Shown: piece by piece, positions 1 through 36,697 of the stretch
Layout: the number at the start of each line of letters is the position of its first letter
Numbering within the stretch: the first letter of the stretch is position 1
Assembly (NCBI GenBank): GCA_016180645.1
Contig: JACPAV010000038.1
Location: 1-36,697, forward strand
Reading direction: 5' to 3'
Length of the DNA stretch: 36,697 bases
Source: Nitrospirota bacterium
GTDB taxonomy: Bacteria; JACPQY01
Translations under genes and position numbers: made by a program
Notes under the pieces: model-generated
Database searches by the model: none
Seen by the model: the letters and a program-made list of their open reading frames with translations, nothing else
Told to the model about the DNA's origin: nothing

Positions 1-240
1 CCCCAGGAAGGCGGGGGACCAAGAAATCAAGAACTTGACAAAGAATTCCTATAGCTTAACTTTGGCTGAAATCTGTCCAAACGATGGGGGTAAGCTCCGG
101 CCTTTGAAGATGTCTTCAAATACAAACAGCGTACGCACAAGCGAGCGGACCAAGTCGCAAAACTTCATACCATCCAAAGTACCTTTGAGGGAGACAAAGA
201 CGTCAAGTTCGACCAAGAGAACAGCCCGACGGGCAAGGCG
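1..240 (+). pseudogene. cas12b: Upstream part of the cas12b reading frame, interrupted by a 42-nt block containing three stops (52-93)
   Basis: Frame 1 reads PQEGGGPRNQELDKEFL[*LNFG*NLSKRWG*]APAFEDVFKYKQRTHKRADQVAKLHTIQSTFE... and runs in frame into ATG 241. Without 52-93 it aligns gap-free to the recalled AacCas12b segment WDRDMFQQAIERMMSWESWNQRVGQEYAKLVEQKNRFE. Confidence 0.65.
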
Positions 241-3200
241 ATGACAATCCACGGCATGAAGAACGACCCGCGATGGAAAGGTGATACGCAGACCGGCAGG
301 AAGGGAATCACCGATCTCTTGGAAGAGTTGCGCACAGCCAAGGAACTTGATGACTACGGCCTGCGCAGCGGAACGATTGGCGGCTGGGCCGATTTGAGGA
401 AGGTGTTCCTCAGACTGGAAAAGAAAGCAAAGGATGGAAATCGAGCCCTCACGCGAGATGAATTGGAGAACGCCGTCGAAGATGAGAAGCGAGACAATCG
501 CCAAGGTTTCGGGAGCGACGATTTCTTCAAGAAACTCTGCGAACCTCAATATCATCACCTTTGGTCGGCATCAGCGGAGCGCAACGGCATCCGCGACTTC
601 ATTCCCCATTTCGTTGACTACCATGAGTGGATGGAGGATCTGGGCGATCTGGAAATTCGAGATGAGAACGGCAACGTGACCGTCAAGCCGATCAGCTACA
701 CGTTTCCGGGCACGCAGAATCGGCATAAGAAAACGAGCTACCGGCACTTCAATTTCAAAGAGAAGCTCAACCGACAAATGAAGCTGTCTCTTTTCCGAAA
801 GCACACAGGGAACGGGAGCGTCCGCTATGAGTTGCTCAATGATGTTCCGGTCACGCTTTCCGCGCGGCGGCTGAAAAGGGACAAAGTCATGACAGCCGAT
901 GGCACAAGCATGAATGCAGTGTGGTGTCCGCCGCTCGTGCTGGAGGACGAAAAGCCACGCGCTGGAAAGAAGAAAAGCGGCAGATGGCAACCCGGTGATT
1001 TGCCAGTAAGCTTTTTGCTGATGGTCGAAGACGAGCGCAACGGCGAACCGCAACCAATCCACCTGAAAGTCGCCGTTCCCATCGAATGGGGTGAGCAGAA
1101 GAAGCTTCAAAAGGGAACGATCCGCTGGGAAGCTGGTTCATTGCGCGGTTATGCCAAGAAAGACGAACCTGATGCCGATAAACGGCGTCATTTCAAATGG
1201 CCGGTGGACCTGCAAGAGCAGCCCAGCACCAAAGTATCCACATCCGCCAACGACGAGGAAGGGATCACTGCAACGAGGCTGTGGTGCGGCGATGGAAAAA
1301 AGCCGCTCAACGGCTTCCGTGTGAGAACGGAAGAGGGGAGGACTGCCTCAGAGCTTCACATTCTATCCGTGGATTTGGGCATGCGCTTTTCGTCCGCGTT
1401 TGCGCGCCTGCGCGTTCACTGCGACCCCAACGGCGAAGGACGGGTCATTTCGCCCGATGGTTTTGCCACCCCGATTCGTGCCCACGTCTATCGCAAGGGC
1501 ACGCTGCGGTTACAGGGCGAGAACGCCAAGGTCTGGGATCACAAGCGAGATAGCCAGGGCCATTGCGTGAAGGACATAGAGGGCAACCATGTGTATGAGT
1601 TCCAGACGGAAACCTACGGCAATGACGGGCGCGGACGGTTTCCTAAGCTGGAGGAGATTGGGGCGTTCAGAATGCTGGCCTACCGGATCGTGCCGGAGAA
1701 TGCTTTCCCGATTATTGGCGCAGAGAAGATGACGTACCCGGAAATGGGCGACCATCTCATCATGCGGTTGCGCCGGCGCATCAGCCGGATTCGCTCGTTG
1801 TTCAGTCTGCGCTGGCACGTGAGCGGCACGATGGAACGCGACAACTCAACCGGTGTGTACGACAAGCCGCGCATAGAAGCCGACAAGAAGGAGCATTACC
1901 GGGTGGCCGCGGAGACGCTGGGCAAACTCGCGTTCCCGAAGAAACCATGGCCCGAAGGTGAGGAAGAACATCCCGAAAATGCGAAACTGCGTACTGCTTT
2001 GAATAGCGACAAGCAGGCTTGGGATGCCATCAAAGACGACCTTGAGCCTTGCAAGGAACAAGCCGACGAAAAGCTGCGGTGTCAGCGGCTGGACGCGGCC
2101 ATCAGGGGCTGGAATTGGAACGCTCTGGCCGATGAACTCAACCAGCAATTGAATGAGTACTTCAACGGCAAGGATGCAACATCTGCGTTGCTCGTTGGCG
2201 TCGTTGAGCACTGCTTGCCACTGCGAAAGCGCCATTGGCGCTGGGACGGAAGCAAGCACCGACTCTCAATGGAGCACGGAGAGACTGATCCGCAGCACCT
2301 TCCGCTCGTCCAAGGAATGCGCGGGCTGTCCATGCGGCGATTGGAGCAGGTGTTGAACTTGCGGCAGCGTTGTCAGAGCTTCGCCAAGATGGAGAAACGG
2401 TTCGCCGATGGCGACAAGGGGATCAATCCTCCACCGCCCATGAAGCGGGGCGAAGGCGATGACCCTTGCGAGGACTTGCTGGACAAGAGCAATGAACTCC
2501 GTGACCAGCGCGTAAACCAAACTGCGCACATGATCCTAGCGGAAGCTCTGGGCCTCGAACTGAAAAGTCCCGCTGAAGTAGCCGACAAGAAAGGCCGGAA
2601 GAACACAGTGGATTTGCACGGCGAATATAAGCGGATCACTTACCCGAAAACAGCAAGGCAGATGCCACGCTGTTCCATCATTGTGCTGGAGGATTTGACC
2701 CGGTATCGCACGAGCCAAGACCGGACGCGCAGCGAGAACTCGCGCCTTATGCAGTGGGCACACCGTGCCGTTGTGAAAAAGCTGGCTGACATCGCGAAGC
2801 CGTTTGGCATCACGATCATGCTGGTTGATCCAGCCTTCTCGTCACGGTTTTGCTCGCGGACAGGCTTGCCGGGCATTCGTGTGAACTCCGCGTCGCGTGG
2901 TTTTCACGAGAAGATGCCAAACGCGGCGTGGCTCATGCAGAAGAACATGGACGGCGAGCCGTCCGATCTCGCTAGGAAAGTCACGGCCCTGAAAACATTG
3001 TTTGAGCAGCACCCGAACTACAACGGGCAACTTCTCATCGCGGCGGACGGCGGAAAGGAGTTCCTGCCTGTGCCCGGCACTGCGGCGGAACGGAACACTG
3101 ACAGCGGATTGATGAACGCAGATGAAAACGCTGCCATCAATATCGGCCTGCGTGCCTTGGCGCATCCCAACCGATGGGATATTTTCCCGCGCCTTCGCAC

Positions 3201-3588
3201 GGTGGAAATCTCGGAAGAATCAGTACGCATCCGTAACCGACGCGGCTCGTTTGCCAAGTTGGCCGACGATGACCCAGAAAAATTGCTTGGGAAGGCCGAC
3301 ACATCATCGGCAACTGCTGGGAATGGTTCACGCGGAAATAAGGAAGGCGACGAGGAGCAGAACACGGAATCCTCGCAATATCCTGACTTCTTCCTCAACG
3401 CCTGCAATTTTCCCGGGATGCCGAAGAACGAGAGCTACACACCGCATCCCAACGCCGGGCTGTCGTTCAAGGCGTATCGTCGCGGACTGTTCTTGAAACG
3501 AGTCCAACAGCTTTGTGATGAACGCATCGAAGCCATCAACTCCAAGCGCCTTGAAGATTGGCGCAACAAGAAAGACATCCCGTGGTAG
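241..3588 (+). CDS. cas12b: Type V-B CRISPR effector Cas12b (C2c1), large variant. The true N-terminus lies upstream of the window, so ATG 241 is probably internal.
   Basis: RuvC-I LSVDLGMR (Asp codon 1372-1374), RuvC-II IIVLEDL (Glu 2689-2691), RuvC-III NADENAAINIG (Asp 3121-3123). FGSDDFFKKLCEPQYHHLW resembles the recalled AacCas12b REC motif FGSHDLFAKLAEPEYQALW. GLSMRRL and LRDQRVNQTAHMILAEALG are Cas12b-like. A cas4-cas1 fusion, cas2 and an array are adjacent. Confidence 0.92.
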   Translation: MTIHGMKNDPRWKGDTQTGRKGITDLLEELRTAKELDDYGLRSGTIGGWADLRKVFLRLEKKAKDGNRALTRDELENAVEDEKRDNRQGFGSDDFFKKLCEPQYHHLWSASAERNGIRDFIPHFVDYHEWMEDLGDLEIRDENGNVTVKPISYTFPGTQNRHKKTSYRHFNFKEKLNRQMKLSLFRKHTGNGSVRYELLNDVPVTLSARRLKRDKVMTADGTSMNAVWCPPLVLEDEKPRAGKKKSGRWQPGDLPVSFLLMVEDERNGEPQPIHLKVAVPIEWGEQKKLQKGTIRWEAGSLRGYAKKDEPDADKRRHFKWPVDLQEQPSTKVSTSANDEEGITATRLWCGDGKKPLNGFRVRTEEGRTASELHILSVDLGMRFSSAFARLRVHCDPNGEGRVISPDGFATPIRAHVYRKGTLRLQGENAKVWDHKRDSQGHCVKDIEGNHVYEFQTETYGNDGRGRFPKLEEIGAFRMLAYRIVPENAFPIIGAEKMTYPEMGDHLIMRLRRRISRIRSLFSLRWHVSGTMERDNSTGVYDKPRIEADKKEHYRVAAETLGKLAFPKKPWPEGEEEHPENAKLRTALNSDKQAWDAIKDDLEPCKEQADEKLRCQRLDAAIRGWNWNALADELNQQLNEYFNGKDATSALLVGVVEHCLPLRKRHWRWDGSKHRLSMEHGETDPQHLPLVQGMRGLSMRRLEQVLNLRQRCQSFAKMEKRFADGDKGINPPPPMKRGEGDDPCEDLLDKSNELRDQRVNQTAHMILAEALGLELKSPAEVADKKGRKNTVDLHGEYKRITYPKTARQMPRCSIIVLEDLTRYRTSQDRTRSENSRLMQWAHRAVVKKLADIAKPFGITIMLVDPAFSSRFCSRTGLPGIRVNSASRGFHEKMPNAAWLMQKNMDGEPSDLARKVTALKTLFEQHPNYNGQLLIAADGGKEFLPVPGTAAERNTDSGLMNADENAAINIGLRALAHPNRWDIFPRLRTVEISEESVRIRNRRGSFAKLADDDPEKLLGKADTSSATAGNGSRGNKEGDEEQNTESSQYPDFFLNACNFPGMPKNESYTPHPNAGLSFKAYRRGLFLKRVQQLCDERIEAINSKRLEDWRNKKDIPW

Positions 3589-3772
3589 GTCGGTGGGGCA
3601 TTCCGGGCTCGGGCCGCCGGCCATCGCGCCCTTAGTACCATGTTGCGTAATGATTGGAACAGGTTGGGGGTAGGGTGGCCCTCGGCAACATGGTACATAC
3701 GCCCCGCCTTTGTTCGGATTGGCGACTGGAGAGCGGGGCTAGCGCACCGCGACCAAGCTCGGATCTGTTCCA
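3588..3772. ncRNA. Structured intergenic element containing a second anti-repeat (equivalently a degenerate CRISPR repeat on the minus strand, 3704-3739)
   Basis: Perfect 12-bp inverted repeat GTACCATGTTGC (3635-3646)/GCAACATGGTAC (3685-3696). Hairpins at 3588-3622 and 3701-3739. The minus strand of 3704-3739 is GCCCCGCTCTCCAGTCGCCAATCCGAACAAAGGCGG (36 nt), similar to the array repeat. Confidence 0.4.
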
Positions 3773-3791
3773 TGAATTCGTCAACGCGGTA

Positions 3792-4057
3792 CTAGAGTGA
3801 ATTTATGAGCTGCTGGTACTCGTCATGATTGCCGATCCAAAACCAGGTGTATCCACCGGGCACGGGGGCTGCTAACGCGCGGTGGGTGATGCCGACGCGT
3901 GCCCCGACCAAACATGGAGACCGACCTTCTTGAAATGAAGGCTCGGGTGATGCTGGTTGCTCTTCAACAGACGGTAGTTCTTGATCGCGAGACGTTGAAC
4001 CCGCCGCGGCAATTTTCGATAGGCTTCCCAAAATTCCGGGCCGGCATGGCTGATCAA
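3792..4057 (-). pseudogene. RelE/ParE-like type II toxin, frameshifted
   Basis: The N-half (FWEAYRKLP...HPSLHFKKVG..VWS, ORF 3872-4057) and C-half (ARVGITHRAL...WFWIGNHDEY, ending 3792) are in different frames. The shift is at the G4 run 3902-3905. Confidence 0.8.
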
Positions 4058-4272
4058 GGAAGCGGGCGAGTACGCCCCGCGCGGAAATCCTCAATGGCTT
4101 TCTTGGCCAATCTCTCCAGCGGGCCTCCGGACCTCGCGTCCTTCTCGATTTGGCTGTCCCAAAGCCGGGCCTCGTACTCCTCGAGCCACCTGGCCATGTG
4201 CCGCACCTTGTCGGGCGACAGCCGGGCGATTTCCTTTTGGATACGCGCGATATCGCTTCCACCCTTGCTCAT
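4054..4272 (-). CDS. Putative antitoxin (72 aa) of the RelE/ParE-like toxin
   Basis: Small ORF overlapping the toxin start by 4 nt. The WDSQIEKDA..G.LERLAKKAIEDFRAGRT motif is typical of antitoxins paired with this toxin family. Confidence 0.75.
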   Translation of the reverse strand: MSKGGSDIARIQKEIARLSPDKVRHMARWLEEYEARLWDSQIEKDARSGGPLERLAKKAIEDFRAGRTRPLP

Positions 4273-4278
4273 GGCTCC

Positions 4279-4307
4279 ATTTTACGAACCGCGACTGCCC
4301 TTATCAA
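4279..4307 (-). promoter_or_regulatory. Sigma70 promoter of the TA pair; likely leaderless mRNA
   Basis: Minus strand TTGATA-17 nt-TAAAAT, followed by 6 nt and then the ATG at 4272. Confidence 0.7.
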
Positions 4308-4374
4308 GCACGGGCTTGACATCGTGAATCCCTTCATGGATACCCCGCCGTCTCTACCCCTCTCGCCCCGCCCC

Positions 4375-4422
4375 GCTTGGTCGTGGGCCTTGCATGGCTT
4401 CGCGCAAGGCCCACGACCAGGC
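4375..4422. repeat. Long perfect inverted repeat (hairpin) upstream of cas4-cas1
   Basis: TGGTCGTGGGCCTTGC (4378-4393)/GCAAGGCCCACGACCA (4404-4419), 16 bp perfect with a 10-nt loop. Confidence 0.8.
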
Positions 4423-4505
4423 AGTCGCGGGACGGCCAAGCCATCCTGGCGCCGCCCCGGCTTCCGGATTCCCGCCGGGAGCGGACAGAGCCATCCGCCC
4501 TTGTC

Positions 4506-6203
4506 ATGAGCGACGCCCCCGTTCAAACCCAAGCCGGACTTGAAGCGCAACCGCCGATGCCGGTGCGGCGGCTCCACAACTTCCTCTACTGCCCGCGCCT
4601 CTTCTACTACCAGTGGGTCGAAAATATCTTTCAGGAAAACGCGGATACGGTGGAAGGATCGCACGCGCATCGGAACGTGGACCGGCCCTCCCGCATCGAA
4701 GACCCGACGAAGCTCGATCTGCCGGAAGGGACGCAGATTCGTTCTCTTCGGCTTGCGAGTGAGAAGCTGGGACTCGTCGGTGTGGTCGATCTCATCGAAG
4801 GCGGTCCCGAAGGGGCCGTGTTGATCGATTACAAGAAAGGCTCGGCCCGTCGGGACGAAGCCGGAGAGCGCGTGGCGAAAGAGCCGGATGCGATGCAGCT
4901 CGTGGCTCAGTCTATGCTCTTGCGCGAACACGCCATCAGCGTCAAGGAGGCGTTCGTCTACTATGCCGCCGACAAGCGGAGGGTGCCTGTAGACGTATCA
5001 GAGGAACGGACCCGTGAATGCCTCGAAAAACTCGATCAGGCCAAAGCCCTCGCCGCCGAAGGCCGCTGCCCACCGCCGCTCCAGGATGATCCACGGTGCC
5101 TCTATTGCTCGGCCTATCCGATCTGTCTCCCCAATGAATCCGAGTTCTGGCGCGAACCGAAAGGTGAACCGATTACCGTCAAGCGGCCTCCGAGGCCGGA
5201 GGACGACGACGGCGAAATCCTCATCGTCCAGAGGCCCGGCGCCCAAATTGGCTTCAGGGGAGGGCAGATCGTGGTGGTCCTCAAAGGCGATACGATACGA
5301 GCGTTGCCATCCATGCAGGTGCGCGCAGTCTACGTCTACGGCGCGGTGCAAATTACAACGCAAGCGACTCATGCTTTCTTGGAACAAGGGGTCTCGGTGT
5401 CCTATTTTTCACCGTCCGGGCGTTTCCTCGGCATGCTGAACGGACTCCCCGCCTCCGGCGTGGACACGCGACGCGGTCAGTACCGTCTGTTCGATCAACC
5501 CACCACCTGCCTCGCGGTCGCGAAGGAGATGATTCGAGCCAAAATCCACAATCAACGCGTGATGCTCATGCGCAACGGCGAGCCTCCGGAGAAAGCGGTC
5601 TCGGAAATGATGCAGCTTCGGGATCAAACCTCGGAAGCGCATACCATGACCGAACTGCTTGGCCTGGAAGGGATGGCGGCGGCGCTCTACTTCGGGAACT
5701 TCGCTGGGATGCTGAAATCTTCCGACGGCGCCGGAGTCGATTTCTCATCGCGGAACCGTCGCCCTCCACGCGACCCCGTGAACGCGCTTCTTTCGATGGG
5801 ATACAGCGTCCTTTGCAAGGAGCTGGCGGGAATTTGCCACAGCGTGGGGCTCGATCCCTTCCTGGGGGTGATGCACCAGCCTCGTTACGGTCGGCCCGCC
5901 CTCGCGCTCGATCTCATGGAAGAGTTCCGGCCCCTGATCGTGGATAGCGTGGCGGTCAGCCTGATCAATCGCGGGGAAATCGCGAAGGATGACTTCATTT
6001 CCGGTTCATCCGGGGTGTTCATGAACGAAGACGGGCGCAAGGCTTTCTGGGAGGCGTATGGTCGGCGGATGGACACGGAAGTTTCCCATCCGCAGTTTGG
6101 CTACAGCATGCCGTACCGGCGTATGTTGGAGGTTCAGGCGAGACAGGTATGGCGGTTTGTTCGCGGAGAGGCATCCGGATATGTCGGATTCACGACCCGG
6201 TGA
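4506..6203 (+). CDS. cas1: Cas4-Cas1 fusion protein
   Basis: Cas4 part: YCPR, GVVD, IDYKKG, QLVAQ, C..CSAYPICLP. Cas1 part: LGLEG, RNRRPPRDPVNALLS.GY, LDPFLG..H, LALDLMEEFRP..VD. The likely start is ATG 4506; the ORF is open from 4377. Confidence 0.95.
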   Translation: MSDAPVQTQAGLEAQPPMPVRRLHNFLYCPRLFYYQWVENIFQENADTVEGSHAHRNVDRPSRIEDPTKLDLPEGTQIRSLRLASEKLGLVGVVDLIEGGPEGAVLIDYKKGSARRDEAGERVAKEPDAMQLVAQSMLLREHAISVKEAFVYYAADKRRVPVDVSEERTRECLEKLDQAKALAAEGRCPPPLQDDPRCLYCSAYPICLPNESEFWREPKGEPITVKRPPRPEDDDGEILIVQRPGAQIGFRGGQIVVVLKGDTIRALPSMQVRAVYVYGAVQITTQATHAFLEQGVSVSYFSPSGRFLGMLNGLPASGVDTRRGQYRLFDQPTTCLAVAKEMIRAKIHNQRVMLMRNGEPPEKAVSEMMQLRDQTSEAHTMTELLGLEGMAAALYFGNFAGMLKSSDGAGVDFSSRNRRPPRDPVNALLSMGYSVLCKELAGICHSVGLDPFLGVMHQPRYGRPALALDLMEEFRPLIVDSVAVSLINRGEIAKDDFISGSSGVFMNEDGRKAFWEAYGRRMDTEVSHPQFGYSMPYRRMLEVQARQVWRFVRGEASGYVGFTTR

Positions 6204-6206
6204 CCG

Positions 6207-6497
6207 ATGAAACGAACACGATTTCTGGTTTGCTATGACATTTCCAACCCCAAACGTTTGCGCCGTGTGGCCAAAGTTCTTGAAGGCTACGGTCGTCGGC
6301 TTCAGTTCTCGGTGTTCGAATGTCCGCTGGGCAGTCTGCGTTTTTCCAAGTTGAAGTCCGATCTACAAGGCGTGCTGAATCACGACCAGGACCAAGTGAT
6401 GTTCGTATCGCTGGGTGGGGCCGAGGCAGATGCCGGTCTTGTGATCGAAACGATGGGCCAGCCTTATGTGGCTCACACCCGGATAACCGTGGTCTGA
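6207..6497 (+). CDS. cas2: CRISPR-associated endoribonuclease Cas2
   Basis: LVCYDISNPKRLRRVAKVLEGYGRRLQFSVFEC motif, 96 aa, directly after cas1. Confidence 0.96.
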   Translation: MKRTRFLVCYDISNPKRLRRVAKVLEGYGRRLQFSVFECPLGSLRFSKLKSDLQGVLNHDQDQVMFVSLGGAEADAGLVIETMGQPYVAHTRITVV

Positions 6498-6526
6498 TTG
6501 ACTCATCATGAAGGTGTTGATATCTT
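6498..6526 (+). promoter_or_regulatory. Sigma70 promoter for the tracrRNA
   Basis: TTGACT (6498-6503)-17 nt-TATCTT (6521-6526). Confidence 0.65.
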
Positions 6527-6531
6527 TCATA

Positions 6532-6600
6532 TTGGCTAAGGCCAACGACCACAACCCTTCCGCCATTGGGGTTGCAGGCTCTTTGAAATCGCGAGTGCGG
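6532..6600 (+). ncRNA. Cas12b tracrRNA candidate (ends approximate)
   Basis: 5' hairpin TTGGC-TAAG-GCCAA (6532-6545). Stem CAACCC/GGGTTG has loop CCGCC (6560-6564), complementary to the repeat 3' end GGCGG. Anti-repeat CAGGCTCTTTGAAATCGC (6575-6592) pairs at 17 of 18 positions (two G-U) with repeat GCGATTTCGAACAGCTTG. The position between cas2 and the array is canonical. Confidence 0.8.
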
Positions 6601-6767
6601 AATTGATCGGCAATCAGCCTTGAGACGCTCGAAACACATATCTGGTTGAGAACGCATGATTATTCGAGTTCTGCTGTGGTGACTCGAAGCGGGAAGATCG
6701 GGCGATTCGAGAATGCTCGCAACCCGGTGCCGATCCTGCTGTCTTGCGGGCCGTTTCGAGACGCGCA
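6601..6767 (+). promoter_or_regulatory. CRISPR leader region
   Basis: Non-coding segment between the tracrRNA and the first repeat. Contains the inverted repeat TTCGAGT/ACTCGAA within 6663-6688. Confidence 0.5.
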
Positions 6768-6927
6768 GCCGACTCACCAGCGATTTCGAACAGCTTGAGG
6801 CGGAGGACGAAGGGAAAAACGCATACCCACCCCAGGGGCCGACTCACCAGCGATTTCGAACAGCTTGAGGCGGCTTTCGCTTTCGCAATCGCGGCGCGGG
6901 CGGCGGGCCGACTCACCAGCGATTTCG
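6768..6927 (+). CRISPR. CRISPR array: 2 full 36-nt repeats, 1 truncated repeat, 2 spacers
   Basis: Repeat GCCGACTCACCAGCGATTTCGAACAGCTTGAGGCGG at 6768-6803 and 6838-6873, with only the first 21 nt at 6907-6927. Spacers are 6804-6837 (34 nt) and 6874-6906 (33 nt). Confidence 0.93.
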
Positions 6928-7000
6928 GGAAATCTGGGGACAGGATACTCATTTCCGACTCGTTCACCTGAAGAATTGGTACACTGTCCCCAGATTTCCC
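6927..7000. repeat. REP/MITE-like palindromic element, copy 1
   Basis: Perfect 17-bp inverted repeat GGGAAATCTGGGGACAG (6927-6943)/CTGTCCCCAGATTTCCC (6984-7000). Confidence 0.85.
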
Positions 7001-7005
7001 ACGGG

Positions 7006-7042
7006 TTGACGGTTGATAACACATTGTAATAGAATGTTATCA
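7006..7042 (+). promoter_or_regulatory. TA promoter with palindromic operator; likely leaderless mRNA
   Basis: TTGACG (7006-7011)-18 nt-TAGAAT (7030-7035), with ATG at 7042. Inverted repeat TGATAACA (7014-7021)/TGTTATCA (7035-7042). Confidence 0.65.
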
Positions 7043-7266
7043 TGATTCGAACACAGGTCAGTTTGGGGAGGGGCGACTACGAGGCGGCCAAGACAGAGGC
7101 CAGGCGGCTGGGTATCCCCTTCGCGGAGCTGGTCCGGCGGGCCCTGCGAGGCATCTTGCCGGTCCGGTCGAAAAAGCCGTGGATGAAATATGCCGGCATG
7201 GTGAGATCCGGAGACGCCGCCTCAAGCCGGACAATCGACGAAGTGGTCTACGGCCATGAGCGATGA
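7042..7266 (+). CDS. RHH/CopG-like antitoxin (VapB-like)
   Basis: MIRTQVSL...A...ARRLGI.FAELVRRAL ribbon-helix-helix pattern; overlaps the PIN gene. Confidence 0.8.
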   Translation: MIRTQVSLGRGDYEAAKTEARRLGIPFAELVRRALRGILPVRSKKPWMKYAGMVRSGDAASSRTIDEVVYGHER

Positions 7267-7663
7267 ATGCTATGTGGACACCTCCGCATTCATCGCCTTC
7301 CTCGACGGTTCGGACTCCTTCCACTCGTTGTTCCAGAGGCTGTTTGCCGATCCGCCCCGTCTCATAACGTCTCCCCTCGTGATCGCCGAGGGCCACGGCT
7401 GGTTCCTCCGGCGGTACGATGCCCCGCGCGCCTTGCAATTTCTCCGCTTCATCGAAGCGCTGGCGACTCTCCAGATCATGGCCGTCGGCCCGGAGGAGAT
7501 TCGCGCCGGCGAAAAGTTCCTTCGGAAATTCATGGATCAGAGAATTACACTGACCGACGCCGTGGGACTGCTGATCATGGAAAAACGCCGCCACAAGATC
7601 TGCTGGAGTTCGGACGCGCACCTCGGTCTCACCGGCGCCCGCCTGGTCATCCACTCATCGTAA
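7256..7663 (+). CDS. vapC: PIN-domain toxin (VapC family)
   Basis: YVDTSAFIA, VIAE, TLTDAV and SSDAH supply the acidic PIN motifs; 135 aa. Confidence 0.88.
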   Translation: MSDECYVDTSAFIAFLDGSDSFHSLFQRLFADPPRLITSPLVIAEGHGWFLRRYDAPRALQFLRFIEALATLQIMAVGPEEIRAGEKFLRKFMDQRITLTDAVGLLIMEKRRHKICWSSDAHLGLTGARLVIHSS

Positions 7664-7673
7664 ATCCATGCGA

Positions 7674-7762
7674 GGAAATCCGGGGACCGCCTACTCATTT
7701 CCAAATCGTTCACCTGAAGAATGGGTACACTGTCCCTGGATTTTCCTGTCCCTGGATTTCCC
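7674..7762. repeat. REP/MITE-like palindromic element, copy 2, with duplicated right arm
   Basis: 7674-7746 matches copy 1 (6928-7000) at 63 of 73 positions in direct orientation. An extra CTGTCCCTGGATTTCCC occupies 7746-7762. Confidence 0.85.
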
Positions 7763-7771
7763 CGGGGGACA

Positions 7772-8308
7772 TCAATACCGGACGATCGAGAAGGCTTTGT
7801 GGGGTTTGAGCTTGTCCCTGCCGTGGAGGAAGGTGAGTTCGATTAGGAATGCACACTCCACGACTTTTCCGCCGCTGCGCGTCACGAGTTCGATCGCGGC
7901 GCGGGCGGTCCCGCCGGTGGCCAGCACGTCATCCACAATGAGCACGCGATCTCCCGCCGAGATGGCGTCCTGGTGGATCTCGACGGTGTCTGTTCCGTAC
8001 TCCAGTTGATACTCCACCGAGTGCGTCTTGTAGGGTAGTTTGCCGCGCTTGCGCATCGGGATGATGCCGGCGCGCAGCCGGAGCGCGAGAGGTGAGGCAA
8101 AGAGGAAACCCCGCGCATCCACGGCGAGCACCAGGTCGATGCGTTTGCTCTTGTAGTGATTCGCCAGTGTGTCGATGACGCCCCTGAAGGCCCGGGTCGA
8201 TTTCAGAAGGGGAGTGATGTCCTTGAAGATGATCCCGGCCTTCGGGAAATCCGGGATGTCACGGATGTAGAGCTTGGGATCTAGGGGTCGCGGTCGTTTC
8301 CGACTCAT
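7772..8308 (-). CDS. apt: Adenine phosphoribosyltransferase
   Basis: IRDIPDFPKAGIIFKDITPLL, DARGF, YQLEYGTD and the PRPP motif VLIVDDVLATGGT. Confidence 0.97.
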   Translation of the reverse strand: MSRKRPRPLDPKLYIRDIPDFPKAGIIFKDITPLLKSTRAFRGVIDTLANHYKSKRIDLVLAVDARGFLFASPLALRLRAGIIPMRKRGKLPYKTHSVEYQLEYGTDTVEIHQDAISAGDRVLIVDDVLATGGTARAAIELVTRSGGKVVECAFLIELTFLHGRDKLKPHKAFSIVRY

Positions 8309-10242
8309 GAGGCAGCCACCTGTACCTTTCCTGAGACTTTACGGACGGAGGTGATTTCGAGAACGTGGAGTTTGTCTGAAATCCGTTTGGAGAATTCGTG
8401 GAAACGGATGCCGACTTCATAGTAGCCGGGGGCATGGTCTCCGGCTTCCTGGCACCAGACGAGTTTACCCCTGAGGGAGATCATCTTGGCGTCATGAGGC
8501 AGGAGGAGATCGCAGGAGACCTCTCGGCCCACCCGCACGCTTGAAGGAATGTACAGGTTCAAACCCGCGGGACTGATGTTCTTGAGGAGGGCTTGCCCCG
8601 GGGAAGATTGCCGGGTGGCCTGCCACACCATGCGCCCTTCGGTGGTCAGGCGCGTGTAGAGCCTTCGTTCCTGGAAGCGGACCACGCGGTTTTTCCCCGT
8701 TTGCTTGGCCTCATACATCGCGAGGTCGGCGAGGCGGATGAGCTCGTCCTTCGTGTCGGCCTTGATCTCGGGGTAGGACACGACGCCGAGGCTGATGGTT
8801 TGATGAATGGGATGCTGCTCGGTCTTGAAAATGTTCTTGTCCACCGTGCGCCGGATTCGTTCGGCGGTGATGAGCGCACCCTTGAGCGGGGTCTCCGGAA
8901 GGATGATCGCGAACTCCTCGCCGCCGTAGCGTGCGATCTGGTCCACGTCGCGAAGATTCGATTTCATGATCTTTGCCGTTTCGCGCAGAACGTGGTCGCC
9001 GGTGAGATGACCGTAGCGGTCGTTCACCTGCTTGAAGTTGTCCAGGTCGATCATGAGGAAGGACACGGGCCGCCCGTAACGCCGGGCCTTTTTGTACTCG
9101 GTGTCGAGCAGAGTATGGAGGTGTCGGTGATTGTAGGTTTCCGTGAGTCCGTCCAGGTAGGACAGGCGTTCCAGTTGCGAGTGGGAGGTCGCATTGGAAA
9201 TGGCGCTGGCCAGATGGTCCGCTACCTGACGAATGGAGCTGGTGTCCTTGTCGGTCAGATAACCTTGCGGATGGTCGTTGACGTTGAGTACGCCGATGCT
9301 GCCGATGCCGACCTGAAGGGGCACACACAGGGCGAAGGGCGACATGTATTTCTTGCGCAGCCGGCCGTGGTAGTAGGAGCTCTTGGCGAAATCGGCTTCG
9401 TAGATCGCCTGACGCTTTTGCATGGCATCGAACATCAGGTTTCCATCGGTGAAGCGAATCCGCAGGTCATCCCGAAGTTGTGGATGGTTGTGTGCGAACA
9501 GGCGGAGGATGCGGGTGTCGTGGTCGTACAGAAAGAGGGTGAAGAGGCGAATGCCGAGCACTTCGGCAAGTTGGTCCCGCACCGCCCTCCGAATTTCGTC
9601 GAGATTGAAGGAGTTGGTGTTCTGGCTGAAACGGGAGAGGAGGTCGGTGCGCATGAGATCGTCGGCCAGGGACAGCCGGTACCGTTCCGCCTGCTCTTTT
9701 TCCCGGCCGAGCTGGCCGTTCTTCTCGCGCAATTCGTCGTTGAGGATCTCCAGCTCCAAGTTGCGTTTTTCGAGGTCTCTCTTCAGTTCATTGATCCGGT
9801 CGTACGCGGTCTTGAGGGAGAGGAGGTTGCGGATGCGGAGTTCGAGGATGTTGAGGTCGAACGGTTTCTGGATATAGTCGTCCGCGCCGACTTGGAGGCT
9901 CTTCATTTTTCCCTCGGTGCCTTCGAGGCCGCTCACGAGGATGACGGGGGTGTAGTGCTCCTCTTTTCCGCGCACCCAGTCGCAGAGCTTGTAGCCGGAG
10001 AAATCGCCGAGGATGGCGTCCAGCACCAGAATATCGACGGACTCCTTCTTCAGCATGGAGAGAGCCGTCTTGCCGGAGTCTGCTGTGATGACGTGATACT
10101 CCCTGGAGGAGAGATAGTCGACGACAAGTTTTGAGAACGCGGGATCGTCGTCGACCACGAGGATGGCGGGCCGCTTTTCCGGCGTAACGGCGGCCTCGCG
10201 GTCGCAATCCGAAACCGGGCCGTCCTGTTCGGGGTCTATCAT
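8305..10242 (-). CDS. Diguanylate cyclase, REC-coiled coil-GAF-GGDEF-PilZ
   Basis: REC (ILVVDDD...VLD...KPF), GAF (LCVPL..G...IGVLNV), GGEEF with an RDVD I-site, and a C-terminal RRLYTR...NISPAG PilZ signature. Confidence 0.9.
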   Translation of the reverse strand: MIDPEQDGPVSDCDREAAVTPEKRPAILVVDDDPAFSKLVVDYLSSREYHVITADSGKTALSMLKKESVDILVLDAILGDFSGYKLCDWVRGKEEHYTPVILVSGLEGTEGKMKSLQVGADDYIQKPFDLNILELRIRNLLSLKTAYDRINELKRDLEKRNLELEILNDELREKNGQLGREKEQAERYRLSLADDLMRTDLLSRFSQNTNSFNLDEIRRAVRDQLAEVLGIRLFTLFLYDHDTRILRLFAHNHPQLRDDLRIRFTDGNLMFDAMQKRQAIYEADFAKSSYYHGRLRKKYMSPFALCVPLQVGIGSIGVLNVNDHPQGYLTDKDTSSIRQVADHLASAISNATSHSQLERLSYLDGLTETYNHRHLHTLLDTEYKKARRYGRPVSFLMIDLDNFKQVNDRYGHLTGDHVLRETAKIMKSNLRDVDQIARYGGEEFAIILPETPLKGALITAERIRRTVDKNIFKTEQHPIHQTISLGVVSYPEIKADTKDELIRLADLAMYEAKQTGKNRVVRFQERRLYTRLTTEGRMVWQATRQSSPGQALLKNISPAGLNLYIPSSVRVGREVSCDLLLPHDAKMISLRGKLVWCQEAGDHAPGYYEVGIRFHEFSKRISDKLHVLEITSVRKVSGKVQVAAS

Positions 10243-11207
10243 GACCTCCCCATCCCAGGGACATGCCCCATTTGGCGGAACTTTTCAAGACGCTGCTGGA
10301 CCAGGAGGTCGGGATCGAGGCCGGCGAGTGCGTCGAGATGCGTGACGATCGCGGCCTTGAGCTCCCGCGCCATCCGGGTTGGATCGCGATGCGCGCCTCC
10401 GGTGGGCTCCGTCAGGATCTGGTTGGTCACGCCCAGCCGGAGGAGATCCTGCGCGGTCAGTCGGAGTTCTTCCGCCGCGCGTTGCGGGTTCTCGCCGTTC
10501 TTCCAGAGAATCGCCACGCAGGCTTCGGGCGAGATCACCGAATAGACCGAATGCTCGAGCATGATCAGGCGGTCGGCCACCGCGATGGCCAAGGCGCCAC
10601 CGCTTCCTCCCTCGCCGATGATCGCGGTCACGATGGGAACTTTGAGAAGAAACATGTCGCGGATATTATGGGCGATCGCTTCGGCTTGTCCCCGTTCTTC
10701 GGCTTCGATCCCCGGATAGGCTCCAGGGGTGTCCACCAGCGTGACGATGGGTTTGCGAAAGCGTTCGGCCATTCGAAAGAGCCGCAGGGCCTTTCGATAT
10801 CCTTCGGGCTGACTCATTCCGAAATTGCGGTGGACGCGCTCCTTCGTGCTTTTTCCCTTGGAATGTCCGAGAACGAGGACCTTGTGGCTCCCCAGCCGGG
10901 CGAACCCACCGACGATGGACGGATCCTCACCGAACGAGCGGTCGCCATGAAGCTCCATGAACTCTTCGCACATGTCCCTGAGATAGTCGGGGGACTGGGG
11001 CCGGTCCGGATGGCGCGCCACGAGAGTCTTTTGCCAGGGAGTGAGCCGGCCGTAGGTCTCGGCCAGGGCTTTGTGGAGGCGGTCGCGCAGTTTCTGGACT
11101 TCCCGCGGGGCGGCGGTCGGGTGGCCGGGAACGCTCAACTCCAACTCTTGGAGTTCGCGTTCCGCTTCTTCGATGTCCTGTTCAAACGGAAGGTAGTGTT
11201 GAACCAT
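10239..11207 (-). CDS. accA: Acetyl-CoA carboxylase carboxyltransferase alpha subunit
   Basis: ARHPDRP, ELHGDR, NFGM..PEGYRKALR, DTPGAYPG..AEERGQ, GEGGSGGALA. Confidence 0.97.
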   Translation of the reverse strand: MVQHYLPFEQDIEEAERELQELELSVPGHPTAAPREVQKLRDRLHKALAETYGRLTPWQKTLVARHPDRPQSPDYLRDMCEEFMELHGDRSFGEDPSIVGGFARLGSHKVLVLGHSKGKSTKERVHRNFGMSQPEGYRKALRLFRMAERFRKPIVTLVDTPGAYPGIEAEERGQAEAIAHNIRDMFLLKVPIVTAIIGEGGSGGALAIAVADRLIMLEHSVYSVISPEACVAILWKNGENPQRAAEELRLTAQDLLRLGVTNQILTEPTGGAHRDPTRMARELKAAIVTHLDALAGLDPDLLVQQRLEKFRQMGHVPGMGRS

Positions 11208-12183
11208 GCTTTTCCAGGAAAAGTCTTGCCTCCCCGAGGATTACATCATACCTGTCGGGAGATATCCAATTCGCGCCTTTTTCCTTTCGATACCAGGTGG
11301 TCTGTCGGCGGGCGAATTCGGAGGTCTCCTTTTGGATGAGGGAAACGGCTTCCTCCAAAGAGAGATCTCCCCGGCAGACTCGAAGAAGCTGCGCGTAGCC
11401 GATGGAGTGGAGCGGACGGCATCGCTCGTCATAGCCGCGATTCAGGAGTTCTTGCACTTCCTCCACCCATCCCTCGCTCAGCATGTGCTCCACCCGGCGG
11501 TCAATCCGCTTCCTGAGTTCCTCCCGCGGGACTTGGAGAACGAACAGCCGGGGATCGAAGGGGTGTTCGGCGAATCGGTGGTCCTCCCGCCATGCGGAAA
11601 TGGGACGACCCGTGGAGAGCCAGACTTCAAGGGCGCGAACGAGGCGTTGTGAGTCGTTCGGATGAAGCTTCCCCGCGGTGGCGGGATCGGCAACCCGCAG
11701 TTCCGCATAAAGGGAAGCGGAGCCTTCGGCCTTGAGACGTGACTCCAGTCGGGCGCGAATCTCCGGGTCGCGTCCCGCGCCTTCGAACAGGCCGTAGAGC
11801 AGCGAGCGGATGTAAAAGCCCGTCCCCCCAACCACGATGGCCGAATGGCCCCTGTCCAGAATGGATCGAATGGCCTCCGCAGCGAGGCGGCGAAACTGCT
11901 GGGCATCGAACGGTTCGTCGGGGTTCCGGATATCGAGCAGATGGTACGATCGCTCGCTTCGCAGTCCGGACGAAGGTTTGCCCGTTCCCACATTGACGTG
12001 CCGATAGATCTGGACCGAGTCGGCGTTGACCAGCTCTCCATCGAGATCGAGGGCCAGGCGATGGGCGATGGCCGTCTTGCCGGTGGCGGTGGGCCCCGTG
12101 ACGACAATGATCCGTGGCGCTCGGTTTGCGATCCGGTCTTCTATGGCCGGGTCACCAGGTTGCGAGGGCCGCAACTCTTCCAT
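11182..12183 (-). CDS. miaA: tRNA dimethylallyltransferase
   Basis: GPTATGKT, NADSVQIY, GTGKP, VGGTGFY, SIGY, FARRQTTW. The start is probably ATG 12183, just after the mutL stop. Confidence 0.95.
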   Translation of the reverse strand: MEELRPSQPGDPAIEDRIANRAPRIIVVTGPTATGKTAIAHRLALDLDGELVNADSVQIYRHVNVGTGKPSSGLRSERSYHLLDIRNPDEPFDAQQFRRLAAEAIRSILDRGHSAIVVGGTGFYIRSLLYGLFEGAGRDPEIRARLESRLKAEGSASLYAELRVADPATAGKLHPNDSQRLVRALEVWLSTGRPISAWREDHRFAEHPFDPRLFVLQVPREELRKRIDRRVEHMLSEGWVEEVQELLNRGYDERCRPLHSIGYAQLLRVCRGDLSLEEAVSLIQKETSEFARRQTTWYRKEKGANWISPDRYDVILGEARLFLEKHGSTLPSV

Positions 12184-12191
12184 CCGCGGGG

Positions 12192-13964
12192 CTATTTTCT
12201 TTTGAATGCTTTTTCCAGTGCGTCGAACGTCCATTCGAGGAGAACCGGGCGTCCGTGTGGGCAGGTGTAGGCCGACGGGGAGGAGTAGGTTTGCGCGACG
12301 AGCGATTCCAGCTCGGCCGGGTTCAGCTCATCTCCGGCTTTTACGGCGGCGCGGCACGCGATGAGATCCAGGAGGTGCTCGCGGGGATCTCCCGTCTTGT
12401 CGCCCGGCGCATCGCTCCACTCGCGAAGGAGATCGCGCAGAAAGGATTCCGCGTGGGGGACGTTCAATCCGGAAGGAATCGACTTGATGGCAAAAGCCGA
12501 GCCCATGGGCTCGATGTCCATTCCGGCGCCGTCCAGCATCGGGATGAGTTCGTGGAGGATCACGGCTTCCTGGGGCGCGGCCTTGAAAATCTCCGGCATC
12601 AGGAGCGCCTGATGAGTCACGCCTCCGTTCTGAAGCTGTCCCTTCAGCTTCTCGAAAAGGACGCGCTCGTGCGCCGTATGTTGGTCGATCACCAGGAGGC
12701 CCTGTGGACCTTCGCAGAGGATGAACGTGTTGCGCACTTGCCCCAGAACCACGGGGAGGAGGGCAGACTCCATGCCCTGAGGGGAGGTGGGCGAAACTCG
12801 ATCGGTGGATCCCATCGACGTGGCGTCCGACGCCACCGGTGCATTCGCGTCGGCTGCGGGACCTGCGAAAGTGGGGGCCTGCGGAACCGAGGCGTGGTGA
12901 AGGAGCGGCAAGGAGGGTGCGGGGGGCGCGGGTGTCACCTCCGCTCCTGGGGCGAGAGGGGAAGGGGAGAAGAGCCGCGGTCCCAGCGCTTCGAGGGTGG
13001 CGGTGCGGACGACGCGATAGATTTCCGAAGTGTCTCTGAATCGAACTTCGATCTTCTGCGGGTGCACGTTCACATCCACCAGTTTGGGATCGATGTCGAG
13101 CATGAGTACGCCGATAGGGAATCGCCCCGGCGGAATCGCCTGGGAAAAGGCGTCGCAAACGGCGTGCACGAGAACCCGGTCGCGGAAGTATCGCCCGTTG
13201 ACATAAAGATATAGGCCCGCGGAATTCGGCCAGTGAAGGAGCGGACTTCCGGCGAAGCCCCCAACCTTCAAGGGCCCTTCCTCGTGATCCAGCTTGAGGA
13301 GCTTGTCTTCCACTCGCTCTCCGAGCACGTCCGCCGCGCGCCTCGCCTGGGAGGCCCGGGGAAAATCGAGCAGGGAGCGGTCTTGATGGTTGACGCGAAA
13401 CTCCACGTCGGGCCGGGCCAGCGCCAGACGGGAGACGATCTGGGCGCAGGCCCCAAGCTCGGAGCGTTCCGATTTCATGAATTTGCGGCGGGCGGGCGTG
13501 TTGAAAAAGAGATCAGCCGCGGTGATCCAGGTTCCTTGCGGCATGGCGGTAGGTTCTTCCGCGACGACTTTCGGCCCTTCCACCGAGAATCGGAAGCCTT
13601 CGTTGGCGTCGGCTGGCCGTGTGCGAAGGGTGAGGCGGGATACAGCGGCGATGCTGGGAAGCGCTTCTCCGCGGAAGCCGAGCGTGCGCACCGCGAAGAG
13701 ATCATCTTCGCTGGAGATCTTACTCGTGGCATGCCTCTCGATGGCCAGCTTGGCGTCGGCGGGAGTCATGCCGATTCCGTCGTCACGGACCTCGATGGTT
13801 CGGAGGCCGCCGGCTTCGAGTCGGACGTCGATCGATTTCGCCATGGCGTCGAGCGCATTTTCGACCAATTCCTTCACGACCGATGCGGGCCGCTCCACCA
13901 CTTCGCCCGCGGCGATCTTCGCGATGAGCTCTTCCGGCAGCCGCCTGATCTTTCCCTCGGTCAA
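12192..13964 (-). CDS. mutL: DNA mismatch repair endonuclease MutL
   Basis: IAAGEVVERPASVVKELVENALDA, HATSKI, GFRGEAL, DVNVHP.K, DQHTAHER and CPHGRP. Confidence 0.97.
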   Translation of the reverse strand: MTEGKIRRLPEELIAKIAAGEVVERPASVVKELVENALDAMAKSIDVRLEAGGLRTIEVRDDGIGMTPADAKLAIERHATSKISSEDDLFAVRTLGFRGEALPSIAAVSRLTLRTRPADANEGFRFSVEGPKVVAEEPTAMPQGTWITAADLFFNTPARRKFMKSERSELGACAQIVSRLALARPDVEFRVNHQDRSLLDFPRASQARRAADVLGERVEDKLLKLDHEEGPLKVGGFAGSPLLHWPNSAGLYLYVNGRYFRDRVLVHAVCDAFSQAIPPGRFPIGVLMLDIDPKLVDVNVHPQKIEVRFRDTSEIYRVVRTATLEALGPRLFSPSPLAPGAEVTPAPPAPSLPLLHHASVPQAPTFAGPAADANAPVASDATSMGSTDRVSPTSPQGMESALLPVVLGQVRNTFILCEGPQGLLVIDQHTAHERVLFEKLKGQLQNGGVTHQALLMPEIFKAAPQEAVILHELIPMLDGAGMDIEPMGSAFAIKSIPSGLNVPHAESFLRDLLREWSDAPGDKTGDPREHLLDLIACRAAVKAGDELNPAELESLVAQTYSSPSAYTCPHGRPVLLEWTFDALEKAFKRK

Positions 13965-15262
13965 ATCCCGAGCCTCTTCATCAAGTGTGGAACGAGGTCG
14001 TCCTTGAGTACTTCCTCCTGTTTGGACGCTTTCATGTCCCGGACGATGACCCTCCCGTTCTTCATCTCCTCATCGCCGAGGATGACGGTGTACTCGCATC
14101 CCAGAGATTGTGCCTCGTCAAGCTGGCGCCTGAACTTGCGGTCCTCCAGGTCGAGTCTGATTCGGACTGGCTTCGGGGATTCGGCGAAGTGCCTTCGGAG
14201 GCGTTCAGCCAAATCGGATGCCTGGGTCCGCATCGCATCGCTGGTGGCGCCGATGTACAAACGGGGGGTTTGGGGTGATTCCCTCGGAGAGACGAGCATC
14301 GCCAGCCGTTCGACGCCGATCGCGAAGCCGAGTGCGGGGGTGGATGGACCTCCCAGCGCCTCGACCAACCCGTCATACCGGCCTCCCGCGGCCACGGCGT
14401 TTTGAGATCCGAGGCCATCCTCGGCCGCGACTTCGAAGACGGTACGCGTGTAGTAGTCGAGGCCGCGGACGAGCCAATTGTTCCAGGTCGGTGTAATCTT
14501 CAATTCCTCCAGACCCCCGTTGAGGCCGTCGACTTTCGCTCTGCACGGGTCACACCAAAAGGTCGTCAAATTGGGCGCATCGATAAGGACTTTTCGGCAG
14601 CCCTCATTCTTGCAGTCCAGGACGCGCATCGGATTGGAGGCGAGCCTCCTGCGGCAATCCTCGCAAAGGGCGTCCCGCTGGGCCTGAAGAAAGCCCAACA
14701 GTTCCCGCGTAAAGTTGGGCCGGCAGACGGGGCAGCCAAGCGAATTGACCACGAGCCTTAGGCGTGCGCCATCGGCAACCGACCTAAGGAACGCCCACAA
14801 CATTGCGATGACTTCCACGTCCGCACGGACATTTCCCACACCGAACATTTCGGCGCCGATCTGATGGAACTGGCGATAGCGTCCCTTCTGCGGCCGTTCA
14901 TTCCGGAACATCGGCCCCGTGTAGTAGAGTCGTTGGATCGGATTCGACATGTGGAGGCCGTTCTTGATGTAGGCGCGCACCGCGGACGCCGTCCCTTCAG
15001 GTCTCAAACACGATTCCCGGGCGCCGGTGTCCTCATGTCCATCGGTCACGAAGAACATTTCTTTCTCGACAATGTCGGTGGTGCCGCCGACGCTTCGAAC
15101 AAACAGCTCGGCCGGTTCTACAATGGGTAAGATGATGGGACGGTAGTCATACGCCTTAAAGGTTTTCCGGGCCGAATCTACCAGTCTGTCCATTCGCTCG
15201 GCTTCCTCTCCAAGGATGTCGCGGAACCCTCGCTCGGTCTCCACATCGGGTTTCATGCTCAT
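13961..15262 (-). CDS. hisS: Histidine--tRNA ligase
   Basis: RGFRD, DIVEKEMF, LRPEGTA, GPMFRNERPQKGRYRQFHQIGAE, LVRGLDYY, GGRYDGL. The likely start is 15262 or 15256. Confidence 0.96.
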   Translation of the reverse strand: MSMKPDVETERGFRDILGEEAERMDRLVDSARKTFKAYDYRPIILPIVEPAELFVRSVGGTTDIVEKEMFFVTDGHEDTGARESCLRPEGTASAVRAYIKNGLHMSNPIQRLYYTGPMFRNERPQKGRYRQFHQIGAEMFGVGNVRADVEVIAMLWAFLRSVADGARLRLVVNSLGCPVCRPNFTRELLGFLQAQRDALCEDCRRRLASNPMRVLDCKNEGCRKVLIDAPNLTTFWCDPCRAKVDGLNGGLEELKITPTWNNWLVRGLDYYTRTVFEVAAEDGLGSQNAVAAGGRYDGLVEALGGPSTPALGFAIGVERLAMLVSPRESPQTPRLYIGATSDAMRTQASDLAERLRRHFAESPKPVRIRLDLEDRKFRRQLDEAQSLGCEYTVILGDEEMKNGRVIVRDMKASKQEEVLKDDLVPHLMKRLGI

Positions 15263-15272
15263 GGGGCTGACT

Positions 15273-16670
15273 TTATTCCGCGGTGAGTTCGGACGCAAGA
15301 TACACCATGTTCCGGCCGCGGGACTTGGCTTTGAACATGGCTTTGTCGGCGTAATCGAGAAGCGTCTGTTTCGTCGTCCCGTCCGAAGGAAAACACGCCA
15401 CGCCGATGGAGACGGAAGTCCGCAGGGATAGCCGTTCACGCGCAAGGAACTCATGGGACGCGACGCGCTCCCGGAGGCGTTCGGCCACGCGGATGGAGTT
15501 ATCCCGGCCCGTCCCCGTGAGCAGGGCGGTGAATTCGTCGCCTCCGTAGTGAACCATCACGTCCGATTCGCGGAGCGCGGCCTTGAGCACCCGGCCCAGC
15601 TCAATGAGCACTTTTCGCGCGGCGAGGTGGCCGTGAGCATCGACCACGGACTTGAACCGGTCGATATCGATAAAGAGAAGCCCGAATTCCAGCCCGTTCG
15701 CCTGTGAGCGGGGAATCTCACGGTCGATCACCGTATTCAGGTACCGGTCGTTGTGCAAGCCCGTGAGGTCGTCGACGAAACTCAAGGCCTGGACATCCTT
15801 GAAACGCTCCGCGTTCTCCGCCGCGAAGGCGATCTGGTCCCGCAGGAAGACGATGCGGAGCAGATCCTCCGACGTGAATTCGCCCGACGCGCGACCCACC
15901 CAGAGGGCGTGAAACCGATGGGCGGCGCCATAGAGCAGCACGCTGACGCACTTGAATCGGCGACCCGCGAGCGTGACCGCGCGTTTTTCCGGGGGCGCGA
16001 GTGACGGGGGGGGGGAAGCGGCGGCGGCCGCAGCCATCGTTTTCTGCATGTCCGGGTCGAGTCCGCTCGCCCCCGCGATTTCCATGCCTTCGGCATTGCC
16101 TGCCGTAACGGCTGTGAAATCGCAGGCCACGATCTGGCTCGCGACTTCCGCGGCCCGGCGATAGAGCTGATCCGGTTCCAACAGCGCGGTCAGGCTCCGC
16201 GTCCTCTCCAGGAGGTCCAGATGGCTCCGCAGAACACGGTCCTTCTCGATGGATTCGCGGCGCCGGAGGCATCGCCGCACCGTCAGGATCAATTCATTCG
16301 GTCCGAAGGGTTTCAGAAGGACGTCGCCTACCCCGACCCTCAGAGCACGGACGAGCAGTTCGACCGAGACGTTGCGCGCGGTCACGATCACCTGGCCGAG
16401 CGGGTCGGTCTGCCGCGCCTCCTGCAGGAATTGAACGCCGGGCATGCCCGGCATGATGAGGTCGGCGATGATGATGATCCCGGAGCGCCCACGCAGCCAT
16501 TCGAGTGCGGCCTCCGGGTCGGAGAAAAACTCGGTGGCCAGCCCTTCGGTGGACAGAATGTCACGGACCTGTTTCCGATAGCCTGCGTCGTCTTCGATGA
16601 TGCAGAGCGGAGAGAGGGCGGATGGAGTGGCCACGGCCCGGATTCTATCGATTCGGACCCCGCCCCTCAA
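15273..16670 (-). CDS. Response-regulator diguanylate cyclase (REC-GAF-like-GGDEF)
   Basis: REC (IIEDD...ADLIMPGMPG...KPF), DDLTGL, DIDRFK, RESD I-site and YGGDEF. Start codon uncertain. Confidence 0.88.
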   Translation of the reverse strand: MRGGVRIDRIRAVATPSALSPLCIIEDDAGYRKQVRDILSTEGLATEFFSDPEAALEWLRGRSGIIIIADLIMPGMPGVQFLQEARQTDPLGQVIVTARNVSVELLVRALRVGVGDVLLKPFGPNELILTVRRCLRRRESIEKDRVLRSHLDLLERTRSLTALLEPDQLYRRAAEVASQIVACDFTAVTAGNAEGMEIAGASGLDPDMQKTMAAAAAASPPPSLAPPEKRAVTLAGRRFKCVSVLLYGAAHRFHALWVGRASGEFTSEDLLRIVFLRDQIAFAAENAERFKDVQALSFVDDLTGLHNDRYLNTVIDREIPRSQANGLEFGLLFIDIDRFKSVVDAHGHLAARKVLIELGRVLKAALRESDVMVHYGGDEFTALLTGTGRDNSIRVAERLRERVASHEFLARERLSLRTSVSIGVACFPSDGTTKQTLLDYADKAMFKAKSRGRNMVYLASELTAE

Positions 16671-16757
16671 GCGAGGAGATCACGGGGGATGCCGAGTGCG
16701 TGAAGCAGCCAGTGGTTTCGGCTTGTTAACCCAGGGACGCTGTGATACTTTTCCGGT

Positions 16758-17126
16758 GTGTACAAGATCCTCGTTGTGGATGACTCTGCCGCTACGCGAT
16801 CCGCCCTGACTTCCGCCATCGAAAGGCTCGACGCTTCCACCGTGGTGGCCTCGCCGAACGCCTACGAGGCACTCAAGCTTCTTCCGCGGGAGCGGTTCGA
16901 TCTCATCATCACGGACATCAACATGCCGGACATTAACGGGCTCGAACTGATTCACTACATCCGGGCCAACCCTCTCTACAAGTCCACTCCCGTTTTCGTC
17001 GTTTCCACCGAGGGCGCGGAACGCGACCGCCGGAAGGGTCTGGAACTGGGCGCGAACGAATACGTGGTGAAACCGTTCGATCCGGACGAGCTCCTCGCCC
17101 TGGTGAAGAAGTACCTCACCGCCTGA
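16758..17126 (+). CDS. cheY: CheY-like single-domain response regulator
   Basis: ILVVDDS, DLIITDINMPDINGLEL, VVST, YVVKPF; first gene of the che cluster. Confidence 0.88.
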   Translation: MYKILVVDDSAATRSALTSAIERLDASTVVASPNAYEALKLLPRERFDLIITDINMPDINGLELIHYIRANPLYKSTPVFVVSTEGAERDRRKGLELGANEYVVKPFDPDELLALVKKYLTA

Positions 17127-17152
17127 ATCGTGCCCGCCCTCCGCGCGCCCAA

Positions 17153-17186
17153 GGATTTGGAATCTCAAATCTCGAATTTGAAATCC
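17153..17186. repeat. Short heptamer-like tandem repeat with inverted ends
   Basis: GGATTTG GAATCTC AAATCTC GAATTTG AAATCC, between cheY and cheA. Confidence 0.5.
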
Positions 17187-17202
17187 ACAGGGTAGGGATC
17201 AG

Positions 17203-19416
17203 GTGCCTCGCGACCCCTCCGACAAAGCCCTCCTCGATTTCATCGCGGAGGCTGAAGAACTGCTCGAATCCCTGGAGCAGGACATCCTTCTCCTTGATGA
17301 AACCGCCCAGGAAGGTGAACTTTCCCGGGAGGTTCTAAACCGGATTTTCCGCTCCGCCCATACGCTGAAGGGGGTGTCGGGCATGTATGGGTTCGATCGC
17401 ATGAGCCGGCTCGGGCATGTCATGGAGGAAATCTTCGACGCACTGCGCATGGACCGTATCGTCTACTCCGGAGATTTGAAAACCCCCTTGCTCGGCGCGC
17501 TTCAGGTGTTCAAGGAGGTCATCAAGCGGAGAAGCGATGAGGACAAGGACTTGGAACCCCGGTTCGCGGATTGGCACGACCGGCTCAGCGCGGCGGTCCA
17601 TTCGCCGCCTCCCGCCGAGGTGGCCCCCGCTCCCGGCGCGTCGCCGCCGAAGTCTGCGGCGGACGATATTCAGATCGATCCGGAAATTCTCAAGGTCCTG
17701 ACGGAATACGAGGAGCACGTCCTCAAGAAACACATCAAGGCGAACCGTGCGATCTACAAGGTCCATTGCGCCTTCCCGATTGACGCGTTTGACAAGGGGC
17801 TCGAAAAAGTTACGGAGCAGCTCAAGTCGGTGGCGGATGTGATCAGCGTTCTCCCCAGCACCAGCACGGGGGACGAAAACAAACTGGAGTTCGACATCCT
17901 TGTGGCTACGGACCGGCTCCAGCACACGCTCCTCAGCGCCATCGATCCCCAGTTCAGGCTCGAAGATTTCATCCTGCCGAGGAAGTCGGAGCCGGCGGCG
18001 GTGGCAAAACCCCGGGCCGCGGCCCCGGTCCTTCCCCCCGCGCCCGCTCCGGCGCCGGCGCCGCATCCCGCCGCGCTGGAGGAGCGGGGCGAGACGAAGG
18101 TCGAATCCGTCAGCCTGAAGAGCGTGGCCGAAACGGTCCGCGTGGACATTCATCGCCTCGACCAGCTCATGAACATTGTGGGGGAGCTGATCCTGTATAA
18201 GACGATGCTCAACCAGGCTTCCACGGAAATTTCCGTCCGGTGGGAGGCGCTGGCCAAGGAGATTGCGGAGAGGTTCAATCTCGGCCCCTCCTCCCATGAA
18301 GTTCTCGCCCGCTCGATGGCCAAGGCCCTCCCTCCGACCTTTGTGAAGGCGAACAAGGAACTGGACCGGCGGCTGAAAGAGCTTCAGAACCGCATGATGG
18401 AAGTGCGCCTGGTTCCGCTCAAGCAGGTGTTCTCACGCCTGATGCGCGAGATCCGGAAGCTCCGCGACCAACTCAACAAACAGATCGATGTGCGCATGGA
18501 GGGCGAGGAAACGGAGTTGGACAAACTGCTGGTGGAGGAGTTGGTGGACCCGCTCATGCACCTCGTGCGAAACGCCGTGGACCACGGCATCCCTTCGCGG
18601 GGCACGGTTTCGCTGAAAGCCTCCCAGATCGGAAACCATGTCGTGGTGGAGGTGGCGGACGACGGATCGGGCATTGATCCGGCGAAGGTCTTGAAGGTGG
18701 CTTTGGAGCGCAAGATGCCTCGGGGCTTGGAACTCAAGGCGGAGTTGGACCGGCTGGCGGCCGCGGAGACCGCGAAGGGGCAGGCGCAGGAGAGTGTCTG
18801 GAGAAACCTGCTGCAAGACAAGAAGAGCGAGATCTTTTCCTTCCTCTTCGAGCCGGGATTCAGCACCAAGACGGAGGTTTCGACCCTCTCCGGGCGTGGA
18901 GTGGGTCTGGATGTGGTCAAGCGGAACATCTCACGCCATTCGGGCATCATCGAGGTCAAGAGCGAGGTGGGACAGGGGTCCACCTTCACCATCACCCTTC
19001 CCATCACGCTGGCGATCATCCAGGTGCTTCTGGTGCAGGTCGAGAATCACCAATTTGCGATTTCCCTTTCGTCCGTCCTGGAGACCCGCGAGCTTCCCAC
19101 CGCGGACATCCGCACGATCGAGCGCAAAGAGGTGATGCAACTGCGGGAGAGGACGCTGCCGCTGGTTCGTGTGCGCTCCTTCCTGGGATTGAACGGGACC
19201 GTTCCTGAAAAACAGTTTGTCGTGGTGGTCGGATACGGCGAGAAGGTCATGGGCCTGATTGTGGATGAGCTTCATGGCCAGCAGGACGTGGTCATCAAGT
19301 CCCTGGGCCGGCTCCTCCGCGGGATACGCGGCTTTGCCGGCGCCGCCGACCTCGGGTCGAAAACGATTCTCGTTTTGGACGTGGGCCACATCATCTCGAC
19401 CAGCTACAGGATGTAG
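17203..19416 (+). CDS. cheA: Chemotaxis histidine kinase CheA
   Basis: Hpt IFRSAHTLKG, Pro-rich linker, VRVDIHRLDQLMNIVGEL, DPLMHLVRNAVDHG, DDGSG, GFST, SGRGVGLDVV, and a C-terminal CheW-like domain. Confidence 0.96.
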   Translation: MPRDPSDKALLDFIAEAEELLESLEQDILLLDETAQEGELSREVLNRIFRSAHTLKGVSGMYGFDRMSRLGHVMEEIFDALRMDRIVYSGDLKTPLLGALQVFKEVIKRRSDEDKDLEPRFADWHDRLSAAVHSPPPAEVAPAPGASPPKSAADDIQIDPEILKVLTEYEEHVLKKHIKANRAIYKVHCAFPIDAFDKGLEKVTEQLKSVADVISVLPSTSTGDENKLEFDILVATDRLQHTLLSAIDPQFRLEDFILPRKSEPAAVAKPRAAAPVLPPAPAPAPAPHPAALEERGETKVESVSLKSVAETVRVDIHRLDQLMNIVGELILYKTMLNQASTEISVRWEALAKEIAERFNLGPSSHEVLARSMAKALPPTFVKANKELDRRLKELQNRMMEVRLVPLKQVFSRLMREIRKLRDQLNKQIDVRMEGEETELDKLLVEELVDPLMHLVRNAVDHGIPSRGTVSLKASQIGNHVVVEVADDGSGIDPAKVLKVALERKMPRGLELKAELDRLAAAETAKGQAQESVWRNLLQDKKSEIFSFLFEPGFSTKTEVSTLSGRGVGLDVVKRNISRHSGIIEVKSEVGQGSTFTITLPITLAIIQVLLVQVENHQFAISLSSVLETRELPTADIRTIERKEVMQLRERTLPLVRVRSFLGLNGTVPEKQFVVVVGYGEKVMGLIVDELHGQQDVVIKSLGRLLRGIRGFAGAADLGSKTILVLDVGHIISTSYRM

Positions 19417-19418
19417 GG

Positions 19419-20051
19419 TTGGAGCGCATGACGGATCGGCCGATCTCAAGCGCGATGGTTCCCGGCGCGTCGAAGGGGGGGGAAGACGAAGCTCCGCCTC
19501 GCGCGATCTTCACGTTCTGGCTCGGCGATGAAGAGTACGGAATCGAGCTGGCCGCCGTGAAGGAGATTGTGAAGCACAAGGATCTCACGGTGACGCGCGT
19601 GCCGACGGCCCCGCCCTTCATCCCCGGAATTCTCAGTCTCCGCGGTGAAGTGATCCCGATGCTGGATCTCAAGATGCGGCTGGGGCTGGGCGCGGAGGCC
19701 GGAGCCGAATCGGGGACCGGCGGCCGCATCGTCATCTGCGAGCACCGGGGAAGTTCGTTCGGTGTCATCGTGGACCGCGTGGGCGGGGTGGTCCACGTGC
19801 CGGAGAGCCGCCTGGAGAAGGCCCCGGCACACATTGGCGCGGCGGAAGCCGAGTTCATCGAGCGATTGGGGAAGTACGATGCCCACGAGCGAAGGCGGGC
19901 GGGAGAGTTTGTCCCCGGTGAGTTCAGCCAGGAGGAGGCAGGCGAACAAGGCGAGTTGGAGGAAATGAAGATCGTGGCGATTCTTCACGTTCCCAAGATC
20001 GTGGATTTCGGGCTGGAGGAGGAGGGGGAGATTGACGAAGCCGGTGGATGA
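19419..20051 (+). CDS. cheW: CheW adaptor
   Basis: FWLGDEEYGI..VKEI, TRVPTAP.FI.GILSLRGEVIP.LDL, GVIVD.V. The start may be ATG 19428. Confidence 0.9.
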   Translation: MERMTDRPISSAMVPGASKGGEDEAPPRAIFTFWLGDEEYGIELAAVKEIVKHKDLTVTRVPTAPPFIPGILSLRGEVIPMLDLKMRLGLGAEAGAESGTGGRIVICEHRGSSFGVIVDRVGGVVHVPESRLEKAPAHIGAAEAEFIERLGKYDAHERRRAGEFVPGEFSQEEAGEQGELEEMKIVAILHVPKIVDFGLEEEGEIDEAGG

Positions 20052-20577
20052 GGAGAGCCAATACGCCTTGATCCGGGTCGGCTCCGAGAAGTACGCCATC
20101 GACATCATGCGCGTCAAGGAGATCCTCCGTCCGCTGAAGGTCACGGCCGTCAAGCGAACGTTCAAGTTCGTGGAGGGCGTCATTGATCTCCGGGGGGAAG
20201 TTATTCCGGTGGTGGATCTGCGCAAACGGTTGGGGGCCGGGGAGGAATCCGACGCGGAAGTCACGGGAGGCGAATTCGAGTCGAGATTTTCTCGCTCGCG
20301 GACGAAAGCCGTGCCGGGCGCCGTTCGGAAGAAAGAGCGAATCGTGGTGGTGGGATGGGATGAAGGGAAGCTGGGGTTGATGGTGGATGAAGCGAGCGAG
20401 GTTTTCCGATTGCCCGCCGACCGCATCCAACCGCCGCCCCCTTCGGCGGCGGGTGAAGATCCGCTCTATGCAGGGATCGTTCCCTTTGCGGGGGACTTGA
20501 TCATGGTGCTGGATCTCGATCACCTTTTTTCGAAACACGAGCGGGGCGAACTGGAAGCCTCGGAGCTGAAGGAATGA
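20032..20577 (+). CDS. cheW: CheW adaptor
   Basis: YAIDIMRVKEI, GVIDLRGEVIPVVDLRKR, GLMVDEASEV; a strong purine-rich RBS precedes the TTG start. Confidence 0.9.
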   Translation: MTKPVDEESQYALIRVGSEKYAIDIMRVKEILRPLKVTAVKRTFKFVEGVIDLRGEVIPVVDLRKRLGAGEESDAEVTGGEFESRFSRSRTKAVPGAVRKKERIVVVGWDEGKLGLMVDEASEVFRLPADRIQPPPPSAAGEDPLYAGIVPFAGDLIMVLDLDHLFSKHERGELEASELKE

Positions 20578-20612
20578 TCGCCCGTATTCCTCCCCCAGGC
20601 AGGATCTGATCC

Positions 20613-23156
20613 ATGGTGCGCCTGATCCGCCAAGGGATGATCTTTTGGAACGCTGTGGCCAGCGTCATGGGAGGTCTGGTCTTCCTGCTGACCTACATCA
20701 CCGCCGCCGATCTGAACGTCCAGCAGCTCATCGCGGCCGTTGGGGGGGGAGCGGTGCTGCTGTTCCTGGTCACCGGGCCCATCCAGTACGGCTCAAATGA
20801 GATTTGGTTCCGTCCGATCTTCCAATTCATTCGGAAACGTGAGCGGCGTGAGACCGTACCGGAAGAGGTGCTGGAAGCGGCCTACTCGGGAGTCCTTCGC
20901 TTTCCGATCCGCGCGGCTTTCGTGTCCCTCGCGATGTGGACGATTCCCACGGCGTTTTTCGTCTTCGTGTTTCTCGACCGGTTTGGGGTGAGCCGTCGCC
21001 AGCAGGTCTATCTCTGGGCGGCTTTGGCGAACGCCGGTCTGGTCGGACTGGTGTTCCAGTTCTTTCTTTTCAAGCGCGCCCTGGCTCCCGTTGCCGGTGA
21101 GTTGGCCCATCTCCTGCGGCAACTCCCATCCGCCATCACCACGCAGCCGCCCATTCTGAGTATCCGGCTGAAGATCTACGTGTCCTTCCTGGCCCTGCTG
21201 TCCTTCTCTCTCATCTTCTTGTCCCTTTTGAGCTTCAGCCGATTCGAGAAAGTTCACTCGGAACACATCAAGAGCCTCGCGCTCCAGGAATTGTCCAACA
21301 TCCGGGGCGTCCTCCTCCCCGTGCACGAATCACCTTCGGATGAGTGGGCCCACGCGGTGCGTTCGGTGCGATTGACCGGCCAGGGTCGGCCCTTTCTGCT
21401 GGAGGTGTCTGGGAAACCGATTTCGGGACCTCCGGTTCCGCTACCCGCTCTCCGAGTCGATGAAGCCTGGTCGAAGACCTCCGCCGAGGAGGTGTGGGTG
21501 GCCACCCGGCTGCTCTTGCCGCCGGTCGTTCTGGGGATCGTCTATCCCCGGTCGGAGTTTGTAGCGGTCGGGAGAGATTTCGCTTTTGCCACCATCGGGG
21601 TGGGGCTGTTTACGCTGGCGTTCGGATTCGTGATCGCCTTCCTGGCTGCGGTGCATGTGTCGGGGCCGGTGAAGGAGCTGGGCCAGGGGCTCTCGCGCGC
21701 CGCAAGGGGATATTTCGGGGAGCCGCGCGTGTACCTCGGAGGCGATGAAGTGGACGGGCTCAGCCGGTCGATCCGAAGCATGGTCCGCCGGATGCACGCG
21801 CAGCTCAGCCATGTGCGGGAGGGAGCCGTGGGCATGGCGGAATCGGCGCGCCGTACGTTTACCGCCTCGCGCGCGATTCATGCCGAGAGCCGCGGGCAGC
21901 TGATCGATGCGGAAGACGCCTCGAAGCTTTCCGGCATGATTGCGTCCAACACCGAGATGATGAATCGTGAGGTGAAGGGACTCCGCAAGGTGGCGGAGGA
22001 CATTCTGGGGTTCTTCACCTCGCTCGTAGGGGGGATGGATCGCGTGGACCATTCGGGCGCCGACCTGAGGGCTTCGATCCAGGAGTTTTCACCGATGATG
22101 GAGAAGGTCATGGGCATCGCCGACCAGATGAGCGGTCAAACCGGTGAGCTGGCCCGGTTTTCGGACGAAACGGCCGCCGCCACCACGCAGGCGCATGCCA
22201 GCGCCCGGAACGTCGAGAGGGTTGCTTTGGAAGCGTCCGCTTTGATCCTGAGCGTGCGGGAGGCGGCGGAGCGGGGAGAAGAAGCCATCCGGTCGATTGC
22301 CGCCGGAATGGGGCGCATCCAACAGGCCGGCGAGAGCGTGTTGACGCTGATCGAGGAATTGGACGGACTCTTCAGGGAGGTGAAGTGGATCATCCATCTC
22401 ATCGGGGAAGTCGCCGAGGACGCGGACATCCTGGCTCTCAATGCGGAAATCATCTCCGAGCAGGTGGGAGAGCGAGGGGGGGGATTCTCCATCGTGGCCC
22501 AGGAGGTGGGAAACCTGGCCTACAACACACAGTCCTACACCCGGACCGTTACGGGCCATCTCGAGCGTGTCGAGCGCATGGAGAAATCGACGCTGATCAA
22601 GGTGGGCGAGATGAACAAGGTGATTCAGGAGGCGATCTTTTACGCGAATGAGCTTTCCAAAACCTTCCAGCTCGTTCTCGAGCATACTCAGCGGAATGCC
22701 GGAGTGGCGCAGGAAATCGCCAATGCATGCAGAGAGCAGGCCACGGGGAGCGAGCGCATCACCACCGCCATGGTGCAGATGAACCAGACGGTGGAGCAGA
22801 TCTCCTCGGACGCCGAACGGATGCGCGCGTGCGTGGAAAGGATCCGGACCATTGCCGGGAGGCTGAACGAAGGGTCGGAGGCCCTCTCCGAACGGTCGCG
22901 CCGGCAGAAAGCGGCATCGGAGGAGGCCCGGACCACTCTCTCGCCGCTGCTGGAGCTCGTGGACTCGATTGCGCGCGCTTCGAACGAACAGGGAGCAACC
23001 ATGGGAGCGTTTCAAGAAAACGTGAATCGCCTCGTGGATGCCGCGTCGCAGAACGCGACCACCACGGATGGCCTCGAGAACGCCTGCGCCCGCATCGAGG
23101 GCGGCGCCGAACAGCTCGAGGCGCAGACGGCGCGCATCTACCTGGAGAAAGCATGA
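20613..23156 (+). CDS. Methyl-accepting chemotaxis protein (multi-TM, divergent hairpin tip)
   Basis: Several TM segments, a HAMP-like region, a long coiled coil, and tip ADILALNAEIISEQVGERGGGFSIVAQEV. Confidence 0.85.
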   Translation: MVRLIRQGMIFWNAVASVMGGLVFLLTYITAADLNVQQLIAAVGGGAVLLFLVTGPIQYGSNEIWFRPIFQFIRKRERRETVPEEVLEAAYSGVLRFPIRAAFVSLAMWTIPTAFFVFVFLDRFGVSRRQQVYLWAALANAGLVGLVFQFFLFKRALAPVAGELAHLLRQLPSAITTQPPILSIRLKIYVSFLALLSFSLIFLSLLSFSRFEKVHSEHIKSLALQELSNIRGVLLPVHESPSDEWAHAVRSVRLTGQGRPFLLEVSGKPISGPPVPLPALRVDEAWSKTSAEEVWVATRLLLPPVVLGIVYPRSEFVAVGRDFAFATIGVGLFTLAFGFVIAFLAAVHVSGPVKELGQGLSRAARGYFGEPRVYLGGDEVDGLSRSIRSMVRRMHAQLSHVREGAVGMAESARRTFTASRAIHAESRGQLIDAEDASKLSGMIASNTEMMNREVKGLRKVAEDILGFFTSLVGGMDRVDHSGADLRASIQEFSPMMEKVMGIADQMSGQTGELARFSDETAAATTQAHASARNVERVALEASALILSVREAAERGEEAIRSIAAGMGRIQQAGESVLTLIEELDGLFREVKWIIHLIGEVAEDADILALNAEIISEQVGERGGGFSIVAQEVGNLAYNTQSYTRTVTGHLERVERMEKSTLIKVGEMNKVIQEAIFYANELSKTFQLVLEHTQRNAGVAQEIANACREQATGSERITTAMVQMNQTVEQISSDAERMRACVERIRTIAGRLNEGSEALSERSRRQKAASEEARTTLSPLLELVDSIARASNEQGATMGAFQENVNRLVDAASQNATTTDGLENACARIEGGAEQLEAQTARIYLEKA

Positions 23157-25771
23157 TGTCCCTGAGTGAACGGTTCTTGTCCTGGAGGGTCTCGCGCCGG
23201 CTGATGGTGGGAGGCCTGGTCACGTCGTTCGCCTCGGTCCTCCTGGTGGGAATCTACTTCTACAACTTGTTCCGCAACGTGGTCCAGCAGGAATCCTATC
23301 TGGTCCTGGGTGTCCTGTCCGGATTCCCGCTGTTTGTCCTGCTTTACCTGCGGATGCTCCGGCCCCACGTGAGGAAGGTCACCCGGGCGGCGGCGGAGGC
23401 GCGAAAAGGGGCGATGGCCGACCCGGAGACGCTGCAGGCCGGCCGCGATGAACTCCTCCGCCTCCCGTTCCGTGCATTTGCAGCGGGGCTGTCCTGCTGG
23501 ACGCTGGGCGGCGTGATCGTGTCGATCTTCTGCTATGTCGTGGTCGGCCTGACCGTTGCCCAGACGGTCAAGGCCGGAACGGCATGCGTTTTCGGCGGCG
23601 CCATCGGCTCGCTGACCGGACTCTTTGTGGTGAAATTCCTGCTGTCACCGGAGTACCAGGTCTTGGCGGCCGCGGACGGGGGAGGCGAACCGTCTCTGGT
23701 GGTATCCCTTCGGAGCAAACTTCTCCTGACCTTCATTCTCATCCTCACGTTCACGATCGTCTTCACCATTATCCACCATCACACCAAGTCCGAGGACGTT
23801 CTGAAGCGCGAGATCGCGCGGTTCGCGGTCTCCGAATTGACCCGCCGATCGAAACTGATCGGATACACGGCCGAGGACCTGGCGAAGTGGTCGGTCCGGG
23901 CAGGGGCCGGGCTCCGGCGGGAATGGTTTGTCGTGACGGGAGGAGGAACGTGGGTGGCCGGTTCGGACGGCGCAAAATCGGATGTCCTGGGACTTTGGGA
24001 AACGAGGTCGAGAACCATCATGGGCGAGTGGATCGGCCGGGCCGTGGGTCGCTCCCGTCCGCCGACCGACGTCCAGATGTCCATCGAACTGACCCAGGGG
24101 GACTTGGCCACCTACATTCCCGTGCCGGGCCATGACCTCCTGTTCGGCGTGGTCATACGGGACAACGAGCTGACGCCCGCGGTGCATCCCCTGCTCATGA
24201 ACTACGTCTGGATCCTTCTCTTCTGCATTCTTGTTTCGATCCTCATCACCGTCCTCACCTACCAGGATATCGTCCACCCGATCCGGCGCGTGCGAAGCTT
24301 CGCGGCAACCGTGGCGGCGGGCGATTTTTCCGGCCAGCCTGAAACGATCTCGGAGGACGAAACGGGAATCCTGGTCGTGGCGATGGCGCGGTTCACGGGA
24401 GCCTTGGAGCAACTGGATCGGGGATTGCGGCAGGTTGCCGGTGAGGTTGATTCTCTCTCCGGTCAGGCGGAACGCCTGTCGCGGGAGATGGATCAACGAA
24501 GCGAGCAGCAGTCGGAGTGGATCGAGAACTCGGAGCAGATGGGCGCCACCGGCCTCCACCAAATCGAGGATCTGTTGAAAGCTTCGGCGGATCTCCAGGA
24601 TCGGATCGTGCGGTCGATGGGGCGGATCGGAGGGATCGGCGCCGGTCTGGATGAGATGCGGAAACAAGGGGAGGAGTTCCGCGGCGGTTTCCGCGAGCTG
24701 GAACAACTGGCCGAATCGCTCGAGAAACATGGCAAGAATATCGGGCAGGCCCTGGAATGGGTGGGATCGCAGGGCGACGAAACCGCGGCGGCTGCGAATG
24801 AGATTGAAATCTCCGTCAGAAGCATCCGGGAGAACGCCGGGGAAACCGAGAAGCTGATCCTGGCCATCGAGAAGGCGGGGAAGAGGGGGACCGATATCTT
24901 CGGGGCCCTTCAGAAGCTGATGGAGGCGGCGGGAGGATTGTCACGCGAGGCGACGGAAGAACTCCGCATGCTTACGGTGGAAGGCGACAAGATCAACCGG
25001 ATGATCCAGGGTATCGAGGATGTGGCCGAGAACACCAACCTCCTGTCCCTGAACGCGGCGATCATTGCGGCCCACTCGGGCGAGTTCGAGCGGGAGTTCG
25101 CCGTGGTGGTGGAGGAGATCAAGGCCCTGGCCCAGCGGTCCACCGGCTACGCCGAGGAGATCAAGGGCATCGTCAAGAACATTTCCCTGAAAACCCAACG
25201 GAGTTACGAGGCATCTCAGGAGGGCCACCATGTCATTGACGAAGGGATTCAAGCCGCATTGCGGGCGCAGGCCGGATTCCGTGATATTCTGGCGCAGAAT
25301 GAGCAGAGCCGATTCGTCATCAAGCGCATCCTCGACGCCAGCCAAGAGCAGCAATCTTCAGCCCAGAGGGTCAACGAGTACATGGTGAAGTTGAATACCG
25401 GTTTTGAGGTGATCACCGAAGGGGCTCGTGGACAGGCGGACGTCATGTTGGGGCTGGGAGAGGGTGTGGAGAGGATGAAGTTCGTTGAGGCCTCCGTGGC
25501 CAGGGAGCTGGGGGGCCAGAAGGGCGCCGTGCAGAAGGCGGCTCTGATGGCGCCGTCGATGACCCGCGTGGTGGAGGCCCTCCGCCATTTCGGATGTTCG
25601 CAGGTGCCCAGCCTCGAAGAGATCCGCGACCGGATGGGTAAATTGAGAGAAAAGTGCCGGGCGAACGAGGCGCAGGCCGAGATTCTTGGCCAGGGCATTC
25701 GGGAATTCCGAAGCCGCTCGATGGATCTGTTGAAACCGGCGGCAGGTGACGGTAAAGGAAGTGGGTCATGA
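23153..25771 (+). CDS. Methyl-accepting chemotaxis protein (multi-TM)
   Basis: Start ATG 23153 overlaps the previous stop. TM segments, HAMP (GDFS...DETG.L), and tip TNLLSLNAAIIAAHSGEFEREFAVVVEEIKALA. Confidence 0.88.
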   Translation: MMSLSERFLSWRVSRRLMVGGLVTSFASVLLVGIYFYNLFRNVVQQESYLVLGVLSGFPLFVLLYLRMLRPHVRKVTRAAAEARKGAMADPETLQAGRDELLRLPFRAFAAGLSCWTLGGVIVSIFCYVVVGLTVAQTVKAGTACVFGGAIGSLTGLFVVKFLLSPEYQVLAAADGGGEPSLVVSLRSKLLLTFILILTFTIVFTIIHHHTKSEDVLKREIARFAVSELTRRSKLIGYTAEDLAKWSVRAGAGLRREWFVVTGGGTWVAGSDGAKSDVLGLWETRSRTIMGEWIGRAVGRSRPPTDVQMSIELTQGDLATYIPVPGHDLLFGVVIRDNELTPAVHPLLMNYVWILLFCILVSILITVLTYQDIVHPIRRVRSFAATVAAGDFSGQPETISEDETGILVVAMARFTGALEQLDRGLRQVAGEVDSLSGQAERLSREMDQRSEQQSEWIENSEQMGATGLHQIEDLLKASADLQDRIVRSMGRIGGIGAGLDEMRKQGEEFRGGFRELEQLAESLEKHGKNIGQALEWVGSQGDETAAAANEIEISVRSIRENAGETEKLILAIEKAGKRGTDIFGALQKLMEAAGGLSREATEELRMLTVEGDKINRMIQGIEDVAENTNLLSLNAAIIAAHSGEFEREFAVVVEEIKALAQRSTGYAEEIKGIVKNISLKTQRSYEASQEGHHVIDEGIQAALRAQAGFRDILAQNEQSRFVIKRILDASQEQQSSAQRVNEYMVKLNTGFEVITEGARGQADVMLGLGEGVERMKFVEASVARELGGQKGAVQKAALMAPSMTRVVEALRHFGCSQVPSLEEIRDRMGKLREKCRANEAQAEILGQGIREFRSRSMDLLKPAAGDGKGSGS

Positions 25772-27888
25772 AACAACGAGGCGGGATCCGCGCAAAAGTG
25801 TTCACCGCCCTTGGGGTGCTGTGGATCATCACTCTGGCGAGTCTCCTCGCCAGCCTCAAGTACTTCGAAAGCATCTACGAGCGCGTCCTCGTGGAAAAAG
25901 CGAACATTGTGGGCTTGAACCTCCGGAGCGATATCAATGAAATGCTCTCCCTGGGCCTCTCCATCGGGGAGCTCGAAGGGCTTCAGAAAGACGTGGGTGA
26001 TCTCGTGTTCAAAGGCTTGGGCCATGGCAAAGGGACGACGGTCCTGCGAACGAACCTCGCCTATGTTTTCATCACCGATCCTACCGCAAAGGTCCTTTAC
26101 CACAGCCATGTCTCCGAAATCGGCAAGACGTTTACAGATCCCTTCACACTCCGCACGATTTCGGCACGGGAAAGCCTGACCGGCCACTCCATGTTCCAGG
26201 GGCACGAGGTCCTGGACATTTCCATCCCGATTGTGAGCGATCAGGTGGGCGAGGGCATTCTGGGGGTCGTTCGACTGGGCATTCCAGAGGATGAAATCAA
26301 CAAACAGACGCGTCCGCTGTGGATGATTACGATCGCCCTCCTGGCCACCGTCGGCCTTGCGGCCTTTTTCCTGATGTGGTTTCTTTCACGCTCGTTGATC
26401 ATGCCGCTCACGCATCTGATTCGGAACGTCCTGAACGTGGCGGAAGGGGATTTGTCTGAGGAGATCACGATCCAGACGCGGGACGAACTCGGCCACCTGT
26501 CCACCAGCTTCAACAGCATGGTCCAGCGGCTCAATTTCATGTTTCAGCAGATCAAGGGAGCGGCGAAGAAGGTGTACGATGCCTCCGATACGATCACAAA
26601 CTACTCCCGGCAGGTGAACGAGGGTTCGCAGCTTCAGAAGGAATCGGTCGTGGAAACGTCCACCCATATCGATTTCATGAAAAAGAGCGTTACCGATGTG
26701 GTGGACAAGGTGAACAGCCTGAGCGACAGCCTCACGCGAACGTCGTCCGTTCTGCTGGAGATGCAGGCGGGGGTGGAGGAAATCGGCGATTCCGCGGATC
26801 ACCTCCTGGGATACGTCGAGGAGACGTCGTCCTCCGTGGTGCAAATGTCGGCGGCCACCAAGCAGATATACGAGAGCTCGTCTCAACTCTCCAGGATGGC
26901 GGAGGACACGGCCTCCTCCATGCAGGAAATGGCGGTGTCGATCCGCGAAGTGCAGCAGCAGGCCACGGAGACCAGCGAGATGGCGGACCAGATGGCGGAA
27001 CGCGCGAACCTGGGGCGCGAGCAGGTGCAGTCGTCGATACGTGGAATCAAGCAGATTGAAACCGCGTCTCAAGAGGCCAGCCACGTGATGGTGACACTCC
27101 GGGAGCGAACGGAGGAGATCGGGAAGGTGGTGAAGGTCATTTCCGACGTGGCGGAGCGGACGAACCTTCTGGCCCTCAACGCGGCGATCATTTCGGCCCA
27201 AGCCGGCGAATATGGACGGGAGTTTCGTGTGGTTGCCGATGAGATCAAGGCGCTGGCCGATTTGACCTCCCAGAAGACCAAGGAGATCAGCGGGATCATC
27301 ACCACCGTGCAGGACGAGAGTGAGAGGGCGAAGAACTCTGTGGGCGCCATCGTGAGTTATGTGAATGAGGGTGTGAGGCGGGCGCAGATGTCCGGGGAGG
27401 CGCTCGAGCGGCTCCTCGAAAGCATCAAGAAGACGCGTGAGCGGATGATGTTCATTGTGAATGCGACCAAGGAGCAGAGCCTGTCCAGCCGGAAGGTGAA
27501 CGAGGCCGCGAACGAGACTTACAGCATGACCCAGGCCATCGTGACCTCCACCAAGGAGCACGTGGCCACCGGCGAGCACATCAAGAAAGCCACGGAGGAG
27601 ATGCGGGAGAAGATGATGCAGGTGCGCGAGTCGATCCAGGGGCACATCAAGTCGGCGGGCCTGATCATGGAAACCTTCAGCGCCGTGAAGACCCTGTTCG
27701 ACGAAATCACCCGGGCTGTCCGTGAGCAAGTAACGGGGGGTGAGCGGATCACACGGGAGATCAGCAAGATTCAGGCGATCAGCGCGCGCCACGGCGAAAC
27801 CGTGGACAAGCTCCAGAACCTGGTGAACGTGTTGATGGAGCAGGCCAGGCTGCTCGAAGAAGGAGTCGGCCGTTTCAAGACGAGATAG
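25768..27888 (+). CDS. Methyl-accepting chemotaxis protein (2 TM, Cache-like sensor, HAMP)
   Basis: HAMP GDLS...RDELG.L..SFNSM and tip TNLLALNAAIISAQAGEYGREFRVVADEIKALA. Confidence 0.92.
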   Translation: MKQRGGIRAKVFTALGVLWIITLASLLASLKYFESIYERVLVEKANIVGLNLRSDINEMLSLGLSIGELEGLQKDVGDLVFKGLGHGKGTTVLRTNLAYVFITDPTAKVLYHSHVSEIGKTFTDPFTLRTISARESLTGHSMFQGHEVLDISIPIVSDQVGEGILGVVRLGIPEDEINKQTRPLWMITIALLATVGLAAFFLMWFLSRSLIMPLTHLIRNVLNVAEGDLSEEITIQTRDELGHLSTSFNSMVQRLNFMFQQIKGAAKKVYDASDTITNYSRQVNEGSQLQKESVVETSTHIDFMKKSVTDVVDKVNSLSDSLTRTSSVLLEMQAGVEEIGDSADHLLGYVEETSSSVVQMSAATKQIYESSSQLSRMAEDTASSMQEMAVSIREVQQQATETSEMADQMAERANLGREQVQSSIRGIKQIETASQEASHVMVTLRERTEEIGKVVKVISDVAERTNLLALNAAIISAQAGEYGREFRVVADEIKALADLTSQKTKEISGIITTVQDESERAKNSVGAIVSYVNEGVRRAQMSGEALERLLESIKKTRERMMFIVNATKEQSLSSRKVNEAANETYSMTQAIVTSTKEHVATGEHIKKATEEMREKMMQVRESIQGHIKSAGLIMETFSAVKTLFDEITRAVREQVTGGERITREISKIQAISARHGETVDKLQNLVNVLMEQARLLEEGVGRFKTR

Positions 27889-27925
27889 GCGCGGGGAGCG
27901 GGGTTCGAAAAAGGGGGCATGCAAA

Positions 27926-28174
27926 ATGAATGATGACAAACCGCAGATTGCTCAGAAAGCGCCGTGCGTCGTGACGCTCGAGCCGGGAAAGAAATATTGG
28001 TGGTGCCGTTGCGGTCGATCTCAGAAACAACCCTTTTGCGATGGATCGCACAAAGCCACGAGCTTCAAACCGGTGCCCTTCGAGGTTTCGGAGAACAAGA
28101 CCTACTACCTTTGTGGGTGCAAACACACCGGGACCCAGCCCTATTGCAACGGATCGCACAAGACGCTTGCCTGA
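27926..28174 (+). CDS. CDGSH iron-sulfur domain protein (two 2Fe-2S motifs)
   Basis: WCRCGRSQKQPFCDGSH and LCGCKHT..QPYCNGSH. Confidence 0.92.
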   Translation: MNDDKPQIAQKAPCVVTLEPGKKYWWCRCGRSQKQPFCDGSHKATSFKPVPFEVSENKTYYLCGCKHTGTQPYCNGSHKTLA

Positions 28175-28199
28175 CCGGTGTGCCGGCAGGAGAGCCATT

Positions 28200-28228
28200 T
28201 TGATTTCCGTCCCCGTCCCCGGTATCCT
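28200..28228 (+). promoter_or_regulatory. Putative sigma70 promoter of tRNA-Asn
   Basis: TTGATT (28200-28205)-17 nt-TATCCT (28223-28228). Confidence 0.5.
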
Positions 28229-28277
28229 TCCTCCCTGGCTGATAGCTGACTGCTGAATGCTCCCAGGCTCAATTCAC

Positions 28278-28350
28278 TCCAGCGTAGCTCAACCGGCAGA
28301 GCGGCCGGCTGTTAACCGGCGGGTTGTAGGTTCGAGTCCTACCGCTGGAG
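28278..28350 (+). tRNA. tRNA-Asn (GTT)
   Basis: Acceptor stem TCCAGCG/CGCTGGA, anticodon stem CCGGC..GTT..CCGG (anticodon 28311-28313), T-arm GTAGG-TTCGAGT-CCTAC. CCA is not encoded (CGA follows). Confidence 0.96.
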
Positions 28351-28373
28351 CGATCTTCTCGCTCTCGCGCGGC

Positions 28374-31300
28374 CTATGGAAGGTTCTGAACTTGCACAGG
28401 GGTGTGGCGATCCACGGTGGTGCCGTCGCCGAGTTGGCCGTAGAAATTGTAACCCCAGCATTTCACCGTGCCGTCGGAAAGAAGGGAACAGGTGTGTTCG
28501 TAGCCATTTGCGACGGTGACACCGCCCGACAGGCCGCTCACGGCCACGGGGGTCGTCCTATCCGCCGTCGTCCCGTCGCCGAGTTGGCCGTAGAAATTGC
28601 GCCCCCAGCATTTCATCGTGCCATCGGAAAGAAGGGAACACGTGTATTCGCGGCCCGCCGCTACGGCGACACCGCCCGACAAGCCGCTCACGGCCACGGG
28701 GGTCGTCTTGTTCACCAGCAGCGTCCCGTCCCCAAGCTGACCATATTGATTATTCCCCCAGCATTTGACCGTGCCATCGGATAGAAGGGAACAGGTGTGA
28801 TCATAGCCCACCACGATGGCCACACCGCCGAACAGTGAAGACACGGCGATGGGCGTTAGGCGATTAGCGGTCGTCCCGTCCCCAAGTTGACCGCTACTGT
28901 TGAGCCCCCAGCATTTGACCGTGCCATCGGATAGAAGGGAACAGGTGTGCCAGTAGCCCACCGCGAGGGCCACGCCGCCGGACAATGAAGACACGGTGAT
29001 GGGCGTTAGGCGATCGGCGGTCGTCCCGTCCCCGAGCTGACCGGAGGGGTTCCACCCCCAACATTTCACCGTGCCATCGGAAAGCAGGGAACAAGTGTGA
29101 TAGTAGCCCCCCGCGACGGCCACGGCACCCGACAGGCCGATCACGGCCGCGGGGGTCGTCTTATTCACCGTCGTCCCGTCCCCGAGCTGGCCGTAGAAAT
29201 TGTATCCCCAGCAATCCACCGTGCCGTTGGAAAGAAGGGAACAGGTTTGATTTCCGCCCCCCGCAACGGCCACGCTGCCCGACAGGCTGCTGACGGCCAC
29301 GGGGGTCGTCTTATTCGCCGTTGTACCATCCCCAAGCTGCCCAGACTGATTGTTCCCCCAGCATTTGACGGTGCCGTTGGAAAGAAGGGAACAGGTGTGA
29401 TAGCCGAAATGGTTCGTTAGACCTTCGCGCCACGGGCGGGCGGGGGCGCCGGAGGCGGAACCTTCGTGGTGGAGGCGGGGGAGCTTGACGCCGAGGGGAC
29501 CGGTGAGACTCGTGACGGCCGTGGGTGTTGTCTTGTACGTCGTTGTTCCGTCTCCGAGTTGGCCGTACCCATTGTTGCCCCAGCATTTCAGGGTACCGTC
29601 TGAGAGGAGAGAACAAGAGTGCTGGTAGCCCCCCGCGACGGAAACGGCATTCGACAAGCTGGAAACGGCGATGGGCGTTAGGCGTTGGGTGGTCGTCCCG
29701 TCCCCAAGCCCGCCGAAGCCGTTGCTCCCCCAGCATTTCACCGATCCGTCCGAGAGAAGAACACAGGTGTGATAGAGCCCCCCCGCGATGGCCACGGCAT
29801 TCGACAAGGTGGAAACGGCGATGGGCGATAGGCGATCGACGGAGGTGCCATCCCCAAGTTGGCCGAAACCGTTGTACCCCCAGCATTTCACCGACCCGTC
29901 TGAGAGAAGAGAACAGGTGTGATATTCGCCTGCCGCGACGGCCACAGCTCCAGAGAGTGCGCTCACCGCCACGGGCGTTGACTTTTTCGCCGTCGTCCCG
30001 TCCCCAAGCCCGCCGTAGATATTGTTTCCCCAGCATTTCACCGTGCCGTCCGAGAGAAGGGAACAGCTGTGATAGGAGCCCCCCGCGATGGCCACGGTGT
30101 TCGAGAGATAGGAGCCCCCCGCGATGGCCACGGTGTTCGAGAGAGAACTCACGGCCACGGGGGTCGTCTTGTCCACCGTCGTCCCGTCCCCCAGTTGACC
30201 AAACATGTTGGATCCCCAGCATTCGGCCGTGCCATCCGAGAGAAGGGAACAAGTGTGAAAGTAGCCCTCTGAGAGGGCCACCGCACCCGAAAGGGAAGAG
30301 ACGGCAACAGGCGCTAGGCGGTTGACGTTGGTTCCGTCCCCAAGTTGGCCGGAGTTATTGTGCCCCCAACATCTTACCGTTCCGTCCGAGAGAAGGGCAC
30401 AGGTGTGTCTGCCCAGATGATTCGTCACGGCTTGGATGACACCAGCCACTGGGGGTGAAGAAGTCGTGGCTGTTTTTTCGACGGTGTTGGTATCGGTGTT
30501 GCCCGCCTCATCCTCCGCACGGGCGACGAAGTAGTAGGCGGTGGTGGCGTTGAGCGCGGTGACGCTGTAGGAGGTGGCGCTGGCGGAGGTCGTGTAGGTG
30601 ACCGTGAAGCTCGTCTGGCAGGTCCCCGCCGTTGTGCTTTGGCAAATTTTGTAGATCAAGGAAGACGCGGGACTCACGGCGTCGGACGCGGCAGACCAGG
30701 AAAGGTCGATCTGGGAGGAGGAGACGGCGGTGGCTGAAGCAAGGCCGGCAAACGTCGGCGCGGTGTTGTCGAACGTAAAAGAAGCATTGGCGGTCGGACT
30801 TTGGGCGTTGGCGGCGTTATCGGTCGCCTTCGACTGAACCGTATACGCCGATCCACTCGCCCACGCCGGCAAGCCGCTCGACTTGCTCCAAGAAGTCGTG
30901 CCGGTTGCCGCGAGCCACGCGACGCCCGCGCCCCAGGCGCTGCCGTCCCAGTACTGGCTGTCCGAATTTCTCTGAATCGTAATCTCCACGGTCTGAACTC
31001 CGCTTCCCGTATCGCTTGCCGATCCGGTAACGGAGGAGAGTGCAGACAGTTTGGCGCCGTTGGCGGGCGCCGTAATCGATGATGTCGGCAAGCTGTAATC
31101 AACCATCACGCTGTTGGAGGCCGCCCACGCAGAAGCGTTTCCCGCATTGTCCAGCGCCCGGACGCAGTTGAAATACGAGGCGCCAAGCGCCAGGCTCAAG
31201 GCGCCGGTCGATTTGGAAGTGACGTTGCCCAGGTTGGCGGTCGCCAGCGTATCGCCCGCGCATGAGCCGGCCGTGCTGATGTTGTAGTCGTAGGACGCTA

Positions 31301-34300
31301 TCCCGTTGGCGTCGGAAAAGCCGCTCCAGTTCGCGGCCATCGTGGTGTTCGAGATTTGATAGGCCACGTCCGCACCTGTCCCGTCGTTCACCGCGCCACC
31401 CGTCGGAAGGGTGGTGTCCAGTGTGATGGTCGCGCTTACCGAGGGGCCTGTGTTGACGTTGCCGCCTGCATCCTTCACCCACGCGTAGACCGTGTGCGAC
31501 CCTTCGACGGCGCTCAGCGTGAACGTGGTGGGCTCCGTTCCCGCGAAACACGCATGGGCCGCGGCCGGAGCGGTCGACTGCGTCTCAGATAGACACCACC
31601 CGACGGCCTGGGCGTCATTCCCGATCGTTGCGTTGACCGGATTGTTGTTCGTGTAGCCCGCCGAAGCCGGGGTCGGGTCGGAGATCGACAGAGTCGGATT
31701 GGGCGGCGGCGTCTTGTCGTTGATCTTGATCGTAACGGAACTCGTGTTCCCGGCTTGGTCCGTCTGTGTGACGTAAATCTGGTCCGAGGCGTCGCCTTGG
31801 TTGTCGCCGATGGCGTAGGCGGCGAAGCTGCCATCGCCCAGTGCTGAGGACTGACCGATGAGTACCGTGAGAAGACCGTCGGAGTAGACCTTGACGGTCG
31901 CGGAGCCTTCCACGGCGCCCACGGCGCCGCTGAGAGTGTCGTTCGTCCCGGACGGATTGGCCGTGACGGCGAGATTGGCTCCCACAGGGGTGGTCGGAGC
32001 GATGGTGTCCAGTGTGATGGAGGCGCTGATGGCCGGGCCCGGGTTCACATTTCCCGCCGCGTCGCGCACCCAGGCATAAACCGTGTGAGGCCCTTCGACG
32101 GCGCTCAGGGTGAACGTGGTGGGTTCCGTCCCCGCAAGGCAGCCGGCCGACTCGGCCGGCTGGGCGGACTGGCTCTCGGACAGGCACCAATGGGAGACGC
32201 CTGCGTCGTTTCCGACCGTCGCATTCACGGGATTGTTGTTCGTGTACCCCGAAGTGGTCGGCGAAGGATCGGCGAGGCTGAGCGTCGGATTGGGCGGCGC
32301 GGCCGTATCGAGAGCGATGGAAGCTGATACGGCGGGACCGCCGTTGATGTTGCCCGCCGCGTCCTTGATCCAAGCGTAGACGGTGTGCGATGTGTCGCCG
32401 GCGCTCAGGGTGAAGGTGGTTGGCTTCGGCGAGACGAAGCAGGCGTCGGCCTCAACCGGAGCGGTGGTCTGAGTTTCGGAGAGGCACCACTTTGAGGCTC
32501 CTGTGTCGCTCGTTATGGACGTGTTGACCAGTGTCGAATTGGTTGATGCCCCGCTTCCGGACGTGGCGTCCGACAACGCCAAGGCTGGGTTGGGCGGCGC
32601 GGTGGTATCCAGCGTGATGCTTGCGCTGACGGCCGGACCCGCATTGATGTTTCCGGCTGCATCCTTGATCCACACATATGCTGTCTTGCCCCCATCTCCC
32701 GCGATCAGCGTCAATGTGGTCGGTTCAGGCGAAACGAAGCACGACGACAGTTCACCGGGGGAGGCGGACTGCGTTTCGGACAGGCACCACGTCGATGCTC
32801 CGGTATCTCCCGTGATGGAGACGTTGACGGTCGCGGCGTTCGTGGCTGTGGCGCTGCCGGAAGTTTGATCGGACAGGCCGAGTGTTGGATTCGGAGGTGC
32901 TGCTGTGTCCAGCGTGATGCTTGCGCTGACGGCCGGACCCGCATTGATATTCCCGGCAACATCCTTGATCCAGATATAGACTGTGTGCGATCCGTCGCCG
33001 GCGCTCAGGGTGAACGTTGTGGGCCTGGGAGAAGTGAAACAGGATGACAACTCGGCTGGCGATGCGGATTGGGTTTCCGACAGGCACCAGAAGGCGGCTT
33101 CCGCATCCCCACCGATGGAGGCGTTGACGGATGTCGAGTTGGTCGTCCCGGTGCTGGACGAGGTTTGATCCGCGACCGATATTGTCGGATTGGGGGGGGC
33201 CACGGAATCCAGCGTGATGGAAGCGGAAACCGCCGGTCCGGGGTTCACGTTCCCCGCGGAGTTCTTGGTCCAGACGTAAAGGCTGTGTGAGCCTTCGACC
33301 GCGGTCAGGACAAACGTTGAGGGTTCCGGACTCGTGAAGCACGGATCGGAGGACGCGGGCTGCGAGGACTGCGTTTCTGAGAGGCACCAGGCCGTGGCAT
33401 CGGCATCATTGCCGATGGTGGCGTTGACCGTTGTCGAGTTGGTGTAGCCCGTGCTGCCGCTTGTCTGGTCCGCCGGCGTGAGCGTCGGATTGGTCGACCC
33501 CGATGTGTTGTTTGTCTTGCTGATGGAGGCCGATGCGTTGCCTGCGGCATCGGTGGCGGTGATGTAGACGGTCGTGTAGAGGTTATCGCCAATGGTCAGA
33601 GCACCGAACGAACCGTTTGCCCCCGCCGCGACCGAAACAACCAGGTTGGTCAACCCCGAATCGCTGTAGATCTTCACGGTTGCAGAGACCTCCACGGCGC
33701 CGAGCGACCCTTGAACGCTGTCCGGGGTTCCCGGAGGATTCTGATTCACGGTGATATTGCCCGATACCGGTGCGGCGGGCGCCGTGGTGTCGACCATCCA
33801 CACGTAGGAAGCGGGAGTGGCGTCGACGTTGTTCGCCTGATCCTTGGCGCGGACGTTGATCGTGTGGGCTCCCGAAGAGAGCGGTCCGGCGATCAAGTGA
33901 GGCGAAGTGCACGAGGCGAAGGCGGCGGCATCCAGGGAGCACTCGAAAGTCGCGCTTGCATCGTTGCTGGTGAAGGACGCGGACAAGCTCGTGGAATTGG
34001 TCGGCGTCACGGAGGGCGCGGTCGATGCGAGGGTGGTGTCCGGCGGCCCTGTATCGAGGACGATGGTATCGCTGACCTGGCTGCTTAAGTTGCCGGCCGC
34101 GTCTCTGAACCTGGCATAGACCGTTTTCGTGCCGTCGCCGGCCGTGAGCGTCCATGGAAAAGACGTGGCGTACGGTTGGTAGGCGCCGTAGGTGAGATTG
34201 TCATTGGAGAAAGCCATTTCCGTGGCTCCCGTGGCCGAAAGGGTCAGCGTAACGGCGGTCGTCGAAGTGAAGGTGGCTCCGGCGCTGATGATGACCGAGG

Positions 34301-36697
34301 TCCCCGTGGGGGCGGCGATGTCATTCGCGACGGTCGTGACCGACGAGACATTCCCTGCCGCGTCAGTCGCCGTGACGTACAGGGTTGGCGCCGCATTATC
34401 TCCTACGCTGATCGATGCAAACGATCCGTTTGCCGTGGCGTCTGTGGAAGCGAGCAGATTGGTCAGCAAGCCATCGGCATACACCTTGACTTGGGCGCCA
34501 CCCTCCACGGCGCCGGCGGTGCCGGAGAGAGTGTCCTGGCTCCCAGGGGGGTTCGTGTTCAGCGTGAGGAGTGAGACGTTGGGCGCGAGGGGAGAAATGG
34601 TGTCTACGGTCCAGGTGTACGACGCCGCGGACGAAACATTCCCGGCGGAGTCTGTCGCTTGCACCTGAAAGGTATGGCTACCCTGGGCGAGCGGCAACAG
34701 CGCGAGGGGTGAGGCGCAGGACGAATAGGCCGCGGAGTCGAGAGTGCATTGAAATGCGGCGGCGGCATCGGTCGAATTGAACGTGAATGACGCTGATGCC
34801 TGATTGACGATAGCAGACGGCTTGGCGCCGATCACCACCGTGGGCGGGGTCAGGTCGATGCTCCAGGCGCGGGTGGCGGGAGAACCGTCCACGTTGCCTG
34901 CGGGGTCGACCGCCCGGACATCGAACGTGTGGCTTCCGCCCGTAAGGGCTGAGAGGGTGAGGGGTGAAGCGCAGGAGGCAAAGGCGGCGGAGTCGATGGA
35001 GCACTGAAACGCGCAGTCTGTCTCGTTGCACGTGAACGTGAACGTGGCGGAAGTCTGATTGCTGATGGCAGGTAGCTGACTGCCGACACCTGTTTCCGGT
35101 GCCAGGGTGTCCACGGTCCACGTAAGTGCGGCAGGCGTAGCGTCCTTGTTCCCCGATTTGTCCACGGCGTAGACGGTGAACGTGTGGGCTCCTTCCGCGA
35201 CAGGTGACAAGGTTGCAGGTGACACGCAAGAGGTGGGGGTGCCGATGTCGAGTTGGCAGAAGAAGGAACAGGGGCCAGGGGGAAGGGTCCCGGGGTCAGA
35301 ACAGGAGAAGGCAATCGTGGCGGATGTCTCGTTGCTGGGTGTTGACGGTTGAGTGCTGATGACAGTTTCTGGAGCCATGGTATCGCGTTCAACCTTCACG
35401 ACGATGCCGGCCAGGGCGCTCGCTTTCTTAGGGTCCTCCGAGACCACGCTGATGCTGCACGTCCCCTCGGACGATGGAGCCTTCCACGCGACCAAGGGGC
35501 CGCCGTCCGATGGGCTTGGATCATTCTTTCCAGGCTGAGGCTTCGGCTTCGAGAAGTCGCCGCAACCTGCGGCCCACGTGTAGCTGAGGCGATCTCCCTC
35601 CGGATCAGAAGCGCTTACCGAGATGGTGATCTCCTCCCCTGCGAGGACGACGGACTTCGAAGGTTCCACCCTGGTGATGACCGGTGGCTCATTCACTTGG
35701 ATCGATCTGTTCACGATCATGCAGCTTCCGCCGCATTGTTCCGCGCCGGTGGTCTCGATTTCCTGTTCTTCTTCCGTCTCACTTCCGCCACCGTTCCTGC
35801 CGGAGGCCGAGTGCTTGAACTTGAGCCGGACCTTCTGCTGGGCGGGCGCCTCCAAGCAGTAGGCCCCATCCGCGGACGTCATCACCATCCGGGATCCGGC
35901 GCGGACCGAAACACCGGCCAGGGGCCTGGCCTTCTGGTCCGTCACCGTCCCGCTTACGCAACTGGGGCCGAGGACCAGATCGATGTCCGCATGCGCGCAT
36001 TTCTTTTCTCCGCCTCCGCAATAACCACCTCCCACGATCTGGATCGGCAATCTCTTGTTGTGCGTTCGCCCCTGCCCACGGTCGTAGTAGTTGAAGACCA
36101 GATCGGTCTGAGACGGATTGGATTCAAGGCAGTAGTTCCCGCCGGTATCGGTCTGAACGACGGCGCCGCCCGCGGCGAGTGTCGCGCCGGAAACGGGAGT
36201 TCCATTTTCGTCTCTCACCTTTCCCCGAGCACAGCCCAGTGCCGGCTCCAGTCGGATCGTTCCCAAATCAACAGGCAGCACGTCCTCGCATCGGTTCGCC
36301 GGGCTGATCCCTGGCACATGCACGGTCAAGTTGGCCCGGCCGAACTTGACGCCGCGTGGGTGAGCAACGGTCAACATCAAGTCCTCGGCCCGGGCCGATT
36401 CCAACCTGAACCTGCCCTGGGCATCTGTTGGGGTGAGGGTTCCTCTCAAGACAACGGTTGCGAATTGGACGGGAAGGTTCTCGGAGTCCACAACGCTGCC
36501 CATCACCGTCCGCGTGTCGGGGCTTATCTCAAGGTCTCCGAGATCCTCACAATTCGACACAAGTTTTGCACACGTCCCTTCCGTCCCCGGTATGACGACC
36601 GTTTGCGTTCTGAAGGTGTTGTCAAACGAGAAAGTGGACCATCCCCACGTTCCCCCTCTTCCCACCTGGAGTTCAATCGTGCTGCCCTTGAGAGCGT
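28374..36697 (-). CDS. Giant secreted/surface protein (>2770 aa, 5' end outside the window): carboxypeptidase-regulatory-like repeats, Ig-like repeats, FN3 and 13 RCC1/BLIP-II repeats
   Basis: The frame stays open to the window end. It has DxAGN...DTxAP Ig-like repeats, six WCLSE(T/S)Q modules, an FN3-like AVSSSQIDLSWSA...YYFVARA segment, and repeated HTCSLLSDGTVKCWGxNxxGQLGDG blades. Confidence 0.9.
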   Translation of the reverse strand, partial: ALKGSTIELQVGRGGTWGWSTFSFDNTFRTQTVVIPGTEGTCAKLVSNCEDLGDLEISPDTRTVMGSVVDSENLPVQFATVVLRGTLTPTDAQGRFRLESARAEDLMLTVAHPRGVKFGRANLTVHVPGISPANRCEDVLPVDLGTIRLEPALGCARGKVRDENGTPVSGATLAAGGAVVQTDTGGNYCLESNPSQTDLVFNYYDRGQGRTHNKRLPIQIVGGGYCGGGEKKCAHADIDLVLGPSCVSGTVTDQKARPLAGVSVRAGSRMVMTSADGAYCLEAPAQQKVRLKFKHSASGRNGGGSETEEEQEIETTGAEQCGGSCMIVNRSIQVNEPPVITRVEPSKSVVLAGEEITISVSASDPEGDRLSYTWAAGCGDFSKPKPQPGKNDPSPSDGGPLVAWKAPSSEGTCSISVVSEDPKKASALAGIVVKVERDTMAPETVISTQPSTPSNETSATIAFSCSDPGTLPPGPCSFFCQLDIGTPTSCVSPATLSPVAEGAHTFTVYAVDKSGNKDATPAALTWTVDTLAPETGVGSQLPAISNQTSATFTFTCNETDCAFQCSIDSAAFASCASPLTLSALTGGSHTFDVRAVDPAGNVDGSPATRAWSIDLTPPTVVIGAKPSAIVNQASASFTFNSTDAAAAFQCTLDSAAYSSCASPLALLPLAQGSHTFQVQATDSAGNVSSAASYTWTVDTISPLAPNVSLLTLNTNPPGSQDTLSGTAGAVEGGAQVKVYADGLLTNLLASTDATANGSFASISVGDNAAPTLYVTATDAAGNVSSVTTVANDIAAPTGTSVIISAGATFTSTTAVTLTLSATGATEMAFSNDNLTYGAYQPYATSFPWTLTAGDGTKTVYARFRDAAGNLSSQVSDTIVLDTGPPDTTLASTAPSVTPTNSTSLSASFTSNDASATFECSLDAAAFASCTSPHLIAGPLSSGAHTINVRAKDQANNVDATPASYVWMVDTTAPAAPVSGNITVNQNPPGTPDSVQGSLGAVEVSATVKIYSDSGLTNLVVSVAAGANGSFGALTIGDNLYTTVYITATDAAGNASASISKTNNTSGSTNPTLTPADQTSGSTGYTNSTTVNATIGNDADATAWCLSETQSSQPASSDPCFTSPEPSTFVLTAVEGSHSLYVWTKNSAGNVNPGPAVSASITLDSVAPPNPTISVADQTSSSTGTTNSTSVNASIGGDAEAAFWCLSETQSASPAELSSCFTSPRPTTFTLSAGDGSHTVYIWIKDVAGNINAGPAVSASITLDTAAPPNPTLGLSDQTSGSATATNAATVNVSITGDTGASTWCLSETQSASPGELSSCFVSPEPTTLTLIAGDGGKTAYVWIKDAAGNINAGPAVSASITLDTTAPPNPALALSDATSGSGASTNSTLVNTSITSDTGASKWCLSETQTTAPVEADACFVSPKPTTFTLSAGDTSHTVYAWIKDAAGNINGGPAVSASIALDTAAPPNPTLSLADPSPTTSGYTNNNPVNATVGNDAGVSHWCLSESQSAQPAESAGCLAGTEPTTFTLSAVEGPHTVYAWVRDAAGNVNPGPAISASITLDTIAPTTPVGANLAVTANPSGTNDTLSGAVGAVEGSATVKVYSDGLLTVLIGQSSALGDGSFAAYAIGDNQGDASDQIYVTQTDQAGNTSSVTIKINDKTPPPNPTLSISDPTPASAGYTNNNPVNATIGNDAQAVGWCLSETQSTAPAAAHACFAGTEPTTFTLSAVEGSHTVYAWVKDAGGNVNTGPSVSATITLDTTLPTGGAVNDGTGADVAYQISNTTMAANWSGFSDANGIASYDYNISTAGSCAGDTLATANLGNVTSKSTGALSLALGASYFNCVRALDNAGNASAWAASNSVMVDYSLPTSSITAPANGAKLSALSSVTGSASDTGSGVQTVEITIQRNSDSQYWDGSAWGAGVAWLAATGTTSWSKSSGLPAWASGSAYTVQSKATDNAANAQSPTANASFTFDNTAPTFAGLASATAVSSSQIDLSWSAASDAVSPASSLIYKICQSTTAGTCQTSFTVTYTTSASATSYSVTALNATTAYYFVARAEDEAGNTDTNTVEKTATTSSPPVAGVIQAVTNHLGRHTCALLSDGTVRCWGHNNSGQLGDGTNVNRLAPVAVSSLSGAVALSEGYFHTCSLLSDGTAECWGSNMFGQLGDGTTVDKTTPVAVSSLSNTVAIAGGSYLSNTVAIAGGSYHSCSLLSDGTVKCWGNNIYGGLGDGTTAKKSTPVAVSALSGAVAVAAGEYHTCSLLSDGSVKCWGYNGFGQLGDGTSVDRLSPIAVSTLSNAVAIAGGLYHTCVLLSDGSVKCWGSNGFGGLGDGTTTQRLTPIAVSSLSNAVSVAGGYQHSCSLLSDGTLKCWGNNGYGQLGDGTTTYKTTPTAVTSLTGPLGVKLPRLHHEGSASGAPARPWREGLTNHFGYHTCSLLSNGTVKCWGNNQSGQLGDGTTANKTTPVAVSSLSGSVAVAGGGNQTCSLLSNGTVDCWGYNFYGQLGDGTTVNKTTPAAVIGLSGAVAVAGGYYHTCSLLSDGTVKCWGWNPSGQLGDGTTADRLTPITVSSLSGGVALAVGYWHTCSLLSDGTVKCWGLNSSGQLGDGTTANRLTPIAVSSLFGGVAIVVGYDHTCSLLSDGTVKCWGNNQYGQLGDGTLLVNKTTPVAVSGLSGGVAVAAGREYTCSLLSDGTMKCWGRNFYGQLGDGTTADRTTPVAVSGLSGGVTVANGYEHTCSLLSDGTVKCWGYNFYGQLGDGTTVDRHTPVQVQNLP
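30071..30142. repeat. Perfect 36-nt tandem duplication (LSNTVAIAGGSY twice)
   Basis: GATAGGAGCCCCCCGCGATGGCCACGGTGTTCGAGA at 30071-30106 and 30107-30142. Confidence 0.9.

Follow-up and report, generated by a model that had tools for sequence, protein, structure and literature searches.

Chromosomal integrons typically carry toxin-antitoxin cassettes, and cis-mobilisable elements are integrase-less segments flanked by att sites that are mobilised in trans. The closest described counterparts of the palindromes reported here are REPINs, extragenic hairpins in which two inverted REP-like half-sites are joined, as treated together with RAYTs by Bertels and Rainey (PMC3116915, PMC3337134 and PMC5581495, abstracts and selected passages). 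Excerpts on composite elements describe an integron truncated at both ends by the same 439-bp MITE (PMC3934969) and TIMEs that make mosaic non-autonomous transposons (PMC4133298), and PMC10359306 reports insertion sequences in cas genes and mobile-element damage to CRISPR-Cas loci.

Here, we analysed a stretch of 36,697 nucleotides (the window) from a rarely sampled groundwater bacterium lineage whose phylum is represented in our collection by two genomes only, the present one (G000) and a relative (G001). A CRISPR array in this window breaks off inside its third repeat beside a REPIN-like palindrome, which together with a second copy encloses a predicted toxin-antitoxin pair. On the basis of gene content and profile matches, the locus is a type V-B CRISPR-Cas system in which cas12b, cas4-cas1 and cas2 stand next to an array and a candidate tracrRNA anti-repeat is present:

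241..3588, plus strand: cas12b open reading frame (ORF), 1115 aa (NCBIfam NF033949, 398 bits; cut-off 150)
4377..6203, plus strand: cas4-cas1 fusion gene, a single ORF (Pfam Cas_Cas1, E 3e-88; Cas_Cas4, E 3.5e-15)
6207..6497, plus strand: cas2 (Pfam CRISPR_Cas2, E 3.1e-20)
6498..6526, plus strand: promoter-like site right behind cas2 (TTGACT-17-TATCTT, 9/12 matches)
6575..6592, plus strand: candidate tracrRNA anti-repeat (15/18 nt complementary to repeat positions 13-30)
6768..6803, plus strand: CRISPR repeat 1, 36 nt
6804..6837, plus strand: spacer 1, 34 nt
6838..6873, plus strand: CRISPR repeat 2, 36 nt, same sequence as repeat 1
6874..6906, plus strand: spacer 2, 33 nt
6907..6927, plus strand: repeat 3, truncated to the first 21 of 36 nt (21/21 identical to repeats 1 and 2)

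The cas12b ORF also matched the Pfam C2c1 RuvC-like domain (E 1.5e-23) and aligns with the Cas12b profile of 1253 positions from 341 to 1218 only, the first 340 positions being absent. A 369-aa ORF at the end of another contig (C62) was considered as the Cas12b N-terminus and set aside, NCBIfam, Pfam and PDB sequence matches all being absent; a neighbouring 65-aa ORF weakly matched profile positions 1-23. The anti-repeat candidate was the top match to the reverse-complemented repeat within window positions 1-6760, and the promoter-like site behind cas2 is a candidate tracrRNA promoter, with a predicted tracrRNA start near 6533. Exact matches to spacers 1 and 2 in the viral contig collection (viral_contigs) numbered 0 and 0, and spacer 1 had no further copy in the genome at up to 6 mismatches. 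Spacer 2 has 16 nt in common with positions 7893-7908.

The array breakpoint is sharp: after 21 identical nucleotides repeat 3 gives way to unrelated sequence, which points to a break rather than gradual decay. The first 21 nt of the repeat matched only at 6768, 6838 and 6907, and the full repeat, allowing up to 9 mismatches, only at 6768 and 6838 in the whole assembly. A 20-nt repeat core returned 8 single matches in the genome contigs (genome_contigs), which formed no array and have the appearance of chance hits. The leader, the candidate tracrRNA and both full repeat-spacer units are undamaged, and the array can still yield two crRNAs because the guide lies 3' of its repeat in type V systems. 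Beyond the break lie the two palindromes, E1 and E2, the gene pair between them and a convergent neighbour:

6928..7000, plus strand: E1, a 73-nt REPIN-like palindrome with arms GGAAATCTGGGGACAG... / ...CTGTCCCCAGATTTCC
7006..7035, plus strand: toxin-antitoxin promoter, sigma-70-like (TTGACG-18-TAGAAT, 10/12 matches)
7014..7043, plus strand: operator-like inverted repeat TGATAACA...TGTTATCA, reaching up to the antitoxin start codon (read from the sequence)
7042..7266, plus strand: antitoxin-like ORF, 74 aa, in the vapB position
7256..7663, plus strand: vapC-type PIN toxin gene, 135 aa (Pfam PIN, 30.9 bits against a cut-off of 23.6)
7674..7746, plus strand: E2, a second direct copy, 63/73 identical to E1 and more degenerate
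7746..7761, plus strand: tandem duplicate of the E2 right arm, 16 nt
7772..8308, minus strand: phosphoribosyltransferase gene, convergent with vapC (Pfam Pribosyltran, E 3.2e-16)

A preliminary description of this DNA had recorded that repeat 3 stops after 21 nt where a 73-nt hairpin begins, that a second direct copy lies just after the vapC stop codon, that the pair brackets only a promoter, an antitoxin and a PIN toxin, and that the window holds no transposase or integrase. All of this bore up. E1 starts exactly where repeat 3 ends (6927/6928), E2 begins 10 nt past the toxin stop codon, and the interval 7001-7673 contains the promoter, the 74-aa ORF and the PIN-domain ORF and nothing else. 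No transposase or integrase appeared among the Pfam matches of 22 scanned window ORFs, a set that includes 20 of the 21 non-nested ORFs of ≥70 aa (the one left out, 6190-6777 on the minus strand, overlaps cas2) and in which five ORFs had no Pfam match. Nor was a misassembly at 6927, which the same description had raised as a danger to its reading, borne out: single Logan contigs bridged 6927/6928 in four runs and crossed the whole cassette in three, spanning 6844 to 8931 or beyond in runs X1, X2 and X3 and 6844-7368 in run X4, all with 0 differences, the runs coming from one study, three of them possibly the source of this DNA, and representing a second assembler rather than fully independent data. 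Excised or circular forms left no cassette-skipping joint in Logan contigs, which says little, as such contigs drop rare variants. A joint from 7062 to 7280 and loose ends at 7035 and 7315 were traced to contigs from another, related toxin-antitoxin locus (4 differences in 36 nt). The 15 nt that repeat 3 lacks did not turn up after E1 (P 0.27), after E2 (P 0.99) or anywhere else in the assembly, and a further test for the remainder of repeat 3 downstream of E1 and E2 gave P 0.998.

Judged by sequence and predicted fold, E is a REP/REPIN-like element with two inverted REP-like half-sites in one long hairpin, and no chance palindrome. The arms of E1 are 27 nt long and 85% complementary, and the palindrome extends back to G6927. 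Folded as single-stranded DNA, E1 reached -21.2 kcal/mol (z -5.1; 0/200 shuffles as good) and the third genomic copy, E3, a z of -7.3; E2 with its flanks gave a weaker fold (z -1.3; 22/200 shuffles as good). Across the E1-E3 stem, 89.3% of 75 cells pair, compared with 26-56% when the partners are slid, and covariation comes to one compensatory pair in three sequences, which is not significant (173/500 shuffles reach the same). E1 is about equally close to E3 (62/73) and to E2 (about 86% alike). E1, E2, E3 and the copies on contigs C31 and C40 and in G001 are all extragenic, lying between ORFs. Rfam returned nothing relevant in 3500-8000, no terminator-like site was scored in 6400-7900, and by eye there is no direct repeat or target duplication at the outer edges (6920-6927 versus 7762-7770).

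By the criteria of a PIN toxin, a small overlapping upstream gene and a promoter with an operator palindrome, the enclosed gene pair is predicted to be a VapBC type II toxin-antitoxin module. The 74-aa antitoxin-like ORF matched no Pfam or NCBIfam family and overlaps the toxin ORF by 11 nt; the toxin has a PDB sequence match to Mycobacterium tuberculosis VapC26 (5x3t_B, E 5.4e-8). In an upstream alignment of relatives, comprising the 56 of 81 loci in which the start motif was found, both the operator motif pair GTGATAAC/GTTATCA and the start of the antitoxin-like ORF (ATGATYCG...) are conserved. Relatives of the toxin occur in at least 304 metagenome stretches at 58-65% identity; apart from the two genes, their shared sequence is limited to some 35-40 nt of promoter and operator, and a 24-nt E-specific pattern had 0 matches in the same collection (metagenome_contigs). 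The toxin-antitoxin family occurs in numerous metagenomes from soil and sediment, where its surroundings are unrelated, and is independent of the E palindrome, so that E appears native and the cassette the traveller. A screen for flanking repeats (80 loci kept, 42 usable; 127 mismatched control pairs with a maximum of 26.3 bits) found locus-specific direct repeats hard against the cassette in two of the 42 usable relatives (L072, 75.8 bits; L064, 40.1 bits), and in L072 the toxin-antitoxin pair has a copy of the upstream gene's 3' end on either side. On the right, a distance of 10 nt separates E2 from the stop codon of the phosphoribosyltransferase gene, the first gene of a block syntenic with the sister genome (7800-15260, syntenic with G001:C31).

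We found that E is a lineage-specific, low-copy branch of a REP-like superfamily, other branches of which flank Y1/RAYT genes in both genomes. The 73-nt form has three copies in the genome and is thus no abundant REP; hairpins with GGGGACA arms number 6 full and 2-3 partial. The E3 arm GGGGACAGTATACT is 1 nt from an abundant family, GGTGACAGTATACT, with 59 exact half-sites and 39 elements; members of this family lie, inverted relative to each other, on both sides of the RAYT gene at C36:71675-72397. In G001, a RAYT on C79 is flanked by GGGGACATTCCTATTTTC arms, and the C36 RAYT is its best match in G000. None of the 7 Y1_Tnp hits in G000, our set of Y1/RAYT transposase genes, is itself flanked by GGGGACAG arms, and we know of no recombinase that uses E. 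The E-specific 24-nt pattern, at up to 3 mismatches, is absent from G001, which is without the whole CRISPR-toxin-antitoxin block. Tyrosine recombinases gave 16 Pfam matches in the genome, on other contigs or far from E loci; a 19-nt E-like match on C21 near such hits lies inside a coding region and was discarded as a chance match. A census of the arms revealed no longer element bounded by E arms except the gene-flanking pairs.

At 3-4 further loci across the two genomes, E-type hairpins likewise have a single gene beside or between them, often a non-syntenic one, where 'non-syntenic' is judged against G001, which is 84% complete and much smaller, giving the label a high base rate. On C31 of G000, copies identical at 51/55 positions enclose a 263-aa gene with a GC content of 0.49 against 0.56-0.59 in the flanks, and on C40 a carboxyltransferase gene lies between a remnant of the left arm and a full copy. 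In G001, a hairpin pair on C75 encloses an AAA_14/DUF4143 gene, and on C63 a 472-aa gene, whose G000 homologue (76.6% amino acid identity) has a different context, lies between a full copy and a remnant of the right arm. The solitary E3 adjoins a 251-aa gene that the syntenic pyrG spacer in G001 lacks. Comparison of the C7 and C31 loci with G001 for empty sites was uninformative, with no DNA match.

When 8 elements were placed at random, a control that ignores any regional preference of the elements, 0.012 pairs within 1 kb were expected (P = 4e-5 for 2 or more), and three or more pairs within 2 kb arose in 0/100,000 trials. Sisterhood of the flanking copies was considered as evidence for target duplication: they are sisters at C31, are not in the window or at G001 C75 (79/110 identical within the pair; C75a is closer to C10, at 87/108) and tie at C7. 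E1 is no closer to E2 than to E3 and the C75 copies are not each other's nearest relatives, so the flanking copies do not represent recent duplications of a single site. When all hairpins are turned the same way, the cargo lies on the plus strand in the window and on the minus strand at C31, G001 C75 and G001 C63.

Compared with REPINs as described in the abstracts and passages cited above, E shares the inverted half-sites in one hairpin, the extragenic position and, through its related branches, the flanking of Y1/RAYT genes in inverted orientation. It differs in that three 73-nt copies fall short of over-representation, in that this genome has no RAYT with E's exact arms and in that its copies group into direct pairs with a single gene between them, an arrangement not met in those abstracts and passages; likewise, a REP or REPIN pair with toxin-antitoxin cargo was not found in the portion of the literature covered. 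As in the excerpts on MITE and TIME composites, two short non-autonomous inverted-repeat copies enclose passenger genes with no transposase inside, whereas those composites are of DDE or Tn3-type origin with target-site duplications; the palindromes here are REP/Y1-type, show no target duplication by eye and are only 86% alike. In the cited work on mobile-element damage to CRISPR-Cas, as here, an element coincides with partial loss of the locus, but in our case a REPIN-type palindrome adjoins a breakpoint inside a repeat and both spacer units are intact.

Integron cassettes are similar in that imperfect palindromes bound single promoter-bearing accessory genes. However, there is no cassette array here and cargo orientation is variable; the attC core sites RYYYAAC/GTTRRRY are absent from E1, E2 and E3, and 0/14 matches to the integron integrase profile TIGR02249 in the genome exceeded the cut-off (best 81.9 bits against 265). 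The likeness to cis-mobilisable elements is that small cargo lies between direct copies of recombination-site-like sequence, with any enzyme encoded elsewhere, and the cassette of L072, placed between its two gene-end copies, shares it.

The data show the anatomy of the locus, the family relations of the palindromes, the recurring pairs around single genes and the independence of the toxin-antitoxin family from E; the order of events, the enzyme and the loss of anything distal we infer. The reading that we tentatively favour, while stopping somewhat short of calling it probable, is that REPIN-type copies were the joints at which recombination or insertion took place and that the distal array was lost. 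A segment consisting of the cassette plus one palindrome would have recombined with a palindrome already present where the CRISPR island ends, be it palindrome to palindrome, RecA-dependent or RAYT-catalysed. A hairpin-associated deletion would then have taken the final 15 nt of repeat 3 together with anything beyond. That palindromes are joints for moving single genes is hinted at by this anatomy, although unproven.

The main rival is local REPIN hopping, which we regard as possible but on the unlikely side. Here, the toxin-antitoxin pair would already have stood at the array end, one palindrome would have inserted nearby and a copy would have moved to the next permissive intergenic spot, so that the palindromes are passengers; the distal 15 nt of repeat 3 would have been destroyed by insertion into the terminal repeat or by an adjacent deletion. 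The place of E within RAYT-associated REP families fits this account, as do flanking copies that are not sister duplicates. IS200/IS605-type single-strand transposons favour one strand when they insert, and a bias of this type would give direct orientation without a cassette mechanism. Moreover, a pair of the abundant family (GGTGACAG) encloses an ordinary-looking methyltransferase gene at C7, which for a 39-copy family is within chance (P 0.27), and the C40 carboxyltransferase resembles a metabolic gene. Against hopping, 2-3 adjacent pairs among 6-8 elements would be very unlikely unless it were strongly local, none of the RAYT genes of G000 appears cognate to the E arms, and a number of the enclosed genes have a foreign composition or a different location in the two genomes, which passive hopping does not predict.

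The preliminary description had proposed that palindromes and gene pair form one non-autonomous, hairpin-bounded cassette, integron-like or Y1-driven, that recombined site-specifically with a CRISPR repeat mimicking its arms, and this now seems very unlikely. The breakpoint does coincide exactly with the element end, GATTTC occurs both at the repeat end and in the right arm, and runs of GAAATC/GATTTC-like units adjoin other copies at C40 and C31. However, local alignment of the repeat with E1 and E2 (2000 shuffles each) overturned the claimed mimicry: the best repeat-E1 score was 7 against a shuffled mean of 6.7 (P = 0.49), and the best repeat-E2 alignment (P 0.046) involves another part of the element. 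A simple insertion would also leave the other 15 nt beyond the element, where they are absent, and cargo orientation relative to the hairpin varies by locus. As to the affinities suggested for E, the REP-like one stood, related branches flanking RAYTs, and the integron-like one fell with the missing core sites and the lack of an integrase above cut-off. Travel as a single unit is doubtful, given a toxin-antitoxin family so widespread in a metagenome collection where the E pattern was not found, and an E1 as close to E3. The recurrence that it had asked about did materialise, in that same-family hairpins flank single cargo genes elsewhere, and E turned out not to be an abundant, unpaired intergenic REP. 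A link to Y1/RAYT genes was recovered for related branches, at C36 and G001 C79, and not for E's own arms in G000; the rest of the array, sought elsewhere, did not turn up, the repeat occurring nowhere else in the assembly.

Passive coincidence, that is, structural or terminator-like hairpins beside an ordinary decayed terminal repeat whose adjacency has no mechanistic meaning, strikes us as highly improbable. Terminal CRISPR repeats are often degenerate, E2 between convergent genes and E1 behind an array occupy common hairpin places, and Rfam is blank in the region; nevertheless, a stub identical at every position and then unrelated, the want of a scored terminator-like site and pair clustering far beyond random placement all speak against it. 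Although CRISPR repeats break de Bruijn contigs at 6797 and 6867 and the window begins at a contig end, the Logan contigs of four runs make it negligibly probable that the array end was joined to an unrelated contig at 6927 by misassembly.

Joints between palindromes, our preferred reading, allow a bolder form, which we consider speculative and distinctly unlikely: REPIN-type palindromes in this two-genome candidate phylum may be portable attachment sites for integrase-less single-gene cassettes, with a RAYT possibly catalysing and the toxin-antitoxin pair at the CRISPR edge as one insertion. A gene plus one palindrome would excise as a circle through recombination of palindrome with palindrome, and any palindrome already in the genome could take it up again; integron cassettes or cis-mobilisable elements would thus have a REP-based counterpart.

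If the pairs instead stem from a decaying repeat family that hops locally, the locus would record ordinary genome wear in a poorly sampled lineage. On the CRISPR side the case is smaller: a rearrangement at a palindrome appears to have left an array with two usable spacers, and an addiction-type module now stands at the CRISPR island edge. Few repeats are as common in bacteria as REPs and REPINs, and it is still debated what they do and what part RAYTs play. If direct pairs do mobilise or capture single accessory genes, a definite contribution to gene flow could be assigned to REPINs, and the movement of minimal toxin-antitoxin cassettes without recombination functions of their own would be explained.

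The first 6.5 kb of the window, which is contig C55 of the G000 assembly (4.72 Mb, 65 contigs), encode a type V-B CRISPR-Cas system whose array holds two full repeats, two spacers and a truncated third repeat, here called the stub. The array ends at the first of two palindromes, E1 and E2, that enclose a toxin-antitoxin (TA) cassette.

Features of the CRISPR-Cas locus and the adjoining cassette
241-3588, Cas12b ORF (NCBIfam Cas12b, 398 bits; cut-off 150)
4377-6203, Cas4-Cas1 fusion
6207-6497, Cas2
6498-6526, array strand, promoter-like site directly 3' of cas2
6575-6592, array strand, 18-nt stretch, 15/18 complementary to repeat positions 13-30
6768 and 6838, CRISPR repeats 1 and 2, identical, 36 nt each
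6907-6927, repeat 3 stub, 21 nt identical to the full repeats, then stops
6928-7000, E1, 73-nt palindrome with 27-nt arms, 85% complementary
between E1 and E2, promoter TTGACG-18-TAGAAT
between E1 and E2, operator-like inverted repeat TGATAACA...TGTTATCA
between E1 and E2, 74-aa ORF without family match
between E1 and E2, PIN toxin gene, 135 aa (Pfam above cut-off; E = 5.4e-8 to M. tuberculosis VapC26)
7674-7746, E2, direct copy of E1 (63/73 identical), starting 10 nt past the PIN gene stop
7772-8308, convergent, phosphoribosyltransferase gene, the next gene after the cassette

The ORF at 241-3588 matches only positions 341-1218 of the 1253 in the Cas12b profile. The damage to the array spares its leader side, the two complete repeat-spacer units and the candidate tracrRNA; the anti-repeat of the latter is read at 6575-6592, where it would be transcribed in the array direction, a placement as in described V-B loci. 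Since a type V guide is located 3' of its repeat, two crRNAs can, by prediction, still be produced from this array. Spacer 2 shares the exact 16-nt word ATCGCGGCGCGGGCGG (6888-6903) with the same strand of the phosphoribosyltransferase gene 1 kb downstream (7893-7908), which is too short for targeting.

As the preliminary description had stated, repeat 3 stops after 21 nt at E1, and the interval between E1 and E2 contains only the promoter, the ORF in antitoxin position and the PIN toxin gene. The missing 15 nt of the repeat were found neither behind E1 (P = 0.27) nor behind E2 (P = 0.99), the G000 assembly has no further copy of the repeat, and no array with its 20-nt core was detected in other species of the genome collection. 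Plain insertion of an element into a complete repeat is thus not what happened here; array sequence was lost at the palindrome edge, at least 15 nt and perhaps more. The 15 nt across the junction (6924-6938) recur with one mismatch at 8241-8255, inside the phosphoribosyltransferase gene, probably by chance, though exactly on the junction.

Using de Bruijn contigs from four public runs of one study, three of which may be the source of the window DNA, we found the expected contig breaks at the full repeats, and single contigs span from 6844 through the stub, E1 and the cassette to E2 with zero differences. A misjoin at 6927 is unlikely. Two of the runs (X2, X3) have loose ends at window positions 7035 and 7315, and their metagenomes contain contigs of a related TA locus whose promoter is similar and whose surroundings differ.

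Folded as single-stranded DNA, E1 reaches -21.2 kcal/mol, better than 200/200 shuffles, and the right arm of E2 is followed by its own 16-nt tandem duplicate. G000 contains the 73-nt form three times, the third copy (E3) lying downstream of pyrG on contig C49, so that E is not an abundant REP. The wider set of GGGGACA-arm hairpins, which includes E, is spread over five G000 loci, with six copies complete and two or three reduced to remnants; in the sister genome, G001, GGGGACAG arms were recognized in 5/10 pattern matches sorted by eye. Directly outside several E-type hairpins stand tandem runs of 7-9-nt units repeating the outer arm motif (C40:49400-49445, GAAATC-like; C31:310615-310645, GATTTCCCC; C49:28958-28990, GGACATCTG). 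These resemble the duplicate 3' of E2 and suggest slippage at the hairpin arms.

The most interesting result is that the hairpins also stand in pairs around other single genes.

Hairpin pairs around single genes in G000 and G001
G000 C31, copies 51/55 identical around a 263-aa gene without family match (low GC, 0.49 versus 0.56-0.59 in the flanks)
G000 C40, left-arm remnant and full copy around a carboxyltransferase gene, with a BrnT/CopG-like pair just beyond
G001 C75, two copies around an AAA_14/DUF4143 gene, adjoined by an RHH plus PIN pair
G001 C63, full copy and right-arm remnant around a 472-aa gene inserted behind ftsZ

The G000 homologue of the 472-aa gene sits at a different place, and the equivalent pyrG spacer in G001 lacks the 251-aa gene that lies beside the solitary E3. 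Random placement of eight elements predicts 0.012 pairs within 1 kb (P = 4e-5 for two or more); for G001, P = 0.015 for one or more. An origin of the pairs by fresh duplication is opposed by E1 being equally close to E3 and E2, by the C75 copies not being each other's nearest relatives, and by a stem backed by one compensatory pair only.

The arm of E3, GGGGACAGTATACT, is one base off the abundant palindrome family GGTGACAGTATACT, which in G000 comprises 59 exact half-sites and 39 elements. This family forms one pair within 1 kb, within chance (P = 0.27): at C7:28039-28907 (locus L144), two palindromes, 53/57 alike and in the same orientation, surround one CmcI/Methyltransf_24-type methyltransferase gene, whose neighbours are a helicase gene and an RmuC gene. 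At C36, GGTGACAGTATACT half-sites flank a Y1 transposase gene in inverted orientation and thereby match the hallmark of a REP-associated Y1 transposase (RAYT) with its REPs. This gene is the best G000 match to a G001 RAYT flanked by GGGGACATTCCTATTTTC arms, and GTAG-type repeats surround a RAYT at C25. Y1/RAYT-type hits number 7 in G000 (C36, C46, C48, C25, C52) and 8 in G001 (loci L056-L063), several flanked by palindrome families of their own (GGTGACAGTATACT, GGGGTCAAGTCTTGA, GTAG-type, GGGGACATTCC); REP-RAYT pairs are unusually rich for one lineage. The REP/RAYT-like character proposed earlier holds for the hairpin, extragenic position and family ties, but not for abundance, and no RAYT in G000 is flanked by GGGGACAG arms themselves. 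On this balance, we filed E as working like a REPIN with incomplete membership. None of the 22 window ORFs scanned (6190-6777 on the minus strand, one of the 21 called, left out) carries a transposase or integrase domain, in agreement with the preliminary description. The window also encodes, at 28374-36665, a 2763-aa ORF, by its looks for a giant surface-type protein, in which many RCC1 repeats occur together with Ig-like and carboxypeptidase-regulatory-like domains.

Comparison within the phylum covers the two genomes in the collection. An 8-kb block syntenic with G001 starts at the phosphoribosyltransferase gene, and the G001 neighbour of that gene has its orthologue on G000 contig C62, 2.7 kb from the contig end. 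There, a DUF3800 gene is accompanied by ORFs resembling the Cas12b N-terminus (C62:35322-36585; locus L146 2323-3586): a 65-aa ORF has a weak match to Cas12b positions 1-23, and a 369-aa ORF has a similar N-terminal motif, yet no family or PDB match. Given this orthologue and these ORFs, the window start probably borders on C62, and cas12b may be a fragmented gene or one that the contig gap divides. If so, DUF3800, CRISPR-Cas and TA genes would form a block between two convergent conserved genes, absent from G001, with E2 at its right-hand border.

Toxin relatives with 58-65% identity are encoded on at least 304 stretches of metagenome DNA. In 56/81 loci (window included), the start motif of the antitoxin could be located, and among these, conservation extends only from the operator palindrome, about 35-40 nt upstream, to the toxin stop. 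Since the E-specific pattern has no match in the same metagenome collection, E is native to this lineage and the TA pair is the widely spread part. An exact shared flank word of at least 13 nt occurs in 6/67 usable loci, and 3/42 relatives exceeded the maximum of 127 mismatched controls in a blastn flank screen; flanking direct repeats were not found in most relatives screened. Two of these three, L072 and L064, have direct repeats hard against the cassette (54 nt at 93% and 20 nt exact, respectively); in both, the repeat duplicates the 3' end of the gene upstream. In L072, an ORF past the second repeat copy resembles, by eye, the start of a tyrosine integrase.

This anatomy is genuine and not random. 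The main rival to the reading favoured below, that a decaying REPIN family hopped locally around a pre-existing cassette, we consider somewhat less likely than that reading. Site-specific recombination, through the mimicry between repeat half-site and E1 arm claimed earlier or in the manner of an integron cassette, is poorly supported and very improbable: the similarity of repeat and E1 does not exceed that of shuffled sequences (P = 0.49), attC core sites and an integron integrase are absent, and cargo orientation varies. The best-supported reading, held tentatively at somewhat below an even chance, is that REPIN-type palindromes served as joints of a rearrangement, which would have truncated the array and either placed a travelling TA cassette at the border of the CRISPR island or kept it there.
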